From contig CAIMWF010000044.1 of NCBI GenBank assembly GCA_903845055.1, positions 27,419-91,418 on the forward strand: 64,000 nucleotides of DNA. The letters are read 5' to 3'. Shown in pieces: positions 1 through 64,000 of this stretch (positions are counted from its first letter, which is position 1; the number at the start of each line of letters is the position of its first letter). The notes beneath the pieces are model-generated. The model searched no databases. It was given only the letters and a program-made list of their open reading frames with translations, and was not told where the DNA came from. The position numbers were made by a program, and so were the translations under genes. This DNA is from an uncultured Bacteroidales bacterium (GTDB lineage: Bacteria > Bacteroidota > Bacteroidia > Bacteroidales > FEN-979).

Positions 1-636
1 GTCGAGGATTACCCGCGAGCGGTTGATCAGGGCGATCTCGTCACAGAGTTCTTCGACCGATGCCATATTGTGCGTGGAGAAGATGATGGTCGCCCCTTTT
101 TCCTTTAATGAAAGGATCTCCTCCTTGAGGAGGTTTGTGTTGATCGGGTCGAAACCGCTGAAAGGTTCGTCGAAGATGAGCAACCGGGGTTCATGGATGA
201 TGGTTACCAGGAACTGCACCTTTTGCTGCATCCCCTTTGAAAGTTCTTCCACCTTTCGACCCCACCAGGCCATGATTTCGAATTTCTCAAACCAGTATTT
301 CAGCCTTTTAACAGCCTCCTGCCGGGTAAGCCCTTTCAGCTGCGCAAGGTAAATGGCCTGGTCGCCCACCGTCATTTTCTTGTACAGCCCGCGTTCTTCG
401 GGGAGGTAGCCGATCATGGCGATATCGTCGTGGGCAAGTGGCCGGTCCATGAACCTGAGTTCCCCCTCGTCGGGTGCGATGATCTGGTTGATGATCCTTA
501 TCAGGGTGGTTTTCCCGGCACCGTTGGGTCCCAGAAGACCGAAGATGCTGTTTTCGGGAACATGGATGCTTACCTTGTCAAGCGCTTTGTGATTTGCGTA
601 TTGTTTGGTTACATCCTTTGCGGAAAAGATATCCAT
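1..636 (-). CDS. ABC transporter ATP-binding protein (N-terminal 212 aa; C-terminus lies beyond the window edge)
   Basis: Reverse translation from CAT at 634-636 gives MDIFSAKDVTKQY...GLLGPNGAGKTT (Walker A), LSKGMQQKV (ABC signature) and LLIFDEPFSGFDP (Walker B). It is absent from the ORF track because it runs off the edge. Confidence 0.85.
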   Translation of the reverse strand, partial: MDIFSAKDVTKQYANHKALDKVSIHVPENSIFGLLGPNGAGKTTLIRIINQIIAPDEGELRFMDRPLAHDDIAMIGYLPEERGLYKKMTVGDQAIYLAQLKGLTRQEAVKRLKYWFEKFEIMAWWGRKVEELSKGMQQKVQFLVTIIHEPRLLIFDEPFSGFDPINTNLLKEEILSLKEKGATIIFSTHNMASVEELCDEIALINRSRVILD

Positions 637-647
637 AAGCGATGGTT

Positions 648-1820
648 TTATTGTTCGAACAGGTCTTTCATCCTGGAAAAGATATTTTTATCCCGTGTCC
701 CCGGCGCGGGCCTGAAATTGTCGGATTTGCCGAGCTTTTCAAGGATTGTTTTTTCTTCTTTCGACAATGCTTTCGGGGTCCACACGATGATGCTGATCAT
801 CAGGTCTCCTTTGCCCTCGTATCCGTTGATACTGGTAAGTCCTTTGCCGCGAAGCCGCAATACCTTTCCGCTTTGTGTACCCGGGTCAATCTTGATCTTC
901 ACTTTTCCCTCGATGGTGGGAATTTCGGCGGTGCTGCCCAGTGCCGCCTCCGAAAAGGTGATATAATGATCATACAACAGGTTGTTGCCATCCCTGCTGA
1001 AGAATTCGTGCTCAATTTCTTCGATCTGGATGAGCAGGTCGCCTGCGATGCCGCTTCGTGCCGCCGCGTTCCCTTTTCCTCCCATCGAAAGCTGCATTCC
1101 CTCCGAAACCCCGGCCGGGATCCTGATGGATATTACCTCCTCGCCCTTGACGACGCCGTTGCCGGCACAATCGGCGCATTTATCGGTGATGATCTGGCCT
1201 TCGCCTCCGCAGTTCGGGCAAACCGCGGTGGTCTGCATCTGCCCGAGGAAGGTGGAGGTTACGCGTGAAACATGACCCGAACCACGGCAGGTGGAACAGG
1301 TTGAATAGGAGCTTCCGCCCTTGGCGCCTGTTCCATTGCAGGTGTTGCAGGAAATATATTTGTTGACTTTTATCTTTTTCTCAACCCCATGGGCTATTTC
1401 CTCCAGGGTGAGTTTGACTTTTACGCGCAGGTTGGACCCGCGGTTGACCGATTTTCCCCGCCGGCCGCCACCGCCACCGCCAAAAAAAGAACTGAATGGA
1501 TCATTTCCCCCTCCGCCGAAGATGTCGCCGAAATGGCTGAAAATGTCCTCCATACTCATCCCGCCTCCGCCATATCCCGAATAGCCACCGCCATTGCCCA
1601 TGCCGGCATGGCCGAACTGGTCGTACCGCTGCCTTTTATTGGGATCGCTCAGGATTTCGTATGCTTCGGCTGCCTCCTTGAATTTTTCTTCAGCCTCCTT
1701 GTTCCCCGAATTTTTGTCGGGGTGGAATTTAATGGCCTGTTTCCTGTAGGCCTTCTTTAATTCTTCAGGCGTGGCTTCCTTGCTGACCTCCAGGATCTCG
1801 TAATAATCTCGTTTAGACAT
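648..1820 (-). CDS. dnaJ: Molecular chaperone DnaJ
   Basis: 390-aa ORF. J-domain [12 protein letters not shown]...HPDKN, a G/F-rich linker, and four CxxCxGxG zinc-finger repeats ([32 protein letters not shown]). Confidence 0.97.
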
Positions 1821-1829
1821 AGTTCTGTT

Positions 1830-2426
1830 TTAACTTCCAACGACCACCTTTGCGTATCTGATAACCTTTCCGTTCAGAAGGTAACCCCTTTCAACCTCAT
1901 CCACAATTTTTCCTTTTTGTTCGGGTGTTGGGGCAGGGATGTTGGTGATCGCCTCATGAAAATCGGTGTCGAATTTTTCTCCGGCGGTCCTCATGGGTTC
2001 CAGTCCCTGTTGGTTCAGGATGGTTAGAAATTTGTTGAATATCAGGCTTACGCCGTCCTTCAAGGCCTGTCCGGCTTCCGTTGTACTGTCAAAAGCCCTG
2101 ATGGCACGTTCGAAATCATCGAGTACCGGCAACAACCTGATGATGATCTCGGCCGAAGCGTTTTTGCTGAGATCGATCTTTTCTTTCAGGGTACGTTTCC
2201 GGAAATTATCAAAGTCGGAATACAGGCGCAGGTATTTGTCGTTTAAAGCGGCATACTGCTGGTCCGGATCCTGCCCGGAATTTTTCTCTGCAGGGGCGGA
2301 TGCCTGGTCTTCAGGGGGGATGCTGTTCCCAGGAACTGCATTGGTTTCATTCACCTGCGGATCCTGTTCAATCGTCGTATTCTGTTGCATTGGCTTGCTC
2401 TCTTCTTTTTTTCGTTTCCTCATCAT
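1830..2426 (-). CDS. grpE: Nucleotide exchange factor GrpE
   Basis: 198-aa ORF immediately upstream of dnaJ on the same strand. GrpE-like C-terminal region (YLRLYSDFDNFRKR...GYLLNGKVIRYAKVVV). Confidence 0.93.
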   Translation of the reverse strand: MMRKRKKEESKPMQQNTTIEQDPQVNETNAVPGNSIPPEDQASAPAEKNSGQDPDQQYAALNDKYLRLYSDFDNFRKRTLKEKIDLSKNASAEIIIRLLPVLDDFERAIRAFDSTTEAGQALKDGVSLIFNKFLTILNQQGLEPMRTAGEKFDTDFHEAITNIPAPTPEQKGKIVDEVERGYLLNGKVIRYAKVVVGS

Positions 2427-2499
2427 AACAATAGTATTCGGTCGATTACCGGTTTGAGATTATCAAAAAACCTGCCAATGGATGATTCAGGACAAAATG

Positions 2500-3810
2500 T
2501 CAGCTATCGGTCCGGCGTATCCCGGCGCCAAGGTTCCGAAGGCGGAGGTCGATCTCCTGGTAACCCCGGTCGATCTGCTCGATGTTATCGATGATACTCG
2601 TACCGTCGGCAGTGAGGGCGGCGATCAGGAGGGCGACACCGGCGCGGATATCGGGAGACGACATGCGGATTCCCCGCAGGTGGTGCTTGTGGTCGAGGCC
2701 GATGACGGTTGCGCGGTGCGGGTCGCAAAGGATGATCTTGGCTCCCATGTCGATGAGCTTGTCAACGAAGAACAGCCTGCTTTCAAACATCTTCTGGTGG
2801 ATCAGCACGCTTCCGTTCGCCTGTGTGGCGATCACCAGGACAATGCTGATCAGGTCGGGGGTAAAACCGGGCCAGGGGGCATCGGCTATGGTCATGATGG
2901 AACCGTCCATGAAGGTTTCAACTTCGTAGTGTTCCTGGGCGGGGATGTACAGGTCATCCTCACGTTTTTCCATCCGGATGCCCATGCGCCTGAATACATC
3001 CGGAATAAGACCCAGGTGCTCGTAGTTTACATTTTTGATGGTAATCTCCGACCCGGTCATGGCTGCAAGGCCGATGAAACTGCCGATCTCGATCATGTCG
3101 GACAAAAGGGTGTGTTCACATCCCCCAAGTTGTTTGACCCCGGTAATGGTAAGCAGGTTGGAGCCAATTCCACTGATGATGGCCCCCATGGAGACCAGCA
3201 TCCTGCATAATTGCGAAATATAGGGCTCACAGGCCGCGTTGAAAATGGTAGTGGTACCTTCGGCCATTACGGCAGCCATAACGATATTGGCGGTGCCGGT
3301 TACCGATGCCTCGTCAAGCAGCATGTAGGCCCCGGTGAGACGGGTGGCGGTTACACTGAAAAGCTGTTCCTGCGAGTGGTATTCAAAGGTGGCTCCCAGT
3401 TTCTGGAGCCCGATGAAATGGGTGTCGAGGCGCCGGCGGCCGATTTTATCACCACCGGGAATAAAAACGAATCCCCGTCCATAGCGCGCCAGCATGGGGC
3501 CCAGGATCATGATTGAACCGCGAAGGCTGCCGACTTTATCGCGAAAATCGCGGGTCTTCAGGTATTCGAAATCGATCTCCTTCGCCTTAAAAGTGCAGGA
3601 GGAATCTCCTGACCGGGTTACAATGACCCCGAGGGCTTCGAGAAGCTCGATTAGTTTGTTTACATCACGGATATTGGGGATGTTGTGAATGGTTACTTTT
3701 TCCGGAGTCAGGAGGCATGCGCAGATGACCTGTAAAGCCTCATTTTTGGCACCCTGGGGGGTTATTTCGCCGTGTAATTTCCTGCCTCCGGTGATTTCAA
3801 AGGAACTCAT
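2500..3810 (-). CDS. murA: UDP-N-acetylglucosamine 1-carboxyvinyltransferase
   Basis: 436-aa ORF. N-terminus MSSFEITGGRKLHGEITPQGAKNEAL and full-length EPSP-synthase/MurA-like fold signature. Confidence 0.95.
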   Translation of the reverse strand: MSSFEITGGRKLHGEITPQGAKNEALQVICACLLTPEKVTIHNIPNIRDVNKLIELLEALGVIVTRSGDSSCTFKAKEIDFEYLKTRDFRDKVGSLRGSIMILGPMLARYGRGFVFIPGGDKIGRRRLDTHFIGLQKLGATFEYHSQEQLFSVTATRLTGAYMLLDEASVTGTANIVMAAVMAEGTTTIFNAACEPYISQLCRMLVSMGAIISGIGSNLLTITGVKQLGGCEHTLLSDMIEIGSFIGLAAMTGSEITIKNVNYEHLGLIPDVFRRMGIRMEKREDDLYIPAQEHYEVETFMDGSIMTIADAPWPGFTPDLISIVLVIATQANGSVLIHQKMFESRLFFVDKLIDMGAKIILCDPHRATVIGLDHKHHLRGIRMSSPDIRAGVALLIAALTADGTSIIDNIEQIDRGYQEIDLRLRNLGAGIRRTDS

Positions 3811-4493
3811 TGGGGTTTATTCCGGCCACGCTGGTTGTTGCTGAAATTCGGTTTGGGGAATGTTGCCGGCATCTGTTTGTTGAAATTCCGGTCCGGCCCG
3901 GTCCTGAAAGGTTTTCTCTTCTGGTTCTGCGCAAGAATGTCGTTGGTATGGGTAAACCTGAACGACTGATTCAGTTTGAGCTGATCCTTTGAAAGGATGG
4001 CAAGGTGTTTCTCGATGAGTTCATCGGCCACCGATTCACGGTTCCAGTTCAGGTATGACTTTTTCATGTGGTTCGCAATGGCGTTCACCAGTGCGTCCTT
4101 TTCGATCCCATCTTCATATTCGGCCGCTTTTTCGATCATCAGGGCGATGTTTTTGCCGTAATGCTTGAATTCGATCTCCTTGTCATGGTAAGAGAGATGC
4201 TCAGGTTTCGTGCTGAGCGACAGGGGGGGCGGGGGGGGGTACGGGGCATCCACATCCAGTTTGAAATCGGCGATGATAAAGAGGTGGTCCCACAATTTAT
4301 GCTTGTAATCACCCGACTCTTTTACCGATGGGTTGAGTTGTCCCATGACATTAATGATGAATTTTGCACCCTTGTTCCGTTTTTCACGGTCCTCGATGGT
4401 GCAGCAATATTTGATCATCCGCTGGACGTTCCGGCCATACTCGGGTATAAACATCAGCTCGCGCGTGGTGTTGTATTCTATTTGTTCGTTCAC
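3807..4493 (-). CDS. DUF4290 domain-containing protein
   Basis: The ORF overlaps the murA start by 4 nt, and DUF4290-murA is a typical Bacteroidota pair. It contains EYNTTRELMFIPEYGRNVQRM. The ATG at 4517 lies upstream of a TATCTTTG -7 box (4507-4514), so a GTG start at 4493 (VNEQIEYN) is preferred. The maximal ORF is 3807-4517. Confidence 0.8.
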   Translation of the reverse strand: MNEQIEYNTTRELMFIPEYGRNVQRMIKYCCTIEDREKRNKGAKFIINVMGQLNPSVKESGDYKHKLWDHLFIIADFKLDVDAPYPPPPPLSLSTKPEHLSYHDKEIEFKHYGKNIALMIEKAAEYEDGIEKDALVNAIANHMKKSYLNWNRESVADELIEKHLAILSKDQLKLNQSFRFTHTNDILAQNQKRKPFRTGPDRNFNKQMPATFPKPNFSNNQRGRNKPQ

Positions 4494-4506
4494 GTGTAAT
4501 TTTTTG

Positions 4507-4514
4507 CAAAGATA
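4507..4514 (-). promoter_or_regulatory. Bacteroidota sigma-A -7 box (TATCTTTG) for the DUF4290-murA unit
   Basis: The reverse complement of caaagata matches the TAnnTTTG consensus, 13 nt upstream of the proposed GTG start. Confidence 0.5.
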
Positions 4515-4543
4515 CAATAAATGGTCTGATTTGTAATCCTGAT

Positions 4544-4571
4544 TTACGAATTACGAATTACGAATTACGAT
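4544..4571. repeat. Heptamer tandem array (TTACGAA) x about 3.9
   Basis: Direct reading: ttacgaa ttacgaa ttacgaa ttacgat, in the DUF4290/helicase spacer. Confidence 0.9.
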
Positions 4572-4622
4572 TTATGGGTAAATGCCATGCCGGGCTGACC
4601 AATTATAACCGGCTCAGCCGTG

Positions 4623-6944
4623 CTAGTTGACAATCCGCAGTTTGGCAAAACGCAGGAGCAACTGTTTCTGCCCGATGGCCGGGAAGAACACGGTTGCTTT
4701 TTTATTGGGTCCTACACCTTCAATGTTAACAACCTTCCCCTGCCCGAACCTTTCGTGCACTACCTCCATCCCCGTGCGGATCTCCTCCACCTCCGAAGGG
4801 GGACCTTCCGGCGGGGGGGCGGCTTGTGGCACGGGTGGCTGTGCAACTTTCCTGAAGTTGCCGGGCAATACCACCTTCTTTTCCGGCATTTTCACCCCGG
4901 GCAGCGAGACCGACCAGTTGTTGTCCATCGAAAATCCCTGCCTGCCGGTATGCAGTTTTTTCGGAAGATCCATATAGGCCTCGGGAATTTCGCTGATAAA
5001 CCTGCTGGGTTCGCACATGGTGGGCGTTCCCCACTTGTAGCGGTTTTCGGCATAGGAGAGGGTCAGTTTCTGCTGCGCACGGGTCACTGCAACATAAAAA
5101 AGTCGTCGTTCCTCTTCCAGGTCGCTGCGGGCGTTCAGCGACTGGCTGGAAGGGAAGAGGTTTTCCTCCATCCCAACCACATAGACATATGGAAATTCAA
5201 GTCCCTTGGCTGCATGAACCGTCATCAGGGTGACCCGGTCGAGGTCGTCGGGATTCCCTTTGTCGGCATCGGTGAGCAATGCGATGTCCTGCATGAATTC
5301 ATCGAGCGTGCGGACAACGTTTGGCTCGATCTCCCCGGTTTCAATGTTGGTCCGCGGCGATTCGGAGAACTCCTTGATGGCGTTCAGCAATTCTTCCAGG
5401 TTCTCGAAGCGGCTCACGCCCTCCGGTGTCTTGTCATCGTAAAGTTCTTTCATCAGTCCTGAAGAGCCTGCGATGTGCTTTGCCAGTTCATAGGCGTTTT
5501 TAGCGTAGAGCAGGGCTGAGAAACTTTTGATCATCGTTGCAAAACCATTAACCTTCTGGAAGGCCCCTTCTGGCAGCTTCATGGTATTGGTTCCCGGGTC
5601 TTCGATGAGTTCGAAGACGCCCTTTTTCTGCTCATCCGCGGTAACGAGAAGTTTTTCCATGGTTGTTTTGCCGATCCCCCTCGCCGGGAAATTGATCACG
5701 CGCAGCAACGCATCCTCGTCACGGTTGTTGATCGAAAGGCGGAAATAGGACAGCAGGTCCTTGACCTCTTTCCGCTGGTAAAAGGAAACCCCGCCATAGA
5801 TCCGGCAGGGGATGTTGAGCCGGCGAAGCGCCTCTTCATGTGCGCGTGATTGCGAGTTGGTGCGGTAGAGGATGGCGAAGGCGGCATTCTGCAACTGTTT
5901 GTTCATCTTGTTTTCGAAGATCGACTGGGCGACCAGGTTGGCCTCTTCGTTGTCGGTGGCGGCTTTGATCAGCTGGATGCGCTGGCCCTCTTCGTTTTCG
6001 GTCCAGATCTCCTTGAAAAGCTGGTTCTTGTTGTTTTCAATGATCTTGTTGGCAGCATTCACAATGGTTTTGGTTGAACGGTAGTTTTGTTCCAGCTTGA
6101 ATACCTGGTGATCGGGATAGTCGCTCCTGAAATTCAGGATGTTCTGGATGTTGGCGCCGCGGAAGGCATAGATGCTTTGCGCGTCGTCGCCTACTACATA
6201 TATATTCTCGTTGTTGGCCGAAAGTTTTTTGATGATGAGGTACTGGGCGTAATTCGTATCCTGGTATTCATCCACGAGGATGTACTGGAATTTCTGCTGG
6301 TATTTGTAAAGGATGTCGGGGAAATCGCGCAGCAGGATGTTCATGTTGAATAAAAGATCGTCGAAATCCATCGCCGAAGCGCGCCTGAGCCGCGCCTGGT
6401 ACTGGGTGTACAATTGCCCGGTGAGTGGTTTGCCCGCCGAGATGTCGTATTCGCGCAACTCGGTATTGGCGTTGTATTCCTGGGGGGAAAGAAGGCTGGT
6501 TTTTGCACTGGAAATCCGGTGGAGGATATACCCTGGCAGGTAAACCTTATCGTCCAGGTTGTTTTCCTTGAGGAGGTTTTTGATCAGTCGTTTGGTATCG
6601 TCGGTATCATATATGGTGTAGTTTGAAGGGTACCCGAGCAGGTGGCCGTCAATCCGGAGCACCCTGGCGAAGACCGAGTGAAAGGTTCCCATCCAGACAT
6701 TCTGGGCTTCGGTGCCCACAAGGTGGATGATGCGTTCCTTCATCTCCCTGGCCGCCTTGTTGGTAAAGGTAAGGGCCAGGATGTGGAATGGGTCGACCCC
6801 CTTGTCGACAAGATAGGCCACCCTGCAGGTAAGGGCCCTGGTCTTTCCCGAACCCGCGCCGGCGATCACCATGACAGGACCTTCGGTGGCCTGCACTGCC
6901 GCCCGCTGGGCCTCGTTCAATCCTTTGAGAATATTTTCAGACAT
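4623..6944 (-). CDS. UvrD/PcrA/Rep-family ATP-dependent DNA helicase
   Basis: 773-aa ORF. Walker A AGAGSGKT, motifs TFHSxF, VDEYQDTN, VGDDAQSIYAFRGA and QNYRST. C-terminal Tudor-like tail (GMEVVHERFGQGKVV). Confidence 0.95.
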   Translation of the reverse strand: MSENILKGLNEAQRAAVQATEGPVMVIAGAGSGKTRALTCRVAYLVDKGVDPFHILALTFTNKAAREMKERIIHLVGTEAQNVWMGTFHSVFARVLRIDGHLLGYPSNYTIYDTDDTKRLIKNLLKENNLDDKVYLPGYILHRISSAKTSLLSPQEYNANTELREYDISAGKPLTGQLYTQYQARLRRASAMDFDDLLFNMNILLRDFPDILYKYQQKFQYILVDEYQDTNYAQYLIIKKLSANNENIYVVGDDAQSIYAFRGANIQNILNFRSDYPDHQVFKLEQNYRSTKTIVNAANKIIENNKNQLFKEIWTENEEGQRIQLIKAATDNEEANLVAQSIFENKMNKQLQNAAFAILYRTNSQSRAHEEALRRLNIPCRIYGGVSFYQRKEVKDLLSYFRLSINNRDEDALLRVINFPARGIGKTTMEKLLVTADEQKKGVFELIEDPGTNTMKLPEGAFQKVNGFATMIKSFSALLYAKNAYELAKHIAGSSGLMKELYDDKTPEGVSRFENLEELLNAIKEFSESPRTNIETGEIEPNVVRTLDEFMQDIALLTDADKGNPDDLDRVTLMTVHAAKGLEFPYVYVVGMEENLFPSSQSLNARSDLEEERRLFYVAVTRAQQKLTLSYAENRYKWGTPTMCEPSRFISEIPEAYMDLPKKLHTGRQGFSMDNNWSVSLPGVKMPEKKVVLPGNFRKVAQPPVPQAAPPPEGPPSEVEEIRTGMEVVHERFGQGKVVNIEGVGPNKKATVFFPAIGQKQLLLRFAKLRIVN

Positions 6945-7060
6945 GATTTGATTTAAAGGGCAAAATTAACAGATATCGGGGTAGCTCCGTAAGATGCCGG
7001 CCCAAGGTTATTAACATCCGAAGAAAAACCACTGGGGAATGGGCTGAATTTCGTGGAGTG

Positions 7061-7681
7061 TCACCTCTTGAAACTTACATGATACTCCGTCAGATACTGC
7101 TTGAAAATGGTGTCGTTCGTAGTGGTATCGATCACATACGATTCAACGAGGCCGACATTCTTCCTGTAGTATTTCCAGTACACCTTGTTGTTAATGCTTT
7201 GCCATGCAATAAGGTCCTTCCCTTTCAATACGAGAACCGAATCGTTGCGCAGGTCAACCCCTTTGCTGATCACATCCCATCGTGTATAACTCACGTTGTA
7301 TTTCCTGACCTCCGGCCAGTTGAACCGATCCCCCGGTTGCTCGGACAGGAAGGGGGCCAACCAGCACTGTATGGCTGTGACGCACACCATTTGCCTGTAT
7401 CCGTATATGGCCACGCCGTTGAGGAATGGGACAAGTTTGTAGTCCGAATATGTATTTTGAGCTGTCGCATAACGGTCAGGATGGTAGTCGGCTGAAGTGG
7501 TCCAGTCAGCAGGGACCGTGTCAGCTGTTGTAAAATCAACCTGTTTGTAATGCCAGTAAGAGCCGGGATAGACCGGGAAATAGGAACCCGGGTAAACCTT
7601 CGGGTATTCGCTCTGTTTTTTGCAGGAAGCGGCCGCGAAGACAAGGAGCAACAGCATCAGGTGTCTTAAGGGTGGCTTCAT
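7061..7681 (-). CDS. Hypothetical lipoprotein
   Basis: 206-aa ORF with a signal peptide and lipobox (MKPPLRHLMLLLLVFAAASCKK). No family recognised. Confidence 0.6.
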   Translation of the reverse strand: MKPPLRHLMLLLLVFAAASCKKQSEYPKVYPGSYFPVYPGSYWHYKQVDFTTADTVPADWTTSADYHPDRYATAQNTYSDYKLVPFLNGVAIYGYRQMVCVTAIQCWLAPFLSEQPGDRFNWPEVRKYNVSYTRWDVISKGVDLRNDSVLVLKGKDLIAWQSINNKVYWKYYRKNVGLVESYVIDTTTNDTIFKQYLTEYHVSFKR

Positions 7682-7789
7682 GGCATGGAGGGGTTTAAAT
7701 CAGTTCCGCACCTGCGAAGGTACAATTTATTGCTGATTATACAGTATCCCGGGGATCGGTTGGTTACTGTTTAATTCGGTTGAAATAAA

Positions 7790-7797
7790 TATCTTTG
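7790..7797 (+). promoter_or_regulatory. -7 box TATCTTTG, 4 nt upstream of the methyltransferase ATG (possible leaderless mRNA)
   Basis: Matches TAnnTTTG. The ATG at 7802 is the only in-frame Met for more than 100 codons. Confidence 0.4.
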
Positions 7798-7801
7798 CCA
7801 C

Positions 7802-8551
7802 ATGCTTTTCATCCTGCCCATATCCCTGTTCACGCTTGCCAATGTGCTCCTGGTGCTGACCCTCGCGGTGTTGTTTACCCGCTACCTCTGGATCGTCTGG
7901 TTAAGCAGGAGGGACACCCCGGTTTCATGGGTCCAGGCTTTAAAGGAGGGGCAGGTTAGTCCCAGGGTGAAGAAATTATTCCAACGGTACCCTGACCGGC
8001 AGCGCTTCATCGCATGGTGGCTCCAGGTCGAACGGCTGAAGCGGGAGCTGGTCCCCGGGGATTTTGTTGAACTTGGTGTCTACAAGGGAGATAGTGCGGC
8101 GGTGCTGCACGCCATGGACACCGGGAGGACCCTGCACCTCTTCGATACCTTCTCGGGCTTTACAGCCGCCGACCTGACGGTTGAAACCGGCGAGGCGGCG
8201 ACCTATACGCCCGACAATTTTGCGGACACCAGTGTTGAATCAGTCCTGGAAAAAATAGGCGGGAACAACAATATCATCATATACAAAGGATTGCTCCCCG
8301 AAACCGCTGCCGGTTTCCATTCGAAGGTGGCGTTGGTCAATATGGACCTTGATCTGTACAATCCAACCAGGGCAGGACTTGAAATCTATTATCCCCTGTT
8401 ATCCCCTGGCGGAGTCATCATGATACACGATTACAATAATAAATGGCCTGGGCTGATCCGTGCCGTTGATGAGTTTGTGAAATCCATCCCTGAAAACCTG
8501 GTTCATTTCCCCGATCGTGACGGGACAGTGATGATTATCAGGAACAAATAA
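7802..8551 (+). CDS. TylF/MycF-family (macrocin O-methyltransferase-like) class I SAM methyltransferase with an N-terminal TM helix
   Basis: 249-aa ORF. GDFVELGVYKGDSAAVLH (SAM-binding loop), MDLDLYNPT and GGVIMIHDY are typical of the TylF family. Confidence 0.75.
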   Translation: MLFILPISLFTLANVLLVLTLAVLFTRYLWIVWLSRRDTPVSWVQALKEGQVSPRVKKLFQRYPDRQRFIAWWLQVERLKRELVPGDFVELGVYKGDSAAVLHAMDTGRTLHLFDTFSGFTAADLTVETGEAATYTPDNFADTSVESVLEKIGGNNNIIIYKGLLPETAAGFHSKVALVNMDLDLYNPTRAGLEIYYPLLSPGGVIMIHDYNNKWPGLIRAVDEFVKSIPENLVHFPDRDGTVMIIRNK

Positions 8552-8598
8552 TTTTTCATTTTTTTTCACCATTTCCTTGTTTGGGTCAAAATTAATTT

Positions 8599-8606
8599 TA
8601 CCTTTG
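8599..8606 (+). promoter_or_regulatory. -7 box TACCTTTG (distal promoter upstream of rpsL)
   Basis: Matches TAnnTTTG, with a TTTG at 8580-8583 upstream. Confidence 0.45.
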
Positions 8607-8612
8607 CACCCT

Positions 8613-8736
8613 CGAAAACCATATTATGTTTTCGATTGAATTAAAAGCCGGAAACGGCAAGGAAACCTGATAAGGTGAGACAACTATAGGTTTCAATCAC
8701 AATCAAACGACGATTGTGGTGGAAAGTCTCGCGAGA
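8613..8736 (+). other. Densely structured leader or candidate small RNA (five consecutive perfect short hairpins)
   Basis: CGAAAAC/GTTTTCG (8613-8634), GCCG-gaaa-CGGC (8647-8658), GAAACCT/AGGTTTC (8662-8694), CACAATC/GATTGTG (8698-8718), and palindrome TCTCGCGAGA (8727-8736). Confidence 0.35.
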
Positions 8737-8841
8737 TTCAACCCTTCCTTATTTTTCCCGGCCCACTGATTCAGGGACCATTCCCACCAAGCGTACGATT
8801 AAAGTTTTTCTCTTTATTGTTGGTAGTGTAAAATTTATTTG

Positions 8842-8849
8842 TACTTTTG
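8842..8849 (+). promoter_or_regulatory. -7 box TACTTTTG (proximal rpsL promoter)
   Basis: Matches TAnnTTTG, 50 nt upstream of the rpsL ATG. Confidence 0.45.
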
Positions 8850-8898
8850 CACTCCCGTTTTGGGGAAATTTTGTATTAAAGTTTTTAAAACCATTGAT

Positions 8899-9285
8899 AT
8901 GCCTACGATTTCGCAACTGGTTCGAAAAGGAAGAAAAAAATTAGTGGATAAGAGTAAGTCACCTGCACTGGATTCCTGTCCCCAGCGCCGTGGCGTTTGT
9001 GTTCGTGTATATACCACGACACCCAAAAAGCCAAATTCGGCCATGCGTAAGGTAGCCAGGGTGCGTCTCACCAACGGGAAAGAGGTAAACGCCTACATTC
9101 CCGGCGAAGGTCACAACCTGCAGGAGCACTCGATCGTGATGATCCGTGGCGGTCGTGTAAAGGATCTTCCCGGTGTTCGTTACCATATCATCCGCGGTGC
9201 GCTTGATACGTCAGGTGTAGAAGGCCGCAAGCAGCGCAGGAGCAAATACGGCGCAAAACGTCCCAAAGATAAAAAAGCAAAATAA
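8899..9285 (+). CDS. rpsL: 30S ribosomal protein S12
   Basis: [14 protein letters not shown]... The conserved S12 N-terminus starts at the internal ATG 8899 of ORF 8839-9285. Confidence 0.97.
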
Positions 9286-9307
9286 TCGTATAAGAGAAGG
9301 TAAAGTT

Positions 9308-9319
9308 GCATTGCAATGC
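9308..9319. repeat. Perfect 12-nt palindrome GCATTGCAATGC (rpsL-rpsG spacer)
   Basis: Read directly. Member of the CGCA..TGCG palindrome family (see findings). Confidence 0.8.
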
Positions 9320-9338
9320 GCCGAAAATAATAAAGCCC

Positions 9339-9806
9339 ATGAGAAAGTCAAAACCGAAAAAAAGACCCATTCTTCCTGATCCGAGATTCAATGACGTCCT
9401 TGTCACGAAATTCGTGAACAATGTCATGCTTGCTGGTAAGAAGAACATTGCCTATGAAGTCTTTTATGAAGCCATCGACACTGTCACTGAAAAGACAAAG
9501 GAAGATGGTCTTGAAGTTTTCAAAAAGGCACTGGCAAATGTTACTCCTTCGGTGGAGGTCAGGAGCAGGCGTATTGGTGGTGCTACCTTCCAGATACCTT
9601 CTGAAATCCGTCCCGGGCGTAAAAGTTCGATTGGCATGAAATCGCTGGTCAACTACGCACGCAAACGTCATGAGAAGAGCTTCGGCCAGAAACTTGCTGC
9701 CGAAATCATGGCCGCGTTCAAGGAAGAAGGCGCCGCATACAAACGTAAAGAGGATACGCACAGGATGGCTGAAGCCAACAAGGCTTTCTCCCACTTCCGC
9801 TTCTAA
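9339..9806 (+). CDS. rpsG: 30S ribosomal protein S7
   Basis: [27 protein letters not shown]... starts at the internal ATG 9339 of ORF 9306-9806. Confidence 0.97.
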
Positions 9807-9817
9807 ATATATGTAAA

Positions 9818-9854
9818 GCCGCACCGCTGTGCGGCCCTGCGCCGAAGGGCGCAG
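9818..9854. repeat. Twin GC hairpins (GCCGCAC-cgct-GTGCGGC and CTGCGCC-gaag-GGCGCAG) in the rpsG-fusA spacer
   Basis: Both 7-bp stems are perfectly complementary on direct reading. Confidence 0.85.
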
Positions 9855-9870
9855 CAAGAAAAAAACAAGA

Positions 9871-11976
9871 ATGACCGGTAAATTAGAAAATACAAGAAAC
9901 ATTGGCATCATGGCGCACATCGACGCGGGTAAAACCACGACGACTGAGCGGATCTTGTATTATACCGGCAGCAACTATAAACTGGGCGAAGTACATGACG
10001 GTACCGCCACCATGGACTGGATGATCCAGGAGCAGGAGCGGGGCATCACCATTACCTCCGCCGCAACAACGGTTTACTGGGATTGCAACAACGAAAATTT
10101 CAGGATCAACATTATTGACACACCAGGGCACGTTGATTTTACCGTTGAAGTGGAACGTTCACTTCGCGTTCTCGACGGAGCTGTTGCCATATTCTGTGCC
10201 GTGGGCGGTGTTGAACCCCAGTCGGAGACCGTGTGGAGACAGGCGAACAAGTATAACGTTCCCAGGATTTCCTATATCAACAAAATGGATCGCACCGGCG
10301 CCGACTTCGGTCATGTCGTTGAGCAGATCCGTGAAAAACTTGGTGCGACCCCGGTTCCCATCCATCTGCCCATTGGCGCTGAAGAGGAATTTACGGGGAT
10401 AATCGACCTGGTGGCCAACAAAGCATACAGCTGGGATGAATCAACGCTCGGACGCGAATTCAGTGAAATCCCCATTCCGGAGGATATGATTGCCATGGCG
10501 CATGAATACAGGATGAGGCTTATCGAAGGCGCAGCCGAAGAGAGCGATGTTTTGCTTCACAAGTTCATGGATGATCCTGATTCCATTACCCCCGACGAGA
10601 TCATTGCAGAACTGCGCAAGGCGACCATCCTTGGAAAGATCACACCGGTACTTTGCGGCGCTTCGTTTAAGAACAAGGGCGTTCAACTGCTCATCGATGC
10701 AGTCGTGAATTTCCTGCCTTCACCATACGACATGCCTGCCATCCTGGGCACCAATCCATTTACAGGGCAGGATGAAGAACGTCATCCCGACCCGAACGAA
10801 CCTTTTACCGCCCTCGCGTTTAAAATTGCTACTGATCCGTTTGTCGGCCGGATCGCTTTTTTCCGCGTTTATTCCGGGCAGCTTGAAGCCGGCGAACAGG
10901 TCCTCAATACCCGGACAGAGAAAAAAGAGCGGCTGCTCCGCATCATGCTGATGCATGCCAACAAGCAGAATCCACTGAAACATATCGAGGCAGGCGAAAT
11001 TGCCGCTGCCGTCGGTTTCAAGGATATCCGCACGGGCGATACCCTTTGCGATCTCAAACATCCGCTGGTATTGATGCCAATGGCTTTCCCCGAACCGGTG
11101 ATCAACATGGCCGTTGAGCCCAGGACCCAGGATGACGTCGAAAAATTATCCATAGCCTTACATAAGCTTACCGAAGAGGATCCCACTTTCCAGGTGAGGA
11201 TTGACAATGAAACCGGGCAAACCCTGATCAGCGGGATGGGTGAACTTCACCTTGACATCATCGCCGACCGTTTGCGCCGTGAATTCAATATCGATGTGAC
11301 ACGCGGAAATCCCCAGGTTGCATATAAGGAGGCTATTGTCAATACCGTTCTTCATCATGAGGTTTATAAAAAACAGACCGGCGGAAAAGGCCGTTTTGCC
11401 GACCTTGTCATCGAAGTGGGTCCTGCCGACAATGGCATCAAAGGTTTGCAGTTCATCAATGAAATCAAGGGCGGAAACATCCCGAAGGAATTCATTCCTT
11501 CCATTGAAAAGGGACTCCGTGCTGCGATGACCAACGGGCCGATCGTCGGATTCCCGATGGAAAGCGTGAAGGTGCGCCTGATCGACGGGTCGTATCACAG
11601 TGTTGATTCCGATCAGCTCTCATTCCAGGTGGCCGCCGGCATCGCTTTCAAAGAGTCGAGCAAAAAGGCCAAAGTGGTGATCATGGAGCCGATCATGAAA
11701 TTTGAAATCATCACGCCCAGTGAATATATGGGCGAGGTAACCGGTGACATTACAAAACGCCGCGGCCAGGTTGAAGAGGTGGAATCACGCATAGGAAACC
11801 AGGTGATCCGTGGCCGGGTGCCCCTTGCAGAAATGTTCGGATATGTTACCACCCTGCGCAGTCTTTCTTCCGGCAGAGCTACAGAAATGCTGGAATTTCT
11901 TAAATATGATATTACTCCAAAGGAGATTCAGGACGAAGTATTATATAAAATCCGGGGATATGTTCCCGCCTATTAA
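9871..11976 (+). CDS. fusA: Elongation factor G
   Basis: [34 protein letters not shown]-domain motifs [13 protein letters not shown] and NKMD. Start at the internal ATG 9871. Confidence 0.97.
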
Positions 11977-11984
11977 TTTTTTAT

Positions 11985-12290
11985 ATGAGCCAGAGAATTA
12001 GAATTAAACTGAAGTCTTACGATTATAACCTGGTTGATAAATCAGCCGAAAAGATCGTAAAAACCGTAAAGGCCACGGGTGCCGTCGTTAGCGGTCCGAT
12101 ACCCCTGCCCACGGATAAGAAGATCTTCACCGTGCTGCGTTCGACCTTCGTGAACAAGAAGTCGCGCGAGCAGTTTCAGCTCTGCACATACAAGCGGTTG
12201 CTCGACATTTACAGCACAACGTCGAAAACCATTGATGCGCTGATGAAACTTGAACTTCCGAGTGGTGTGGAAGTTGAGATCAAGGTTTGA
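11985..12290 (+). CDS. rpsJ: 30S ribosomal protein S10
   Basis: 101 aa, [25 protein letters not shown]. Directly follows fusA with no tuf, the Bacteroidota arrangement. Confidence 0.97.
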
Positions 12291-12334
12291 TAGGTATAAG
12301 GCAAGAAGATTTAAAAACACAAGAAACGTAAACA

Positions 12335-12964
12335 ATGTCTGGATTAATTGGTAAAAAAATCGGGATGACCAGTATCTACGATGCAAACGGGAGAAATATC
12401 CCCTGCACGGTGATCGAAGCTGGTCCATGTGTGGTAACACAGATCCGATCCAAAGAAAAAGAGGGATATGAGGCCATCCAGCTCGCTTTCGATGAAAAGA
12501 AAGAGAAGCATACCACCAAGGCTGAAATGGGACATTTCAAAAAGGCCGGGATAACCCCCAAGAAGGTCGTTGCCGAATTCACGCGCTTCGAGCCGGGCCA
12601 TATGAAACAGTTTGGTGATATCCTCCAGGTTGATATCTTTACCGAAGGCGAATATATCGATGTGGTTGGTGTTTCAAAGGGCAAAGGTTTCCAGGGTGTT
12701 GTCAAACGCCATCACTTTGCCGGTGTCGGCGAAGCGACCCATGGTCAGCACAACCGCCTCAGGGCTCCGGGTTCCGTAGGCGCCTCCTCATGGCCTTCAA
12801 GGGTTATGAAAGGTCTGCGTATGGCCGGACGTATGGGTGGCGACCGCGTTAAAGTGGTCAACCTCCAGGTGTTAAAGATTATCCTCGAGAAGAACCTGAT
12901 TTTAGTTAAAGGTGCAGTCCCGGGACACAATGGTTCATATGTAAAGATTGAGCGATGGAAGTAG
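12335..12964 (+). CDS. rplC: 50S ribosomal protein L3
   Basis: 209 aa, [16 protein letters not shown]...[13 protein letters not shown]. Confidence 0.97.
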
Positions 12965-13584
12965 CAGTATATAACATAAAAGGAACAGCGACCGCCAGTA
13001 AGGTTGCGCTGGACGATTCGATCTTCGGGATCGAACCCAACGACCATGCTATCTATTTGGATGTGAAGCAATATATGGCAAATCAGCGCCAGGGTACGCA
13101 TGATACACTGGAGAAATCCACCATTTCAGGCAGTACGCGCAAACTCCACAAACAGAAAGGTACCGGTGGTTCACGTAAAGGCAGTATCAAGAGCCCGCTG
13201 TTTCGCGGCGGCGCCCGGGTATTCGGACCTCATCCCCGTGACTATAGTTTTAAACTGAACAAGAAACTGAAACGTCTTGCACGCAGGTCTGCATTAAGTT
13301 ACAAGGTGAAGGACAACATGCTTACAGTACTGGAAGACTTTACCTTCGATACCCCGAAGACCAAGCAATTCACCGAACTTCTGAAGAATTTCCAGCTTAC
13401 GGGAAAAAAGACACTGCTGGTCGTTGCCAGGAAAGAAGAGAATGTTGTTTTGTCTTCCCGTAACCTCAAAAGGGTTAAGGTAGTGAACGCAGCCGATCTG
13501 AATACCTATGAGATACTGGACGCTACCCAGCTCCTGATCACTGAAGGTTCGATCAAAGAAATTGAAAAAATCCATCAGAATTAA
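12955..13584 (+). CDS. rplD: 50S ribosomal protein L4
   Basis: 209 aa. QRQGTH...[27 protein letters not shown]. Overlaps the rplC end by 10 nt. Confidence 0.96.
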
Positions 13585-13605
13585 ACCGATTAATTCGATA
13601 CGACA

Positions 13606-13896
13606 ATGACAATTATTATAAAACCGATCATAACCGAGAAAATGACGCATTTGGGCGAGAAGCTCAACCGTTATGGGTTCATGGTTGACCGGAGGGCAAA
13701 CAAGCTTCAGATCATGCAGGCCATCAAAGACCTGTACGGAGTGGACGTAGCCGCGGTCAATACCATGGTTTTCTCCGGAAAGAACAAGTCCCGTTTTACC
13801 AAAACTGGTGTTATTTCGGGTAGGACAAATACATATAAGAAGGCCATCGTGACATTGGCCAAAGGTGAAACTATTGATTTTTACAGCAATATTTAA
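13606..13896 (+). CDS. rplW: 50S ribosomal protein L23
   Basis: 96 aa, IIKPIITEKMTHLGE...KKAIVTL. Position in the S10 operon. Confidence 0.96.
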   Translation: MTIIIKPIITEKMTHLGEKLNRYGFMVDRRANKLQIMQAIKDLYGVDVAAVNTMVFSGKNKSRFTKTGVISGRTNTYKKAIVTLAKGETIDFYSNI

Positions 13897-13900
13897 ATAA

Positions 13901-14725
13901 ATGGCGCTTAAGAAATACAAACCGACAACACCCGGTCAGCGGTTTAAAGTAATCAGTACGTATGATGAAATTACTGCCGACGTTCCCGAAAAGAGCCTGT
14001 TGGCTCCGTCGAAAAGGTCCGGTGGAAGAAACAACGAAGGGAAAATGACCATGAGATATCTTGGTGGTGGTCATAAACAGATGTACAGGATCATTGACTT
14101 CAAGCGGGACAAAGATAACATCCCCGCCGTTGTGAAGACCATCGAATATGATCCGAACAGGACCTCCCGCATTGCACTTGTTGTTTACAACGATGGCGAA
14201 AAAAGATATATTGTAGCCCCTCATGGATTGAAAGTCGGCCAAACGATCCTTTCAGGTAAAGGAGTTGCCCCGGAAATCGGGAATACCTTGTTCCTGAGTG
14301 AAATTCCGTTTGGTACCGTGATTCACAATGTTGAACTGAGGCCCGGCCAGGGTGCAAAAATGGTTCGCAGCGCTGGTGCTCATGCGCAGCTGATGTCGCG
14401 CGACGGAAAATTTGCAATCCTCAAAATGCCCTCGGGTGAAACACGCATGATCCTTCAAACCTGCAAGGCTACAGTTGGCATGGTTTCGAATATCGACCAC
14501 AACCTCGAGTCATACGGCAAGGCCGGCAGGACACGCTGGCTTGGACGCCGCCCAAGGAACCGCGGTGTTGCCATGAACCCCGTTGACCACCCCATGGGTG
14601 GAGGTGAAGGCCGTGCATCAGGAGGACATCCCCGCTCACGCAAGGGTACTCCGGCGAAGGGATACAAGACCCGTGCACGCAAGAACCAGTCGAATAAATA
14701 TATCATTGAACGCAGGAAGAAGTAA
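13901..14725 (+). CDS. rplB: 50S ribosomal protein L2
   Basis: 274 aa, [15 protein letters not shown]...[16 protein letters not shown]. Confidence 0.98.
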
Positions 14726-14743
14726 CCGTTAATAAATCAAACT

Positions 14744-15022
14744 ATGAGCCGATCGCTTAAAAAAGGTCCTTTCATCCACTACAAGCTGGAAAAAAGAGTC
14801 ACGGAACTTCTGGAGTCCAAGAAAAAAACCGTCATCAAGACATGGTCACGGGGATCGATGATCTCTCCTGATTTTGTAGGCCAGACCATCGCCGTTCATA
14901 ATGGCAACAAATTCATCCCTGTATATGTCACAGAGAACATGGTAGGTCATAAACTGGGTGAATTTGCCCCGACCCGGATCTTCCGCGGTCATGCAGGTAA
15001 CAAAGATAAAGGTAAGAAATAA
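14744..15022 (+). CDS. rpsS: 30S ribosomal protein S19
   Basis: 92 aa, [11 protein letters not shown]...[16 protein letters not shown]. Confidence 0.98.
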
Positions 15023-15041
15023 CGTCATAACAAGATAGATT

Positions 15042-15488
15042 ATGGGAGTTAGAACCCGGACAAGAGCCGAAAATCGTAAAGAGGCAAAAAAGAGTGTGGC
15101 ATTCGCCAAGTTGAACAATTGCCCAACCTCACCGCGCAAAATGCGTCTTATTGCCGACCTGATCAGAGGGGTGCGCGTAGAAAAGGCTTTGCACATTCTG
15201 AAAACCAATGCAAAACAACCGTCGGAGCGCCTGCGCAAGCTGTTACTTTCGGCCATTGCAAACTGGCAGGCAAAGAATGAAGGATTGCGTATCGAAGACA
15301 GCGACCTTTTTGTAAAAGAGGTGTTTGTTGACGGTGGCCGCCAGCTGAAAAGGTTGCAGACCGCACCCCAGGGACGCGCCCACAGGATCCGTAAACGTTC
15401 AAACCATGTGACCATCCTTCTCGATGCCCGTAACAAACCGGAGCCTGAAGTTGAGGAAACAGAAGAAGTTGAAGAAAGCAATAATTAA
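15042..15488 (+). CDS. rplV: 50S ribosomal protein L22 (acidic C-terminal tail)
   Basis: 148 aa. SPRKMRLIADLIRG...RAHRIRKRSNHVTI. Tail PEPEVEETEEVEESNN. Confidence 0.96.
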   Translation: MGVRTRTRAENRKEAKKSVAFAKLNNCPTSPRKMRLIADLIRGVRVEKALHILKTNAKQPSERLRKLLLSAIANWQAKNEGLRIEDSDLFVKEVFVDGGRQLKRLQTAPQGRAHRIRKRSNHVTILLDARNKPEPEVEETEEVEESNN

Positions 15489-15525
15489 CAGTAGTTTATT
15501 AAGCAATTATTAAAATAAAGTTTTA

Positions 15526-16350
15526 ATGGGACAAAAGACCAATCCGATTGCTAACAGGTTAGGCATTATCCGCGGCTGGGATTCAAACTGGTTCGGCGGG
15601 AAGAATTTTGAGTCCAAACTGGTCGAGGATGACAAGATTCGTAAGTATCTGAATGCCCGTCTCGCCAAGGCTGGTATTGCCAAAATCGTTATTGAGCGTA
15701 CCTTGAAGCTGGTAACTGTTACCATTCACACCGCTCGTCCGGGGATTATCATTGGAAAAGGCGGCCAGGAAGTTGACAAACTCAAGGAAGAATTGAAGAA
15801 GATCACCAAAAAGGAGATCCAGATCAATATTTCCGAGATCAAGCGCCCTGAAATTGATGCAGTGATTGTCGGCAATACCGTTGCCAGCCAGATCGAAGGT
15901 CGTATTTCATACCGTCGTGCCATCAAGACCTCCATCGCATCGGCCATGAGAATCGGTGCCGAGGGGATCAAGATCATGATTTCGGGCCGCGTCGGTGGTG
16001 CTGAAATGGCCCGGAGGGAGCAATACAAGGAAGGTCGTATCCCTTTACATACATTCCGTGCTGATATTGACTATGCCACGGCAGAAGCCCATACCACCTA
16101 CGGTATCATCGGCATCAAGGTCTGGATTTGCAAAGGCGACGTTTATGGCCGCCCCGACCTGGTCCCTGAAGCCACCACGACGAAACTGAAACCATCACAA
16201 CATCGTGGCGGTGATCGCCCCGGCGATCGTGATAGGGGCCGTGGCGATCGTGACCGTGGCGGAGATCGCGGCGGCGACCGTGGCGGAGATCGCGGCAACC
16301 GCGGACCCGGTTCAAGGGATGGTGCGAAACCCCGCGGACCCCGCAAATAA
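15526..16350 (+). CDS. rpsC: 30S ribosomal protein S3 with a GDR/RGG-repeat C-terminal extension
   Basis: 274 aa, [25 protein letters not shown] domain. Tail [46 protein letters not shown]. Confidence 0.97.
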
Positions 16351-16360
16351 TAATTTGTAA

Positions 16361-16379
16361 AGACGCATTACATGCGTCT
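16361..16379. repeat. Hairpin AGACGCAT-tac-ATGCGTCT (rpsC-rplP spacer)
   Basis: Perfect 8-bp stem read directly. Confidence 0.85.
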
Positions 16380-16421
16380 CATCAGGAAAAAAAGCTTTGT
16401 AACCCATAATATCTCAGAATA

Positions 16422-16850
16422 ATGTTACAACCAAAGAAAACAAAATACAGGAAACAGCAGAAAGGAAAGATGAAGGGCAACGCCCAGCGCGGACACCAGC
16501 TTGCCTTTGGCTCATTCGGTATTAAGACCCTGGAAGAAGCATGGATCACCGGTCGCCAGATTGAAGCGGCCCGTCAGGCGATCACCCGTCATATGAAACG
16601 TGAAGGCCAGTTGTGGATCCGTATTTTCCCGGACAAACCTGTAACCAAGAAACCTGCCGAAGTCCGTATGGGTAAAGGTAAAGGCGCTCCCGAATATTTT
16701 GTGGCCCGTATCAACCCCGGAAGAATTCTTTTTGAAATCGAAGGAGTTGACCTGGTTACCGCAAAGGAAGCCCTCCGCCTCGGAGCCCAGAAACTTCCGG
16801 TTCAGACCAGGACTGTGACACGTAAAGATTACGTTGAAGAAGCAATATAG
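16422..16850 (+). CDS. rplP: 50S ribosomal protein L16
   Basis: 142 aa, [19 protein letters not shown]...[10 protein letters not shown]. Confidence 0.98.
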
Positions 16851-16896
16851 GTGATAAAAGGCGGCCGGTAATCCGGCTGCAACAAAGAAAACAAAA

Positions 16897-17118
16897 ATGG
16901 AACAGAAAGTCATCATTGAACTGACAACGGCCGAAATCCTGGAAAGGATGGATGAAGAAAAGCGCCAGCTTACCAAGCTTAAGCTTAATCATGCAGTTTC
17001 GCCTTTGGAAAATCCGAATAAGATCAAGGCCTATCGTAAAACGATCGCCCGTCTTGAGACCGAATTGCGCCGCAGGGCAATAAAAGGCGTTGAAGTCACC
17101 AAAGCGGAGAAAAAATAA
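16897..17118 (+). CDS. rpmC: 50S ribosomal protein L29
   Basis: 73 aa. Position between rplP and rpsQ. LKLNHAVSPLENPNKIKAYRKTIARL. Confidence 0.93.
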   Translation: MEQKVIIELTTAEILERMDEEKRQLTKLKLNHAVSPLENPNKIKAYRKTIARLETELRRRAIKGVEVTKAEKK

Positions 17119-17187
17119 ATATTGTAGAAGCGGGGTCAAACCTGCCTCAACAAACGGGTCACGACCCGTCTCAACAATAGAAATCAT

Positions 17188-17445
17188 ATGGAAACAAGAA
17201 ATCTGAGAAAGGAAAAAACCGGCATCGTTGTCAGCAATAAGATGGAGAAATCTGTTGTGGTTGCTGTCGAACGCAAGGTGAAGCATCCTAAGTACGGGAA
17301 ATTCGTAAAAAAATCCTCCCGTTTTATGGCCCACGATGACAAGAATGAATGCAGCGAGGGTGATAAAGTGCGGATTGCCGAAACCAGACCACTAAGTAAA
17401 AATAAGTGTTGGAGACTTGTCGAAATTATTGAAAAGGTTAAATAG
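17188..17445 (+). CDS. rpsQ: 30S ribosomal protein S17
   Basis: 85 aa. [33 protein letters not shown]. Confidence 0.97.
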
Positions 17446-17447
17446 CC

Positions 17448-17816
17448 ATGATACAACAGGAGTCGAGATTAACAGTAGCAGACAACAGCGGAGCCAAGGA
17501 AGTACTTTGTATCAAGGTCCTCGGCGGAACGCGGAAACGGTATGCCCGTGTTGGCGACCGGATCATCGTCACAGTGAAAAACGCCATTCCTTCCGGGAAC
17601 ATCAAGAAGGGTACGGTTTCCAAGGCGGTTGTCGTGAGGACAAGCAAAGAGATGCGTCGTGCCGACGGTTCGTATATCCGGTTTGATGACAATGCAGTCG
17701 TATTGCTCAACAACGCCGGTGAAATGATCGGAACCCGCATCTTCGGGCCCGTAGCCAGGGAATTACGCGAAAAACAGTTCATGAAAATCGTTTCTTTAGC
17801 ACCTGAGGTGCTTTAA
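17448..17816 (+). CDS. rplN: 50S ribosomal protein L14
   Basis: 122 aa, [27 protein letters not shown]. Confidence 0.98.
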
Positions 17817-17834
17817 GCATATACAATCAAGATC

Positions 17835-18158
17835 ATGCAGAAGAAGTTACATATCCGAAAAGGCGACACCGTAATGGTCATTGCCGGTGATTCAAGAGGA
17901 CAGCAGGGAAAAGTGCTGCGCGTTGATACCGAAAAGTATAAAGCCATTGTGGAAGGGGTCAACCTGGTATCGAAACATACCAAACCCAATGCCAAGAGTC
18001 CACAGGGCGGGATCGTAAAAATGGAAGCCCCCGTGCATCTTTCAAACTTACAGGTGATAGATAATACGGGTAAACCGACCCGTATCGGCCGGAAATTAGA
18101 TCCTAAAACGGAAAAATTGGTTCGTTATTCAATTAATTCAGGGGAGGTTATAAAATAA
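17835..18158 (+). CDS. rplX: 50S ribosomal protein L24
   Basis: 107 aa, [24 protein letters not shown] (KOW motif). Confidence 0.96.
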
Positions 18159-18709
18159 TGGATTATTCACCACGATTAAAAGACAAGTATCTGAATGAGG
18201 TTGTTCCTGCGCTGACGAAGCAGTTCAACTATAAAAGCCCCATGCAGGTTCCGCGGATTAACAAGATTTGTCTCAACCAGGGTTTGGGCATCGCCAACAC
18301 CGATAAGAAATTTATCGACAACGGCATCAACGAAATGACGATGATCACCGGTCAGAAAGCGGTATCCACCAAATCCAAGAAGGACATTTCAAACTTCAAG
18401 CTCAGGAAAGGAAATCCCATCGGCGTGCGTGTTACTTTACGCGGCGAAAGGATGTACGACTTCCTCGACAGGCTGATCTCCGTTGCGCTGCCGCGCGTAA
18501 GAGATTTCCGTGGCATCAGCGACAAGGGATTTGACGGCCGCGGCAATTACACCCTGGGTGTGACCGAGCAGATCATCTTCCCGGAAATTGACATCGACAA
18601 AGTTACCCGTATCAACGGGGTGGATATCACCTTTGTGACATCCGCACGCAATGACCGGGAGGCCCATGCGTTGTTAAAAGAATTTGGAATTCCTTTTAAA
18701 ACAAAGTAA
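18158..18709 (+). CDS. rplE: 50S ribosomal protein L5
   Basis: 183 aa. [15 protein letters not shown]...[20 protein letters not shown]. Confidence 0.97.
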
Positions 18710-18713
18710 AGAT

Positions 18714-18983
18714 ATGGCAAAAGAATCCATGAAAGCCAGAGAGCGCAAACGTGAACGCATGGTTGCACAGTTCGCCGAAAAGCGTAAAGCATTGAAGGAA
18801 GCCGGCGACTACATCGCTCTTCAGAAACTTCCGAAGAACGCCTCGCCGGTAAGGTTGCACAACCGCTGCCAGCTGACGGGCCGTCCCAAAGGATACATGC
18901 GCCTTTTCGGTGTTTCCCGTATCAACTTCAGGGAGATGGCCAACAAGGGTTTGATCCCAGGGATCAGAAAAGCAAGCTGGTAA
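18714..18983 (+). CDS. rpsN: 30S ribosomal protein S14
   Basis: [24 protein letters not shown]...[25 protein letters not shown]. Start at the internal ATG 18714 of ORF 18684-18983. Confidence 0.96.
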
Positions 18984-18993
18984 ATTATATATA

Positions 18994-19065
18994 GAGCCGC
19001 ACTGCATTGCGGCTCAACCGAATCGCACTGCACAGTGCGGCTCAAATGAAACGCACGCGTTGCGT
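18994..19065. repeat. Cluster of three GC hairpins, including a tandem duplication (rpsN-rpsH spacer)
   Basis: GAGCCGCA-ctgcat-TGCGGCTC (18994-19015), CGCACTG/CAGTGCG (19024-19039, followed again by GCTCAA), and ACGCA-cgcgt-TGCGT (19051-19065). Confidence 0.8.
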
Positions 19066-19104
19066 ATCGACAAAAACAAAAATTAACAAATAAAAATAAG
19101 ATAA

Positions 19105-19503
19105 ATGGTTACGGATCCCATTGCAGATTATTTGACAAGAATCAGGAATGCCGTGTTGGCCAACCACCGGGTTGTTGAAATTCCAAAGTCGAAGATCAAG
19201 GAAGAAATTACCCGCATCCTCTTTGAGAAAGGATACATCCTCAATTTCAAGGTAGAAGATGAACCTCTGCCTGGAGTGATCAAGATTGCCCTGAAGTATC
19301 ACCCGGTTACCAAAGTATCCGCCATCAATTCACTGGTCAGGATCTCCAAACCCGGGTTAAGGAAATATGTTGACAATGATCATTTGCCCCGTGTACTGAA
19401 CGGCCTTGGTATTGCGATTCTTTCCACCTCTCACGGCATCATGACCGATAAGGAGGCCCGCACCCAGAAAGTTGGCGGTGAGGTATTATGTCACATCAGT
19501 TAA
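19105..19503 (+). CDS. rpsH: 30S ribosomal protein S8
   Basis: 132 aa, [16 protein letters not shown]. Confidence 0.98.
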
Positions 19504-19519
19504 TTAGGAGAAAATAAAC

Positions 19520-20077
19520 ATGTCAAGAATAGGAAAACTACCGATTGCATTACCCGAAGGCGTGAAAATTTCTGTCTCCGAAACCAATCTGGTAACTGTA
19601 ACAGGAAAATTGGGAACTCTGGTACAACAGGTTGACCCGAAAATTACCCTGAAGATTGAAACAGGCCTGGTGACGATGGAACGTCATACAGAACAGCAGG
19701 ACGACCGCGCCAAACATGGCTTGTACCGTTCGCTTGTATTCAACATGATCAAGGGTGTTTCTGAAGGCTTCACCACCGTGCAGGAATTGGTGGGTGTGGG
19801 TTACAAAGCAACCGGCAACGGTCAGACGCTAGAACTGGCACTTGGGTATTCCCACAATATCCTGATGGAACTTCCCGAAGAGATCAAGGTTGAGACCACT
19901 GCAGTTAAAGGCAAGAATAATACGATCATCCTGAAGTCCGTCGACAAACAGCTTCTGGGCCAGGTCGCTGCAAAAATCCGCTCTTTCCGTCGTCCGGAAC
20001 CATATAAGGGCAAAGGCGTACGCTTCCTGGGCGAAGAGATCAAGAAGAAGGCCGGTAAATCTGCTGCCGGTCAATAA
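19520..20077 (+). CDS. rplF: 50S ribosomal protein L6
   Basis: 185 aa, MSRIGKLPIALPEGVKI...RRPEPYKGKGVRF. Confidence 0.97.
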   Translation: MSRIGKLPIALPEGVKISVSETNLVTVTGKLGTLVQQVDPKITLKIETGLVTMERHTEQQDDRAKHGLYRSLVFNMIKGVSEGFTTVQELVGVGYKATGNGQTLELALGYSHNILMELPEEIKVETTAVKGKNNTIILKSVDKQLLGQVAAKIRSFRRPEPYKGKGVRFLGEEIKKKAGKSAAGQ

Positions 20078-20084
20078 CAGATAG

Positions 20085-20104
20085 CGCCGCATCGCGATGC
20101 GGCG
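20085..20104. repeat. Perfect 20-nt palindrome CGCCGCATCG|CGATGCGGCG (rplF-rplR spacer)
   Basis: Read directly. The sequence equals its own reverse complement. Confidence 0.9.
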
Positions 20105-20144
20105 GTACAAACGGGATTATTATAATCGTTTTAAAAAGAATAAA

Positions 20145-20507
20145 ATGGCTATCAAGAGTGCAAAAGAATTTCGCAGGTTCAGGATCAAAAAAAGGATACG
20201 TAAAATCGTACAAGGGACTCCTGACAGGCCTCGCATGACCGTTTTCCGCAGTTGTAAATCAATTTACGTTCAGTTGATCGATGATCAGAGCGGAAAAACA
20301 CTGGTTGCGGCTTCATCTATGGAAAAAGGGATGAAAGACCAAAAAGGTACCAAGAGCGATATTGCCAAGCTGGTTGGAAAGCTTGCTGCTGAAAAGGCAA
20401 TCCAGGCTGGTATTGAAAAGGTTGTTTTTGATCGTAATGGTTATTTATATCATGGCAGGGTAAAAACTTTGGCAGATGCTGCCAGGGAAGGTGGCCTAAA
20501 ATTCTAA
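20145..20507 (+). CDS. rplR: 50S ribosomal protein L18
   Basis: [20 protein letters not shown]...[26 protein letters not shown]. Start at the internal ATG 20145 of ORF 20097-20507. Confidence 0.96.
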
Positions 20508-20514
20508 GGAAGAT

Positions 20515-21033
20515 ATGACAAACGTTAATGTAAAAAGAGTAAAGTCGAGCGAAATCGAATTTAAGGATCGCCTGGTAAGCATTCAGCGTGTTACCAAAGT
20601 TACCAAAGGTGGACGTACCTTCAGCTTCTCAGCCATTGTCGTGGTTGGAAATGAAAATGGCGTCGTTGGTTATGGCCTGGGTAAAGCAAAGGAAGTCACG
20701 GCTGCTATTGCCAAGGGGGTTGACGATGCCAAGAAGAACCTGATTAAGGTGCCTATCCTTAAAGGAACGATACCTCACGACCAGCTGGGTAAATACAGCG
20801 GAGCCCTTGTATACCTGAAACCGGCAGCCCCGGGAACGGGAGTTATTGCGGGTGGTGCCATGCGTGCCGTTCTCGAAAGCGTTGGGGTGAAGGATGTGCT
20901 CGCCAAGTCGAAAGGTTCGTCGAACCCGCACAGTGTGGTCAAAGCCACCATCAATGCCCTGATCAAGATGAGGGATCCCTATACGATCGCACAACTGAGG
21001 GGAATTGAACTGAGTCAAGTATTTAATGGCTAA
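20515..21033 (+). CDS. rpsE: 30S ribosomal protein S5
   Basis: 172 aa. [38 protein letters not shown]. Confidence 0.98.
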
Positions 21034-21061
21034 TGCTAATCATTTAAGGCTGTTTTAAGCA

Positions 21062-21241
21062 ATGGAAAAAATTAAAATAACGCAGGTTCGCAGTGGCATC
21101 GGAAGACCGTTGCGTCAGAAACGTACGCTTCAGGCCCTGGGTCTGAAAAGGATCCGCCACACGGTGGAACATGAAGCCACACCCCAGATCCTGGGAATGG
21201 TGAACAAAGTTCTGCATCTGGTGACATTTGAAAAAGTATAA
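21062..21241 (+). CDS. rpmD: 50S ribosomal protein L30
   Basis: 59-aa ORF, below the ORF-track cutoff and translated by hand: MEKIKITQVRSGIGRPLRQKRTLQALGLKRIRHTVEHEATPQILGMVNKVLHLVTFEKV. Canonical slot between rpsE and rplO. Confidence 0.93.
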   Translation: MEKIKITQVRSGIGRPLRQKRTLQALGLKRIRHTVEHEATPQILGMVNKVLHLVTFEKV

Positions 21242-21262
21242 TCAAAGATAAACGATACTGAA

Positions 21263-21709
21263 ATGGATTTAAGCAATCTTAAACCGGCAAAAGGTTCAAC
21301 AAAAAAGGTGAAGCGTATTGGCAGGGGCCAGGGTTCAGGCCATGGTGGAACTTCCACCCGCGGCCACAAAGGGGCCAAGTCTCGCTCGGGATACTCCAAG
21401 AAATTAGGGTACGAAGGCGGACAGATGTCACTGGTGCGCCGTGTTCCAAAGTTCGGGTTCAAGAACTTCAACCGTGTTGAATATAAAGGGATTAATCTGG
21501 ATGTACTGGAACTGATCGCCGAGAAAAGGAACCTGACCGTCATTACCCCCGAAATCATTGTGGATGCCGGGTATGCCTCGAAAAATGACAGGATCAAGAT
21601 CCTGGGTCGCGGAGAGTTGAAAGCCAAACTGGAAGTTACAGTTCACGGTTTCTCTGCTACTGCAAAAAAGGCAATTGAAGAATTAGGTGGAGTCGCTAAC
21701 GTACTTTAA
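21263..21709 (+). CDS. rplO: 50S ribosomal protein L15
   Basis: 148 aa, LSNLKPAKGSTKKVKRIGRGQGSGHGGTSTRGHKG. Confidence 0.97.
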   Translation: MDLSNLKPAKGSTKKVKRIGRGQGSGHGGTSTRGHKGAKSRSGYSKKLGYEGGQMSLVRRVPKFGFKNFNRVEYKGINLDVLELIAEKRNLTVITPEIIVDAGYASKNDRIKILGRGELKAKLEVTVHGFSATAKKAIEELGGVANVL

Positions 21710-21719
21710 ACTTGTTTGA

Positions 21720-23090
21720 ATGAAAAAACTGATTCAGACCATTCGAAACATCTGGAAGATTGAAGACCTTCGCAAGAGGATCCTTTATACAATCGGTATT
21801 GTCCTGATTTATCGTCTGGGTTCCTATGTAGTGCTTCCAGGTGTCGATCCAAGCATGCTCGCCAGCCTCCAGAATCAAACCAAATCAGGTTTGCTGGGTC
21901 TGCTGAATATGTTCTCCGGAGGTGCTTTCTCCAATGCCTCAATTTTTGCTCTCGGGATCATGCCCTATATATCAGCCTCCATCGTGATGCAGCTTCTTGG
22001 CATGGCAATTCCATATTTCCAGAAACTCCAGAAAGAGGGTGAAAGCGGAAGGAAGAAAATCAACCAGATGACCCGTTATCTCACTGTCATCATCCTGATT
22101 TTCCAGTCACCCGCCTATATTGCAAACCTTGCATCGCAACTCCCGGCTGAAGCCATATCCCCTTTCAGCGCAAGCGTCACACATCATTCGGTGTTTTCAT
22201 TTTTCGGAATATCCTCCATCATCATTCTTACCGCCGGTTCCATGTTCGTCATGTGGCTGGGCGAAAGGATTACCGACAAGGGGATCGGCAACGGCATCTC
22301 CCTGATCATTATGATCGGTATCATGGCACGCTTGCCCTTCGCACTGTTTGGTGAACTGGTTTCCCGCATGGAACAGAAGGGTGGCGGACTTGTCTTCTTC
22401 GTTGTTGAAATTGCTTTCCTGGTGCTTGTCATCCTGGTTACAATCCTGCTGGTGCAGGGAACCCGGAAGATCCCGGTGCAGTATGCAAAAAGGATCGTCG
22501 GGAACAAACAATATGGCGGTGTGCGTCAGTATATTCCCCTGAAGGTGAATGCCGCCGGGGTTATGCCAATCATTTTTGCCCAGGCCATCATGTTCCTGCC
22601 GTTAACCATCGCTGGCTTTGCAAGCAATGAAACGCTGACCGGTTTTGCCAGGGTATTTACCGACATCAACGGGATCATCTATAACTTTACCTTTTTCATC
22701 CTCATCATCTTCTTCACCTATTTCTATACGGCGATCACGGTTAATCCAAACCAGATGGCCGAAGACATGAAGAAGAACGGCGGTTTCATTCCCGGTGTCA
22801 AACCAGGTAAGAAAACTGCCGAATTCATCGATGACGTGATGTCGCGCATTACCCTCCCGGGATCCATTTTTCTCGGTTTTGTCGCCATCATGCCTGCATT
22901 CGTCAGGATGGTCGGGGTCACTTCGCAGTTCGCCCAGTTCTACGGTGGTACATCGTTGCTGATTCTTGTGGGTGTTGTTCTGGATACATTGCAGCAGATT
23001 GAAAGTCATTTGTTGATGCGCCATTATGATGGTCTTACGAAATCGGGCCGGATCAAGGGCCGTTCATCCTTTTCCGTATCGGGACAATAA
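21720..23090 (+). CDS. secY: Preprotein translocase subunit SecY
   Basis: 456 aa, polytopic membrane protein. LGIMPYISASIVMQLL and the canonical position after rplO. Confidence 0.97.
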   Translation: MKKLIQTIRNIWKIEDLRKRILYTIGIVLIYRLGSYVVLPGVDPSMLASLQNQTKSGLLGLLNMFSGGAFSNASIFALGIMPYISASIVMQLLGMAIPYFQKLQKEGESGRKKINQMTRYLTVIILIFQSPAYIANLASQLPAEAISPFSASVTHHSVFSFFGISSIIILTAGSMFVMWLGERITDKGIGNGISLIIMIGIMARLPFALFGELVSRMEQKGGGLVFFVVEIAFLVLVILVTILLVQGTRKIPVQYAKRIVGNKQYGGVRQYIPLKVNAAGVMPIIFAQAIMFLPLTIAGFASNETLTGFARVFTDINGIIYNFTFFILIIFFTYFYTAITVNPNQMAEDMKKNGGFIPGVKPGKKTAEFIDDVMSRITLPGSIFLGFVAIMPAFVRMVGVTSQFAQFYGGTSLLILVGVVLDTLQQIESHLLMRHYDGLTKSGRIKGRSSFSVSGQ

Positions 23091-23094
23091 ACTT

Positions 23095-23889
23095 ATGTTT
23101 AACAAACAAATGACGGTTAAATCAGCAAACGAGATTGAATTATTAAGGGAGAATGGTATAATTGTCAGCAAGACCCTCGCGGAAGTTGCGAAACACATAC
23201 AACCGGGTGTTAAAACGATAACACTTGACAAAATAGCTGAAGATTTTATCCGGGCGGAAGGGGCGATACCCGGGTTCAAAGGTTACAGGGGATTTCCGGG
23301 GACCCTTTGCATCTCTGTCAATGAAGAGGTGGTGCATGGAATTCCGGGCGAAAGAGTTCTTAAAAATGGTGATATTGTTTCGATCGATTGCGGATGCCAT
23401 AAGGACGGTTTCTACGGGGATTCGGCCTACACCTTTCCGGTCGGAGAGGTTTCGGACGATGTGATGAACCTCCTGAAGCGTACCAAGGAGTCCTTGTACA
23501 GGGCGGTGGATGTTGCGGTTGCTGGGAAAAGGGTTGGAGACATCAGCGCAGCCGTGCAGGAATATGTGGAAGGGTTTGGATATTCGGTGGTGCGTGAACT
23601 TGTCGGGCACGGAATAGGCAGGCAGTTGCATGAGAAACCTGATGTGCCCAATTACGGGAAGAAAGGCTGGGGTGTGAAGATGATGGCAGGACTGACCATT
23701 TGCATTGAACCGATGATAAACATGGGTGCAAAGATGGTTGTCCAGGACCAGGATGGGTGGACGATCCGCACGGCTGACAAATTTCCGTCGGCGCATTTCG
23801 AACTTACAGTTGCTGTAAGAAAAGAAAAAGCGGATGTTCTTTCGACCTTCCGGTATATTGAAGAAGTTCTAGGATCAAGAAGCATATAG
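23095..23889 (+). CDS. map: Type I methionine aminopeptidase
   Basis: Start at the internal ATG 23095 ([21 protein letters not shown]). Metal ligands in context: [27 protein letters not shown]. Confidence 0.95.
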
Positions 23890-23890
23890 T

Positions 23891-24109
23891 ATGGCAAAGC
23901 AATCGTCAATCCAGCAAGATGGCACGGTAATCGAATCCCTTGGTAACGCAATGTTCCGCGTGGAATTGGAGAACGGGCATGTTATCACAGCACACATCTC
24001 GGGTAAAATGAGGATGCATTATATTAAAATTCTTCCCGGAGACCGCGTCAGAATTGAAATGTCACCTTACGATTTAACAAAAGGAAGAATTACGTTCAGA
24101 TATCAATAG
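23891..24109 (+). CDS. infA: Translation initiation factor IF-1
   Basis: 72 aa, [41 protein letters not shown]. Confidence 0.98.
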
Positions 24110-24127
24110 ACATAAAGCAAACGTAAA

Positions 24128-24244
24128 ATGAAAGTAAGAGCATCAATTAAGAAAAGATCTGCAGATTGCAAGATCGTTCGCAGAAATGGCAAACTGTATG
24201 TCATTAACAAGAAGAACCCTAAGTTCAAACAAAGACAAGGTTAA
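24128..24244 (+). CDS. rpmJ: 50S ribosomal protein L36
   Basis: 38-aa ORF translated by hand: [38 protein letters not shown]. Canonical slot between infA and rpsM. Confidence 0.95.
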
Positions 24245-24272
24245 GATATTAGAAACATAAAATTGGATTATT

Positions 24273-24653
24273 ATGGCCAGAATTGCAGGTATTGACTTAC
24301 CTAAACAAAAAAGGGGTGAAATCGGGCTGACCTATATCTTTGGTATCGGGAGAAGCACAGCTCAAAAGATCCTTGACTTGGCAGGTGTTGACAGGAATAA
24401 GAAGGTTCAGGAGTGGAATGATGAAGAACAGAATAAGATCCGTTCCATTATCAACGATAATTTTAAAATCGAAGGTGCCCTGCGTTCTGAGGTCCAGATG
24501 AATATCAAACGCTTAATGGATATCGGTTGCTACCGTGGGATCCGTCATCGTTTAGGATTGCCGGTTCGCGGACAGAGCACGAAAAACAATGCCCGGACCC
24601 GTAAAGGCAGGAAAAAAACCGTTGCCAACAAAAAGAAGGCGACCAAAGGTTAA
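24273..24653 (+). CDS. rpsM: 30S ribosomal protein S13
   Basis: 126 aa, [26 protein letters not shown]. Confidence 0.98.
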
Positions 24654-24680
24654 TCGTTCAAGCACGTAGTAATTTAGAGT

Positions 24681-25070
24681 ATGGCAAAGACTGAAAAAAG
24701 TTCAAAAAAGAGGGTTGTTAAGGTGGATGCAATAGGTAAAGCCTATGTGAACGCCTCGTTTAACAATCTCATCATCACGCTGACCAACAACGCCGGCCAG
24801 GTTATCAGCTGGTCTTCAGCAGGCAAGATGGGTTTCAAGGGATCGAAAAAGAATACTCCATACGCTGCCCAGATGGCGGCGCAGGATGCTTCGAAGGTTG
24901 CTTATGACCAGGGCCTCCGCAAGGTGAAGGTATATATCAAAGGACCCGGAGCCGGACGCGAGTCTGCAATCCGTACCCTGCACACTGCGGGAATCGAGGT
25001 AACGGAGATCATGGATATCACTCCATTGCCCCACAACGGATGCCGTCCTCCCAAAAGAAGAAGAGTTTAA
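24681..25070 (+). CDS. rpsK: 30S ribosomal protein S11
   Basis: 129 aa. [24 protein letters not shown]...[16 protein letters not shown]. Confidence 0.98.
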
Positions 25071-25091
25071 TTTTTATTTATATCAAACAGC

Positions 25092-25697
25092 ATGGCAAGA
25101 TACATTGGCCCAAAGTCCAGAATTGCAAGAAGGTTCAGGGATCCTATTTTTGGTCCTGATAAAAGTTACGAAAAAAAGAATTATCCTCCGGGAATGCATG
25201 GTCAGACCAAGCGCAGGGCAAAAGTTTCGGAATACGGAACCCAGCTCATGGAGAAACAAAAAGCCAAATATACTTATGGTATCCTGGAGCGCCAGTTCAG
25301 GAATATCTTCCTGAAAGCCGCACGTAAGGGCGGTGTAACCGGTGAAGTATTGCTGCAGCTGATCGAGTCACGGCTCGACAATGTGGTTTACCGCATGGGG
25401 ATCTCCCCGACCAGGGATGGAGCGCGCCAGCTCATCGGCCACCGCCACATCCTCGTCAACGGGAAGGTGATGAATATTCCCTCGTACGAACTCCACCCGG
25501 GCGATATCGTAGCCGTTCGCGAGCGTTCAAAATCTCTTGAAGTAATTACCAACTCACTTTCGGGTCGCGGAAATCAATATCCGTGGCTGGAATGGGACGG
25601 AGGCATGATGACCGGCAAGTTCATGAGCTATCCTGAAAGGGACCAGATTCCTGAGAATATCAAGGAACAGCTCATCGTCGAATTGTACTCGAAGTAA
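25092..25697 (+). CDS. rpsD: 30S ribosomal protein S4
   Basis: 201 aa, [15 protein letters not shown]...[10 protein letters not shown] (S4 domain). Confidence 0.98.
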
Positions 25698-25709
25698 AAA
25701 TATCTCGTT

Positions 25710-25737
25710 GTTGAGACGCATCGCAATGCGTCTCAAC
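25710..25737. repeat. Hairpin GTTGAGACGCAT-cgca-ATGCGTCTCAAC (rpsD-rpoA spacer)
   Basis: Perfect 12-bp stem read directly. Shares the GAGACGCAT..ATGCGTCTC core with the 16361 hairpin. Confidence 0.9.
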
Positions 25738-25766
25738 AGATAATAATAACAAATAAAAACTAATAT

Positions 25767-26759
25767 ATGGCAATATTACCGTTCCAAAAGCCTGACAAAG
25801 TGATCATGGTGGAAGCCGATGATTGCCGGGGGGTATTTGAATTCCGCCCACTTGAACCAGGTTTTGGTGTGACCATTGGAAACTCACTCAGGAGAATTCT
25901 CCTATCTTCATTGGAAGGCTTTGCCATCACTTCGGTGAAAATTGAAGGGGTAGAGCAGGAATTTTCCACCATCAAAGGTGTTATTGAGGACGTTACCGAG
26001 ATCATCCTGAACCTGAAACAAATACGCTTCAAACGGTTGATCGATACCGAAAGCGCTGAAAAGGTTACGGTCGTTATCGCTCAGCAAAAAGAATTCAAAG
26101 CAGGAGATATCAATAAATTCCTGTCTGTTTTCCAGGTGCTGAACCCGGAGATTGTGATTTGCCATATGGAATCGAACGTAAAACTGACTGTTGAATTGTC
26201 GGTTGACAAGGGCCGTGGTTATGTTCCGGCTGAAGAAAATAAAACCCTGAGTTCTTCCCTGGGCCGGATTGCCATTGATTCAATCCACACACCCATCAAG
26301 AATGTTACCTTTAACGTGGAGAATTTCCGCGTTGAGCAAAAGACCGACTACGAAAAGCTTATCATCGAAGTGCTCACGGATGGTTCCATCCAGCCGAAAA
26401 GTGCATTGAAAGAGGCCGCCAAGATTCTCATCCACCATTTTATGTTGTTTTCTGACGAAAAGATCACCCTCGATTCTGCAGAAAAAGCCGTGGCCGAGGA
26501 ATTTGACGAAACCTCGCTGCACATCCGCCAGTTGCTCAAAACGAAACTGGTTGACATGGACCTTTCCGTGAGGGCGCTCAATTGCCTGAAAGCTGCCGAT
26601 GTTGAATATCTTGGCGACCTTGTGGCCTTCAACAAAAATGATTTGCTGAAATTCCGCAATTTTGGCAAGAAATCACTGACTGAACTTGAAGAGCTCGTTA
26701 AGTCGAAAGGACTTGAGTTTGGGATGAATACGACGAAATATAAATTAGATAAGGATTAA
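25767..26759 (+). CDS. rpoA: DNA-directed RNA polymerase subunit alpha
   Basis: 330 aa. [17 protein letters not shown] and C-terminal domain [21 protein letters not shown]. Confidence 0.98.
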
Positions 26760-26764
26760 TTGCG

Positions 26765-27334
26765 ATGAGACACCAGAAGAAATTTAACCATTTAGGAAGA
26801 AAAAGTGCACACCGGAAGGCGATGCTGTCAAACATGGCTGCCTCTCTGATCATTCATAAAAGGATCCATACCACGGTTGCCAAAGCAAAAGCGCTTCGTG
26901 TCTATGTTGAACCCCTGATCACCAAATCGAAAGAGGACACCACCCATTCGCGCCGTACGGTGTTCAGTTATCTTCAGAGCAAGGAAGCGGTTACCGAACT
27001 GTTTCGTGAAATTTCGAAAAAGATCATGGACCGCCCCGGAGGTTATACCCGGATCCTGAAAACCGGTAACCGTTTTGGTGATAATGCCGAAATGTGCCTG
27101 ATCGAACTGGTGGATTACAATGAAGCCATGTTGTCGCCGGCATCGGATGGCAAAGCAAAGGCAACCCGCCGCAGAAGGTCCGGTGCCAAGAAAAGCACCG
27201 GAGATGCTGAAGAAACAAAAACTTCCGATAAGAAGAGCGAAGTTAAAAAAACGGCAAAAAAGGTTGAGGAGCCGGTAAAGGAAACGGTTCCGGATGTAAA
27301 ACCTGAGGCTGCCGATGAAACTGCCGAAGCCTGA
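26765..27334 (+). CDS. rplQ: 50S ribosomal protein L17 with a K/E-rich C-terminal extension
   Basis: 189 aa, [25 protein letters not shown]. About 65-aa low-complexity tail ([15 protein letters not shown]...[22 protein letters not shown]). Confidence 0.97.
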
Positions 27335-27342
27335 TCACGTGA

Positions 27343-28734
<1,392 letters not shown>

Positions 28735-28754
28735 AGGTTAACCAGGTCTGTTGG

Positions 28755-28882
28755 GTCATGGGATCAAGGGATGAAAGGGTGGGCGCGAAAGGGTAAAAGG
28801 GTAAGAAGGCGAGAAGGTGAGACGGTGACAAGGTGACAAGGTGACAAGGTGACAAGGTTAAAGAGGTAAAAGGGTTACAAAG
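28755..28882 (+). repeat. Purine-rich octamer array (rGGTrAsA units, with perfect (GGTGACAA)x4 at 28824-28855); left arm of an inverted pair
   Basis: Read directly: ...gggtaaaa gggtaaga aggcgaga aggtgaga cggtgaca aggtgaca aggtgaca aggtgaca aggttaaa... Confidence 0.9.
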
Positions 28883-28999
28883 TTTCGGGTTCGCGGGTGA
28901 CTGGGGTATCAGGTTGAGGAATCTTGTATTTTGTTAATAACTTTTACTTTTTTACCTGTTACTTTTTGCTGTTTTCATGATTAAGGAGAAACCCTTGGT

Positions 29000-29359
29000 A
29001 TGAAAACACATAAAGATCTGAATGCATGGAAAGAAAGCATCGAGCTTGTCGTTTCCGTCTATGAAATTGCGGGGAGATTTCCGAAACATGAGATGTTTTG
29101 CCTGACGCAGCAACTCAGGAGAGCCGCAGTTTCAGTTCCGTCCAATATCAGCGAAGGAGCAGCCCGTAACTATAAAAGGGAATTTATCAGGTTCCTGAGA
29201 ATCTCAATGGGCAGTCTCACAGAGGTTGAAACTCAAGTGATTATTTCCTGGAAATTGAGGTACATTGAAGAACCTGAGATGAAGGCTGTCATTGGAAAAA
29301 TCTACCTCATCCGTTCACAGATCGCAGGCCTCATTAAAAGTGTCGGAATAACAAAGTAA
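29000..29359 (+). CDS. Four-helix-bundle protein (23S rRNA intervening-sequence protein family, TIGR02436-like)
   Basis: 119 aa. LNAWKESIELVVSVYEIAGRFPKHEMFCLTQQLRRAAVSVPSNISEGAAR...FLRISMGSLTEVETQ is the family hallmark. Confidence 0.88.
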   Translation: MKTHKDLNAWKESIELVVSVYEIAGRFPKHEMFCLTQQLRRAAVSVPSNISEGAARNYKREFIRFLRISMGSLTEVETQVIISWKLRYIEEPEMKAVIGKIYLIRSQIAGLIKSVGITK

Positions 29360-29420
29360 AAAAAAGGACAGGTTGGGAAAATTCCACTTCGTTACATGTT
29401 TGGTATTATGTTTGTTAGGA

Positions 29421-29505
29421 TCACTACCTCATAACCTTGTTACCCTGTCACCATTTGACCTTATCACCTTGTCACCTTCTCACCTTTTTAACCCAGTCAC
29501 CTTTT
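29421..29505 (+). repeat. Pyrimidine-rich octamer array (TGTCACCT-type units); right arm, reverse complement of 28755-28882
   Basis: ccttgtta ccctgtca ccatttga ccttatca ccttgtca ccttctca ccttttta. The reverse complement AGGTGAGAAGGTGACAAGGTGATAAGG aligns with the left arm. Confidence 0.9.
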
Positions 29506-30256
29506 AATTTTTTATCTTCCCCAGCACCTCCACCAGCAACCCGGTAACGTGCTTTACATTTTCATTGAAGACCTTCAGTACATCCTCCCAGGTCACCGGA
29601 TCTTCGTCATGTTTCCATGAATCATAATCGGTAGAAAGGGCGATCGCCGCATAAGGGATCCCGGCCTCCATGGCCAGGCTTGCCTCAGGGGCGATGCTCA
29701 TGTTGATCACATCGGCCCCGAGCAGGCGAAACATCTTTGATTCGGCCCTGGTCGAAAACCGCGGTCCTTCGATGGTTACGATGGTGCCGGCAGGGTGAAA
29801 GGGGATGCCTGTTTCCCGGCAACCCGCTATCAGCATCTGGCGGAGTGGTTCGGTAAAGGGGTCAGCCATGGCCGTATGTGCCATCCTGCCGGGTTCAAAT
29901 GCGTCGTAAAAAGTGTTGACCCGGTGACGGGTGAAATCGATGAACTGGTCGGCGATGACCACATGTCCGCGACCGATCTCTTCCCGCAGGCTTCCGCAGG
30001 CGGTGGTTGCAAAAATCATGGTACATCCCAATTCCTTGAGAGCATGGATGTTCGCCCGGTTGTTCACCTGGGTGGGCGGGATGGCATGATCGCGGCCATG
30101 CCTTGAAAGGATAAAAACTTCGCAAGCACCAAGTTTTCCCTCGAAGAAAGTTGAACTGGGCTCCCCGTAAGGCGTGACTACCGCAATTTCCCGGGTTTCC
30201 TGAAAAATATTTAAGTTCTCGAGCCCTGAGCCTCCGATAATGCCGATTTTCGTCAT
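29504..30256 (-). CDS. mtnP: S-methyl-5'-thioadenosine phosphorylase
   Basis: MTKIGIIGGSGLENL...ILSRHGRDHAIPPTQVNNRANIHALKELGC...GADVINMSIAPEA. Start at the internal ATG (30256) of ORF 29504-30403. Confidence 0.9.
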   Translation of the reverse strand: MTKIGIIGGSGLENLNIFQETREIAVVTPYGEPSSTFFEGKLGACEVFILSRHGRDHAIPPTQVNNRANIHALKELGCTMIFATTACGSLREEIGRGHVVIADQFIDFTRHRVNTFYDAFEPGRMAHTAMADPFTEPLRQMLIAGCRETGIPFHPAGTIVTIEGPRFSTRAESKMFRLLGADVINMSIAPEASLAMEAGIPYAAIALSTDYDSWKHDEDPVTWEDVLKVFNENVKHVTGLLVEVLGKIKN

Positions 30257-30401
30257 GTTCGTTTTTTTTGCGAATATAATGCAAACTGACGGGAGGAGGA
30301 TCATGGAGCCGGAAAAATCAACCTTACCTGTTAAATATATGAATGAAGCATTCTGCATATGAATGAAAAGCTTAATTTTGCCGGACGTTAAGAAACACCA
30401 C

Positions 30402-32459
30402 ATGGAAATTCAATATATAGGGGAACATCTCTTCCCCGGAGAGATGGGAAAATTATTTGTCTGGCTGGGTTTTGCAACCGCGATCCTGGCGACCATTTTC
30501 TATTCGCTGTCATTTTATCGCAGGAACGACCGGCAATTATGGAAAACCATTGCACGCAGCCTTTACATGGTGCATACATTCTCGATGGTTGCCGTAGCGG
30601 TTATTCTCTATTTTCTCATTTTCAGGCATTACTTTGAATATGCTTATGTCTGGCAGTATTCATCCGTGGAATTGCCCATCAAATATATCATCTCGTGCTT
30701 CTGGGCAGGACAGGAGGGGAGTTTCCTCGTGTGGGCCCTCTGGCAGTCGCTGATCGGCCTGGTGTTGCTGCGTATCGCCAGGAACTGGGAAACACCCGTG
30801 ATGATGATTTTCTCATTGTCACAGATATTTGTCACCTCCATGTTGTTAGGGATCACCCTGCTTGGCACGAAGATCGGCGCAAGCCCCTTTGCATTGCTGC
30901 GTCATACGGTAGGCTCCCTGCAGGGTACCATCTTCGCCATGCCGAACTACCTGACGATGATCACCGATGGCAACGGGCTCAATCCCTTGCTTGAGAACAT
31001 CTGGATGACCATCCATCCCCCCATCCTGTTCCTCGGATATGCACTCGCCCTGGTTCCTTTTTCATATGCGATCGCCTCTTTTCTAAAAAAGGATTACCAC
31101 ACATGGATCGGGCGTGCCATGCCATGGACCCTGCTGGCATTGCTGACCCTCGGAGCAGGAATCCTGCTGGGAGGAGCCTGGGCCTATGTTTCGCTTACCT
31201 TTGGCGGCTTCTGGTCGTGGGATCCTGTCGAGAACTCTTCACTGGTGCCCTGGATGACCCTGGTGGCCGGCTTGCATTTCCTGCTGACAGCCCGGAAGCA
31301 GAATTTTGCCCTGTTTGCTGCCTACCTGCTGATCACCCTGTCGTATGTGCTGGTGCTTTATGCTAGTTTCCTCACCCGCAGCGGCGTACTGGCCGATACC
31401 TCGGCACACTCTTTTGGCGACAATGGCATGACCAAGCAACTGTTGATTTTCCTGCTCACCTTCCTCGTGATGATGGTGGTAATGATCGGGATCAATGTCA
31501 GGAAATTTCATATTCCAAGGAAAGACATCCTGCTTTCGCGTGAGTTCTGGATGTTCATCGGCGCCATCATCATGGTTCTTGCTGCGTTCCAGATTGTTTT
31601 TACCACTTCAATCCCGGTTTTCAACGGACTGTTCCATACAGACTTTGCCCCCCCGGTCGACCGTGTCGGATTCTACAATCGCTGGCAGATGCCTTACGCC
31701 CTGCTCATCGCCGGGTTTATCGCTTTCAGCCAGTTCCTGAATTACAATGAAAATGATGCAGGACATTTCCTGAAAAAAATGGGGATCCCCCTTGCCCTTG
31801 CGGTGCTCAGCTGCATGGCCATCGATTCATTCGGCATTGTAACCCGGATGAATATCCTGATGCTGGTCGGTTTTACGCTTTTTGCCCTTTATGCCTCGTT
31901 GTACAACGTGATCTTCAGGACCTCCAAACCGAGGAATACCGGGGCTATTACAGCGCATATCGGGTTCGTGGTATTTGTGCTCGGAACGGCACTGACCTTT
32001 TCCAACGCCCAGGTTATTTCAAAAAACACATCGAAGTTTGACCTCGGCGACAGTCAGTCGAATGCCGAGAACCTGGTCCTGACAAGGAATGACACCCTTT
32101 CCATGAACGGGTTCTATGTTTCATACGTAAGCAACCGCACCGAGGGAAATACAACGGTTTATTCGATTGATTTTATGACCAGGCAGCACGGTAAAATCAG
32201 GAAGGAGTTTACACTTTACCCTTCGGTCAATGTTCATCCGAGGATGGGGGCGGTATATAACCCGGATACACGTCACTTTCTGAACCGCGACTATTATGCC
32301 TACATTGCGAATGTATCGAAGGATCCCGACTACATCGTCGTCAAAGCCATCATGAACCCGTATATCAATATCCTGTGGCTGGGAGCGGTCATCATGACCA
32401 TCGGCTTTGCGATCGCATTCTTCAAACGTGCCCGTCACCGCTGGCAAAGCAATTCCTGA
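30402..32459 (+). CDS. Cytochrome c biogenesis / heme-handling membrane protein (CcmF/CcsA family)
   Basis: Polytopic membrane protein of about 685 aa with the tryptophan-rich motif WAYVSLTFGGFWSWDPVENSSLVPW. N-terminus MEIQYIGEHLFPGEMG. The maximal ORF starts at 30363. Confidence 0.82.
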   Translation: MEIQYIGEHLFPGEMGKLFVWLGFATAILATIFYSLSFYRRNDRQLWKTIARSLYMVHTFSMVAVAVILYFLIFRHYFEYAYVWQYSSVELPIKYIISCFWAGQEGSFLVWALWQSLIGLVLLRIARNWETPVMMIFSLSQIFVTSMLLGITLLGTKIGASPFALLRHTVGSLQGTIFAMPNYLTMITDGNGLNPLLENIWMTIHPPILFLGYALALVPFSYAIASFLKKDYHTWIGRAMPWTLLALLTLGAGILLGGAWAYVSLTFGGFWSWDPVENSSLVPWMTLVAGLHFLLTARKQNFALFAAYLLITLSYVLVLYASFLTRSGVLADTSAHSFGDNGMTKQLLIFLLTFLVMMVVMIGINVRKFHIPRKDILLSREFWMFIGAIIMVLAAFQIVFTTSIPVFNGLFHTDFAPPVDRVGFYNRWQMPYALLIAGFIAFSQFLNYNENDAGHFLKKMGIPLALAVLSCMAIDSFGIVTRMNILMLVGFTLFALYASLYNVIFRTSKPRNTGAITAHIGFVVFVLGTALTFSNAQVISKNTSKFDLGDSQSNAENLVLTRNDTLSMNGFYVSYVSNRTEGNTTVYSIDFMTRQHGKIRKEFTLYPSVNVHPRMGAVYNPDTRHFLNRDYYAYIANVSKDPDYIVVKAIMNPYINILWLGAVIMTIGFAIAFFKRARHRWQSNS

Positions 32460-32467
32460 TCGCGGCC

Positions 32468-33136
32468 CTATTTCTCCTTTGCCTTATTCTCAAGCATCGG
32501 GACAAACCTGAAGGTGCCATATTCCTTTCTAACAAAGGTCTTTTCGTCCTCTTTAACGACAGTGGTCATGATCTGGACATCGTTGGCCCCCAGGGGAATC
32601 ACCAGGATGCCACCCGGTTTCAATTGTTCCAGCAGGGCATCCGGTATATAGGGTGCGGCAGCGGTAACAATGATCTTGTCAAAGGGTGCATAGGTGGGCA
32701 ATCCTTTGTATCCATCGCCGAAAAAGGTTTTGATGGAATGATAACCTATGAGGGGAAGAAACTTGCTGGTTTTATCAAAGAGGGTTTTCTGCCGTTCAAT
32801 GGTGAAGACCTTCGCACCCAGTTCAGCAAGGATACAGGCCTGGAAACCCGATCCGGTTCCGATTTCAAGCACCTTGTCATTCTTTTTAACCTGCAGCAGT
32901 TCACTCTGAAATGCAACCGTGTACGGCTGTGAAATCGTCTGACCTGCCCCGATCGAAAAGGGTTTATCCTCGTAGGCATATTCAAGGAAGGAGGAATCAA
33001 AGAAAAAATGGCGTGGAACCTTTTCGATTGCAGCGAGAACAAGGGGGTCGGTGATGCCCTTTTGCATGATATTCCGGACCAGTAATTTCCGGAGTCCCTG
33101 ATGCCGGTAAGAGTCAACTGGAAGTGCGTTGGCCAT
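32468..33136 (-). CDS. pcm: Protein-L-isoaspartate O-methyltransferase
   Basis: 222 aa. GQTISQPYTVAFQSELL and VLEIGTGSGFQACILAELG. Confidence 0.93.
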   Translation of the reverse strand: MANALPVDSYRHQGLRKLLVRNIMQKGITDPLVLAAIEKVPRHFFFDSSFLEYAYEDKPFSIGAGQTISQPYTVAFQSELLQVKKNDKVLEIGTGSGFQACILAELGAKVFTIERQKTLFDKTSKFLPLIGYHSIKTFFGDGYKGLPTYAPFDKIIVTAAAPYIPDALLEQLKPGGILVIPLGANDVQIMTTVVKEDEKTFVRKEYGTFRFVPMLENKAKEK

Positions 33137-33193
33137 GGAATTTTACGTGTTAAAATTTTCACGAAAATACTAAATTCAGTCAGGGTAAAAACC

Positions 33194-33201
33194 TACCTTT
33201 G
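33194..33201 (+). promoter_or_regulatory. -7 box TACCTTTG
   Basis: Matches TAnnTTTG, 14 nt upstream of the ATG at 33216. Confidence 0.45.
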
Positions 33202-33215
33202 TAAAAAAAACTAAA

Positions 33216-34202
33216 ATGCTGAAAATCGGAGTTCTGGGTGCAGGCCACCTTGGGAAAATTCACTTGAGATGCATCAAGGATATTCCTGAATTTGATCTGG
33301 TAGGGTTTTATGATCCCGACACTGCAAATGCGGAAAAAACCGAAGCCGAATTCGGTGTAAAGAACTGGGATTCACTGGATGGATTGATTGATGCCGTTGA
33401 TGTGGTCGATATCGTCACACCGACGATTTCTCATTTTGAATGTGCAGCCAAGGCCCTTAAGAAATGCCGGCATGTGTTCATCGAAAAACCCATCGTGACG
33501 ACGCTGGATGAGGCCCGCGAACTGATTAAAATAGCGGCCGAGGCGAATGTGAAGGTACAGGTGGGACATGTTGAACGGTTCAACCCGGCCTTTCTTGCCG
33601 CCGAACCCCTTTTCGACCGGCCTATGTTTATCGAAAGCCACCGCCTGGCGCAATTCAATCCCCGCGGTACCGATGTCCCCGTGATTCTCGACCTCATGAT
33701 CCACGATATCGATATCATATTAAGCGTCGTTAAGAGCAACATCCGGAAAATCAGCGCAAGCGGCGTAGCCGTCGTCAGCGATACCCCCGATATCGCAAAT
33801 GCCCGCATCGAATTCGACAACGGGTGTGTTGCCAACATGACCGCAAGCCGGATCTCCCTGAAAAACATGCGGAAATCCCGTTTTTTCCAGCGCGATGCCT
33901 ACATTTCGATCGATTTCCTGAAAAAGGAGCTTGAAGTGGTGAGGATCACCGACGTTGAAAAGGACACCGCCCCGGTAGGTTTTGTCCTTGAACTTGGTCC
34001 GGGCCGCGGAACAAAGCAGATCAGTTTCGATAAACCCGAAATAAAACCCCTCAACGCCATCAGGGCCGAACTGGAAGGGTTTTATGCTTCAATCATCAAC
34101 AACACCGTACCTGCCGTTACCATCATCGACGGTTACAGCGCACTTGAACTGGCCTATAAAATCATCGAAAAAATAGACCAGAATTCGACCAGTCTCAGCT
34201 AA
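33216..34202 (+). CDS. Gfo/Idh/MocA-family NAD(P)-dependent oxidoreductase
   Basis: 328 aa. N-terminal Rossmann motif MLKIGVLGAGHLGKIH and an EKP motif (FIEKPIV). Confidence 0.85.
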   Translation: MLKIGVLGAGHLGKIHLRCIKDIPEFDLVGFYDPDTANAEKTEAEFGVKNWDSLDGLIDAVDVVDIVTPTISHFECAAKALKKCRHVFIEKPIVTTLDEARELIKIAAEANVKVQVGHVERFNPAFLAAEPLFDRPMFIESHRLAQFNPRGTDVPVILDLMIHDIDIILSVVKSNIRKISASGVAVVSDTPDIANARIEFDNGCVANMTASRISLKNMRKSRFFQRDAYISIDFLKKELEVVRITDVEKDTAPVGFVLELGPGRGTKQISFDKPEIKPLNAIRAELEGFYASIINNTVPAVTIIDGYSALELAYKIIEKIDQNSTSLS

Positions 34203-34310
34203 TCTTTGATTCTTTTTTTGTTCATTACTTTAATCCTGAAAAATTACAATATCGGTAAAATTCGACCGTTAGCCTTTCAGGAAATAGTGATTTTATCTTA
34301 TGTTCCATTT

Positions 34311-35198
34311 ATGACGCGGCGGAATTTCCACTTTTATCCATTTGTTTTTCTGTTTCTTCTTTTCACAGCCGTATCATGTGAGAAATTTTCCGGTGACCAA
34401 ACCGTTCCCGCGTACCTTTCAATCGACTCTATTTACCTGACTACCAACTACTATACCCAGGGTACCACCTCGCAACACATTACCGATGCCTGGGTCACCA
34501 TCGACAATGAATTCATCGGGGCATTTGAACTTCCTGCAAGGTTCCCTGTTCTTAAAACCGGGAAACACAGCATCAAAATTTTCCCTGGTATAAAAAAAGA
34601 CGGCATCGCAGCTACCAGGGTCAGCTATAACTTTTACAGTCCTGTCGAGACCATGATCAAACTGGCCCCGGACAGTTCAACAAGGATGGGAACCTTAAAG
34701 ACGACCTATACCTCCGCCGCACTGTTCCAGTGGAAAGAGGATTTCGAGGAAGTGGCGCTCACCCTGGATACCCTGGCGGGCAGTTCGGCCTATATCCAGC
34801 GCACTCCGGTTGGTTCTTCACAAACTTTTGAAGGAAATCATTCGGGGTTGGTGGTGCTCGATTCATTACACTCTTATTTTGAGTGCCAGACACACTCAGC
34901 CTATAACATACCTGTCCAACCGGTTTTCCTTGAGATGAACTTCAACACCTCCTGCCAGTTCACGGTCGGCGTGGTAACGTACGGTTCTTCCATTCTTTAC
35001 CAGACGCCGGTCATTACGCTAAACCCGACCAACGGAATTTGGAAGAAAATTTACATCGACCTTTCAACCACGCTGAATGCCTATACCGGGATGACTACTT
35101 ACCGGGTATACATGCGCGCGCTGAAGGGCACCGGTGTGAAAAACGCTGCCATTCTCTTTGATAATTTCAAACTGGTGACCCTCTCATCGGCAAAATGA
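34311..35198 (+). CDS. Hypothetical lipoprotein
   Basis: Internal start MTRRNFHFYPFVFLFLLFTAVSCEKF (signal peptide plus lipobox). The maximal ORF is 34206-35198. No family recognised. Confidence 0.6.
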   Translation: MTRRNFHFYPFVFLFLLFTAVSCEKFSGDQTVPAYLSIDSIYLTTNYYTQGTTSQHITDAWVTIDNEFIGAFELPARFPVLKTGKHSIKIFPGIKKDGIAATRVSYNFYSPVETMIKLAPDSSTRMGTLKTTYTSAALFQWKEDFEEVALTLDTLAGSSAYIQRTPVGSSQTFEGNHSGLVVLDSLHSYFECQTHSAYNIPVQPVFLEMNFNTSCQFTVGVVTYGSSILYQTPVITLNPTNGIWKKIYIDLSTTLNAYTGMTTYRVYMRALKGTGVKNAAILFDNFKLVTLSSAK

Positions 35199-35225
35199 TA
35201 TCGACTGATAACAGAATAGTCCATT

Positions 35226-36641
35226 ATGAATAAACGTTTACAGGTTTTTAAATACATCTTTGCCGATATCCTGGCGGCGTTTATTGCCTGGACTTTGTTC
35301 TTCATATACAGGAAATATGCCGTCGACCACCAGATCTTTTCACACCTGCGCGACATCCTGGGCGACCGCAACCTCTATTATGGCATCTCCATCATTCCTG
35401 TCTTCTGGCTTGTCCTTTACACCCTCATCGGCACCTATCGCAAAATATACCGCAAAGCGCGCCTCCGCGAGTTCGCGCAAACAATTTTAATTACCATTAT
35501 CGGAGTTACCATCCTGTTTTTTACCCTGATCCTCGACGACCGGATCATCAACCAGCATACCTACATCGAATTCTTCTTTGTCCTGCTGATGCTCCATCTT
35601 TTTTTTACCGGATCGTTCAGGTTTTTCCTGACCTCCAGGGCAGCCTATAAAATTCATTATAAACTGATCGGGTTCAATACCATCATCATCGGCAGCAACG
35701 GAAATGCCGTTTCCATTTACAATGAAATTGAAAACCAGGAAAAATCATCCGGGAACAAATTCGTCGGTTTTATCAACGTGGAGGGCTACAAACAATACAA
35801 GTTGGCCGAATCCATTCCGCACCTGGGCGGTCTGCAGGATCTCAACAGGCTGGTCAGGGAGTTGTCGATTGAAGAGGTAATTATTGCAATTGAGCACTCT
35901 GAAAATCATACTATTGAAAATATTATCACCCAACTCGAAGACACAGATGTGGTGATCAAAATCATACCGGCAATGCAGGACATTCTCATGGGGTCGGTTA
36001 AGACAACCTCCATCTTCCACGCGCCCCTTATCCAGATCTATCCCGACTTGATGCCCGACTGGCAAATGTCGCTTAAACGTATCCTCGATCTTGTAATCTC
36101 CATTATTTGCCTCATCCTGCTCGCGCCGGTAATGATCATAACGGCGATCATCATCAAGGTGACCTCACCCGGGCCGGTTTTCTTTTCACAGGAGCGTATC
36201 GGGATTCGGGGAAAACCTTTTACAATGCACAAATTCAGGACGATGTATAAAGATGCGGAGGATAACGGACCCCAGCTTTCGTCCAAGAACGATCCGCGGA
36301 TCACCCGTTTCGGCAGGTTCCTGAGGCAATTCCGGGTGGATGAAATTCCCCAGTTTTATACCGTTCTTAAAGGCGACATGAGCCTTGTGGGCCCGCGGCC
36401 CGAGCGCCAGTTCTACATCGACATGATCACGCAGCGTGCGCCCCATTACCGCCTCCTGCAGAAAGTAAAACCGGGGATTACCTCATGGGGCCAGGTAAAA
36501 TATGGCTATGCCGAGAATCTCGAGCAGATGGTGGAACGGCTGAAGTTCGACATCCTCTACATTGAGAATATGTCGCTCGCCATGGATTTCAAGATTTTAA
36601 TCTATACAATCCTGATCATTATTCAGGGTCGCGGAAAATAG
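35226..36641 (+). CDS. Polyprenyl-phosphate glycosyl-1-phosphate transferase (WbaP/exopolysaccharide sugar transferase family)
   Basis: 471 aa. N-terminal TM segments and a C-terminal bacterial sugar-transferase domain (KRILDLVISI...GPVFFSQERIGIRGKPFTMHKFRTM...GDMSLVGPRPE). Confidence 0.9.
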   Translation: MNKRLQVFKYIFADILAAFIAWTLFFIYRKYAVDHQIFSHLRDILGDRNLYYGISIIPVFWLVLYTLIGTYRKIYRKARLREFAQTILITIIGVTILFFTLILDDRIINQHTYIEFFFVLLMLHLFFTGSFRFFLTSRAAYKIHYKLIGFNTIIIGSNGNAVSIYNEIENQEKSSGNKFVGFINVEGYKQYKLAESIPHLGGLQDLNRLVRELSIEEVIIAIEHSENHTIENIITQLEDTDVVIKIIPAMQDILMGSVKTTSIFHAPLIQIYPDLMPDWQMSLKRILDLVISIICLILLAPVMIITAIIIKVTSPGPVFFSQERIGIRGKPFTMHKFRTMYKDAEDNGPQLSSKNDPRITRFGRFLRQFRVDEIPQFYTVLKGDMSLVGPRPERQFYIDMITQRAPHYRLLQKVKPGITSWGQVKYGYAENLEQMVERLKFDILYIENMSLAMDFKILIYTILIIIQGRGK

Positions 36642-37370
36642 AATATCCTCCACTTTTCCCATAATTTCAGTTGCTTTTCCCTGCAGGTAAATATCTGTGA
36701 GCCCGGCCGTGTAATTTGACGGGGCGGGGTTTACCTCGATGATGGCTGCCCCGTTTTCCTTTGCCATGACCGGGATCTGGCTGGCAGGCATCACCTCCCC
36801 GGTGGTGCCGATGATAAGGAATACATCCGACAGGGCAGCCGCTTCATAGGCTGCTGCAAGGGGAACCTGGGGGATCGGTTCCCCGAAAAACACAAAGTCG
36901 GGTTTCAGGATACCCCCGCACTCGCGGCAGGTGGGAGGAACATGATCAAAGCTGATCTCCGACGACTTGTACATACGCCTGCAATGGGTGCAGAGAAGCT
37001 TTTTCGTATTTCCATGGAAGTCGTATACCAGTTGCGAACCTGCCTCCTGGTGGAGGTTGTCGATATTCTGGGTGATGGTCCGGCCAAGCATTCCCTCCTG
37101 TTCCATGCGGGCAAGTACAAGGTGGGCTCTGTTGGGCCTGGCTTCCGTGAAAAAATCGTAGAAAATCTCTTTGATCACCCTCCATGAACCGGCAGGGTCC
37201 CTGTGGAAATTGCTGATGTCGAGTACGCCCGGATCATATTTGTTCCAGAGACCGCCCTCGCCGCGAAAGGGGGGGATGCCGCTTTCAACCGAGATCCCTG
37301 CTCCCGTAAACGCGGTTGTGAACCTGGATTTTTTTAGTAATCGTACTGCTTCAAGGATTTTTTGTTCCAT
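36597..37370 (-). CDS. cobB: NAD-dependent protein deacylase (Sir2/CobB family)
   Basis: 257 aa. TGAGISVESGIPPFRG, TQNIDNLH, and Zn ribbon CTHCRR...CRECGG. The 3' end overlaps the convergent sugar-transferase gene by 45 nt. Confidence 0.9.
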   Translation of the reverse strand: MEQKILEAVRLLKKSRFTTAFTGAGISVESGIPPFRGEGGLWNKYDPGVLDISNFHRDPAGSWRVIKEIFYDFFTEARPNRAHLVLARMEQEGMLGRTITQNIDNLHQEAGSQLVYDFHGNTKKLLCTHCRRMYKSSEISFDHVPPTCRECGGILKPDFVFFGEPIPQVPLAAAYEAAALSDVFLIIGTTGEVMPASQIPVMAKENGAAIIEVNPAPSNYTAGLTDIYLQGKATEIMGKVEDILFSATLNNDQDCID

Positions 37371-37426
37371 CTTGTCGGGGTTAAAATGTAAGGAATACCG
37401 GCAACGTGGTGGTCAATGGTTTGATA

Positions 37427-37520
37427 TTCTGTGTTCTCCTGGTTTCCTCTGCGGACTCCGTGTTTGAAAAATCATTCAAAACCACAGAGGCCGCAAAGGA
37501 GTGAAGGAGGCCACGGAGAA
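37427..37520. repeat. Imperfect long palindrome: pyrimidine-rich arm / TTTGAAAAATCATTCAAA core / purine-rich CACAGAG-CACGGAG arm
   Basis: Left arm ...CCTCTGCGGACTCCGTG. The right arm's reverse complement is ...CCTTTGCGGCCTCTGTGG, matching 14 of 17 in the core. Sits between the S9 peptidase stop and the cobB start. Confidence 0.75.
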
Positions 37521-37542
37521 ATTTATCGTGGGACAGCGATTA

Positions 37543-39633
37543 TTACTTAAGCCATTTATCGAGCCAGTTGTAAAAAGTCCGCTGCCATAAAATTCCATTC
37601 TGGGGCTTCAGGACCCAGTGATTTTCATCGGGAAAGTAAAGGAATTCGGCAGGTATCCCGCGGAGCTTTGCCGCATTGAATGCCTGCATCCCCTGCGTTG
37701 CCGCGATCCGGTAATCGAGTTCCCCGTGGATCACCAGGATCGGGGTATCCCATTTGTCGACGAACCGGTGGGGCGAATTTGCATAGGAGCGCTGCGCCGT
37801 TTTATTTGTTTTATCCCAGAAGGGGCCGCCGAGATCCCAGTTGACAAACCACATCTCCTCGGTTTCAAGGTACTGTGATTCGAGGTTGAACATTCCGTCG
37901 TGGGCAATAAAAGCCTTGAAACGCTTGTTGTGGTTTCCTGCAAGCCAGTAAACCGAAAAGCCGCCATAACTTGCGCCGACGCACCCGAGTTTATCTTTGT
38001 TTACATAGGGTTCTTTTGAAACGGCATCGATGGCGCTCAGGTAATCTTTCATGTTCTGCCCGCCATAATCGCCGCTGATCTCGGCATTCCAGGCCTGGCC
38101 GAAGCCCGGTAAGCCACGGCGGTTTGGAGCAACAATGATGTAACCGTTCGCCGCCATCATCTGGAAGTTCCACCGGTACGACCAGAACTGGCTGACGGTA
38201 CTCTGGGGTCCGCCTTCACAGTAAAGCAGGGTCGGGTATTTTTTGGCCGGGTCGAAATGGGGCGGATAGATGACCCACGTTTGCATATCCTTGTTGTCGG
38301 TAGTCTTGATCCACCGTTGTTCGATGCGGGCCAGGGCAAGCTTGTCAAGCACATCCTTGTTGGTGGTGGTGACCGGGGTGTCTTTTCCGGTTGCCGGGTT
38401 CACGGAGAACAATTCGGTCGGTTCCGACATCGACATCCTCGATGCGATCAGTTTGTCGCCGGCAGGGATCACACCGGTGTAATTGTGAATCCCTTCGGTG
38501 ATCTTCGCGATCCTGCCGTCGGAGACATCGAGCCTGTAAATTTCGTCGGTGGCATGAAAATCGCTGATGAAATAGATCGATTTGCTGTCGTCGGTCCATG
38601 CCATGCTCTCGGCATTCTGATCAAAATCTTTTGAAAAATCGGTTTTTGTCCTGGTGCCGAAATCATAAACGAACAGCCGGTTCTTATCCGATTCGTAACC
38701 GTCGTGTTCCATGCTCGACCATGCGATCTTTTTCCCGTCGGGTGAATAGACGGGGGCCACATCGTATCCCATCATACCTTCGGTGAGGTTGGTGGCCTGC
38801 CCGGAGGCAAGATCATAAAGATAGATGTCAGAATTGGTTGACTTTGCATATTCAAGGCCCTTCTTTTTACGGCATGTGTAGGCAATGGTCCTGCTGTCGG
38901 GGCTCCAGGTGATCTGCTCCATCCCTCCAAAGGGCATCAGCGGGGTTTCGTAAGGTTCGTTCAGCATGATATCCTTGCCCCTTGTGATCATATCCGTCGC
39001 CAGGTCGGCAACAAAAATGTGACTGGTCGACTGCACCCATGTATCCCAGTGACGATACATCAGGTCGTCCATGATCCGGCCGCTTGCCTTGGGGAGGCCG
39101 GCATAGAGATCTTTCATCACCTTTTCACACGGGACGTCGGCGGTGTAAAGTATTTTTTTCCCGTCGGGGGAATACTTGAAACCATTGATGCCGTTCTCGA
39201 TGTTGGTTACCTGTCGCCGGTTGTTCCCATCCGGATCCATCTCCCATACCTGCATGCAACCCGTTTCGGCCGACATGAAGAGCACTTTTTTCCCGTCGGG
39301 GCTCCACAACGCCTGGTATTCACTGAATTTGGTGGTGGTGATGCGTTTCAGGTTCTGCCCGTCGGTGCCGATCGTGTACAACTCCCGGTTTCCCTTGTTC
39401 TGGGCGACATCATAATAGGTTACCCCGTAAAGGATGGTTTTCTTGTCGGGCGACAAATCCGGTTCACTCAGCCTTCCGAAACTCCACAACACTTCCGGTG
39501 TCATCAGGTCACTCCTGAGATCAGGGCTCTTTTTCTCGATCAGGGGTGCTTCCGCCTGTTTGTTCTCTTTGGGTTTGCATGCGGTAAACCCGGCAAGCAC
39601 AGCCACCAGGAGAAACAATGTGATTCTTTTCAT
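37543..39633 (-). CDS. S9-family serine peptidase (prolyl oligopeptidase / acylaminoacyl-peptidase-like) lipoprotein
   Basis: 696 aa. Lipobox LAGFTAC, beta-propeller repeats (WSPDGKK, YSPDGKK), nucleophile elbow GASYGGF, and a C-terminal alpha/beta hydrolase domain. Confidence 0.9.
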   Translation of the reverse strand: MKRITLFLLVAVLAGFTACKPKENKQAEAPLIEKKSPDLRSDLMTPEVLWSFGRLSEPDLSPDKKTILYGVTYYDVAQNKGNRELYTIGTDGQNLKRITTTKFSEYQALWSPDGKKVLFMSAETGCMQVWEMDPDGNNRRQVTNIENGINGFKYSPDGKKILYTADVPCEKVMKDLYAGLPKASGRIMDDLMYRHWDTWVQSTSHIFVADLATDMITRGKDIMLNEPYETPLMPFGGMEQITWSPDSRTIAYTCRKKKGLEYAKSTNSDIYLYDLASGQATNLTEGMMGYDVAPVYSPDGKKIAWSSMEHDGYESDKNRLFVYDFGTRTKTDFSKDFDQNAESMAWTDDSKSIYFISDFHATDEIYRLDVSDGRIAKITEGIHNYTGVIPAGDKLIASRMSMSEPTELFSVNPATGKDTPVTTTNKDVLDKLALARIEQRWIKTTDNKDMQTWVIYPPHFDPAKKYPTLLYCEGGPQSTVSQFWSYRWNFQMMAANGYIIVAPNRRGLPGFGQAWNAEISGDYGGQNMKDYLSAIDAVSKEPYVNKDKLGCVGASYGGFSVYWLAGNHNKRFKAFIAHDGMFNLESQYLETEEMWFVNWDLGGPFWDKTNKTAQRSYANSPHRFVDKWDTPILVIHGELDYRIAATQGMQAFNAAKLRGIPAEFLYFPDENHWVLKPQNGILWQRTFYNWLDKWLK

Positions 39634-39654
39634 GTTTTTAGTTTTTGATTAGGT

Positions 39655-40032
39655 TTATAATAGTCTGGGCAGAAACAGGATGACCCCGACAATGACCGCG
39701 ATAGCGGCGGCCATCAAAACGGCTCCTGCTGCAACATCTTTTACGATCCCGGCCTGCTTTTCATAGCCGGGTGAAACCAGGTCGACCAGTATTTCAATAG
39801 CGGTGTTCATCGCCTCCATGGTGATGACCAACCCGATGGTGAGCAGAAGGATGCACCATTCGGTGGCGCTGAGCCGGGCGAGCGCGCCGCAGGCGACTGC
39901 GATGCAAACGGCGACAAGGTGTATCCTGAAATTCAGCTGACTGCCTGCCGTGTATTTTATCCCGTTGGCGGCATAGCCGAAACTCCGCAAACGGCCTGTG
40001 AGATGTGGTTTCAGTCCATGTATCGGCGGCAT
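39655..40032 (-). CDS. dgkA: Diacylglycerol kinase family protein
   Basis: 125 aa, three TM helices. RSFGYAANGI, NTAIE motif (MEAMNTAIE), KDVAAGAVL. The start overlaps the upstream kinase stop (TGATG). Confidence 0.85.
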   Translation of the reverse strand: MPPIHGLKPHLTGRLRSFGYAANGIKYTAGSQLNFRIHLVAVCIAVACGALARLSATEWCILLLTIGLVITMEAMNTAIEILVDLVSPGYEKQAGIVKDVAAGAVLMAAAIAVIVGVILFLPRLL

Positions 40033-43000
40033 CAGTTCTGGCTGTTTAAATGTTTCTCAAGCACCGACATCAGTTCGTGTGCTTTGATGGGTTTTGAAAT
40101 GTAATTGTCGCAACCGGCGGCAATGCTTTTTTCCCGCTCCCCCTTTAACGCGTAAGCTGTCTGGGCAATCACAGGCAGGTTCGGATGCTCCTTTTTCAGA
40201 ATCTGGGTTGTTTCATAACCGTCCATGACGGGCATGCGGATATCCATCAGGACAAGGTCAAAATCCCTCAGTTTGCAGATCGCGATCGCCTCCATGCCGT
40301 TTTTCACCCATACCAGTTTTGCCCCTGTATTTTTAAGCATCCGCTCCATCAGCAGGTAATTTGAATCTTCATCTTCGACGACCAGGATGTTCTTCCGGCT
40401 CCAGTCTTGCACCTTCATCGGAACATGCACCTGCCCGTATGGTTCGATGAACCTGGAGGTATTCTGGTATAGGGGCAGGAGAATGTAAAATGAGGTCCCT
40501 TTGCCACGTTCCGATTCAACGCGGATGGTCCCTCCCAGGAGCTGGACCAGGTTTCTTGAAATGGTGAGCCCCAGGCCGGCACCCCCGTATTTCCGGGTGG
40601 CGGTGTCGTCAACCTGCCTGAAACGCTCGAAGATGATATTGTGCATTTCCCGGGGGATCCCGATTCCGGTATCGCACACATAGAATTCAAGGTAGGGGAT
40701 GGTCCCGATGTTTTTCTGAATGTAGCCGAATTCAACATGTCCCTGGTCGGTAAATTTCAAACCATTTTCAATCAGGTTTGTCAACACCTGGCGAAGCCGG
40801 TTGCCATCGGTAAGGATCGTGAAATCGGGATCCTCGTTGCCCGGAATGCAGTTGAGAGCAACTTTTGTTTTGTTGGTTTTGCGTTTCACCTCGTTGAGGG
40901 TGACTACGAGATTCGACATCAGGGAGTTGAGCAGGCAATCTTTGATCTCGATTTTTATCTGGCCCGATTCAATCTTGGCAATATCAATGATGTCGTCGAT
41001 AATCCGCATGAGGTCGTTCCCGCGTTCCCTGATGATTTCGATGAATTCCTGCTGTTCATCCCTGGTGAGTTCAGGCTCGGACAGAAGTGATGAAAAGCCC
41101 AGGATGGCATTCATGGGGGTCCGGATCTCATGCGACATGTTGGCCAGGAAAGCCGATTTCAGCCGGTCGGAACCTTCTGCTTTGTCGCGGGCTGCTATCA
41201 GGCTCTGCTCGATGCGTTTATGTTCCGAAATGTCGCGGTATATGCAGTAGCCGCCTACAACCTGGTTGTTTATTGTTATCGGTGTGGCAAGGATGGAAAC
41301 ATCGATCAGGTGACCGTCCTTGTGATTGCGATGCGTCTCGGTCTCGGTAGTGATCCCCTTCAGGATGTCGGTTGTTATTTTTGTGGATTCGGCCCGGTTA
41401 CCAGGATCGGCGATGAGATCATCGACGGTCCGGTCAAGGACGTCGGACGGGGTGTATCCGAACAATTTCAGAAACGCCGTATTTACCCTCACGATTTTGC
41501 CAAGTTCCGTTGTCATGATGATTCCTTCGGGAGAACCTTCAAACAACTGGTCCAGGTACGCCTTTTCCTTCTGGAAGGACTCTTCCGCTCCTTTCTTGAA
41601 AATGGTCGTTGCAATGTGATCGGCGACGAAACTGAGCAGTTCGAGGTCATGCAGATCGTATTGTTCGGGATTGGTGTAACTCTGGATTGCGATAACCCCG
41701 ATTACTTTGTTGCCGACCTGGAGCGGAGCGCCCAGCCATACTTTCGACATGGTCCCCACAATTTCGATGGCCCCGGAAGCGACAAGTTTTTCTGTATCCT
41801 GTTGTGATGCAAGGAGCGGAGTTCTCGTTTTTATGACATAGGCAGTCAGTGTCTTGCCTGCCGGGAAGGCAGTAAAAGTGTCGTTTGAATCAACCTGGAA
41901 GGGCAGTGTGATGGTATCGGAACCTTCATCATACATGGCCAGGTAGAAATTTTCGACATCGATGATCATCCCGAGGCTCTTGTGAATCAACCGGAAAACC
42001 TCGTCAAGGTTGCCGGAAGTGTAGGATGCTTTTGATATTTCAAGCAACACATTCTGGATCTGTTCGGCATGTTTGTATTCCGAGATGTCAGAGATGAAAC
42101 CTTCTATAAAGGAGTTGCTGCCGTCGGGGGGATTGATGTATTTCCCTTTTTCCCACACCCATTTTATTTTCCCGTCGGCACATTTTATCCGGTACTCGAC
42201 GATAAAGGGCTTGTTGGCATGCTGGCCGATCTGCACCTCCTCCCATACACGCTCCTGGTCCTCTGCAACGATGAGATCGTTGTAGGTAATGGATTTGTTC
42301 AGGATGATGTCGGCCGGGGAATAACCTGTGAGTTCAATACAGCCGTCGCTGATGAATTCCATGGTCCAGTTGCGGTCGTTGCGGCACCGGTAAACCATCC
42401 CCGGCAGGTTGTCGAGCAGCGTCGCAAACTGTCTTTTTGATTCGGAGAGTTCGCCCGTTCTTTTTTGTTGTTCCGAAATGTCCATGAAGGTTTCCAGCAC
42501 GGCTGGCGTGCTGCCGAACATGACGGGGATCGAAATGTTCAGAATGGGAATTTCCCTTCCGCTCCTGTGGAACAGGATACCCTCTGAATCCCTGACCACG
42601 CTGCCGTTGCCGGTGAGGTTGTGAACATCGGTGCCTGTGGCGCGGATCCTCGCGGTAACCGAGGTGCCGGTCAATTCCCCTGGTTTATCATAACCCATCA
42701 GAGAAACCCCCGTTTTGTTGATCATGAGAATCTTGTCACCGCTCCCGGCAATCATCAGTCCATAAGGGATGGCATCGAAAATGGCGTGCATGCCGTCAAA
42801 TTCAAGGACCCTCCTGGTGGTATCGTCATATTTTGCAGTAATGTCGGCCAGGGTGAACTGGCAGAGGTTGCAGGTCCCGTTTTCGCCGGGGATGACATTC
42901 CCGTCCACCGCTACCGTAATGGCTTGACCGTCACGGCGGATCATTTCAAATTCAGCGTGGTGCATTTCACCGTCCCTGCACAGTTGCACAAACATGGACT

Positions 43001-43241
43001 GAAACCGGCCTGGACCTTCCCCCGACAGGAGATCACCAAACAACCTGCCAATCACCTCTTTCTCATCAAACCCCGTGATGGCTTGCCAGCATGGATTCAC
43101 AAGGAGCAGCCTCCCTTGGCCATCAAGCCGCTGGTAACCAACGGGGGCATGGTGCAGCAACCCGAGGAGGCAGTCACGTTCAGATGGTGGAGCGACACTG
43201 GATTTTCGGAGAATATCCGTTTCTTCGATGTGTGGGTTCAT
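40032..43241 (-). CDS. Hybrid sensor histidine kinase / response regulator (multi-PAS, GAF, HisKA, HATPase_c, REC)
   Basis: 1069 aa. H-box [26 protein letters not shown], G-boxes DTGIGIP and [10 protein letters not shown], receiver [11 protein letters not shown]...[14 protein letters not shown]...YISKP. Confidence 0.93.
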   Translation of the reverse strand: [1069 protein letters not shown]

Positions 43242-43266
43242 TTGTATGATGAATTGCTTATGATGC

Positions 43267-43932
43267 TTACAAATAGCGTCTTACCCTCAAACGGTAATCC
43301 TCCCATTGCGCTCCGAACCTCTCTTTCAGGAAATTCTCCTCGCTTTTTATGATCTGGTGATGGATATAGATGCTGAAAATGGTAAACGAGAAATTGATCA
43401 GGTCGGGGAAATACAGGACAGATCCGATGGTGATCAGGTACACCCCGGTATAAAGCGGGTTGCGGCTGAAGCTGTATATGCCCCTGGTCTTCAGGGTTGT
43501 CGCGGTATCAGGCAGCCCCACCTTCAGCGATTTTCCAAGCCCGATGATCGCCAACGCTGTCATGAAGGCGCCGACCCACAGGAGCCCTGTTGCAATCCAG
43601 CAAAGAATCGGGGGGACGGGAATGTAACCGAGTTTCGGAAGCAGGGCCTTGACTAAAAAAAGTCCCCAGGAGATTGCCATGGTCACTTTGCCTGTATAAA
43701 AATAATATTTGTCTATCGTGGGTTTTCCAAGCAGTTCGACGCCGTTATTCCTGAGCCCCGCGACCTGCACGATCAGCACCATCCCCAGTATGCTGAAAGC
43801 CGCCAGAACGAAATAACTGTGATGTGGCATCTTTTTTTTCGTAAATGTATATAAATTTCCGGTTTTACGTAAGTTTTCACCCGTAAATTTTTCAAGCAGA
43901 TATTGCCTACCTTTGTCTGATACTTCATCCAT
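43267..43932 (-). CDS. Membrane methyltransferase family protein (isoprenylcysteine carboxyl / phospholipid methyltransferase-like)
   Basis: Polytopic membrane protein. C-terminal LKTRGIYSFSRNPLYTGVYLITIG...EENFLKERFGAQWEDY is typical of the ICMT/PEMT family. The true start may be the internal Met at 43830. Confidence 0.7.
   Translation of the reverse strand: MDEVSDKGRQYLLEKFTGENLRKTGNLYTFTKKKMPHHSYFVLAAFSILGMVLIVQVAGLRNNGVELLGKPTIDKYYFYTGKVTMAISWGLFLVKALLPKLGYIPVPPILCWIATGLLWVGAFMTALAIIGLGKSLKVGLPDTATTLKTRGIYSFSRNPLYTGVYLITIGSVLYFPDLINFSFTIFSIYIHHQIIKSEENFLKERFGAQWEDYRLRVRRYL
43908..43915 (+). promoter_or_regulatory. -7 box TACCTTTG upstream of the ABC-F gene
   Basis: Matches TAnnTTTG, 19 nt upstream of the ATG at 43935. 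Confidence 0.45.
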
Positions 43933-43934
43933 AC

Positions 43935-45812
43935 ATGTCTACCGTCCTTCAAGTTGAGAATCTTGCCCGCTCTTATGGTGAAAAAAACCTGTTCGAAAAC
44001 ATCTCTTTTATTATCAGCGAATCGCAGAAGGTTGCGCTGATCGCCCGCAACGGTGCCGGGAAAACAAGCCTGCTGAACATCATTGCCGGGCTTGAACCCT
44101 GCGATGCCGGCAACGTGAACATTTTCAACAAAGGATCGTTCGAATACCTGAAACAGGACCCGGCCATGTCGCCGGAAAATACGGTATTTGAAGAGGTTTA
44201 TTCTCATTCAAACGAGATTCAGCGTGCCATCCTTACCTATGAGCATGTCATTAAAAGCAGCGACAGGGAAGCCATCGAGCACGCCATCGCACAGATGGAC
44301 GCCATCGAGGGCTGGGAATATGAAACACGGGTCAGGCAAATTCTTACCCAACTCAGGCTTCCCGACCTCGACCAGAAGATCAGCGAGCTTTCGGGGGGGC
44401 AGCGCAAGCGGGTGGCCCTGGCCAAGGTGCTCATCACCGAGCCCACCTTCCTGATCCTTGACGAACCGACGAACCACCTCGATGTGGAGATGATCGAATG
44501 GCTGGAGGAGTACCTGTCGAAAAGCAGCATCACGCTGCTGATGGTGACACACGATCGCTATTTTCTCGACCTGGTTTGCAACGAAGTGCTGGAGATGGAA
44601 CATGCAGCCATATACCGTTACAAGGGTAATTACAGCTATTTCCTGGAAAAACAGGCTGAACGCATCGACAACCAGAACAAAGAGACGGAACGTGCCCAGA
44701 ATTTAATGCGCACCGAGCAGGAATGGATGCGGCGCATGCCGAAAGCCCGCACCACCAAGGCAAAGGCGCGCATCGACAGCTTTTATGAGCTGCAGGAAAA
44801 GGCCTCCAATAAAGTTTACGAAGAACGGATGAACCTGAACATCGAAGGAGTAAGGATGGGTAACAAGATCCTTGAAATCAACGATGTATCGTTCAATTGG
44901 GGCGAACGGGTCATCCTGAAGGGATTCACCTATACCTTCAAACGCGGTGAAAAGGTGGGGATCGTCGGGAAGAACGGCTCCGGGAAATCGACCTTCCTCG
45001 ACATCATTACCGCCAGGCTCCGTCCGCAGAAGGGCCATATCGCGAAGGGTGAAACCATCCAGTACGGTTATTACAAGCAGCAGGGACTCATCTTCGACGA
45101 AGAAACCAAGGTGATCGACGTGGTAAAGGAAATTGCCGAAGTCGTCAGGATCGGTAACGGGGATAACATATCGGCGGCTGCCTTCCTCAACTATTTCATG
45201 TTTCCTTATCCTACGCATTTTCAACCGGTTTATAAGCTGAGCGGGGGTGAAAAACGACGGCTGTACCTCGTCACGGTGCTTATGAGGAGTCCCAACTTCC
45301 TGATCCTCGACGAACCCACCAACGACCTTGACATTCTTACACTCAACGTTCTTGAAGACTACCTGGCCACCTTCAACGGCTGCGTGGTGGTGGTCACCCA
45401 CGACCGCTATTTCCTCGATAAAATCGTGGATCACCTGTTCGTCTTTGAAGGCGACGGCGCCATCAGGGATTTCCCCGGGAACTACACCCAGTACAAACTC
45501 TGGAGCGATGAGCGGAAACGCGGGGAAATGATGAAGAAACGGCTTGCCGTCCGAAAGCCCGAACCTCTCCGGGTTTCTGCAGTCGCCCCGGGTAAGCTTT
45601 CATTCAGGGAGAAAAGGGAGCTCGAAACCCTCGAACAGGAGATCACAGCTCTTGAAGCGGAAAAAAACACGATCGAAACCGGACTGCAATCGGGGAGCCT
45701 GTCGGCCGCGGAATTGAAACAGCAGTCGGAGCGTTGGGCTGCGCTGATTCCCGAAATTGAACAAAAAACCGGGCGTTGGATGGCGTTGAGCGAAAGGGAG
45801 GAAACATTATGA
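43935..45812 (+). CDS. ABC-F family ATPase (two ABC cassettes, C-terminal coiled coil; Uup-like)
   Basis: 625 aa. Two Walker A motifs (ARNGAGKTS, GKNGSGKST), two signatures (LSGGQRKR, LSGGEKRR), no TM domain. Confidence 0.92.
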   Translation: MSTVLQVENLARSYGEKNLFENISFIISESQKVALIARNGAGKTSLLNIIAGLEPCDAGNVNIFNKGSFEYLKQDPAMSPENTVFEEVYSHSNEIQRAILTYEHVIKSSDREAIEHAIAQMDAIEGWEYETRVRQILTQLRLPDLDQKISELSGGQRKRVALAKVLITEPTFLILDEPTNHLDVEMIEWLEEYLSKSSITLLMVTHDRYFLDLVCNEVLEMEHAAIYRYKGNYSYFLEKQAERIDNQNKETERAQNLMRTEQEWMRRMPKARTTKAKARIDSFYELQEKASNKVYEERMNLNIEGVRMGNKILEINDVSFNWGERVILKGFTYTFKRGEKVGIVGKNGSGKSTFLDIITARLRPQKGHIAKGETIQYGYYKQQGLIFDEETKVIDVVKEIAEVVRIGNGDNISAAAFLNYFMFPYPTHFQPVYKLSGGEKRRLYLVTVLMRSPNFLILDEPTNDLDILTLNVLEDYLATFNGCVVVVTHDRYFLDKIVDHLFVFEGDGAIRDFPGNYTQYKLWSDERKRGEMMKKRLAVRKPEPLRVSAVAPGKLSFREKRELETLEQEITALEAEKNTIETGLQSGSLSAAELKQQSERWAALIPEIEQKTGRWMALSEREETL

Positions 45813-45973
45813 AAAACTTGCCGAACCTGCTTATTGTCGATGATACCGGGGAAAACCTCTATTTTCCCGAAAGCATCCTCCGGAAAGTGGAAGTCAGCAT
45901 CATCCGGGCGCTGTCGGGGAAGGAGGCGCTGGAGATTACACGGGGACAGGGATACCGGTTCCCCTGGGAGTAA
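45809..45973 (+). pseudogene. Truncated response-regulator receiver fragment (54 codons), start overlapping the ABC-F stop (ATGA)
   Basis: MKNLPNLLIVDDTGENLYFPESILRKVEVSIIRALSGKEALEI matches the receiver beta1-alpha1-beta2-alpha2. It then diverges (TRGQGYRFPWE*) before the phospho-accepting Asp. Confidence 0.55.
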
Positions 45974-46175
45974 AAAAAAATATCAAAACCCTGTCATTTT
46001 CGCCCCCGGTTTCGCTATATTTGTATTCCTGATTGCATTGAAATACGACAACCATGTCATTTTTTCAACATCTTGCCTGGGGGGTGTTTCCTATCCTCTC
46101 ACCCCGCGGATTTCCGCTGTCCAAAGCCGGTTTCCCTCTCCTGACCGGAGCCTTTGGAACCAGACTTCCCTATGT

Positions 46176-46220
46176 CTCCTCTAAGTCTCCCCTAAGACCT
46201 CTCTAAGTCTTCTCTAAGTG
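46176..46220. repeat. Four CTAAG-containing units with exact 11-bp phasing
   Basis: CTAAG at 46181, 46192, 46203 and 46214 (ctcctCTAAGtctcccCTAAGacctctCTAAGtcttctCTAAGtg). Confidence 0.8.
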
Positions 46221-46753
46221 TCGTTTCATATTGGTACATGTTTTTGTCGTGCATTCATGGTGCTTTATTCGTGCATTGTTGCAACTGCCATGCATCATTC
46301 AAATGCCTGCATGGTTGTTCATACGGGGCGACAGCCTATGCTCAAACCGGGACAGACCCTGATTTTTTTGCGGGGGTGGATGAACCGGAATAAATTCAAC
46401 ATGGTTATCCCATTTATTGCTGAAATTTAAGCCATTATTGCATTCTGTGTTTTTTTGCTTAAATTTGTATAGGAGTTCGGCTAAAAATCCCACTTTCAGG
46501 CTCATTCATCGTCCTTCATCATCGTTGCAGAATTGAATCACCGGTATTTCTCTCATGGTAAACCGCCGGTTTAATTGAATGAAAGGAAGACAGCGGGCGT
46601 GCGTCCCCCGGGGGTTTGTTCCCCCTGCTGTTTCCGGTGTGCTCGGAGCTTGGGGGCTTATACATGAGATGATTATATAGGTGAATCAAGCGTCAAAAAT
46701 ATTTTAAATTCCGATTTGGCCTTTAGATTTTTAAACTGAATTACAGTGATTTA

Positions 46754-46890
46754 CACGGAAACCCACAGAGAAGACAGAAAGCTACAAAGAGAATAGAAAA
46801 ACAACTTATAGGGTGCCTGCAATTGAATAATTACAGGTATCACAGATCAACCGCTGTGGTCCTTCAGGACTTCTCTGTAGGTCTCTGTGT
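46754..46890. repeat. Imperfect palindromic element with a purine-rich CACAGAG-type left arm and a pyrimidine-rich right arm; no ORF inside
   Basis: Left ccACAGAGAAGacagaaag (46763-46781) pairs with right CTTCTCTGTag (46871-46880). Inner hairpin CCTGCAATT..AATTACAGG (46816-46836). Confidence 0.65.
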
Positions 46891-47011
46891 AATAAACATT
46901 GACTGGCAATGGCCAACCCTTGATGCGCATTATATGCGAAGGTTCACGCCCTTTGATTTTCATCGGCAGGCCGGGTATGAAGCAGTTGATACGGTTTAAA
47001 AGCAAGCGATT

Positions 47012-49036
47012 ATGTTTGATAACGATGAAAATGAAGGAACCGGGGAACTGCGCCGGAAAGCTGAAGATCTGGTAAAATCCGCCTCTGTTTCGGGTGCCTT
47101 TTCAATGCCCGACCTTTCAGAAACCGACATATTGAAACTCATTCACGAACTCCAGGTGCACCAGGTCGAACTGGAAATGCAGAATGAAGAGCTCCGTCAT
47201 GCCTGGGCAGTAGGACAAATTGCGGTTGACAAGTATACCCAGTTGTACGAATTTGCACCAACAGGATATTTTTCATTGTCAAGGGAGGGCAAAATTACCG
47301 ACATCAACTTTTCCGCGTCCCAGATGCTGGGGAAAGAGCGTTTGCGTTTAAAAAACAGCTCCTTTATTTTTTTTGTTTCGAATGATACGAAACCGGTATT
47401 CAGACATTTTTTTGAGAACGTATTTGCCGGTAAAACCAGGGAAATGTGCGAGCTGGCCCTTGCAACAGGTGGAAATTCCCCTTTCTATGTTCAGCTTACC
47501 GGCAGGCTTACCGAAAATGAAGATCAATGCCTGGTTGCCATGATCGATGTCACCGAACGGTTAAGGCTTGAAAAGGAGGTTAAAGAGCGTGAAGAAAAAT
47601 ACCGCATCATCGTTACTACCTGCCGGGATGCCCTGTTTCTTATTGACCCGGAATCCGGTGCAATCCTGGATGCAAATGATGCCGCCTGTAAACTCTATGG
47701 TTTCTCCACGGAGGAATTGAAAGAATTGAAAAACACCGATTTATCCTTTGAACCGGCCGCGACAAGATTTGCGACGATCAACCTGAAGGAGAGAATCGAA
47801 CTTCGATATCACAAAAAAAAGAATGGGCGGGTCTTCCCGGTGGATATTTCCTCAAACCTTTTAATGATGGACGGGAGGGAGGTCATCCTTGCCGCGATTC
47901 GCGACATAACCGATCGCCAGGCAGATGAAGATGCCCTGAAAGAAAGTGAGGGACGATTCAAGTCTTTGTTTGAACGGCACAGCGCGATCATGCTGCTCAT
48001 CGATCCCGGATCAGGTCAGATCATCCATGCAAACCATGCCGCGGCACTGTTTTATGGATACAGTATTTCCGAATTGTGTTCCATGACCATCGACCAGATA
48101 AACGGGTTGTCAGCCGGGGAGGTAAAATCAGAGTTGCTAAACGCGGCCGGTCAAAACCGCAACTTCTTCGTTTTTTCACACTTTTTAGCCAGCGGGGAGG
48201 AACGTATTGTTGAAGTGCATTCATCCCCGATCGATTATTTGCAGAAACGGGTGCTTTTTTCAATAATATTTGACATTACCGAACGCAAACAGGCTGAGAC
48301 ATTGATAACCCTTAAAAATGCAGAACTGCTGAAACTCAGCGCCGAAAAAGACAAATTCTTCTCCATCATCGCCCACGACCTGCGCAGCCCTTTCAATGCA
48401 TTCCTTGGCTTGTCAAAGATGATGATCGAAGAGTTTGATACCATATCATCCGATCAGCTTCGCAATATCGCCATGAGCATCCAGAAGTCGGCAACCAACC
48501 TTTACAGCCTTCTGGAAAACCTGCTGGACTGGTCGCGCATCCGGAGGGGGGCAATCCCATTTGAACCTGCATTATTGTCGCTGCTGCCAATGATCGAAGA
48601 AGCTTTAAAACCGGTCGGGGAATTGGCCTTCAGAAAGGAGATAGAGATCGGGTATGAAATTGCCGCCGATTGTAAGGTTTTTGCCGACCGGTTTATGCTG
48701 GGTACGATCCTGCGCAACCTGGTTGCCAATGCCGTGAAATTTTCTTACAGGGGCGGAAAAATATCCATTGTTGCAAAACCTGCGGGCGGCCACCTGGTTG
48801 AAATATCCATCAGGGACAAAGGAATTGGCATGGATGGAAAAATGGTTGAAAATCTGTTTCACCTCGATAATCATGCAAACAGGAAGGGCACGGAGGGAGA
48901 GTCCTCTACAGGACTGGGCCTCGTCATCTGCAGGGAGTTCGTTGAAAAAAACGGAGGAACCCTGCGGGCGGAGAGCAAGGAGGGCAATGGCTCCGTATTT
49001 TATTTTTCATTGCCGGCAGACAGCGGGGAGGAGTGA
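47012..49036 (+). CDS. PAS-domain sensor histidine kinase (coiled coil, 3 PAS, HisKA, HATPase_c)
   Basis: 674 aa. N-terminal HELQVHQVELEMQNEEL, PAS ends D(V/I)TER, H-box FFSIIAHDLRSPFNA, G-box STGLGLVICREF. Confidence 0.92.
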   Translation: MFDNDENEGTGELRRKAEDLVKSASVSGAFSMPDLSETDILKLIHELQVHQVELEMQNEELRHAWAVGQIAVDKYTQLYEFAPTGYFSLSREGKITDINFSASQMLGKERLRLKNSSFIFFVSNDTKPVFRHFFENVFAGKTREMCELALATGGNSPFYVQLTGRLTENEDQCLVAMIDVTERLRLEKEVKEREEKYRIIVTTCRDALFLIDPESGAILDANDAACKLYGFSTEELKELKNTDLSFEPAATRFATINLKERIELRYHKKKNGRVFPVDISSNLLMMDGREVILAAIRDITDRQADEDALKESEGRFKSLFERHSAIMLLIDPGSGQIIHANHAAALFYGYSISELCSMTIDQINGLSAGEVKSELLNAAGQNRNFFVFSHFLASGEERIVEVHSSPIDYLQKRVLFSIIFDITERKQAETLITLKNAELLKLSAEKDKFFSIIAHDLRSPFNAFLGLSKMMIEEFDTISSDQLRNIAMSIQKSATNLYSLLENLLDWSRIRRGAIPFEPALLSLLPMIEEALKPVGELAFRKEIEIGYEIAADCKVFADRFMLGTILRNLVANAVKFSYRGGKISIVAKPAGGHLVEISIRDKGIGMDGKMVENLFHLDNHANRKGTEGESSTGLGLVICREFVEKNGGTLRAESKEGNGSVFYFSLPADSGEE

Positions 49037-49051
49037 CGAGTGACGAATGAC
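49031..49051 (+). repeat. Heptamer array GAGTGAC GAGTGAC GAATGAC (unit CGAGTGA)
   Basis: Read directly. Overlaps the stop codon of the 47012 kinase. The inverted partner is at 56074-56100. Confidence 0.85.
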
Positions 49052-49065
49052 CTTAGAACGGACCC

Positions 49066-52005
49066 ATGAGCGACAGGAGAACAAAATACATAGAGACGGT
49101 AAAAAAAACAACCCCGGGGCTGATCACCGGATTATCTTCGTTCCCCATCGTGGGCATTGGCGCCTCGGCAGGCGGGCTTGAAGCACTGGAACAGTTTTTC
49201 GGGAGCATGCCCAATGACAACGGCATGGCCTTCGTGGTCATTCAGCACCTCGACCCCAACCATGCAGGCATGATGCCCGAATTGCTGCAACGGATCACCC
49301 CCATGAAGGTATTCCAGGCAGCCGACCGGCTGAAGGTGAAACCCAATTGTGTATATGTGATCCCCCCTGGCAAAAGCCTCTCGATGCTCAATGGCGCCTT
49401 GCATTTGTTCGACCCGGTTCAGGCGCGGGGGCTGAGGCTGCCCGTTGATGTTTTCTTTCGTTCGCTGGCCGATGACCAGCAACACCGGAGCATAGGCATC
49501 ATCCTGTCGGGAATGGGCAGCGATGGCAGCCTCGGGCTGAAGGCCATCAAAGAAAAAAACGGGATGGTGCTGGTGCAGGAGCCGGCCACCGCAAAATTCG
49601 ATGGCATGCCGCGCAGCGCCATCGAAGCGGTCATTGCCGACATTATAGCGCCTGCCATGGAATTACCAGCGCGGCTGATCTCATTTCTTAACTTTATCCC
49701 GGCCGCGAAGCCAGACAGCGACATCGATGGGAAAACCACCGGCAATCTCGATAAAATCATCATCCTGATCCGTGACCAGACCGGCCACGACTTTTCAATG
49801 TACAAGAAAAACACCCTTTTCCGACGCATTGAAAGACGCATGGGGGTTCACCAGATTGACAAGATTAACACCTACGTACACTTTTTACAGGAGAATACAA
49901 GGGAGATCGACATTCTGTTCAAGGAGTTGCTCATCGGCGTTACAAACTTTTTTCGCGATGCCGCTGTTTGGGACTGCCTGAAAGAAAAAGTGATTCCCGC
50001 ACTTACCGACGAATTTCCTTATGGGCATGTGCTGCGCGCCTGGGTTACGGGATGTTCGACAGGCGAGGAGGCCTACAGCCTGGCCATTGTCTTTAAGGAG
50101 GCGCAGGAAAAAACTCAAAATCATAAAAACATAACGCTCCAGATATTTGCCACCGACCTCGACCCCGACGCCGTTGAGATTGCGCGCAGGGGCGTTTACT
50201 CCTCCGGTATTGCGGCGGATGTATCCCCCGAACGCCTGAACCATTTTTTTATGGCCGACATGGAAGGGTACCGCGTGAATACCTCCATCCGCGAAATGGT
50301 GGTGTTTGCCAGCCAGAATGTGATCAGGGATCCTCCCTTTACCAAGCTCGACATTCTTACCTGCCGCAATTTACTCATATACATGCAGCCGGATCTGCAG
50401 AAGAAGGTGATCGGGCTTTTTCATTACAGCATGAACCCCGGCGGATACATGCTGCTGGGCACTTCCGAAACCCTGGGGACCGAAAAAAGGGGTTTTGCGG
50501 AGGTTGATTCCAGGTTGAAGATTTTTAAACGCAGCATCTCGCCTGCGGAGAAGGTACTGGTTGATTTTCCAAGTTCTTTTTCACGGCCGAAACGTGTAAC
50601 AGCCGAAGAGACAAAACCGCCGGAGGATGTTGTCAACCTGCAGGCCGCGGCCGACCAGTTCATGCTTCGGCACTTTACCCCGGCCGGTGTGCTGGTGAAT
50701 GGCGAGGGTGACATTCTTTACATGACCGGCAACATCGGCCGGTACCTTGTTCCGGTTGCCGGGAAGGCTGATTATAACATCCATGTGATGGCACACGATG
50801 GTTTTCGCCAGGGTTTGCCCGGGGCACTGCGCAAAGCGATGCAAAACCCCGACCCGGTCGTACTGGCCAATGTGAAGGTCGGGACCAACGGGGGCACCCG
50901 CTTTGTTAATGTAACAGTTCAAAGGATTGAGAAACCCGGTTCAACGGCCGGTTTGGTTATGGTTGTATTTGCCGACGTGCCTGCCCCGGTAGAAAATGCA
51001 GCATTGAAACCGGTCAACAGGAAAAACAGTTCATCAGGGCGAATGAAAGAACTTGAAATTGAACTGCAAAGGAACCAGGAGGACATGCAGAGCACCCGCG
51101 AGGAGATGCAGACCGCCCAGGAGGAGTTGAAATCAACCAACGAGGAACTCCAGTCAACCAACGAAGAATTGCAATCGACCAACGAGGAACTCAACACCTC
51201 CAAGGAAGAGATGCAGAGCCTGAATGAAGAGCTGCAAACGGTGAATGTGGAGCTGCAGAGCAGGGTGACTGATTTTATCAGGGCAAACGACGACATGAAA
51301 AACCTGCTTAACAGCACGGAGGTTGCAACTTTGTTTCTCGACAGGGATATGAACGTCCGCAGGTTTACCGACCAGGTAACGAAAATTATCAAATTGCGGA
51401 ACTCCGATACCGGCAGACCCTTCACCGACCTGGTATCCGATTTGCAATATCCTGAAATCGTGAGCCATGTCACGGAGGTGATCCGAACCCTGGTATCGGT
51501 TGAAACTGCCATTCCAACCACCGACGGAAGGTGGTTTAATGTCCGGATTATGCCATACCGCACGGTTGATGACCACATTGACGGGCTGGTGATAACATTT
51601 TCGGATATCACCTTCGCCAAGATTGCCGAGAAAACGCTGTCCATCTCTGAAACCCGCTACCGCCGCATCTTTGAATCGGCAAAAGATGGAATTCTTATCC
51701 TGGATGCAGAATCCGGTAAAATCGTGGATGTGAATCCATTTCTCATCAAATTGCTGGGCTATTCAAAAGAACAGTTCCTTGAAAAAGCGATCTGGGAAAT
51801 AGGATTCCTTAACGACATCGTCGCCAACAAGGATATCTTTACGGAATTGCAGGAGAAGGAGATTGTCAGGTATGAAGATTTACCGCTTGAAACAGCGGAT
51901 GGCAGGAAGATCAATGTTGAGTTCGTCAGCAATGTTTACCTGGTCTCCGGCGTGAAGGTAATCCAATGCTTTATCCGCGAAAGCATTGGCCACTTCCCAT
52001 TATAA
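49066..52005 (+). CDS. CheB methylesterase - CheR methyltransferase fusion protein with PAS domains and a heptad coiled coil (no kinase or receiver module)
   Basis: 979 aa. CheB catalytic domain (IVGIGASAGGLEAL...ILSGMGSDGSLG...FDGMPRSAI), CheR domain (TNFFRD...WVTGCSTGEEAYSLA...IFATDLD), STNEELQ repeats, two C-terminal PAS domains. Confidence 0.9.
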   Translation: MSDRRTKYIETVKKTTPGLITGLSSFPIVGIGASAGGLEALEQFFGSMPNDNGMAFVVIQHLDPNHAGMMPELLQRITPMKVFQAADRLKVKPNCVYVIPPGKSLSMLNGALHLFDPVQARGLRLPVDVFFRSLADDQQHRSIGIILSGMGSDGSLGLKAIKEKNGMVLVQEPATAKFDGMPRSAIEAVIADIIAPAMELPARLISFLNFIPAAKPDSDIDGKTTGNLDKIIILIRDQTGHDFSMYKKNTLFRRIERRMGVHQIDKINTYVHFLQENTREIDILFKELLIGVTNFFRDAAVWDCLKEKVIPALTDEFPYGHVLRAWVTGCSTGEEAYSLAIVFKEAQEKTQNHKNITLQIFATDLDPDAVEIARRGVYSSGIAADVSPERLNHFFMADMEGYRVNTSIREMVVFASQNVIRDPPFTKLDILTCRNLLIYMQPDLQKKVIGLFHYSMNPGGYMLLGTSETLGTEKRGFAEVDSRLKIFKRSISPAEKVLVDFPSSFSRPKRVTAEETKPPEDVVNLQAAADQFMLRHFTPAGVLVNGEGDILYMTGNIGRYLVPVAGKADYNIHVMAHDGFRQGLPGALRKAMQNPDPVVLANVKVGTNGGTRFVNVTVQRIEKPGSTAGLVMVVFADVPAPVENAALKPVNRKNSSSGRMKELEIELQRNQEDMQSTREEMQTAQEELKSTNEELQSTNEELQSTNEELNTSKEEMQSLNEELQTVNVELQSRVTDFIRANDDMKNLLNSTEVATLFLDRDMNVRRFTDQVTKIIKLRNSDTGRPFTDLVSDLQYPEIVSHVTEVIRTLVSVETAIPTTDGRWFNVRIMPYRTVDDHIDGLVITFSDITFAKIAEKTLSISETRYRRIFESAKDGILILDAESGKIVDVNPFLIKLLGYSKEQFLEKAIWEIGFLNDIVANKDIFTELQEKEIVRYEDLPLETADGRKINVEFVSNVYLVSGVKVIQCFIRESIGHFPL

Positions 52006-52018
52006 ATATTGAACGACG

Positions 52019-55000
52019 ATGAAACAGGACAATATATCAGCATCCGGAATTCTGCGGCATAAGGCCGAAATGTTTCTGAAAAACAGGCCTTCGGCATCAG
52101 CTTCACAACTTTCTGAAACAGAGATGGTGGAACTTATTCACGAACTTGAAGTGCACCAGGTGGAGCTGGAAATGCAGAATGAAGAGCTCATGAAGGCAAG
52201 GTCCGCCGCTGCAGATTCCGCTGAGAAATACACCAGCCTCTATGAATTTGCCCCTGCGGGTTATCTTACCATCTCCCCTGATGGAAGAATTCATGAGATC
52301 AACCTCCGCGGAACACAAATGCTGGGCAGTGACCGTTCCCATTTACAAAACAGTTTTTTTGATATTCATGTTTCCAAAGAGACCAAGTCAATTTTCAACC
52401 AGTTCCTGAACAGGGTGTTTGATAAACAGGAAAATGAGTCATGCGACGTGGCCCTGACAACGAATGGCAGCATCCCCGTGTATGCTCAGCTTACCGGTGT
52501 TTTAGCTGAAAACGGCGTGAATTGCCTGCTGACCGCTGTTGACATTACCAAACGCAGGCATGCGGAAGAGAGGGCATGCCAGCTGGCCGCCATCGTTCAG
52601 TCATCAGAGGATGCCATCATCGGAAAAAACCTCGGCGGGATGATCACAAGTTGGAACAAGGGGGCAGAAAAAATATACGGGTATACAGAATTGGAGATGA
52701 TCGGCAGACCTGTTTCAATACTGACTCCGGCGGGTAACGACGATGAGGTTCCCGCCCTCCTTGAAAGGATCAAATCGGGACAGGTTATCCAGCATTACGA
52801 AACCTCGCGCAGGAGAAAAGACGGGTCGGAAATCCAGGTGTCGCTCACCATTTCTCCCATTTTTGATTCCGAAGGCAGGATCATTGCCGCGTCGACCATT
52901 GCAAGGGACATCACGGGGCGCAAGCAGGCAGAGCAGACCCTGCATGAGAGCAGGCAGGAGCTGGTTCATACCATCAGCCAGCTAGCGCTGGCGCAGCAAA
53001 CCGGGCATGTCGGTTCCTGGAATTTCGATCTCAGAACCAATAAACTCAGCGGATCGGCCGAAGCGCAGCGATTGTTCGGTCTTTTTGACCGTGATAACTC
53101 TTTTGATCTTCAACACATTGAGGACTGCATTCCCGACCGCGAACGGGTTCACCAGGCTTTGACAGATCTCATTGCAAATGGCACTCCGTACGACCTTGAA
53201 TATGTCATTAATCCGGCCGATGGATCGGAACCCAGGGTCATCATCTCAAAAGCCACCATCGGAAAAGATTCGGCAGGCAATCCTGTTTCAGTGAACGGCA
53301 TCGTCCAGGACATCACCGAAAATAAGCTCATCTCTGAGAAATTACTGTCACAGACAACGTTGCTTGAAGCCCAGCTAAACTCTACCCTTGACGGGATACT
53401 GATTGTAGGCCGGGATAACAGGCGGATTCTCTTAAACCGGCGCATGATCGAATTGTTTAATGTTCCGGCGGATATTGCCGAAGATAAGGATGATTCCAGG
53501 TTGTTGAAACATGTGATGGACCTGACCAAAAATCCCGGCAGGTTTCTTGAAAGGATCATCTATCTGAACGATCATCCGGATAAGGAAAGCAGCGATGAGA
53601 TCGAATTTGCCGACGGGATGGTCATTGACAGGTATTCGGCGCCTGTAGCCGGCAGGGATGGGAAAAGCTTTGGGCGGATATGGATTTTCCGCGATATTAC
53701 CGAACGCAAGCTGGCAGATTCATTGTTCCGGGACATCATTGAAAAAAATCCGATATCCATTCAGATTCTGAACATGGATGGCTATACGATCCAGACAAAC
53801 CCGGCTCACACAAAACTTTTTGGCGTGACAACCCCGGCAAATTATTCTATTTTTAAAGACACGCAATTATTGAACCAGGGATTGGGTGTGTTGTTTGATA
53901 AGGTTAAAGAGGGTGAAACCGTAAATTTTCCTGATTCAAAGTTTAATGTCCATGACGTAGACCCTTCGTTTCCGGATGTCATGGCATGGATCAAGGCAGT
54001 AGGATTCACTTTGCAAAATAAAAACGGGGTGCCCCACCGGGTGGTCCTGATGCATGAGAACATTACCGAACGCAAACATGCGGAAGCCCTGTTCCATGAT
54101 ATTATTGAAAAAAACCCGATGTCAATTCAGATCGTTGATAAAAACGGGTATACGCTCAATGGAAACCCGGCCTATACAAATCTTTTTGGATCACTTCCTC
54201 CTCCCGGCTTTTCAATTTTTGAAGACCTGCAGCGTAAAAGTCCGGAACTCGGGAAATTAATTTCGCTTGCCAGGCAGGGCGAGGTGGTTCATCTCCCCGA
54301 CATATATTATAATACGAAAGATGTTGACCCTGATCTCCCGGATAAACCGGTGTGGATCCGTGCCCTTCTTTTTCCGCTGAATGATACCAGCGGGAAACCC
54401 GAACGGTATGTTTTCATGCACGAGAATATCACAGAACGCAAGCTGGCTGAACAGGAACTGATCAAAACCATGGAGCGGGCCGAGGAATCCGACCGGCTGA
54501 AGTCGGCTTTCCTTGCCAACATGAGCCACGAAATACGGACGCCCATGAACGGGATCCTGGGTTTTGCAGGGTTGCTGAAAGAACCGGGATTAAACGGGGA
54601 GGAGCAGCAAAAGTATATCCGGATCATCGAAAAAAGCGGTACGCGTATGCTCAACATCATCAATGACATTGTGGATATCTCGAAAATAGAATCGGGACAG
54701 ATGGAGGTTGCTCTTTCTGCCGTGAATGTCAATTCGGTTACCGACTATTTATATGCCTTTTTCAAACCGGAAGCTGAAACAAAGGGAATACGGCTGATCC
54801 TTGAAAATTCGCTGCCGGCAAAAGAGGCGGTTATCATTTCCGACAAAAACAAATTCGATTCCATTCTTACCAACCTCATCAAGAATGCGATAAAATACAC
54901 CTTTGCGGGATCTATTGAATTCGGGTACCATTTTGTTGGGACACCCCATCAACCATTCCTTCAATTTTTTGTAAAGGACACCGGTATCGGAATCCCGGAA

Positions 55001-55618
55001 GAGCGGCAGGAAGTCATATTTGAACGCTTTATCCAGGCTGATATTTCCGATACACAGGCATACCAGGGAGCCGGGCTGGGGCTGGCCATTGCCAAGGCAT
55101 ATGTTGAAATGCTTGGTGGCAAAATCCGGGTGGAAAGCGAATATGGAAAGGGTTCCGTGTTTTATTTTTCCATTCCGTACATTACAGGTAACCAGGCAAT
55201 CAACACCTTTGTAAATGCTATTTCTACGGAAAATCCGGACACCCGGGTTGCAAAACTGAAAATCCTGATTGCCGATGACGATGAAACCTCCGACCTGTTC
55301 ATCGAAACGCTGATCAGTCCGTTCAGCAGGGAGGTCCTGCATGCGGAAACAGGAACCGAGGCCGTTCGTTTGTTCGGCAGCAATCCTGACATCGACCTGG
55401 TGATGATGGACATGAAGATGCCCGGAATGAACGGCTACGAAGCCACCCGGCAAATCCGTCAGTTTAACACGGATGTGATCATCATTGCCCAGACAGCTTA
55501 CGGACTTTCAGGCGACCGGGAGAAGGCCCTGGAAGCAGGATGCAATGATTATATTTCGAAGCCCATCGCCAGGGAGGAATTGCTTGGCCTGATTCAGAAA
55601 CATTCAAATAAGGTGTAA
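52019..55618 (+). CDS. Hybrid sensor histidine kinase / response regulator with multiple PAS domains
   Basis: 1199 aa. N-terminal HELEVHQVELEMQNEEL, repeated PAS ends (DIT(E/G)RK), H-box SDRLKSAFLANMSHEIRTPMNGILGF, G-box GAGLGLAIAK, receiver ILIADDDETS...DLVMMDMKMPGMNG...YISKP. Confidence 0.93.
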   Translation: MKQDNISASGILRHKAEMFLKNRPSASASQLSETEMVELIHELEVHQVELEMQNEELMKARSAAADSAEKYTSLYEFAPAGYLTISPDGRIHEINLRGTQMLGSDRSHLQNSFFDIHVSKETKSIFNQFLNRVFDKQENESCDVALTTNGSIPVYAQLTGVLAENGVNCLLTAVDITKRRHAEERACQLAAIVQSSEDAIIGKNLGGMITSWNKGAEKIYGYTELEMIGRPVSILTPAGNDDEVPALLERIKSGQVIQHYETSRRRKDGSEIQVSLTISPIFDSEGRIIAASTIARDITGRKQAEQTLHESRQELVHTISQLALAQQTGHVGSWNFDLRTNKLSGSAEAQRLFGLFDRDNSFDLQHIEDCIPDRERVHQALTDLIANGTPYDLEYVINPADGSEPRVIISKATIGKDSAGNPVSVNGIVQDITENKLISEKLLSQTTLLEAQLNSTLDGILIVGRDNRRILLNRRMIELFNVPADIAEDKDDSRLLKHVMDLTKNPGRFLERIIYLNDHPDKESSDEIEFADGMVIDRYSAPVAGRDGKSFGRIWIFRDITERKLADSLFRDIIEKNPISIQILNMDGYTIQTNPAHTKLFGVTTPANYSIFKDTQLLNQGLGVLFDKVKEGETVNFPDSKFNVHDVDPSFPDVMAWIKAVGFTLQNKNGVPHRVVLMHENITERKHAEALFHDIIEKNPMSIQIVDKNGYTLNGNPAYTNLFGSLPPPGFSIFEDLQRKSPELGKLISLARQGEVVHLPDIYYNTKDVDPDLPDKPVWIRALLFPLNDTSGKPERYVFMHENITERKLAEQELIKTMERAEESDRLKSAFLANMSHEIRTPMNGILGFAGLLKEPGLNGEEQQKYIRIIEKSGTRMLNIINDIVDISKIESGQMEVALSAVNVNSVTDYLYAFFKPEAETKGIRLILENSLPAKEAVIISDKNKFDSILTNLIKNAIKYTFAGSIEFGYHFVGTPHQPFLQFFVKDTGIGIPEERQEVIFERFIQADISDTQAYQGAGLGLAIAKAYVEMLGGKIRVESEYGKGSVFYFSIPYITGNQAINTFVNAISTENPDTRVAKLKILIADDDETSDLFIETLISPFSREVLHAETGTEAVRLFGSNPDIDLVMMDMKMPGMNGYEATRQIRQFNTDVIIIAQTAYGLSGDREKALEAGCNDYISKPIAREELLGLIQKHSNKV

Positions 55619-55773
55619 AGTTGTCATTACCTTCATGAGGAATGGTGGAATGGATGTAATCGCAATAACTGTAACAAATTGATGGACCGTATTCAGGAGG
55701 TCGTGGCAGCAGTATAAAAATCGTTTATTTTTGATCCCTGGCGGCAACGTTGCCGGAATATCTTTAAAAAGAT

Positions 55774-55781
55774 TATCTTTG
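55774..55781 (+). promoter_or_regulatory. -7 box TATCTTTG upstream of tRNA-Gly
   Basis: Matches TAnnTTTG, 72 nt upstream of the tRNA 5' end. Confidence 0.3.
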
Positions 55782-55853
55782 CCGCCTGGAACCTCACCGG
55801 CATGCTGTTGGTTTTAACATATTGTTCCGGGTTGTTCTCACAAATCACCACAT

Positions 55854-55926
55854 GCGGTAGTAGCTCAGATGGTAGAGCATCAGCTTCCCAAGCTGAGGGT
55901 CGTGGGTTCGATCCCCATTTACCGCT
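55854..55926 (+). tRNA. tRNA-Gly (anticodon CCC)
   Basis: Hand-folded cloverleaf. Acceptor GCGGTAG/TTACCGC, D arm GCTC-agatggta-GAGC, anticodon stem TCAGC/GCTGA with loop TTCCCAA, T arm GTGGG-ttcgatc-CCCAT. CCA is not encoded. Confidence 0.9.
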
Positions 55927-55941
55927 CAAAACAAAAGAAAA

Positions 55942-55977
55942 AGGCTGCCCCGGACTTCGGAGGCAGCCTCTTTTTTT
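55942..55977. terminator. Bidirectional rho-independent terminator
   Basis: AGGCTGCC-ccggacttcgga-GGCAGCCT followed by cTTTTTTT on the + strand and by TTTTTCTTTTGTTTT on the - strand. Confidence 0.8.
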
Positions 55978-56073
55978 AACAATCGAACAGCCGGTCAACG
56001 AAATTTGAAGCAGGAAGTTTTGAACTGTGGCAAAAAAAGGTGCAATAATAGCAGATGCCAGGCATCCTGACCT

Positions 56074-56100
56074 TCACTCGCCACTCGTCACTCGTAATCA
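56074..56100 (+). repeat. Heptamer array TCACTCG CCACTCG TCACTCG TAATCA (reverse complement of the CGAGTGA unit)
   Basis: Read directly. Abuts the stop codon of the 56098-56703 gene. Inverted relative to 49031-49051. Confidence 0.85.
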
Positions 56101-56703
56101 CATTCCCAGCATTTTCTTCTTGGCTGCATTGAACTCCTCGTCGGAGATGACGCCCTGCTGGCGGAGGACGTGGAGCTTTTCAAGCTCCGAGGCCACATCG
56201 CTCTGTTCACGGGGCGTGGTGGAGATCGCGCGGGCCAGTTCGCGGGCCTGGTTCAGTATCTGGGAGTTTTTATACTCCTCCTGCATATGCGTAATGGTGT
56301 CCTTCAGGCTCCTGGGATTCTCCACCATGTGGTAAACGGTTGAACCCTGCTCAGAGGCGGTCTGGATCTGCACATCGCCGAAGCCGAAGATCCGGCCCCA
56401 TACCGACTGGTGGTAGTTGACGTTGTTGATCTTGTCGAGGGGACTCTCCTTGGAGTTGTGGGCAAAAAAACCGTATTCATCGATAACGCGCCAGTTGGTG
56501 ACCGCCCATATGTTGTTGGTCCGCTCGATCACACGGTACCCGAGGTACCCGAACAGGAGGAGCGGGATGATCAGCCCGTATGGGGCGATCAGGATGCCAC
56601 CGACAAGGCCGGCAATGGCCAGCAGAGCCGGAATTACAAGGATCAGCCAGTGGGGCTTGATGACAAGAGCCACCTTTTCATCCTTCCTTAGTTTTGTCTT
56701 CAT
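56098..56703 (-). CDS. Membrane bacterial-PH (bPH_2/YdbS-like) domain protein with a C-terminal SHOCT domain
   Basis: 201 aa. Two TM helices, then ...WRVIDEYGFF...INNVNYHQSVWGRIFGFGDVQIQTA. C-terminal LEKLHVLRQQGVISDEEFNAAKKKML (SHOCT). Confidence 0.7.
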   Translation of the reverse strand: MKTKLRKDEKVALVIKPHWLILVIPALLAIAGLVGGILIAPYGLIIPLLLFGYLGYRVIERTNNIWAVTNWRVIDEYGFFAHNSKESPLDKINNVNYHQSVWGRIFGFGDVQIQTASEQGSTVYHMVENPRSLKDTITHMQEEYKNSQILNQARELARAISTTPREQSDVASELEKLHVLRQQGVISDEEFNAAKKKMLGM

Positions 56704-56779
56704 GATGCTTTTATTTGACGGCAGGAACGTTGTTTAACCAAAAATTCAACCGGGAGAAACCCAAAATTATGTAAAAATC

Positions 56780-57523
56780 TCAGTGAATGCCCAATTTCTT
56801 TTTCATGTAACCGGCCCACACCTGGTAGCACCGGGCCGTGACATGCAACGAATCGGCTTCAAAATAGCCCCCGATCAGTTTTCCGTTGCGGTCGTACATC
56901 AGCCGGGTGATGTCGATGAAGCCTGTATTGACGCGTTGCCGGGCCAGCTTTTTCAGCATCCGGTTGGTTTGTTCCTGTACGGCAAGTTTTTGCCTGCGGG
57001 AAGGGGAGGGCTTGATCGAAATGAACCATATCTTCGTTTGGGGCAACGCCCGGTGAACCGTGCTGATAAAGCTGTCACACCGTGCGATGAATTCTTCGGG
57101 GGTCGCCCCCGCAGCCAGGTCGTTGTCGCCCTCGTAAACCACAATTTTTGAAGGCTTGTAGGGTAAAACGATATAGCGCAGGTAATAGTTCAGCGCCTCC
57201 ATGGTCGACCCGCCGAAGCCGCGGTGCACCAGGCGGATCCCGCTGAAATCGGTCGAAAGCTGCTCCCACTTCCGGATGGTCGAACTGCCTGTGAACAACC
57301 ATGCCCCGGCAGGTGGAAAGGAGATGGCGTCCTGCCTGAGAAAGGCGTTGATCTCGGTCTCAAAACCGACCGGGGTCTTCCCGGGAAGGGTGTCGACGCG
57401 AACTCTTTCCTGGGAAAAGCCGCTGGTGCAGGTATGCAGTAATGCTGTTAAAAGAAGAAGTCCCAGGAGGGTTCCTTGAAAGGACTTAAAATGGAAGAAG
57501 GCATTGCCTGTACGGATGTTCAT
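56780..57523 (-). CDS. SGNH/GDSL-family hydrolase (secreted)
   Basis: 247 aa. Signal peptide, block I FTGSSTI, block II GFGGST, block III YEGDNDL, block V DSLHVT. Confidence 0.8.
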   Translation of the reverse strand: MNIRTGNAFFHFKSFQGTLLGLLLLTALLHTCTSGFSQERVRVDTLPGKTPVGFETEINAFLRQDAISFPPAGAWLFTGSSTIRKWEQLSTDFSGIRLVHRGFGGSTMEALNYYLRYIVLPYKPSKIVVYEGDNDLAAGATPEEFIARCDSFISTVHRALPQTKIWFISIKPSPSRRQKLAVQEQTNRMLKKLARQRVNTGFIDITRLMYDRNGKLIGGYFEADSLHVTARCYQVWAGYMKKKLGIH

Positions 57524-57556
57524 TTCTTGCTTTTAGCTTCAAACGCTTTGCCGGGA

Positions 57557-57847
57557 TTATTGTTTTACAAGTTTCTGCCGGTACATCCGGTCGCCGTTGC
57601 TCACCAGCAGGAGGCAGATCCCCTTTTGCAGGATGGAGAGGTCGATTTCAAGTGGGAGGGATCGGTCTTTCAGCTGGTAAACCTTTTTTCCGCAGAGGTC
57701 CCAAACCGAAATATCGGGACCGGTCATCCAGGGGCAGGGGAGTTCAACCGTCACCTTGTCGCCCGCGGGGTTGCTGAAGATGAACGGGTTCTGGCCGGAT
57801 GCCAGCAGCGTCATCACCAGTAACAAAAGGGTAAATGACTTTGCCAT
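57557..57847 (-). CDS. Signal peptide + T9SS C-terminal sorting domain only (no cargo domain)
   Basis: 96 aa. MAKSFTLLLLVMTLLASGQ, then NPAGDKVTVEL...ISVWDLCGKKVYQ...IDLSILQKGICLLLVSNGDRMYRQKLVKQ, which fits the type-A Por-secretion-tail pattern. Confidence 0.7.
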   Translation of the reverse strand: MAKSFTLLLLVMTLLASGQNPFIFSNPAGDKVTVELPCPWMTGPDISVWDLCGKKVYQLKDRSLPLEIDLSILQKGICLLLVSNGDRMYRQKLVKQ

Positions 57848-57848
57848 G

Positions 57849-58334
57849 TCAGTGCTCTTTTAATTTGACAGGGATCCAGATCTCCTCTTCAGAATCAGGG
57901 TCCTCGTTGCTGTATTTTTCACCCAGGATCTCGAAATGAGGCCGGTCGTCGGGGGCATAGGCTGATTGGGGCAGCCATGTGCCAAATATATACCGGAAGG
58001 TCTCTGCTCCCTTCGATGCCGCCCCCTTGTACAGGAAAACCGCATACATCCCAGGGGGTATCACCAGCGGTTCCATCCCTTCAGGTAGGTCACCGGAACC
58101 GGAAACTTCCGCGACAGCCCACTTTTCGAATTCCCTCCCCGGGTTGTATGTGTCAAAATAGCCAGGATCGTAAAGCTGTACCGAATAGAGGTCGGTACCG
58201 ATGCTGTTGCGGATGTTCTTCCTTTCGGGCATGAAACTGCGCCACAGTTCAGCGGTCCTGTTCTCCTCCACGGACATCTTCATCCGTTTCCCGGCCAGTT
58301 TCTTTCCCGGGAATGTTTCGATTCTTGGTTTCAT
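57849..58334 (-). CDS. GyrI-like / AraC effector-binding domain protein
   Basis: 161 aa. ...LWRSFMPERKNI...YSVQLYD...IPPGMYAVFLYKG...YIFGTWLPQSAYAPDDRPHFEILGEKY is the typical GyrI-like fold signature. Confidence 0.75.
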   Translation of the reverse strand: MKPRIETFPGKKLAGKRMKMSVEENRTAELWRSFMPERKNIRNSIGTDLYSVQLYDPGYFDTYNPGREFEKWAVAEVSGSGDLPEGMEPLVIPPGMYAVFLYKGAASKGAETFRYIFGTWLPQSAYAPDDRPHFEILGEKYSNEDPDSEEEIWIPVKLKEH

Positions 58335-58417
58335 AATTCCGTTGACAATTATACTACCGTGAGCTTTCCAATATCGAATTTATTCATCCGGACCATGAAC
58401 AGGGATATACGGTTTGC

Positions 58418-58801
58418 TCATTTTTTCCCGGTTTTTGTATTTTGCATTTGCTGCTGCACGCGGAATCGCACTATTTTACCGATCAGTTCAAGTGGCATGG
58501 ATTGCTCAAAGGGAAACTGAACGGATCCCTTTGCCAGTTTACAGGGCTCCAGCTCGCTTTTAAAGGCTTCGATGCCCGTTGCTCCCGGGTAGAAACCAAT
58601 GTGGCTCTTGTGGGCCGCAAACCAGACCAGGATGCCGTTCATTTTGTAGGCGGGCATCCGGTAGCTGATCACCTCCCGGGCAGCGGGTGCCGCCGCCCTG
58701 ATGGCAGCCCGCACCTGTTCCGCCGGCTCGCGGGCGTGCGGGGGCAGGAGGGCAAGATAAGCATCAACGTCGGCAGGGATATTTATTTCGGGTTGCTGCA
58801 T
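58418..58801 (-). CDS. DUF1801 (YdhG-like) domain protein
   Basis: 127 aa. VDAYLALLPP...VRAAIRAAAPAAREVISYRMPAYKMNGILVWFAAHKSHIGFYP. Confidence 0.75.
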   Translation of the reverse strand: MQQPEINIPADVDAYLALLPPHAREPAEQVRAAIRAAAPAAREVISYRMPAYKMNGILVWFAAHKSHIGFYPGATGIEAFKSELEPCKLAKGSVQFPFEQSMPLELIGKIVRFRVQQQMQNTKTGKK

Positions 58802-58945
58802 CAGGTATTTTCGTATTTCGATATGGTTGACATTACTGGTAGAAGGGTTGTCAATCGCCCATCTAAAGATACAAAAAAAAGCATCTGCAACTCCTTCCTA
58901 CAGCGATTACCGGGAAACTTCTCCGCAGGACGCTTACCGCTCTAT

Positions 58946-58973
58946 CTATTGCCTATTGCCTACTGCCTGTTGC
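58946..58973. repeat. Heptamer tandem array (CTATTGC CTATTGC CTACTGC CTGTTGC)
   Basis: Read directly. Overlaps the last codons and stop of the 58953-59354 gene. Confidence 0.9.
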
Positions 58974-59354
58974 CTTTTTTAAAGTCCGTATGATCCATGC
59001 CGCCACAAACGATTCGAACAAACTCAACGGCACGGCGAACCACAGGAGCCCGAAGGGAAGCACAGCAAGGTTTCCGAGGGTAACCCACATCAGCACGAAT
59101 GCCACGAACCACGACAGGAAGGTGGTTTGCAGTAAATTGAACTTCCCGGCAATGAAATAGATGGCAGTGGCGAACAGTAGCGACCAGAGGCCCCACACCG
59201 CCCCGTTGACCGGCTGGGAGGGAAACTGGAGGCCCAGCGTCTGGTAATGGCTCGTCCAGTATGATTTCAGCAGGAATTCGTTCCGAAAAAATTCAGAGAT
59301 GCTGATCCATACCGTCGCTGCCAGGATCGCTAGGATTCCTTTGTGTGTTTTCAT
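58953..59354 (-). CDS. Hypothetical four-TM membrane protein
   Basis: Internal start MKTHKGILAILAATVWISI. Hydrophobic throughout. Immediately downstream of the rhomboid gene. The maximal ORF is 58953-59390. Confidence 0.6.
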   Translation of the reverse strand: MKTHKGILAILAATVWISISEFFRNEFLLKSYWTSHYQTLGLQFPSQPVNGAVWGLWSLLFATAIYFIAGKFNLLQTTFLSWFVAFVLMWVTLGNLAVLPFGLLWFAVPLSLFESFVAAWIIRTLKKATGSRQ

Positions 59355-59364
59355 GGTTGAAGTA

Positions 59365-61026
59365 TTAATTGTTGAATCCGGAGGGGGCATCCTGGCGCTG
59401 CCGGTTTTGATTTTCCGCCGTTGGCTGACTGTCCATCCCAGCCGCCTCCTCCATGACCCGTTCCATTAGCGGTCCATATTCCTTTGCATGCTGTTTCAGC
59501 CCGGGCGACAGGATCATCCCGATGATGAAACCACTTGCCAGTCCGCCGGTGTGGGCGGCGTTATCGATTCCACCGGTCAGACCGGAAAGCAGGTTGTAGC
59601 CGATAAATATCAGCGTGCCAACCAGGAAAGCCTTGCTGAAATCGCGGGGAAAGACCTTTGTCAGCAACAGGGCCAGGAAGATCCCGTAAAGACCGAAGAT
59701 TGCCCCGGAGGCACCTACACTCAGGGTATTTTCGTGCCACCACAGGCTTGCCGCACTGGCTACGAGGCCTGTCACAAGGTATCCTGCGGCATATTTCCAT
59801 TTTCCCAGGACTGGTTCCAGGAATATCCCGACGAACAGGAGCCCGTACATATTGGCAAACAGGTGCATGAACCCGCCGTGGAGAAAAGTGCTGGTAAGCA
59901 GCCGCCACCATTCGCCATCCAGGGTGAGGGGCCGGCAGTTTGCCCCCCATTTCAACAGGTCAGGGGCGCTGAAGCTCAGGAACCCCATTCCCGAAAAGAC
60001 CATTGCTGCGAAGAGCAGGATGTTGATATACATGATGAGGGGTGTGATGAAAAATCCCTCCCTGGGAACCAGGAAGCAGATGCTTTCCGTGATCTTTTCC
60101 CCATGGTCGGGCGTACCGTTCCGGAACTTTTCCAGGGCAGCTTCATTGAAGGAGGGGAATAACAGCATCAGCAGCCAGATGAAGGCCCCTGCAGCCAGTA
60201 CCCCGAGAAACCAGGCCAGTTTGTTGCCATTGCGGACCTCAAAGGGTTCATTCACGGGGAGAAGGATGATGGAGGAGCTGGCAGCATACTTTTTATTTTC
60301 CTTCACGGCTTCTAGGTACCTTGCATGATCTTCGGAATTTGGGATGTTTTCGAGGTAGATAAACCGGGTGAAATCTGTTTTTTCAAATTCCGCCTGGCAT
60401 TCCGCCGCGAATTCCCGGAACTTTTTTTCCTTCTCCTTCACATCAAGCCGGTTGCTGATCTGCTTGTTGTATTTTATTCCATACCAGGCATCGCACCCGG
60501 GGTTCTGTTTATCGCCCTGCGAGGACAATACCGGGATGACCACGAACAGGGACATGTCCAGCGTTTCGTTTTGCCGGCCAATTGTTTCAAAATTGCTTTT
60601 TACCCCGATGGCTGCCCTGTCGAGGTAAAAATCCTTCAGGGTATAATAGCGGGTCGGTTCCACCCTGCCGACCTGGTGAATGTTGTCGAGACTGGTCAGT
60701 TTTCCGCAGGCTGTTTCAAGATACGCCTGCAGGATCAGGGTGGGAATGGCGATGGCGATCGAGGCAATGATCACATAGAGCGACGGGAGGTTGCCCCTTT
60801 TATCCTTCAATTCCAGCAACCTGATCCTGGGCCTCAGCCATACCAGCACCGGGATCCACGGGAGCGCCAAAGGGATCCAGAGGTTGACAACATCCTCCCG
60901 GAGCGGGAACAGATGCATCCGGATCTGTAAAAGCCAGTGCAAAAAGGTATACCCGCCGGCCACCCCCAGGGCGATCAGCAGGAATGGAACGTAGATCAAC
61001 TTCAATTTGTCACTGATCTGTTTCAT
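59365..61026 (-). CDS. Rhomboid-family intramembrane serine protease with a large N-terminal extension
   Basis: 553 aa. Rhomboid core WWRLLTSTFLHGGFMHLFANM, catalytic GASGAIFG, and AHTGG. Confidence 0.88.
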   Translation of the reverse strand: MKQISDKLKLIYVPFLLIALGVAGGYTFLHWLLQIRMHLFPLREDVVNLWIPLALPWIPVLVWLRPRIRLLELKDKRGNLPSLYVIIASIAIAIPTLILQAYLETACGKLTSLDNIHQVGRVEPTRYYTLKDFYLDRAAIGVKSNFETIGRQNETLDMSLFVVIPVLSSQGDKQNPGCDAWYGIKYNKQISNRLDVKEKEKKFREFAAECQAEFEKTDFTRFIYLENIPNSEDHARYLEAVKENKKYAASSSIILLPVNEPFEVRNGNKLAWFLGVLAAGAFIWLLMLLFPSFNEAALEKFRNGTPDHGEKITESICFLVPREGFFITPLIMYINILLFAAMVFSGMGFLSFSAPDLLKWGANCRPLTLDGEWWRLLTSTFLHGGFMHLFANMYGLLFVGIFLEPVLGKWKYAAGYLVTGLVASAASLWWHENTLSVGASGAIFGLYGIFLALLLTKVFPRDFSKAFLVGTLIFIGYNLLSGLTGGIDNAAHTGGLASGFIIGMILSPGLKQHAKEYGPLMERVMEEAAGMDSQPTAENQNRQRQDAPSGFNN

Positions 61027-61038
61027 TATGATCTGTGT

Positions 61039-62757
61039 TTATGGTTGATTGCCGCTTACCGGCCCGGATAGATACCCCGCCACCAGTTCCCTGAGTTTCT
61101 TTGGATTCAGGGGTTTGGTTACATAATCGTCGCACCCTGCCGCGATTGCTTTTTCGCGGTCGCCCGTGATGGCATAGGCTGTCTGTGCAATGATGCGGAT
61201 ATCGGGATTGATGTTCTTGATGGCAATGGTTGCTTCATACCCGTCCATAAAGGGGAGTTTTATGTCCATCAGGATCAGCGGGGTTTGTGGGTTTTTTTTG
61301 ATGAAATCGATGGCTTCGGGACCGTTGATGGCATGTTGGATGGAAAGGCACATTGGGGCGAGAATTCCTTCGATCAGGTGGAAACTGTCAATGTCATCTT
61401 CAACCACAAGCACCAGGTTATTGGCAACAGGTTGCTGGAGCCGGGAGATATTGCTGTCTGCAACAACCGACCCCGGGGCGCCGGGCGGGTTCATCAGCGG
61501 GATGGCGACATAGAAGCAGGATCCTTCGCCCCACTTGCTTTTCAGCCAGATCCGGCCATGAAGGATCTTTACGATCTTGTCAACGATGGACAACCCGATG
61601 CCGATTCCCTCCCTGTTCATTTCATGGTAATTGAACTTGGTAAAACGTTCAAATATTTTATGCTGGTCTTCATCGGGGATCCCGGTTCCGGTATCGGATA
61701 CCGATAACAGGATATCACCCTTGCTTTTCCGGCAACCGATGCGGATAATCCCTCCGGAGGTGTGTTTGATGGCATTGGAAAGGAGGTTTGACATCACCTG
61801 CTTCAGCCTGAACAGGTCGGAATATATCTCGAAATCACCCTCCGGAAGGGAATATTCAATGGTGATTGCGGTTTTATTTCTGCGTTGCAGTTCCAGGTTG
61901 CTGATATCCACGAGTTCGATAAAGAGTTCCCGGATGCTGAAAGTTGAAAAATGCAGTTTGATATCGCCGGCTTCAATGGTCGACAGGTCGATGATCTCGT
62001 TGATCAGTCGCAGCAGGTTGTCGCCGCTGTTTTGTATGATCTTTAAAAATTTTTGTTTTTCCTCTTCGTCACATTCCCCTTCAAGAAGCTGGCTAAAGCC
62101 GATGATGGCATTCATGGGGGTCCTGATTTCGTGCGACATGTTGGCCAGGAAGGCGGATTTCAATTTATCGGACCGGATGGCCCGTTCCTTCTGGTAAAGA
62201 AAATCGTTTTTGATTTTGTTAAGCACGAACAAGAGCAGGACGGAATACAGGAAGAAATTCAGATAAATATCGATGGTTCTCGTTTTCAGGTCAGGATAGG
62301 CAAAATGAAAACCGGGACTGGTATATTCAACGATGAACAATACTAAAAGGTTGACGTAATAAAAGGCAATCATCCGGACCAGGCACCAGCCATCCCACAC
62401 CCAGATAATGAGGGCGCCGAAAACAAAAACCAGGAAAACTACGGGACCCAGGGAAAGGAATTTTACATACCAGGTGAGGTCGAGTATCACCAGCCCCACC
62501 CCTGTCAGGATCAGTTTAGGGAAATAAATGCAATTTGTAAACCTTACCAGGAAATACAACACCATGCATACTGCCGCGCCGACAGCTCCAAGGTAAACCG
62601 GCGCCACGCTGAATCCCATGACAAGGTGGAAGATACTGAGTAATATCAGGAAAACGCAGGATGTAAAGGTCATCATGGTCATGAAATACCTTTCATACTT
62701 CACCTGTCCCTTTTCGCCGTAAACAGTGTCAAAGAGTTTGCTGAAAGGATTGTTCAT
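61039..62757 (-). CDS. Membrane-bound hybrid sensor histidine kinase / response regulator
   Basis: 572 aa. About 5 N-terminal TM helices, H-box SDKLKSAFLANMSHEIRTPMNAIIGF, G-boxes DTGTGIP and GIGIGLSIV, receiver LVVEDDIDS...LILMDIKLPFMDG...YVTKP. Confidence 0.92.
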   Translation of the reverse strand: MNNPFSKLFDTVYGEKGQVKYERYFMTMMTFTSCVFLILLSIFHLVMGFSVAPVYLGAVGAAVCMVLYFLVRFTNCIYFPKLILTGVGLVILDLTWYVKFLSLGPVVFLVFVFGALIIWVWDGWCLVRMIAFYYVNLLVLFIVEYTSPGFHFAYPDLKTRTIDIYLNFFLYSVLLLFVLNKIKNDFLYQKERAIRSDKLKSAFLANMSHEIRTPMNAIIGFSQLLEGECDEEEKQKFLKIIQNSGDNLLRLINEIIDLSTIEAGDIKLHFSTFSIRELFIELVDISNLELQRRNKTAITIEYSLPEGDFEIYSDLFRLKQVMSNLLSNAIKHTSGGIIRIGCRKSKGDILLSVSDTGTGIPDEDQHKIFERFTKFNYHEMNREGIGIGLSIVDKIVKILHGRIWLKSKWGEGSCFYVAIPLMNPPGAPGSVVADSNISRLQQPVANNLVLVVEDDIDSFHLIEGILAPMCLSIQHAINGPEAIDFIKKNPQTPLILMDIKLPFMDGYEATIAIKNINPDIRIIAQTAYAITGDREKAIAAGCDDYVTKPLNPKKLRELVAGYLSGPVSGNQP

Positions 62758-62834
62758 AACGGGTATTACAAATTCATTATTGGTGAGCCAAAGCTAAACA
62801 AAATTCCTGTCTGGCAGTCAGCAGGTTGAAAATA

Positions 62835-62859
62835 ATTAAAAATTAAAAATTAAAAATTA
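62835..62859. repeat. Heptamer tandem array (ATTAAAA) x about 3.6
   Basis: Read directly: attaaaa attaaaa attaaaa atta. Confidence 0.85.
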
Positions 62860-62992
62860 CGGTAGTTGCCGGCGAATTAATTCTTAAAATAACTATTCAA
62901 CGGGCACATGATTGCTTTCCCTTGTTCCGGCTTATTGTTCCTGTTGTTCATGTTATATCCGCGAAAATGAAAATTTTACCAATTAACCAGGT

Positions 62993-63427
62993 TCAATCGG
63001 AATGGTGTTTCGCGCTACAGCCTGGGCAAACGGCTTTATGAACACAGAGGGTGGCGCCGCAGTTGGTGCAGTTCCACCGGACCTTCTCACTTTCCAGGAA
63101 TTTCCCGATACCGTTTTCACGGATGGTCTCCAGGTTGCCGATCATGCTCATGTGGTATTTCAACTGGTACCTTTTATCGAGCTGCTGCAGGTTCCGGCAG
63201 GGAAAGTCATTGCACCCGGAGCAGAATTCTGAAAGTAATTTATCGCAGGTTTTTATCTTGCACGCCGACCTTGATACCGGCTGACCTTCCACCGGGTGGC
63301 GGCAACCGGGACAACTGTTCCTCTTTCGCTGGTACACCATGCAGAGGCTGCAGTTCATCCCGCAGGGGGCGATCAACGTTTGACCAGTAGATGATTCCAT
63401 GTCGGTTGGACCGTTATGGTCGGGCAT
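62993..63427 (-). CDS. DUF3795-like cysteine-rich protein
   Basis: 144 aa. APCGMNCSLCMVY...CPGC...CKIKTC...FCSGCNDFPCRNL...CTNCG...CPGC matches the DUF3795 Cys pattern. Confidence 0.7.
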   Translation of the reverse strand: MPDHNGPTDMESSTGQTLIAPCGMNCSLCMVYQRKRNSCPGCRHPVEGQPVSRSACKIKTCDKLLSEFCSGCNDFPCRNLQQLDKRYQLKYHMSMIGNLETIRENGIGKFLESEKVRWNCTNCGATLCVHKAVCPGCSAKHHSD

Positions 63428-63747
63428 TAAAAATGCCAGAAATAAAAATCGGCGAGAATCAGCAACACCAGGATAACGACGATGGCTGTCACCCGCATCT
63501 TTCTTTTAACCAGGTACGCGGCCAGGTTTGTTTCGTCAAGGAAAAACCTGCCGGGTGCGGTTTCGACGAATACCTGCCGGCGAACGAGCCGTTTGAAAAG
63601 GGAGCGGCTCCTGATGTTGAGTTCCGCAGTGGTTTTCGCAGTCCCGGGACTGGTGGTACCCGTATTTTTAAAACGGTCGATCAGTTTCCGGGTCCTGACC
63701 ACGATCAGGATGGCCATCATGGCCGGGAGATAGGGAACTCCTGTCAT
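63427..63747 (-). CDS. Hypothetical small membrane protein (TM - soluble segment - TM)
   Basis: Preferred internal start MTGVPYLPAMMAILIVV (63747). Its stop overlaps the DUF3795 start (TAATG). The upstream part of ORF 63427-63966 looks non-coding. Confidence 0.4.
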   Translation of the reverse strand: MTGVPYLPAMMAILIVVRTRKLIDRFKNTGTTSPGTAKTTAELNIRSRSLFKRLVRRQVFVETAPGRFFLDETNLAAYLVKRKMRVTAIVVILVLLILADFYFWHF

Positions 63748-64000
63748 AAATGCTGAATTAAGGGTTATTGGCCCTTCCAGGCCAGGTTTCAAATACAAAT
63801 GACCTGTGTGCAGGGATTCAGGTAGCATGTCATGATACACCTTTTTGCCTGATCGCCTGTGGACCTGATCACCCCGCCGCCATATGTTTTCAGGACGGAG
63901 AAGTGCGGGCTGGCCATATACCCGATCATCGGGCAGGTGAAAAAGAGGTGACCAAGGTTCAACCACCCTGCAATATAAAACTAATTATTCAAAAATAAAC

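What the first reader, a model, noticed from the sequence alone, without database searches (positions are those of the whole stretch)
28755..29505. IVS-like cassette: a four-helix-bundle gene bracketed by inverted octamer arrays between eno and mtnP
A 119-aa protein of the 23S-rRNA-intervening-sequence family (29000-29359) is flanked by a purine-rich array of 8-nt units on the left, with perfect (GGTGACAA)x4 at 28824-28855. On the right is the reverse-complement pyrimidine-rich array (29421-29505). The arms could pair into a stem of more than 60 nt enclosing the ORF. In Leptospira, Coxiella and others, homologous ORFs sit inside rRNA intervening sequences whose flanking stem is cut by RNase III. 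Here the same architecture lies outside rRNA, directly downstream of enolase. That suggests either a mobile or formerly mobile cassette, or an RNase III-processed 3' UTR element.
Basis: partly seen in the sequence, partly recalled or inferred. Interest (0 to 1): 0.55.

Follow-up and report, generated by a model that had tools for sequence, protein, structure and literature searches.

The report
IVS-type gene cassette with array arms
A small four-helix-bundle gene of the family first found inside ribosomal-RNA intervening sequences sits here between enolase and mtnP, bracketed by inverted arrays of an 8-base unit. The same gene-plus-inverted-array layout recurs in about 70% of 177 relatives from many phyla, so it looks like a widespread dispersed cassette rather than a local oddity.

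Summary
Window 29000-29359 (+) encodes a 119-aa PF05635/TIGR02436 protein. It is flanked by a G/purine-rich octamer array (28753-28885, perfect GGTGACAA x4) and its reverse complement (29421-29507). The two arrays are predicted to pair into a 79-bp stem.

This layout is a family-wide rule. Short-period arrays (mostly 7 nt, sometimes 8-9) lie on both sides of 126 of 177 homologous genes drawn from genomes, metagenomes and viral contigs. Each copy's arms match each other but not the arms of other copies. Arm sequence co-diverges with the ORF. ORFs 80-93% identical lie in unrelated contexts. The G-rich strand of each arm points inward in 83 of 87 cases.

At the eno/mtnP junction, seven relatives lack the ORF. 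Five of them still carry the inverted octamer arrays as an empty hairpin, and two carry an ordinary GC hairpin.

Best reading: a dispersed, selfish IVS-type cassette whose arms work by pairing, probably as an RNase III-cleavable RNA duplex as shown for rRNA-borne relatives. ORF-less hairpins would be its remnants. RNase III cleavage and the mode of mobility are inferred, not shown. I found no paper describing this architecture outside rRNA.

The parts
27391..28734 (+). Enolase gene, the upstream co-oriented neighbour. The left array begins within about 20 nt of its stop codon.
   Evidence: Pfam Enolase_N and Enolase_C, E 5e-60 and 3e-134. The rpoA-rplQ-eno synteny is kept in relatives.
28753..28885 (+). 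Left arm: a G/purine-rich array of about 16 octamer units (GGTGACAA family), perfect four times at 28824-28855.
   Evidence: TRF period 8. Repeat family D2. Pattern search gives 9 matches against 0.48 expected. Purines 76%.
28886..28999 (+). Leader between the left arm and the ATG. It contains boxes conserved among the closest cassettes: TTTTGTTAATAAC (28929-28941), TACTTTTTG (28960-28968) and TTTTCATGATTAAGGAG (28973-28988). The last includes a Shine-Dalgarno AGGAG at 28984-28988. It may hold the cassette's own promoter or 5' UTR.
   Evidence: Alignment with the leaders of L135, L099, L093, L100, L094 and L098. No sigma-70-type promoter was found by the scan, which does not cover Bacteroidota promoters.
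29000..29359 (+). Intact 119-aa four-helix-bundle protein gene (PF05635 / TIGR02436, the 'S23p' or IVS protein family).
   Evidence: Pfam E 5.9e-34. NCBIfam TIGR02436 114.4 bits. PDB 2GSC (XCC0516) E 7.4e-25. It carries all 19 columns that are invariant in a 33-sequence alignment.
29360..29420 (+). Short 3' spacer between the stop codon and the right arm.
   Evidence: Sequence. In the family the median distance from stop to right arm is 18 nt.
29421..29507 (+). Right arm: a C/pyrimidine-rich octamer array (TTGTCACC family), the reverse complement of the left arm. It abuts and overlaps the stop codon of the convergent mtnP gene.
   Evidence: TRF period 8/16/32. Inverted repeats I1-I10. Purines 26%.
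28760..29518 (+). Predicted long-range duplex: 28760-28867 pairs with 29426-29518 (79 bp), enclosing the leader and ORF.
   Evidence: RNA MFE -254.6 kcal/mol, z -5.4. Helix list and ensemble pairing. The reverse strand folds almost as well (-101 against -108 kcal/mol for the arms alone).
29504..30256 (-). mtnP (S-methyl-5'-thioadenosine phosphorylase), the convergent downstream neighbour. The ORF as listed runs to 30403.
   Evidence: TIGR01694 284.4 bits against a cut-off of 274.85. Pfam PNP_UDP_1.

Best explanation
This is a member of a widespread, dispersed ('selfish') cassette class. The class is the non-rRNA form of the ORF-bearing 23S rRNA intervening sequence.

A cassette consists of a PF05635 four-helix-bundle gene with a short leader, bracketed by two inverted arrays of a 7-8-nt unit. 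The arms act through their complementarity, not through a fixed sequence.

In any transcript that crosses the cassette, the G-rich arm is made first and the C-rich arm pairs with it as soon as it is made. This gives a 30-80-bp duplex. By analogy with rRNA-borne relatives, RNase III cuts that duplex, releasing the ORF RNA from the host transcript and making the insertion tolerable inside operons, rRNA or gene ends.

Because the stem is built from tandem units, it tolerates slippage by pairing in other registers, and its sequence turns over quickly. When the ORF decays or is deleted, the arms remain as an ORF-less hairpin. That is what five relatives carry at the same eno/mtnP junction, where it probably serves as a two-way transcript-end hairpin.

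Shown here: the architecture, copy-specific complementarity, co-divergence of arms with the ORF, dispersal, polarity, and the presence/absence pattern.

Inferred: RNA-level pairing in vivo, RNase III cleavage, the order of events at this locus, and what the protein does (probably a nucleic-acid-binding pentamer like XCC0516 or Avd).
For: 1. Family-wide architecture. Arrays of period 5-10 lie on both sides in 57/81 genome loci, 45/63 metagenome loci and 24/33 viral-contig loci. Period 7 dominates (107 of 133 arrays).
2. Complementarity is copy-specific. Among 122 non-redundant loci, the median own-arm score is 34 against 17 for cross-locus pairs. 91/122 exceed the cross-locus 95th percentile, MWU p 1.5e-50.
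3. Two copies in one genome carry different matched arms: L008, L036 and L020.
4. Arms co-diverge with the ORF. Arms of different cassettes cross-pair in 90-95% of pairs with at least 75% ORF identity, in 28% at 60-75%, and in about 5% below 50%. The closest ORF homologs, at other genomic sites, carry the same GGTGACAA-type octamers.
5. Dispersal. 61 ORF pairs at least 70% identical lie in unrelated flanks. For L107/L114 (92.6% aa), homology ends at the outer edge of the right array and within the leader on the upstream side.
6. Strand polarity. The G-rich strand points inward in 83 cases against 4, p 3e-20. A double-stranded DNA site needs no such polarity. Polarity does make sense if the arms are transcribed, because it avoids a long-lived unpaired C-rich RNA.
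7. Read-through context. The upstream gene is co-oriented in 81/96 loci. The median distance from upstream stop to ATG is 71 nt, and from left arm to ATG 43 nt, leaving no room for a promoter in most cassettes.
8. Decay intermediates exist (L099, L135), and so do ORF-less arrays at the orthologous junction.
9. Experimental precedent. The Coxiella IVS stem formed by the terminal inverted repeats is cut by RNase III. The cut lies at the first of the tandem heptamers (GACAGAT) upstream of S23p, and the repeat number varies between strains (PMC4990558).
10. The window RNA folds with the arms paired, z -5.4.
Against: - No RNA data exist for this organism.
- Arm mismatches show no bias toward G-U-compatible changes on the sense strand (96 against 101). 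Selection on one particular RNA strand is therefore not visible, and DNA-level homogenisation of the arms would fit equally well.
- The window's clade has a conserved 110-nt leader that may contain its own promoter. If so, the ORF's own mRNA would lack the left arm.
- The longest uninterrupted helix in the window is 13 bp.
- About 25-30% of family members have no detectable arms (for example L001 and L031). One locus (L003) has direct, not inverted, arrays.
- At this locus the arms exist without the ORF in relatives, so the ORF may have entered a pre-existing hairpin.
- No transposase, target-site duplication or other mobility mechanism was found.
Confidence: 0.5

Rival explanations
1. The arms work at the DNA level. 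In this reading they are recombination or transposition ends, for instance homology arms that let the ORF spread by gene conversion into other array hairpins of the same unit family, or hairpin or cruciform sites used by a host enzyme. Any RNA duplex would be incidental.
For: - There is no sense-strand wobble bias in arm mismatches.
- The cassette is dispersed, and on the downstream side homology ends at the outer edge of the array.
- Arrays of the same unit family occur at several sites in related genomes, both filled and empty.
- Flanks are rearranged or inverted next to arrays (L113/L120, L107/L114).
- No transposase is needed for recombination-based spread.
Against: - Arm sequence is not conserved between cassettes, even within one genome, which argues against a sequence-specific transposase.
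- The strong inward G-rich polarity (83:4) has no obvious double-stranded-DNA rationale.
- rRNA-borne relatives are demonstrably processed at the RNA level (PMC4990558).
- No target-site duplication was found. The only candidate is a weak 12-nt direct repeat at 28910 and 29369, 83% identical.
Confidence: 0.2
2. The octamer hairpin is an ordinary, host-owned transcript-end structure between the convergent eno and mtnP genes that grew by replication slippage. The four-helix-bundle gene merely landed in its loop, so arms and ORF are unrelated.
For: - Five of seven relatives have the array hairpin at this junction without any ORF, and two have a classical 20-bp GC hairpin at the same place.
- No other terminator-like structure exists in the spacer.
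- The arrays start right after the eno stop and reach the mtnP stop.
Against: - It does not explain why about 71% of 177 family members in many phyla sit between their own inverted arrays.
- It does not explain why two copies in one genome have different matched arms.
- It does not explain why arm units track ORF identity.
- Most cassettes lie between co-directional genes, not at convergent gene ends (67/96 against 13/96).
- Decay intermediates link filled and empty forms.
Confidence: 0.15
3. The arrays are regulatory simple-sequence repeats. They might be phase-variable spacers, G-quadruplex elements or protein-binding heptamer tracts controlling the adjacent gene, with the inverted arrangement secondary.
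For: - Heptamer copy number varies between Coxiella strains.
- G-rich heptamer arrays in Xanthomonas and Nostoc can form G4 structures, and one overlaps the start of XCC0516.
- Single unpaired arrays also occur in this window.
Against: - Most units, including GGTGACAA, lack the G-runs needed for G4.
- The paired, complementary arrangement on both sides of the ORF is the statistically dominant feature.
- The arrays lie outside the reading frame, and in many loci downstream of the gene.
Confidence: 0.05

Closest known systems
ORF-bearing 23S rRNA intervening sequences (Leptospira, Coxiella burnetii, Brucella, Haemophilus), excised by RNase III
   Same: - The ORF family is the same (PF05635, 'S23p').
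- The ORF is enclosed by terminal inverted repeats that form a long stem.
- In Coxiella the 5' arm region consists of tandem heptamers (GACAGAT) whose number varies between strains, and RNase III cuts at the first repeat (PMC4990558).
- The ORF is prone to decay.
   Different: - The location is different. This one lies between two protein-coding genes, not in helix 25 or 45 of 23S rRNA. None of the roughly 200 family loci (L001-L080, L093-L175, L183-L223) among the 223 loci fetched carries rRNA: the Rfam scan covered 20 of them and the rRNA-motif scan loci L001-L172.
- The arms are much longer (about 130 and 87 nt) and are octamer arrays.
- The ORF is intact and has a strong Shine-Dalgarno sequence.
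- RNase III processing has not been tested.
Intergenic heptamer tandem repeats: cyanobacterial STRR, Xanthomonas GGGAATC, Beggiatoaceae TAACTGA
   Same: - They are short-period (7-nt), lineage-specific tandem arrays in intergenic DNA.
- They are often G-rich on one strand.
- They often occur as convergent (inverted) pairs, 70-75 pairs in Xanthomonas (PMC4692102).
- One GGGAATC array lies between bccP and XCC0516, the crystallised family member.
- Nostoc and Calothrix plasmid copies of the gene are framed by STRR-like heptamers.
   Different: - Those papers treat the arrays as free-standing repeats and propose G4, translational control or genome plasticity. They do not connect them with PF05635 genes.
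- Here the arrays are the two arms of a gene cassette, and the unit is 8 nt.
Avd, the accessory protein of diversity-generating retroelements
   Same: Avd is a distant homolog with the same four-helix-bundle fold family (NF033474 hit, E 6.7e-5). Pentameric, basic, nucleic-acid- and RT-binding protein (PMC10053308; my own knowledge of Alayyoubi et al. 2013).
   Different: - The score of 23.1 bits is far below the 80-bit cut-off.
- There is no reverse transcriptase and no template or variable repeat next to the gene. The neighbours are eno and mtnP.
MITEs, REP/BIME elements and other small hairpin-forming dispersed repeats
   Same: - They are dispersed intergenic inverted repeats.
- Non-coding derivatives outnumber coding copies.
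- They sit at gene ends and can act as transcript-end hairpins.
   Different: - There are no conserved terminal sequences, no target-site duplication and no transposase.
- The arms are tandem arrays whose sequence differs between copies.

Membership tests
PF05635 / TIGR02436 four-helix-bundle (IVS, 'S23p') protein family | Profile match above the curated cut-off over the full domain | tested here: met
   Pfam 116.9 bits against 33.8, covering residues 5-108 of 119. TIGR02436 114.4 bits against 24.
PF05635 / TIGR02436 four-helix-bundle (IVS, 'S23p') protein family | Sequence relationship to a solved four-helix-bundle member | tested here: met
   PDB 2GSC (X. campestris XCC0516), E 7.4e-25, residues 2-113. 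The fold and pentamer state of this particular protein were not modelled.
23S rRNA intervening sequence (IVS) | Located inside the 23S rRNA gene (helix 25 or 45) | tested here: not met
   It lies between enolase and mtnP. No Rfam family is found in 27000-31000.
23S rRNA intervening sequence (IVS) | Terminal inverted repeats forming a long stem that encloses the element | tested here: met
   73-nt arms, 78% complementary. A 79-bp stem in the MFE, z -5.4.
23S rRNA intervening sequence (IVS) | Excision from the precursor RNA by RNase III | not testable with these tools
   Needs RNA end mapping or an in vitro cleavage assay. Shown only for Coxiella and other rRNA IVSs (PMC4990558).
Diversity-generating retroelement (Avd) | Avd equivalog score, plus an adjacent reverse transcriptase and template/variable repeats | tested here: not met
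   NF033474 scores 23.1 bits against a cut-off of 80. The neighbours are eno and mtnP. There are no further repeats near the locus.
Transposon or MITE | Conserved terminal inverted repeats, a target-site duplication, and a transposase in cis or in trans | tested here: not met
   Arms differ between copies. There is no convincing direct repeat at the borders. No transposase-like ORF lies in the cassette. A trans-acting enzyme cannot be excluded.
Intrinsic (Rho-independent) terminator | A short GC-rich stem-loop followed by a T-run | tested here: not met
   The scan finds none in 28600-29650. Relatives L085 and L087 do have such a hairpin at this junction.
Proposed class: PF05635 gene framed by inverted short-period arrays | Arrays of period 7-9 on both sides, mutually reverse-complementary, with the G-rich strand pointing inward | tested here: met
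   Window: period 8, unit AAGGTGAC on both sides after reverse complementing. The left arm is G/purine-rich. For the family: 126/177 loci, and polarity 83:4.

The most novel reading that the evidence does not exclude
Inverted heptamer or octamer arrays plus a small cargo gene would form a cross-phylum class of transposase-less mobile cassettes. The cargo is PF05635, and in some cellular genomes possibly the GxxExxY PD-(D/E)XK family. These cassettes would be made harmless by RNA-level excision or insulation. They would spread, and be lost, by recombination between arrays of the same unit family. Their ORF-less remnants would be the source of the long-unexplained lineage-specific intergenic heptamer repeats (cyanobacterial STRR, Xanthomonas GGGAATC and others) and of rRNA IVSs. 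The encoded pentameric protein may act on the arrays.
Probability: 0.3. Interest if true: 0.8.

Novelty: new variant of a known kind. Interest (0 to 1): 0.62.

Why it matters
IVSs with an 'S23p' ORF have been known since the 1990s, and lineage-specific heptamer repeats since 1990, but both remain unexplained and have been treated separately.

The data here tie them together. The very common 'four helix bundle protein' genes of bacteria and archaea are, in most cases, the cargo of a hairpin cassette. The arms of that cassette are fast-evolving tandem arrays kept complementary within each copy.

This gives testable predictions:
- rnc-dependent cleavage in the arms
- array-guided gain and loss of the ORF
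- binding of the protein to the arrays

It also matters for annotation. Gene callers run into the arrays, and assemblies break at them. It could further explain a share of operon-internal processing sites and intergenic hairpins.

Tried and rejected
- Rfam. Nothing credible at E no greater than 1 in 27000-31000: three weak sub-threshold hits (E 0.04-0.97) lie in the rplQ 3' end/rplQ-eno spacer and in the enolase gene, none in the cassette. Nothing at gathering score in 20 short homolog contigs.
- rRNA context. A scan for conserved 16S and 23S motifs in 172 loci gave only two isolated chance hits.
- Sigma-70 promoter and intrinsic terminator scan: none. It is uninformative for Bacteroidota promoters.
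- G-U wobble asymmetry as a test of which RNA strand is selected: no bias, 96 against 101.
- Target-site duplication: only a weak 12-nt direct repeat (28910 and 29369, 83% identical), judged to be chance.
- G-quadruplex reading: rejected as a general explanation because most units lack G-runs.
- Chance or low complexity: rejected.
- 'Species-wide intergenic filler': rejected for this genome, because the unit occurs nowhere else in 64 kb.
- Phage collection (INPHARED): no homolog.
- GxxExxY as a general second cargo: holds in 3 of 3 cellular loci but in 0 of 7 viral-contig loci, so it is kept only as a side note.
- Literature: eight full-text searches found no paper linking PF05635 or 'S23p' genes outside rRNA to flanking tandem arrays. 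Subscription-only papers, such as Ralph & McClelland 1993 and Mazel 1990, could not be read.
- Not run: structure prediction and the large representative-protein search. Family assignment was already unambiguous.
Full report
**1. What is in the window**

Between enolase (27391-28734, +) and a convergent S-methyl-5'-thioadenosine phosphorylase gene (29504-30256, -) lies a 769-nt spacer. It contains one intact 119-aa ORF at 29000-29359 (+). This ORF matches PF05635 '23S rRNA-intervening sequence protein' (E 5.9e-34) and TIGR02436 'four helix bundle protein'. Its closest solved structure is X. campestris XCC0516, PDB 2GSC (E 7e-25).

To the left of the ORF is a G/purine-rich array in an 8-nt register, about 28753-28885, with GGTGACAA perfect four times at 28824-28855. 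To the right is the reverse-complement array at 29421-29507, which ends on the mtnP stop codon.

As RNA, 28760-28867 pairs with 29426-29518 through 79 bp. The fold z-score is -5.4 and the longest perfect helix is 13 bp. The opposite strand folds nearly as well.

This is the only long inverted repeat, the only GGTGACAA array and the only copy of the gene in the 64-kb window. No Rfam family, sigma-70-type promoter or intrinsic terminator is detected in the spacer.

**2. Is the arrangement particular to this locus?**

No. I fetched 80 homologous loci from species-representative genomes, 80 from metagenomes and 41 from viral contigs.

| Set | Loci with period 5-10 arrays on both sides of the gene |
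|---|---|
| Genomes (including the window) | 57 of 81 |
| Metagenomes | 45 of 63 |
| Viral contigs | 24 of 33 |
| Total | 126 of 177 |

Period 7 dominates (107 of 133 arrays), followed by 8 and 9. The downstream unit is normally the reverse complement of the upstream unit.

Hosts include Bacteroidota, Cyanobacteria, Proteobacteria, Acidobacteriota, Firmicutes, Chloroflexota, Planctomycetota and two archaeal MAGs. Annotated cyanobacterial plasmid copies show the same pattern with STRR-like heptamers.

Control windows in the same loci, and cross-locus pairings, score far lower. Among 122 non-redundant loci, the median own-arm score is 34 against 17. 91 of 122 exceed the cross-locus 95th percentile (Mann-Whitney p 1.5e-50).

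None of the family loci is in an rRNA operon.

**3. Properties of the arms**

- *Copy-specific.* Unit sequences differ completely between genomes, and also between two copies a few kb apart in one genome. In L008 the ORFs are 36% identical and the arms are GAGACCT against GGGACAAG. In L036 the ORFs are 47% identical and the arms are GGGGATC against AGAGGCT. In L020 the ORFs are 66% identical and the units differ by one base.
- *Co-divergence with the ORF.* Arms of different cassettes still cross-pair in 90-95% of pairs whose ORFs are at least 75% identical. This falls to 28% at 60-75% identity and to about 5% below 50%. The window's closest ORF homologs (57-76% aa; L093, L135, L100, L099, L098, L094) lie at other genomic sites. 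They carry octamer arrays of the same GGTGACAA/GGTAACAA family and a conserved leader. The arms therefore belong to the cassette, and their sequence turns over faster than the protein while left-right complementarity is retained.
- *Polarity.* The G-rich strand runs 5' to 3' toward the interior in 83 cassettes against 4 (p 3e-20). Because the arms are inverted, this holds for both transcription directions.
- *No wobble bias.* Mismatches between arms show no excess of changes that would be G-U in the sense RNA (96 against 101).

**4. Genomic setting and dispersal**

In 96 loci with enough flank, the upstream gene is co-oriented in 81, and both neighbours are co-oriented in 67. The median distance from the upstream stop to the ATG is 71 nt. 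The left arm ends a median of 43 nt before the ATG, and the right arm starts a median of 18 nt after the stop.

Most cassettes are therefore wedged into co-directional gene strings with no room for a promoter. They must be transcribed by read-through, with both arms in one RNA.

Sixty-one ORF pairs at least 70% identical have unrelated flanks. For L107/L114 (92.6% aa), DNA homology runs from the leader through the right array and stops at that array's outer edge. Decay intermediates occur: L099 is truncated and fused to the right array, and L135 is frameshifted.

**5. The eno/mtnP junction in relatives**

Seven relatives whose MTAP is 80-84% identical keep the rpoA-rplQ-eno/mtnP synteny, and none has the ORF.

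Five of them (L081/82, L083, L084, L089, L091/92) have spacers of 59-213 nt. These spacers consist almost entirely of the same kind of inverted octamer arrays (GGTAACAA, GGTGAYAA or GCGGACAR on the left, YTGTTACC on the right), which fold into an ORF-less hairpin.

Two relatives (L085, L087/88) instead have a classical 20-bp GC hairpin with scraps of octamer units nearby. Other arrays of the same unit family occur at further intergenic sites in these relatives.

Hence the arms at this site are older than, or at least separable from, the ORF. One possibility is that an ancestral cassette lost its ORF repeatedly, which fits the decay intermediates. The other is that the ORF entered an existing array hairpin, for example by recombination through the arrays. 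The data do not decide between these.

**6. How it most likely works**

The experimental anchor is the rRNA-borne form. In Coxiella burnetii the IVS ends form a 28-bp stem that RNase III cuts. The cut lies at the first of several tandem GACAGAT heptamers just upstream of the S23p ORF. The heptamer number varies between strains, and the ORF is decaying (PMC4990558).

The cassettes described here have the same parts outside rRNA. I therefore favour an RNA-level role for the arms. A transcript crossing the cassette forms a long duplex that RNase III can cut, uncoupling the selfish ORF from the host message.

The inward G-rich polarity fits this reading. The arm made first is C-poor and so a poor Rho loading site. 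The C-rich arm is sequestered as soon as it appears. A tandem-array stem also remains a long duplex after unit slippage. These last points are inference.

A DNA-level role is not excluded and may coexist with the RNA-level one. Candidates are homology arms for gain and loss of the ORF, or hairpin substrates for a host enzyme. The absence of wobble bias and the array-associated rearrangements favour it.

The window's clade has a conserved leader and a strong AGGAG 10 nt before the ATG. The ORF is probably expressed and may have its own promoter.

**7. Comparison with what is known**

By membership, the protein is a clear PF05635/TIGR02436 member. The element is not an IVS in the strict sense, because it is not in 23S rRNA. 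It is not a DGR, because the Avd score is below cut-off and there is no RT. It is not a MITE or transposon, because it has no conserved ends, no target-site duplication and no transposase. It is not an intrinsic terminator.

Papers on heptamer arrays do not connect them with this gene family. These cover Xanthomonas GGGAATC with 70-75 convergent pairs, Nostoc GGGGAYT, and Beggiatoaceae TAACTGA. Yet the supplementary table of PMC4692102 lists a GGGAATC array between bccP and XCC0516 that overlaps the XCC0516 start codon.

Eight full-text searches found no description of the architecture outside rRNA. Older subscription papers could not be checked.

**8. Verdict**

The finding is real.

The more interesting result is the generalisation. 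Most four-helix-bundle IVS-family genes in bacteria and archaea are framed by copy-specific inverted heptamer or octamer arrays that co-evolve with the gene, and ORF-less array hairpins persist at orthologous sites.

I rate it a new variant of a known kind. Interest is 0.62, and confidence in the RNase III-type pairing mechanism is 0.5.

Noticed in passing
L024:1156-1554, L127:847-1194, L147:4247-4540; also L176-L182: Small GxxExxY / PDDEXK_3 (PF13366, TIGR04256) genes in three cellular loci are also bracketed by inverted short-period arrays (CCACGAA-type 9-10-mers; arm scores 57, 37 and 32). Seven homologs on IMG/VR viral contigs are not (scores 15-21). This may be a second cargo for the same kind of cassette.
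   Followed up: partly
L081:4760-4940, L083:4779-4936, L084:4757-4855, L089:3251-3304, L091:2579-2624: ORF-less inverted octamer-array hairpins fill the eno/mtnP spacer of relatives. In L081/L082 the mtnP-sense RNA folds much better than the eno-sense RNA (-88 against -50 kcal/mol), because the mismatches become G-U pairs. In L083 the reverse holds.
   Followed up: partly
L081:4001-4792 (P0124, 263 aa) and similar gene calls in L084, L089, L091: mtnP gene calls in relatives run into the octamer array, giving C-terminal extensions of about 10-13 residues. This is probably an annotation artefact of the repeats, or the array has expanded into the gene end.
   Followed up: no
L003:2797-2955 and 3364-3512: In Faecalibacter rhinopitheci the four-helix-bundle gene is flanked by about 22 copies of ACTAGGG on each side in direct, not inverted, orientation. 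This is an exception to the rule.
   Followed up: no
L113:2864-3548 against L120:1722-2385; L107:2120-2739 against L114:2-618: Between closely related cassettes, the flank on the right of one equals the reverse complement of the flank on the left of the other. This suggests inversions or rearrangements with breakpoints at the arrays.
   Followed up: no
L173:1495-1863 (Nostoc edaphicum plasmid pNe_5): A cassette with GTAGGGA/TCCCTAC arms sits antisense between the two ribonucleotide reductase subunit genes. L174 (N. punctiforme) and L175 (Calothrix) show the same layout with other STRR-like heptamers.
   Followed up: partly
X. campestris XCC0516 (PDB 2GSC), from PMC4692102 supplementary file 2: The crystallised family member has a GGGAATC heptamer array 6 nt after bccP that overlaps its own start codon. 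It thus appears to be inserted after accB, and the paper does not comment on this.
   Followed up: partly
window 28984-28988: A strong Shine-Dalgarno AGGAG lies 10 nt upstream of the ATG of the cassette ORF. From my own knowledge this is unusual for Bacteroidota genes, and it hints at foreign origin or special translation control.
   Followed up: no
window 4544-4574, 58946-58975, 62834-62859, 46170-46219: Other short intergenic tandem arrays occur without an inverted partner: TTACGAA x4.4, CTATTGC x4.3, AATTAAA x3.7 and an 11-mer x4.5. The CTATTGC unit also forms arrays in the unrelated locus L071 (Chitinophaga MAG).
   Followed up: partly
L020:725-959; L012:1297-1407; L097:355-800; L093:4625-4757: Further ORF-less inverted array pairs and large one-sided arrays of the local unit family lie within a few kb of four-helix-bundle cassettes.
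   Followed up: no
window 51065-51261: A 21/42-nt tandem repeat (2-4 copies, 70-78% matches) lies elsewhere in the window. It is probably a coding repeat and was not examined.
   Followed up: no

Follow-up and report, generated by a model that had tools for sequence, protein, structure and literature searches.

Reversible glutamate methylation by enzymes of the CheR and CheB types is understood almost entirely as a mechanism of chemoreceptor adaptation. Proteins in which CheB and CheR domains share one polypeptide with a receptor-like, putatively methyl-accepting coiled coil form the methyl-accepting coiled-coil class MAC1 (Wuichet and Zhulin 2010, Sci Signal 3:ra50; profile in MiST 3), and the MAC class was put forward in 2010 as something that might connect two-component systems with chemotaxis. 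MAC proteins have been described as holding both receptor and kinase functions; MAC1 occurs across many phyla, whether or not another chemotaxis system is present, and the MAC class had not been characterised in any respect according to a 2022 paper. A methyl-accepting coiled coil in proteins of this kind is already a published idea. In the related MAC2 class, by its description, a kinase-containing protein with a putative methyl-accepting coiled coil is encoded near enzymes related to CheR and CheB, which there are separate proteins. In Myxococcus xanthus, the cytoplasmic methyl-accepting protein FrzCD has heptad-spaced methylation sites (E168, E175 and E182, with one non-consensus HE pair), and in its methyltransferase FrzF an additional regulatory domain governs which sites are chosen.

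We analysed a 64,000-nucleotide stretch of DNA (the window) in which a 979-aa open reading frame at 49066..52005 on the forward strand encodes a kinase-less, MAC1-type CheB-CheR-PAS-coiled coil-PAS_10-PAS protein. The frame begins with ATG, ends in IQCFIRESIGHFPL followed by the stop codon, and is separated by 29 nt from the upstream gene and by 13 nt from the downstream gene, the latter gap as given in the preliminary description. The domain layout proposed there, from CheB and CheR through a PAS-like region and a coiled coil to two PAS domains, was borne out by Pfam, AF2 and Foldseek. A CheB methylesterase catalytic domain (49150..49677, aa 29-204; Pfam CheB_methylest, 1e-56) is followed by CheR_N and the CheR SAM-dependent methyltransferase domain (49747..50514; aa 228-277, 2e-14, and aa 292-483, 1e-50, both above the Pfam cut-offs). 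For the region between CheR and the coiled coil (50632..50985, aa ~523-640) Pfam gives no significant match (PAS_4, E=0.039). An AF2 model of aa 515-645 has a pLDDT of 90, and its best 50 Foldseek matches in the PDB are all PAS domains (probability 1.00, TM 0.5-0.6), so this region is a divergent PAS fold. There follow a single long helix, or coiled coil (51040..51315, aa 659-750; 92 residues or ~13 heptads, one helix by DSSP), a PAS_10 domain (51295..51612, aa 744-849; Pfam, 6e-29, and also AF2) and a C-terminal PAS (51655..51981, aa 864-972; Pfam PAS over 864-956, 5e-12, and TIGR00229). The full-length AF2 model has a pLDDT of 82; its pTM is 0.44, so that the inter-domain geometry is unreliable and contacts between the enzymes and the coiled coil are not interpretable.

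Both enzymes have intact catalytic domains. Aligned to PDB 3sft and 1chd, Ser34 (GASAGG), His61 (IQH) and Asp153 (GMGSDG) of the CheB domain fall on the GxSxGG, QH and GMGxDG motifs and form the catalytic triad, which is conserved in the aligned representatives (Ser in 143 of 143, His in 147 of 147, and Asp in 137 of 148 with Glu in a further 10). The CheR domain aligns to PDB 5xly, 5ftw and 1af7 and carries GCSTGEEAYS from aa 329, ATDLD at 362 and CRNLLIY at 433; the corresponding motifs C-S-T-G-E-E, A-T-D-x-D and C-R-N-x-x-I-Y are near-invariant among 150 representatives. Inactivating substitutions, which the preliminary description had raised as an observation that would speak against it, are thus not found in the triad or in the SAM-pocket motifs, and the conservation of both across 150 representatives of 50%-identity clusters shows, at the level of sequence comparison, that they are under purifying selection. 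The protein shares its two enzyme folds and their catalytic motifs with the canonical CheR/CheB/chemoreceptor system; in contrast to that system, both enzymes sit in one chain together with their putative substrate, and CheB has no receiver. Only 28 residues precede the CheB domain, which starts at aa 29; NCBIfam CheB models align by their C-terminal halves only, with a score (128) far below the cut-off (342).

In the full 979 aa Pfam detects no output domain of any kind, REC included, in agreement with the preliminary description, and neither Pfam nor NCBIfam detects the HisKA or HATPase that a MAC1 kinase would carry. The same description suspected that a kinase output was missing or split off, and some members of the family do carry a C-terminal kinase. 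However, the final PAS is complete, with AF2 strands at 933-942, 948-960 and 963-972 and 7 residues remaining after them, which places the end of the protein at a domain boundary. Its closest homologues share its length (979 aa) and its end at 100% coverage, the catalytic residues are conserved, the identical locus recurs in several samples, and the kinase-less architecture is that of the majority. We regard the view that this is a truncated or decaying gene which has lost its kinase module as effectively refuted.

The family to which the protein belongs is very large, with 18,794 cluster representatives found at E<=1e-30. Among the best 150, nearly every full-length member is matched over aa 25-860 as a single stretch (733-1135 bits). 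A kinase is absent from all 120 of the 120 closest homologues, and about two-thirds of the best 150 representatives are no longer than 1,050 aa, which leaves no room for one. As judged from these alignments, the family occurs most commonly without a kinase, and the term 'orphan' used in the preliminary description is not warranted. The long relatives (CheB-CheR-coiled coil-PAS_10-PAS-HisKA or HisKA_2-HATPase) fit the description of MAC1 exactly; the protein studied here has no kinase and in this departs from that description, as do the same 120 homologues and some two-thirds of the best 150. On its sequence, the fusion gene corresponds to a kinase-less member of the MAC1 class, as assigned by the published description. 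To homologues 63-74% identical over 97-100% of its length JGI gives the name of KEGG K13924, 'two-component system, chemotaxis family, CheB/CheR fusion protein'; this is an annotation label alone, and describes no function or partner. A literature search returned nothing on function, and papers that use the name only enter it in gene tables.

Since its catalytic domains are genuine CheB and CheR, it might be supposed that these are ordinary adaptation enzymes, fused by chance and acting on canonical chemoreceptors elsewhere in the genome. We consider this very improbable. There is no REC to couple CheB with a CheA, and no MCP, CheA or CheW was found by Pfam among the 36 largest open reading frames of the window, as had been noted from the sequence. 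Close relatives are present in Flavobacterium, Pedobacter and Hymenobacter, genera not known to have flagellar chemotaxis, and there are reportedly proteome clusters whose MAC components stand without any other chemotaxis system. The family is also present in flagellated, chemotactic genera, and the link drawn in the preliminary description to a non-flagellated phylum is therefore not specific. The supposition of ordinary enzymes also leaves unexplained a conserved pairing with a helix-bearing neighbour, which we describe below.

In the coiled coil, an array of N-E-E-L-x-S-T heptads (51100..51252) offers candidate methyl-accepting sites by its conservation and its match to the receptor consensus. 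Glu-Glu pairs stand at aa 679/680, 686/687, 693/694, 700/701, 707/708, 714/715 and 721/722, with V-E at 728/729. Among about 150 cluster representatives, the pairs from 693/694 through 721/722 are 94-100% conserved, as are the Asn, Leu and Ser of the array; the edge sites 680 and 729 hold Glu in some members and Gln in others. The conservation of the array goes far beyond the needs of a structural coiled coil. All seven Glu-Glu heptads share their heptad register with chemoreceptor methylation sites, and five fit the relaxed receptor consensus [EQ][EQ]xx[AST][AST], which has a median of 4 matches per coiled coil in the family and 0 in a stretch of the same size from other parts of the protein. 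Because Ser takes the place of Ala, most of these heptads do not fit the strict E. coli consensus E-E-x-x-A-S/T (median 0 matches). Canonical chemotaxis differs in this residue and also in having four or five dispersed sites rather than seven tandem, near-identical ones. Deamidation, which the preliminary description had offered beside methylation, is without sequence support, as the candidate acceptor positions are Glu and not Gln. The heptad spacing and cytoplasmic setting recall FrzCD; FrzCD, however, is a true MCP that signals via CheA, and its enzyme and substrate are separate proteins. No homology of the coiled coil with MCPs was detected: MCPsignal (PF00015) gives no match to the whole protein in Pfam at E<=0.01 and is not among the best 25 of 117 weak matches to the coiled-coil segment at E<=10, where the matches listed are to generic coiled-coil families only.

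The fusion gene is bracketed, as described earlier, by two paralogous PAS kinases on the same strand, both with HisKA and HATPase_c, whose N-terminal ~310 aa are 38% identical and include LIHELxVHQVELEMQNEEL. HK1 (47012..49036, 674 aa), upstream, consists of a partner module, two more PAS domains and the kinase core, and HK2 (52019..55618, 1199 aa), downstream, is a hybrid kinase with a partner module, several PAS domains, the kinase core and a REC (all by Pfam, other than the module). By partner module we mean an N-terminal helix, L-H-E-L-x-V-H-Q-I-E-L-E-M-Q-N-x-x-L, then Y-x-x-L-Y-D-x-A-P-x-G-Y, then a PAS fold; the consensus of the helix is LHELxVHQIELEMQNEEL, with Gln or Asn at heptad position a, Glu at c and Leu at d. 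An HMM of the module, built without any sequence from the window, places it at 47108..47560 in HK1 (167.6 bits over the full model; helix LIHELQVHQVELEMQNEEL, about 47138-47194) and at 52082..52552 in HK2 (163.8 bits; helix LIHELEVHQVELEMQNEEL, about 52133-52189). Both kinases thus carry the helix and PAS beside the fusion gene. The helix is covered by no Pfam, NCBIfam or PDB family, and a structure search with the module gave generic PAS matches only, which start past the helix.

Of the 69 genome loci that could be evaluated, drawn from about eleven phyla, 57 encode the partner helix next downstream of the fusion gene or fused to it (54 adjacent, one fused and two found by a helix-only model). 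The two genes share a strand and as a rule lie no more than 200 nt apart. These loci were picked by fusion-gene patterns alone, and the counts are HMM-based, the HMM having recovered 23 modules outside the regex pattern. In flanks more than 4.5 kb from fusion genes, 545,436 bp contained two modules, so that about 0.2 loci would be expected by chance. The synteny test with QNEEL-bearing neighbours that the preliminary description had suggested is therefore strongly positive. In the reverse test, with loci picked by the helix alone, a fusion gene is followed downstream, directly or second-in-row, by 39 of the 63 partner modules; when these are grouped at 70% identity, the count is 20 of 41 clusters. 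For about half of the module clusters there is no fusion gene within the available flank; the module may therefore also work independently or in trans. Several partner-module genes accompany one fusion gene in the window and at L032, L059, L061 and L062. Natural fusions of the two proteins are rare, with one among the 150 representatives and one genome locus (P0227 and L047). Two fusion genes with a detectable kinase core are found among the genome loci, one without an adjacent partner (L075) and the other with a partner module fused (L047); in the other kinase-bearing representatives the partner helix is absent. The pairing of kinase-less forms with a separately encoded conserved-helix protein is a further difference from MAC1 as described; we found no description of such a neighbour in the literature, although the 2010 MAC paper might mention the pairing.

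What the neighbour shares is the helix and not a kinase. The outputs include HisKA, HisKA_3, a hybrid kinase with Hpt, a sigma-54 AAA+ activator, GGDEF and none at all. Thus the association with a QNEEL helix holds while that with a kinase as such does not. Across these proteins the helix is the constant part, usually with a PAS after it; at L013 the helix is joined straight to HisKA. That short stand-alone partners are followed by a kinase gene was ruled out, their neighbours being unrelated (Scaffold domain, L,D-transpeptidase, AraC-type HTH, GH130). Given the frequency of helix-bearing neighbours, both an output that has been split off onto a neighbour and a target other than chemoreceptors are reasonable readings.

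The reading we favour, and hold to be slightly likelier true than false, is that the protein is a kinase-less MAC1-type cytoplasmic sensor which tunes HK1 and HK2 through methylation of coiled-coil glutamates. The tethered CheR and CheB would add methyl groups to, and remove them from, the c-position Glu residues of their own coiled coil, and possibly those of the partner helix, where the a/c/d signature recurs. An intracellular cue sensed by the PAS domains would alter the accessibility of the sites to each enzyme; the methylation level would set the stability of the coiled coil and so tune the activity of both kinases, giving a two-component pathway with chemoreceptor-like adaptation or memory. 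An objection is the futile cycle that CheR and a CheB without receiver would have to avoid when joined in a single polypeptide. If the helices of HK1 and HK2 are substrates, these kinases would resemble those of MAC2, with the difference that the enzymes are here fused together and to their own coiled coil.

A wider version of this proposal is possible, though we would not expect it to hold: a PAS-regulated writer and eraser would set the glutamate methylation of a portable receiver helix, much as a kinase does with its receiver, in a 'methyl-relay' pair. In about eleven phyla, domain shuffling would have joined the helix to histidine kinases, diguanylate cyclases and sigma-54 activators, and one enzyme would serve several partners, adjacent and unlinked.

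Two narrower readings assign methylation to one side of the pair. By the first, the fusion protein methylates its own coiled coil alone and the partner helix is a recognition element that is never modified, zipping onto or beside the coiled coil through polar Asn/Gln a-layers, or placed by PAS-PAS contacts, with an allosteric signal passing between them. Buried Asn layers are specificity determinants in coiled coils, and the helix and the fusion heptads share the unusual pattern of Asn or Gln at a and Leu at d. The helix is moreover conserved like an interface: its Leu, Gln and Asn are near-invariant, and its EE pair is its least conserved part (54 of 69 and 57 of 69), which fits a docking surface as well as a substrate. 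The Glu-Glu array is also invariant in family members with and without a kinase. Against this, a helix-only HMM does not recognise the fusion protein's own heptads (best 6.9 bits), an hhalign comparison of the module with the coiled coil plus PAS_10 (94% probability, 7% identity) reflects generic PAS similarity, and about half of the modules are not beside a fusion gene. We think docking without modification rather unlikely. As a separate matter, the hhalign result, in which the helices are unaligned, and that of the helix-only HMM led us to reject the module as a duplicate of the coiled coil and PAS_10.

By the second, which we judge improbable, the neighbour helix is the sole methyl acceptor and the coiled coil of the fusion protein a dimerising spacer, an arrangement likened to that of many chemoreceptors served by one CheR/CheB pair. 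Consistent with it are the several partner genes per fusion gene, many of them unlinked as chemoreceptor genes are, the conservation of the c-position residues E25 (65 of 69) and E32 (69 of 69), and an earlier case in which HE and TE pairs are methylated. A spacer, however, needs no Glu-Glu pairs conserved at 94-100% in each of five central heptads, and kinase-bearing members keep the array yet are without the partner helix.

The commonest MAC1-type form thus has no output of its own, and it has a specific, highly conserved candidate partner element. With particular residues of that element open to mutation and two kinase partners at hand in the locus, the question of what these enzymes target and what output they control becomes a direct biochemical experiment. 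Were the partner helix methylated, adaptation by methylation would extend to two-component, c-di-GMP and sigma-54 pathways, including those of non-motile bacteria; were the methyl-relay version true, reversible glutamate methylation would be a general bacterial signalling currency outside chemotaxis.

We infer that HK1, the fusion gene and HK2 form one signalling unit and, from the narrow spacing of the genes and the lack of a promoter motif, one operon. Scans for sigma-70 promoters and terminators gave no clear operon boundaries around the locus, and the TAnnTTTG promoters mentioned in the preliminary description show no window-wide enrichment (42 found, 33.9 +/- 5.8 expected). HK2 occupies the canonical partner position, its start lying just past the fusion stop codon, whereas an upstream same-strand partner such as HK1 is uncommon (4 of 60 loci). 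The order HK1, fusion gene, HK2 is repeated in independent assemblies from three samples.

The open reading frame at 49066-52005 (+) encodes a fusion protein of 979 aa that begins with ATG and ends in IQCFIRESIGHFPL before its stop codon; its coordinates, strand and length are those of the preliminary description. Pfam assigns to it a CheB methylesterase domain (CheB_methylest, aa 29-204, 1e-56), CheR_N (aa 228-277), CheR (aa 292-483, 1e-50), PAS_10 (aa 744-849, 6e-29) and a C-terminal PAS domain (aa 864-956); neither a receiver nor HisKA, HATPase or any other kind of output domain is present. Matches to the NCBIfam models of CheB and CheR are partial, with scores far under the cut-offs, as is expected of a fused protein. 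A further stretch, earlier described as a PAS-like region, has no significant Pfam match; when it was modelled alone (pLDDT 90), the best 50 PDB matches were all PAS domains. It is thus a divergent PAS fold, and the earlier description holds.

Catalytic residues were placed by alignment to solved CheB and CheR structures. The CheB triad comprises Ser34 (in GASAGG), His61 (in IQH) and Asp153 (in GMGSDG), and the CheR pocket motifs GCSTGEEAYS, ATDLD and CRNLLIY are present. Among 150 representatives of 50%-identity clusters, the triad Ser is kept in 143 of 143 aligned sequences and the His in 147 of 147, while the Asp position holds Asp in 137 and Glu in 10; CheR motif residues are near-invariant. 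Inactivating substitutions in the triad or the pocket are therefore not found.

The preliminary description had called this protein an orphan. A word-indexed search yielded at least 8,000 candidates, and kinase domains are absent from all 120 of the best matches (62-100% identity, 908-1,144 aa), many of which carry the JGI name "two-component system CheB/CheR fusion protein". An exhaustive search gave 18,794 cluster representatives at E<=1e-30, a count that takes in ordinary CheR and CheB proteins. Among the best 150 representatives, nearly all full-length members match query residues ~25-860 in one stretch (733-1,135 bits) and total lengths range from 572 to 2,167 aa; the family thus has a variable tail attached to a conserved core (CheB-CheR-PAS-coiled coil-PAS_10). 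Some two-thirds of these 150 have 1,050 aa or fewer and are too short for a kinase, and a recognisable kinase core is present in at least 29; the long members sampled have HisKA_2/HWE or HisKA with HATPase, some with GAF or REC. The kinase-less architecture is very common, and with so many relatives sharing its core the protein is neither an orphan nor the product of a decayed gene. In the full-length AlphaFold model (pLDDT 82, pTM 0.44), the final PAS is complete, its last strand ending at residue 972, so the stop falls at a domain boundary and marks no truncation.

The same model has a single unbroken helix at aa 659-750. Per-column conservation among the representatives reveals seven consecutive heptads N-E-E-L-(Q/E/K)-S-(T/S) in this coiled coil, with Glu-Glu pairs at 679/680, 686/687, 693/694, 700/701, 707/708, 714/715 and 721/722. 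From 693/694 through 721/722 each pair is Glu-Glu in 94-100% of representatives, and Asn, Leu and Ser are kept at their positions to a comparable extent, a degree of conservation beyond the need of a purely structural coiled coil. In the methylation sites of E. coli receptors the second Glu carries the methyl group and the spacing is seven residues (Tsr 297, 304 and 311). The heptads E-E-L-Q-S-T agree with these sites in the Glu pair and in the offsets of the small residues, and differ in having Ser in place of the Ala of the E. coli consensus. The strict E. coli consensus is usually unmet (median 0 matches per coiled coil among family representatives); the relaxed form [EQ][EQ]xx[AST][AST] has a median of 4 matches per coiled coil as against 0 in stretches of equal length from the rest of these proteins, and is matched five times in the fusion protein. 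Since the MCPsignal profile matches neither the whole fusion protein nor appears among the weak coiled-coil matches listed, the likeness to chemoreceptors is one of pattern and register, and not of detectable homology. The candidate positions hold Glu rather than Gln, so the earlier idea of deamidation is without sequence support; some E/Q interchange is seen among representatives at the edge sites 680 and 729 only.

The family is evidently MAC1, one of two published classes of methyl-accepting coiled-coil proteins (Wuichet and Zhulin 2010) for which profiles, MAC1 and MAC2, exist in MiST 3 (PMC6943060). MAC proteins are present in many lineages, ~80% of MAC-bearing species also have other chemotaxis systems, and in some proteome clusters MAC components occur alone (Vass, Bourret and Foster, bioRxiv 10.1101/2022.05.07.491037). 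The coiled coil as methyl acceptor is an idea already published with the class and so is not new; the fusion protein and most of its relatives differ from the published MAC proteins in being without a kinase. We regard the fusion protein as a MAC1 that has no kinase and is paired with a conserved partner, bearing a helix and encoded by a gene of its own, of which there may be an earlier mention in the 2010 paper.

That partner emerged from the genomic neighbourhood. Genome loci were collected from one genome per species with patterns from the fusion protein only, and 80 were kept. By record title they represent about eleven phyla (Bacteroidota, Verrucomicrobiota, Desulfobacterota, Myxococcota, Chloroflexota, Planctomycetota, Acidobacteriota, Nitrospirota, Bacillota, Ignavibacteriota and Pseudomonadota, the last with Thauera, Duganella, Accumulibacter and Methylobacter); the family is therefore not tied to non-flagellated bacteria, a link made earlier. 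One fusion gene (L021), 59% identical to the query and accompanied by a partner gene, lies on a contig binned as uncultured Bifidobacteriaceae among otherwise Verrucomicrobiota and Bacteroidota matches, possibly a binning error.

In most genome loci the next same-strand downstream ORF opens with a near-identical helix, LHELxVHQIELEMQNEEL. We built an HMM of ~165 aa covering this helix and the PAS domain after it from 45 regex hits, with the window excluded, and ran it on all six-frame ORFs of all loci. Among the 69 loci with enough downstream sequence, the full module lies 0-900 nt past the fusion stop in 54, is fused in frame in one (L047) and was found by a helix-only model in two (L013 and L029). 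A partner is thus present in 57 of 69 loci, and five more loci near contig ends have the helix immediately downstream of the fusion gene. Flank lying beyond 4.5 kb of the fusion gene, 545,436 bp in all, contains just 2 modules, which gives a chance expectation of ~0.2 adjacent loci; the synteny foreseen in the preliminary description is borne out. As 23 module matches lie outside the initial regex, the synteny is not an artefact of that pattern.

In the reverse direction, 80 metagenome loci were chosen by the helix pattern only. Here 39 of 63 evaluable partner modules are beside a fusion gene (35 directly, 4 as second in the row), as are 20 of 41 clusters at 70% identity (16 directly, 4 second). 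The link is very strong from the fusion side and holds for about half from the partner side, as expected if one enzyme serves several partners, linked and unlinked; a module that works without the enzyme would also give this result. At one locus (L137:2301-7759) two CheB-CheR fusion genes stand head to head on opposite strands, with a partner module after the + strand copy. At two others, mutually related (L087:6173-14377 and L102:315-8592), genes for a LuxR-type response regulator, a REC-PAS hybrid kinase, a CheY-like receiver, CheW, a CheR-TPR fusion and another CheW come after a HisKA_3 kinase with the partner module. This arrangement resembles a che cluster whose CheR is unfused and lies a few kb from a partner-helix protein, and no CheB-CheR fusion is visible; the helix may associate with other CheR types, or this may be coincidence.

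The constant part of the partner is the helix. L26, E32 and L40 are found in all 69 modules, L33 and Q36 in 68, Q30 in 66, E25 and N37 in 65, and H29 in 62. Its heptad frame (a = Gln/Asn, c = Glu, d = Leu) is a signature shared with the N-E-E-L heptads of the fusion protein. Conservation within the helix is lowest at the "EE" of QNEEL (54/69 and 57/69). No entry in Pfam, NCBIfam or the PDB covers the helix, and the module does not derive by duplication from the coiled coil and PAS_10 of the fusion protein. In L013:4415-5827 the helix runs straight into HisKA-HATPase-REC with no PAS domain between, which suggests that the helix by itself is the functional partner element. Outputs seen after the module include kinases with HisKA or HisKA_3, a hybrid kinase bearing Hpt, in Geobacter a sigma-54 AAA+ activator and in Thauera a GGDEF cyclase, and some Bacteroidales proteins of 193 aa have none. 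Stand-alone partners of ~190-230 aa, with helix and PAS only, occur in Bacteroidales-type relatives (L002:12834-13412, L004:12946-13521, L006:12574-13260, L069:2096-2650); the genes after them are unrelated (Scaffold domain and L,D-transpeptidase, AraC-type HTH, GH130). Natural fusions of both proteins are rare (L047 and the cluster representative P0227). Two genome-locus fusion genes have a detectable kinase core, L075, with no adjacent partner, and L047, with the partner module fused in.

The fusion protein combines writer and eraser domains, both intact, with three PAS folds and a coiled coil of seven receptor-like Glu pairs, and belongs to a conserved gene pair in whose other member a helix with the matching heptad signature is joined to varied outputs. 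We propose that the PAS domains detect a cue inside the cell and change the coiled coil, whose methylation level the tethered CheR and CheB would then shift as on chemoreceptors; this state would reach the partner helix and, through it, the kinases on either side, either because that helix is also methylated or by direct contact between helices or between PAS domains. We rate this chain as slightly better than an even proposition. Against it stand a family known in every member from its sequence, the unmet strict consensus, the unlinked position of about half of the partners, an unreliable inter-domain geometry in the fusion model, and the unexplained avoidance of a futile methylation cycle. 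The shared heptad signature might instead serve docking only, which we think doubtful, and that the partner is the sole substrate of the modifying domains strikes us as quite improbable. The preliminary observation is confirmed and its interpretation supported in part: the synteny and active-site predictions stand, orphan status and non-flagellated specificity fall, and the class of the protein is known, though uncharacterised.

In the window, the fusion gene is 29 nt from the upstream gene and 13 nt from the downstream gene. Both encode PAS histidine kinases by Pfam, HK1 (47012..49036) and the hybrid HK2 (52019..55618), which have in common a 38%-identical N-terminal region with LIHELxVHQVELEMQNEEL, so that the reported flanking by two paralogous kinases is correct. 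HK2 is in the canonical downstream position. A further copy on the upstream side, here HK1, is found at only 4 of 60 loci. The three-gene order recurs in independent assemblies from three samples, which rules out an assembly artefact. A six-frame search confines the partner helix to HK1 and HK2 in a window otherwise rich in PAS kinases; a PAS-GAF-PAS hybrid kinase (40032-43241, -) and a HisKA-HATPase-REC protein (61039-62757, -) are without it. No MCP, CheA or CheW occurs among the 36 largest window ORFs scanned, in line with their earlier reported absence.

Otherwise the window carries ordinary core genes of a chromosome (DnaJ/GrpE, UvrD, EF-G, a ribosomal protein cluster, SecY, RpoA, enolase). 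Scattered protein- or lipid-modifying enzymes, namely PCMT (32468-33136, -), a SIR2 deacetylase (36597-37370, -), a PEMT/ICMT-like methyltransferase (43267-43932, -) and a TylF-like O-methyltransferase (7802-8551, +), have no apparent link to the fusion gene. Neither an Rfam match nor an ORF reaching 100 aa is present in the ~830 nt upstream of HK1 (46185-47011). On the + strand, TAnnTTTG occurs in this upstream stretch only at 46016 and 46460 and is absent from HK1 to the end of HK2, which is compatible with a single transcript for HK1, the fusion gene and HK2. Directly after HK2 lie a tRNA-Gly (CCC) gene (55854-55927) and, by it on the opposite strand, a strong terminator-like hairpin (55938-55973).

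Follow-up and report, generated by a model that had tools for sequence, protein, structure and literature searches.

The textbook account of sensory adaptation is that CheR and CheB reversibly methylate glutamates, and we know of no case in which this has been shown outside chemoreceptors. In the 64,000-nucleotide stretch of Bacteroidales DNA analyzed here (the window), the two enzymes are encoded by a single fusion gene, and phmmer searches of the whole 64 kb with E. coli Tsr, Tar, CheW, and CheA returned no MCP, CheA, or CheW gene. What, then, do the fused enzymes act on? A candidate lies within the same protein: an array of eight glutamate-rich heptads, for which a methyl-accepting or docking role independent of MCPs is most likely.

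The CheB/CheR fusion protein and its enzyme domains

The fusion gene and the parts of its product are located as follows.

49066..52005, + strand: CheB/CheR fusion gene, 979-aa product (ORF list, translation, Pfam)
49150..49677, + strand: CheB methylesterase catalytic domain, aa 29-204 (Pfam PF01339, E = 1e-56; Foldseek 3sft, 1chd)
49747..50514, + strand: CheR, all-alpha N-domain (aa 228-277) and SAM-binding domain (aa 292-483) (Pfam PF03705, PF01739; Foldseek 5ftw, 1af7, 1bc5)
50638..50979, + strand: PAS-like beta-rich domain, aa 525-638 (AF2 secondary structure, pLDDT about 70-88)
50983..51039, + strand: variable linker, predicted to be disordered, aa 640-658 (pLDDT <50; column entropy 3-3.8 bits)
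51040..51315, + strand: predicted single helix, aa 659-750, 92 residues, 13 heptads in unbroken register, net charge -14 (AF2, pLDDT 79-88)
51091..51258, + strand: heptad array, aa 676-731, eight heptads with the consensus [S/T]-[T/A/S]-N-E-E-[L/M]-Q (translation, Tandem Repeats Finder, conservation)
51295..51612, + strand: PAS_10, aa 744-849, directly continuous with the helix (Pfam PF13596, E = 5.6e-29; AF2)
51655..51933, + strand: second PAS domain, aa 864-956 (Pfam PF00989, PF13426)

The domain order identified by Pfam and AF2 is thus CheB, CheR, PAS-like, linker, 92-residue helix, PAS_10, and PAS. By its sequence, the protein is a typical member of the family that JGI names "two-component system CheB/CheR fusion protein," which we take to be KEGG K13924 (cheBR). 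It has more than 8000 homologs, and the listed top homologs are 62-82% identical to it and share its domain order. No NCBIfam family reached its cut-off. The C-terminal module of coiled coil and PAS_10 is common to the named family members, and a search with aa 599-860 as query (E <= 1e-10) returned 13,381 representatives of clusters at 50% identity. The PAS-like region (aa 525-638) has no Pfam match and was conserved in this search over the part covered by the query (from aa 599 on). Longer family members carry output domains in cis (HisKA, HWE_HK, or SpoIIE), indicating that the CheBR-coil-PAS unit is an input module. We set aside two antisense ORFs (50919..51644 and 51154..51576), taking them for side effects of the GAR-rich repeat.

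A first-pass annotation had placed the array inside a protein bearing both CheB and CheR, and this was confirmed, with both catalytic domains intact by Pfam and BLASTP. The CheB triad S34/H61/D153 aligns with S164/H190/D286 of E. coli CheB; S34 and H61 are invariant among 50 homologs, and D153 is at least 90% conserved. The alignment begins at residue 153 of E. coli CheB, and the domain lacks a receiver domain. In CheR, K247, R254, R257, and R258 align with K46, R53, R56, and R57 of E. coli CheR, and GCSTGEE aligns with ASTGEE; these basic-helix and SAM-motif residues are invariant or nearly so in homologs. Judged from these alignments, the catalytic and substrate-recognition residues of both enzymes are kept. 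The full-length AF2 model had a pTM of 0.38, indicating an unreliable domain arrangement; therefore, we draw no conclusion from it as to whether the active sites reach the helix.

Conservation of the array and its likeness to MCP methylation sites

The array was originally read as STREEMQ TAQEELK STNEELQ STNEELQ STNEELN TSKEEMQ SLNEELQ TVNVELQ, and this translation is exact and in frame in the fusion gene. Seven of the eight heptads contain an EE pair, and seven consecutive EE[LM] motifs are spaced by exactly 7 residues. The longest such run in 20,000 composition-preserving shuffles of the helix was three motifs, reached once. The heptad frame extends beyond the flagged array to 13 heptads (aa 661-751), with L, M, or F at every seventh residue except in the last heptad (T751). 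At the DNA level, Tandem Repeats Finder reported arrays with periods of 21 and 42 nt over 51065-51261. The identical STNEELQ units are 81% identical in nucleotides at 100% amino acid identity, differing at synonymous positions, which indicates that the repeat has been kept by selection on the protein and not by recent DNA duplication.

We examined conservation in two samples spanning about 10 phyla: 150 representatives clustered at 50% identity, and 70 species-level genomes that were stacked without gaps. In both, the EE pairs of heptads 3-7 were 97-100% invariant, and the flanking residues were also conserved (N, 90-100%; Q, 92-99%; S, 91-99%). The lone hydrophobic position was looser, with L at 49-97% and exchanged with M. 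The first-pass annotation had named conservation of the hydrophobic positions without that of the EE pairs as a refuting pattern, and both samples clearly show the opposite. The helix was ungapped in 49 of 50 homologs, and the sole indel was a deletion of 7 residues. The array contributes 11 of the approximately 72 invariant columns in the whole 979-aa protein. Of the 150 representatives, 97 were short and without enzyme motifs; one that was traced proved to be a fragment starting at base 2 of its contig. A homolog search with the helix alone as query, aimed at arrays that occur without CheB/CheR, yielded only fragments of 161 aa or less. The array is highly constrained and probably a coiled coil.

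A canonical two-stranded leucine zipper has hydrophobic residues at both a and d. Here L/M recurs every 7 residues, and the other core position is occupied by Asn in seven of eight heptads (Thr/Ala in an alternative register). Asn at position a with Leu at position d favors parallel, in-register coiled-coil dimers, and the coil may well form such a dimer. If it is a two-stranded N(a)/L(d) coil, the two Glu residues and Ser would occupy the outward-facing b, c, and f positions, so that dimerization alone would leave their invariance unexplained. Moreover, the heptads are nearly identical, so that one recognition surface would recur along the helix, a feature expected of a substrate that is modified at several sites by a single active site.

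The likeness of the array to MCP methylation sites, as initially proposed, holds in part. EE pairs do recur every 7 residues along one continuous predicted helix, but neither of the published consensus patterns (PMC1079850, PMC6391922) is matched. The pattern [ASTG]-[ASTG]-x(2)-[EQ]-[EQ]-x(2)-[ASTG]-[ASTG] (PMC6391922) has no match in the 979-aa protein, while the Tsr control yielded exactly its four major sites, and EExxA[S/T] likewise has no match, with three sites in Tsr. Relaxing Ala to Ala/Ser (EExx[A/S][S/T]) gave three matches in the fusion protein, EELKST once and EELQST twice. The consensus quoted in the first-pass annotation, [A/S]xxEEx[A/T/S][A/S][A/T/S], has no match in the fusion protein, since the A/T/S position of MCPs is taken by Q, and the statement that each heptad presents S-x-x-E-E-x-x-S-T is literally true for only two registers. 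At the EE positions of both samples, Q and D were rare replacements of E and about equally so, which gives the comparison little weight. With Q no more common than D, there is no MCP-like E/Q signature. The fusion protein has no Pfam match to MCPsignal, and phmmer searches with the cytoplasmic domains of Tsr and Tar found nothing in the 64-kb window.

The mismatch with the MCP consensus is in keeping with a helix that serves only as a structural signaling element, that is, a marginally stable, parallel dimeric coil with an Asn ladder at a, which would pass on rotation or register shifts driven by the PAS domains while CheB and CheR act elsewhere, on classical MCPs where present or on another protein. 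The register is unbroken over 13 heptads, with indels solely in units of 7, and the Asn/Leu pattern suits a parallel dimer. The helix connects one PAS-type domain to another, an arrangement shared with PpsR (Q-linker), LOV-HK, and FixL, the Foldseek neighbors of the C-terminal half; a PDB sequence search with aa 484-860 gave only chance coiled-coil matches. According to record titles, chemotaxis systems are present in some hosts (Geobacter, Thauera, and Massilia, for example). However, a structural role leaves unexplained why the outward E, E, S, and Q residues are more conserved than the core Leu, and a dimer with a purely structural role would pay a high price for a net charge of -14 on each chain. 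The genomic context is also unfavorable. Following a regex pre-test, phmmer searches of up to 10 kb on each side of 80 CheBR loci found che genes at only two (MCP and CheW at L025; CheA at L058). To our knowledge, Bacteroidota are commonly regarded as lacking MCPs, and a structural role does not account for array and enzymes being kept together in lineages so regarded. We consider a solely structural helix rather unlikely.

Partner kinases with a look-alike helix

The fusion gene is flanked on both sides by histidine kinase genes whose products carry a look-alike helix-PAS module at the N-terminus.

47012..49036, + strand: upstream partner gene, 674-aa PAS histidine kinase, ending 29 nt before the fusion gene
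47144..47194, + strand: look-alike motif HELQVHQVELEMQNEEL, aa 45-61 of the upstream kinase (sequence)
52019..55618, + strand: downstream partner gene, 1199-aa hybrid histidine kinase, starting 13 nt past the fusion gene (ORF list, Pfam)
52139..52189, + strand: look-alike motif HELEVHQVELEMQNEEL, aa 41-57 of the downstream kinase (sequence, AF2, conservation)

In the downstream kinase, the module is followed by more PAS domains and by HisKA-HATPase-REC. Its motif, HELEVHQVELEMQNEEL, lies within a long N-terminal helix of 44 residues (aa 33-76; nt 52115-52246) ahead of the first PAS domain, and the module was modeled by AF2 with a pLDDT of 86.6. The modules of the two kinases are 47% identical over about 185 aa. 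Across loci, the partner helix has the consensus HELQVHQIELEMQNxEL, is followed by a PAS domain, and is nearly always found at the start of the adjacent gene.

The partner and the fusion gene are strongly linked, whichever of the two is taken as the starting point. Inspection by eye shows the partner helix in 55 of about 60 downstream neighbors, and a strict NEE[LM] motif occurs in the first 130 aa of 28 of 57 adjacent ORFs, compared with 14 of 2017 other ORFs. Conversely, when loci were chosen solely for the partner module, 34 of 59 had a CheBR gene upstream. Of the partner genes, 45% stand apart from any CheBR gene, and locus L058 has no partner next door and still has the array.

Alignment by hhalign of the helix and PAS_10 with the partner module gave a probability of 88% (E = 2.8e-6) with the heptad register preserved. 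Three partner heptads fall in the register of the array, with E42, E49, and E56 at the position of the second Glu and L43, L50, and L57 next to them. Neither partner alignment shows a substitution at E49, E51, Q53, or L57; at N54, one shows none and the other at least 90% conservation. EE is not kept as a pair, since S, T, A, D, V, or Q can stand in place of the first Glu. On this profile evidence, the partner helix is distantly related to the C-terminal end of the array. The two helices probably associate.

A conserved partner gene with a look-alike helix makes an in-trans substrate or docking role a serious rival. The acceptor would then be the N-terminal helix of the partner, and the array of the fusion protein would be a docking or dimerization scaffold that recruits partners through a mixed helical bundle, replacing the pentapeptide tether of classical CheR/CheB. 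The two-way linkage, the module in both kinases of the window, the confidently predicted partner helix, and the Glu residues in array register all agree with this arrangement, and the share of partner genes away from CheBR fits one enzyme with several substrates, as for CheR with MCPs. Weighing against it, the partner offers few candidate sites compared with seven invariant pairs in the fusion protein, and those few are not conserved as pairs. The array is also kept in family members with cis outputs and at the partner-less L058, and among 270 homologs, none naturally combines the CheBR array and the partner motif in a single protein. We therefore judge the partner unlikely to be the acceptor. 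Finally, a chance low-complexity stretch or recently expanded tandem repeat without specific function is most improbable despite the 21/42-nt periodicity. The units differ at synonymous sites, the seven-motif run was never reproduced by shuffling, and the conservation data rule this reading out, with the array keeping its register in about 10 phyla and over 13,000 clusters (50% identity).

A possible adaptation module and its relation to known systems

The reading that we favor, while rating it slightly short of probable, is that the array helix serves the two fused enzymes as their methyl-accepting (adaptation) region and tunes the output via PAS_10. The array would form the core of a strongly acidic, 92-residue coiled-coil helix linking CheB/CheR to the PAS_10 sensor. 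At the repeated N-E-E-L-Q-S sites, the second Glu would be methylated by CheR and demethylated by the CheB domain, which lacks a receiver. The charge of the helix would change accordingly, at up to about seven sites per chain, and so tune signaling by the helix and PAS_10 to an output domain, either fused in cis or in a neighboring helix-PAS histidine kinase, as in the window. Methylation at these candidate sites is plausible. Because the enzymes need a substrate and che genes were found at only 2 of 80 loci, we count the locus survey in favor of a built-in substrate. Against this, both MCP consensus patterns are unmatched, there is no E/Q signature, and the helix is not a four-helix bundle. 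Additionally, almost all heptad positions are conserved, which a binding surface for multiple partners would fit equally well.

More tentatively, CheB/CheR fusions in general could be self-contained, MCP-independent adaptation modules, in which about seven identical Glu-Glu sites store a methylation "memory" that is passed via PAS_10 and a mixed helical assembly with the partner helix to histidine kinases, PP2C phosphatases, and other outputs. CheB/CheR fusions are very common: clustering at 50% identity gives more than 13,000 clusters, from at least 10 phyla. If the array is the substrate, methylation memory would become available to two-component kinases and phosphatases generally, and chemotaxis-style adaptation would operate in ordinary two-component systems across at least 10 phyla, including non-flagellated Bacteroidota. 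The conserved pair of fusion and partner genes offers a simple two-protein test system. Mentions of the family in the literature were annotation and gene lists, plus one passing "CheB/CheR HK." A full-text search, which leaves subscription journals uncovered and in which names containing a slash are unsearchable, returned no paper on the motif or on the mechanism of the family, and prior work is possible; within that scope, the conserved partner gene with a look-alike helix is new here.

The closest comparison is the adaptation region of MCPs such as E. coli Tsr. Both have Glu-Glu every 7 residues on an acidic helix, an EExx[small][S/T] half-site, a second Glu of the pair that is the best-conserved residue, and CheR- and CheB-type enzymes, and in both, charge neutralization is a plausible control variable. 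The fusion helix differs in being single and continuous, with neither an antiparallel four-helix hairpin nor an MCP signaling domain. Its hydrophobic residue follows EE, whereas that of MCPs precedes it; Asn flanks EE where MCPs have Leu or Met; and Q stands where MCPs have A/S/T/G. CheB and CheR are covalently fused here and pentapeptide-recruited in MCP systems, and a two-component kinase or PP2C phosphatase takes the place of CheA as output.

The S-helix reported by Anantharaman, Balaji, and Aravind in 2006 is said to be about 40 residues long with a central E-R-T signature. Like the S-helix, the fusion helix is a probable parallel coiled-coil segment with polar core residues that joins sensory and output modules, but it is 92 residues long, has no ERT in its sequence, and repeats an NEELQS unit. 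FrzF is a CheR-TPR protein encoded in a che-like cluster that acts on the MCP FrzCD (PMC3447774). As in FrzF, CheR is fused to an extra module, one that in FrzF controls which sites are methylated; the protein in the window departs from FrzF in also containing CheB, in having no MCP gene close by, and in using as its extra module a Glu-rich coiled coil with PAS domains after it. Lastly, the Q-linker of PpsR, bound by AppA (4hh3, 4l9g), is likewise a long helix between PAS domains of a dimeric sensor and was among the Foldseek neighbors. PpsR-AppA provides a precedent for a partner protein docking on an inter-PAS helix, but the PpsR linker has neither repeated invariant EE heptads nor modifying enzymes, and the fusion protein has both.

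Domain organization and enzymatic residues of the fusion protein

The heptad array lies in a 979-residue CheB/CheR fusion protein encoded by ORF 49066..52005 (+). Pfam searches and an AlphaFold2 model (input of 50 diverse homologues; mean pLDDT 80.5, pTM 0.38) gave the features listed below.

Features of the CheB/CheR fusion protein (+ strand; amino acid positions)
29-204: CheB_methylest (Pfam, E = 1e-56)
228-277: CheR_N (Pfam)
292-483: CheR (Pfam, E = 1e-50)
525-638 (window 50638-50979): beta-rich PAS-like domain (AlphaFold2 model)
640-658: disordered linker (AlphaFold2 model)
659-750: single unbroken helix (AlphaFold2 model, pLDDT 79-88)
744-849: PAS_10 (Pfam, E = 6e-29)
864-956: further PAS domain (Pfam)

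The modeled helix, which contains the array, runs straight into PAS_10. The domain between CheR and the coil (residues 525-638) is conserved and has a PAS-like secondary-structure pattern with no Pfam match; judging from this pattern, the helix appears to connect two PAS-type domains. The coil region yielded no Pfam match above threshold, only sub-threshold matches to eukaryotic coiled-coil families, and a PDB sequence search found no solved structure related in sequence to residues 484-860. In some homologues (P0005, P0008, P0018, and others), the coil region is assigned PF28159, PF28175, PF24161, PF28422, or PF28256, which could represent either generic coiled-coil families or one newly built for this helix. 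In longer members of the family, a HisKA/HATPase, HWE_HK, or SpoIIE (PP2C) output is present in cis; therefore, the CheB-CheR-coil-PAS unit behaves as an input module.

BLASTP aligned S34, H61, and D153 of the CheB domain with E. coli CheB S164, H190, and D286, which form the catalytic triad. The alignment covers CheB only from residue 153 onward; the fusion protein thus lacks the regulatory receiver domain. Similarly, K247, R254, R257, and R258 correspond to E. coli CheR K46, R53, R56, and R57, part of the N-domain basic helix, which contacts the acidic methylation helix, and the motifs GCSTGEE and CRNLLIY align with the CheR SAM-site motifs. Across 50 full-length homologues, the triad, basic residues, and SAM-site motifs are each either invariant or conserved in at least 90% of sequences. 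Conservation of these catalytic and recognition residues suggests that both enzyme activities are probably real and would require a substrate. In the CheR beta-subdomain (residues ~395-400; CheR domain window 49720-50580), the alignment has a three-residue gap (M---ADMEG versus E. coli MRGTGPHEG). A three-residue insertion at this site marks pentapeptide-dependent CheRs; if this rule holds, the CheR of the fusion protein would be of the pentapeptide-independent type.

Sequence and conservation of the heptad array

The eight heptads at 51091-51258 read, in frame, STREEMQ, TAQEELK, STNEELQ, STNEELQ, STNEELN, TSKEEMQ, SLNEELQ, and TVNVELQ, exactly as translated in the first-pass annotation. EE[L/M] occurs seven times at a spacing of exactly seven residues, and Tandem Repeats Finder detected arrays with periods of 21 and 42 nt over 51065-51261. 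Three STNEELQ-type units are identical as peptides and share 81% nucleotide identity; their synonymous codons differ, and the repeat is therefore maintained by protein-level selection rather than recent DNA slippage. The heptad frame extends further than initially described, comprising 13 heptads (residues 661-751) with L, M, or F at each seventh residue except in the last (T751). The helix is acidic, with 19 Glu and 4 Asp versus 9 Lys/Arg (net charge -14). Two antisense ORFs overlap the array (50919..51644 (-), 241 aa; 51154..51576 (-), 140 aa); these are most likely not genes and most likely by-products of a GAR/CAR-rich repeat whose reverse complement lacks stop codons.

Residues 599-860 matched 13,381 representatives of 50%-identity clusters (E ≤ 1e-10). 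We assessed conservation in the best 150 of these and, independently, in a gapless stack of 70 species-level genomes anchored on DMKNLL. In both sets, the Glu pairs of heptads 3-7 (E693/694, 700/701, 707/708, 714/715, and 721/722) are 97-100% invariant, and the Asn (90-100%), Gln (92-99%), and Ser (91-99%) of the array are likewise conserved. Leu at the sole hydrophobic position is only 49-97% conserved, exchanging with Met, and variation is greatest at the T/A/S position. This contradicts the refuting pattern named in the first-pass annotation, in which only hydrophobic positions, and not the EE pairs, would be conserved. In a full-length alignment of 50 homologues, the array holds 11 of ~72 invariant columns; the helix is gap-free in 49, and the sole indel is exactly seven residues. 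General coiled-coil rules would predict a parallel dimer with Asn at a and Leu at d. If so, E, E, and S would occupy the outward b, c, and f positions, and their invariance would need more than dimerization.

Partner genes and a setting outside chemotaxis clusters

Besides the fusion protein, only two proteins of the window contain NEEL, the flanking kinases, each of which has it at its N-terminus.

Partner kinase genes
47012..49036 (+): upstream kinase, N-terminal module at 47012-47575
52019..55618 (+): downstream kinase, N-terminal module at 52019-52573

The fusion gene lies 29 nt from the upstream and 13 nt from the downstream kinase gene. The kinases share an N-terminal module of ~185 aa (47% identity) consisting of a short LRxxAE helix, a variable linker, a long helix (HELxVHQVELEMQNEEL), and a PAS domain; an AlphaFold2 model (pLDDT 86.6) places the long helix at residues 33-76 and PAS at 81-175. 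In the window and loci L001-L160, the module has a second conserved element, (L)R-x-x-AE-x-x-L (residues 12-20), and a linker whose length varies lies between it and the long helix. Conservation is at least 90% at L12, R13, and A16, and this element might serve as a tether or docking peptide. Two further hybrid histidine kinases in the window, 40032-43241 (-) and 61039-62757 (-), have the architectures PAS-GAF-PAS-HisKA-HATPase-REC and HisKA-HATPase-REC; neither has a NEEL-type N-terminal helix. Two-component genes are abundant in this region.

We fetched 80 genome loci with the fusion protein, spanning Bacteroidota, Verrucomicrobiota, Myxococcota, Desulfobacterota, Beta- and Gammaproteobacteria, Acidobacteriota, Chloroflexota, Planctomycetota, and Firmicutes. 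Counted by eye, the partner module starts the next downstream gene (same strand, gap 0-40 nt) in ~55 of 60 loci. Strict NEE[LM] occurred within the first 130 aa of 28/57 adjacent ORFs versus 14/2,017 other ORFs. Among 59 metagenome loci chosen by the partner module alone and with sufficient upstream sequence, 34 have a CheB/CheR-type ORF upstream, directly adjacent in 28; ~45% of partner genes have no fusion gene within 6 kb. A second fusion paralogue lies within 10 kb in L007 (2035-6708 (-)) and L010 (55-2910 (+)), and partner-module genes occur in tandem in L042 (two; 12895, 14447) and L070 (three; 6778, 12907, 14900), which suggests one-to-many wiring.

As phmmer queries we used E. coli sequences (the cytoplasmic domains of Tsr and Tar, CheW, and CheA P1-P2 and P5), and the targets were all ORFs of 80 aa or more from the window and 161 fetched loci. 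These queries detected no che genes in the 64-kb window and found them in only 2 of the 80 fusion loci (L025, MCP and CheW; L058, CheA). A cruder regular-expression pre-test, which matched the Tsr control, agreed. Many host lineages here, such as Flavobacterium, Pedobacter, Hymenobacter, and Porphyromonas, are commonly regarded as lacking MCPs entirely.

The fusion family is well populated and already annotated, with >8,000 homologues under the JGI name "two-component system CheB/CheR fusion protein"; the closest relatives among the matches listed are Bacteroidota MAGs and Flavobacterium. The searchable literature, which leaves subscription journals outside its coverage, contained no functional study of this family, and as far as can be told, the invariant heptad code, strict register, and conserved partner gene are undescribed.

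Candidate roles and comparison with chemoreceptor methylation sites

Our best reading, a tentative one, is that the enzymes use the helix fused to them as a built-in methyl acceptor with multiple sites. The fused CheR and CheB would methylate and demethylate multiple sites on the helix, and its charge state would tune the signal passing via PAS_10 to an output in cis or in the neighboring kinase. This reading is favored because the exposed EE, Q, and S are invariant, the sites are repeated and near-identical, the enzymes are intact with no other evident substrate, and covalent tethering would replace the pentapeptide tether. A second, less likely reading is that the array is purely structural, a marginally stable signaling helix, with the enzymes acting elsewhere. 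Foldseek against the PDB matched CheR structures, CheB catalytic domains, and tandem-PAS sensors in which a long helix joins the PAS domains (PpsR, LOV-HK, and FixL).

Three heptads of the partner helix share the frame of the array: E42, E49, and E56 take the second-Glu position, and L43, L50, and L57 come next. In addition, hhalign related the fusion helix and PAS_10 to the partner helix and PAS with the register kept (probability 88%, E = 2.8e-6). The first Glu of the partner NEEL is variable, and none of 270 homologues is a natural fusion of the two helices. A third reading, also less likely than the first, takes the N-terminal helix of the partner as substrate, with the array serving as a docking scaffold; it is compatible with a built-in acceptor, and both can be true. 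Chance and a plain dimerization zipper are excluded by the data, which leave these three readings standing. In 20,000 composition-preserving shuffles of the helix, the longest EE[L/M] run was three, seen once.

The first-pass annotation had likened the heptads to MCP methylation sites. We scanned two published MCP consensus patterns (PMC1079850 and PMC6391922), the latter [ASTG]-[ASTG]-x(2)-[EQ]-[EQ]-x(2)-[ASTG]-[ASTG]. In the E. coli Tsr positive control, one pattern recovered known sites 297, 304, 311, and 493 and the other the first three, with no extra matches. The fusion protein had 0 matches to either, or to the consensus initially quoted, and three to the relaxed half-site EExx[A/S][S/T]. 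The array thus shares the seven-residue spacing, acidity, and half-site of MCPs and falls outside the MCP site class as defined. Consistently across heptads, MCPs have a small residue where the array has Gln, and the hydrophobic residue follows EE in the array (N-E-E-L), whereas it precedes EE in MCPs (L-E-E-T). Any recognition of the array would therefore differ in detail from that by enteric CheR. If the helix is a built-in substrate, this system would be a variant of CheR/CheB adaptation that operates without chemoreceptors and acts on two-component signaling.
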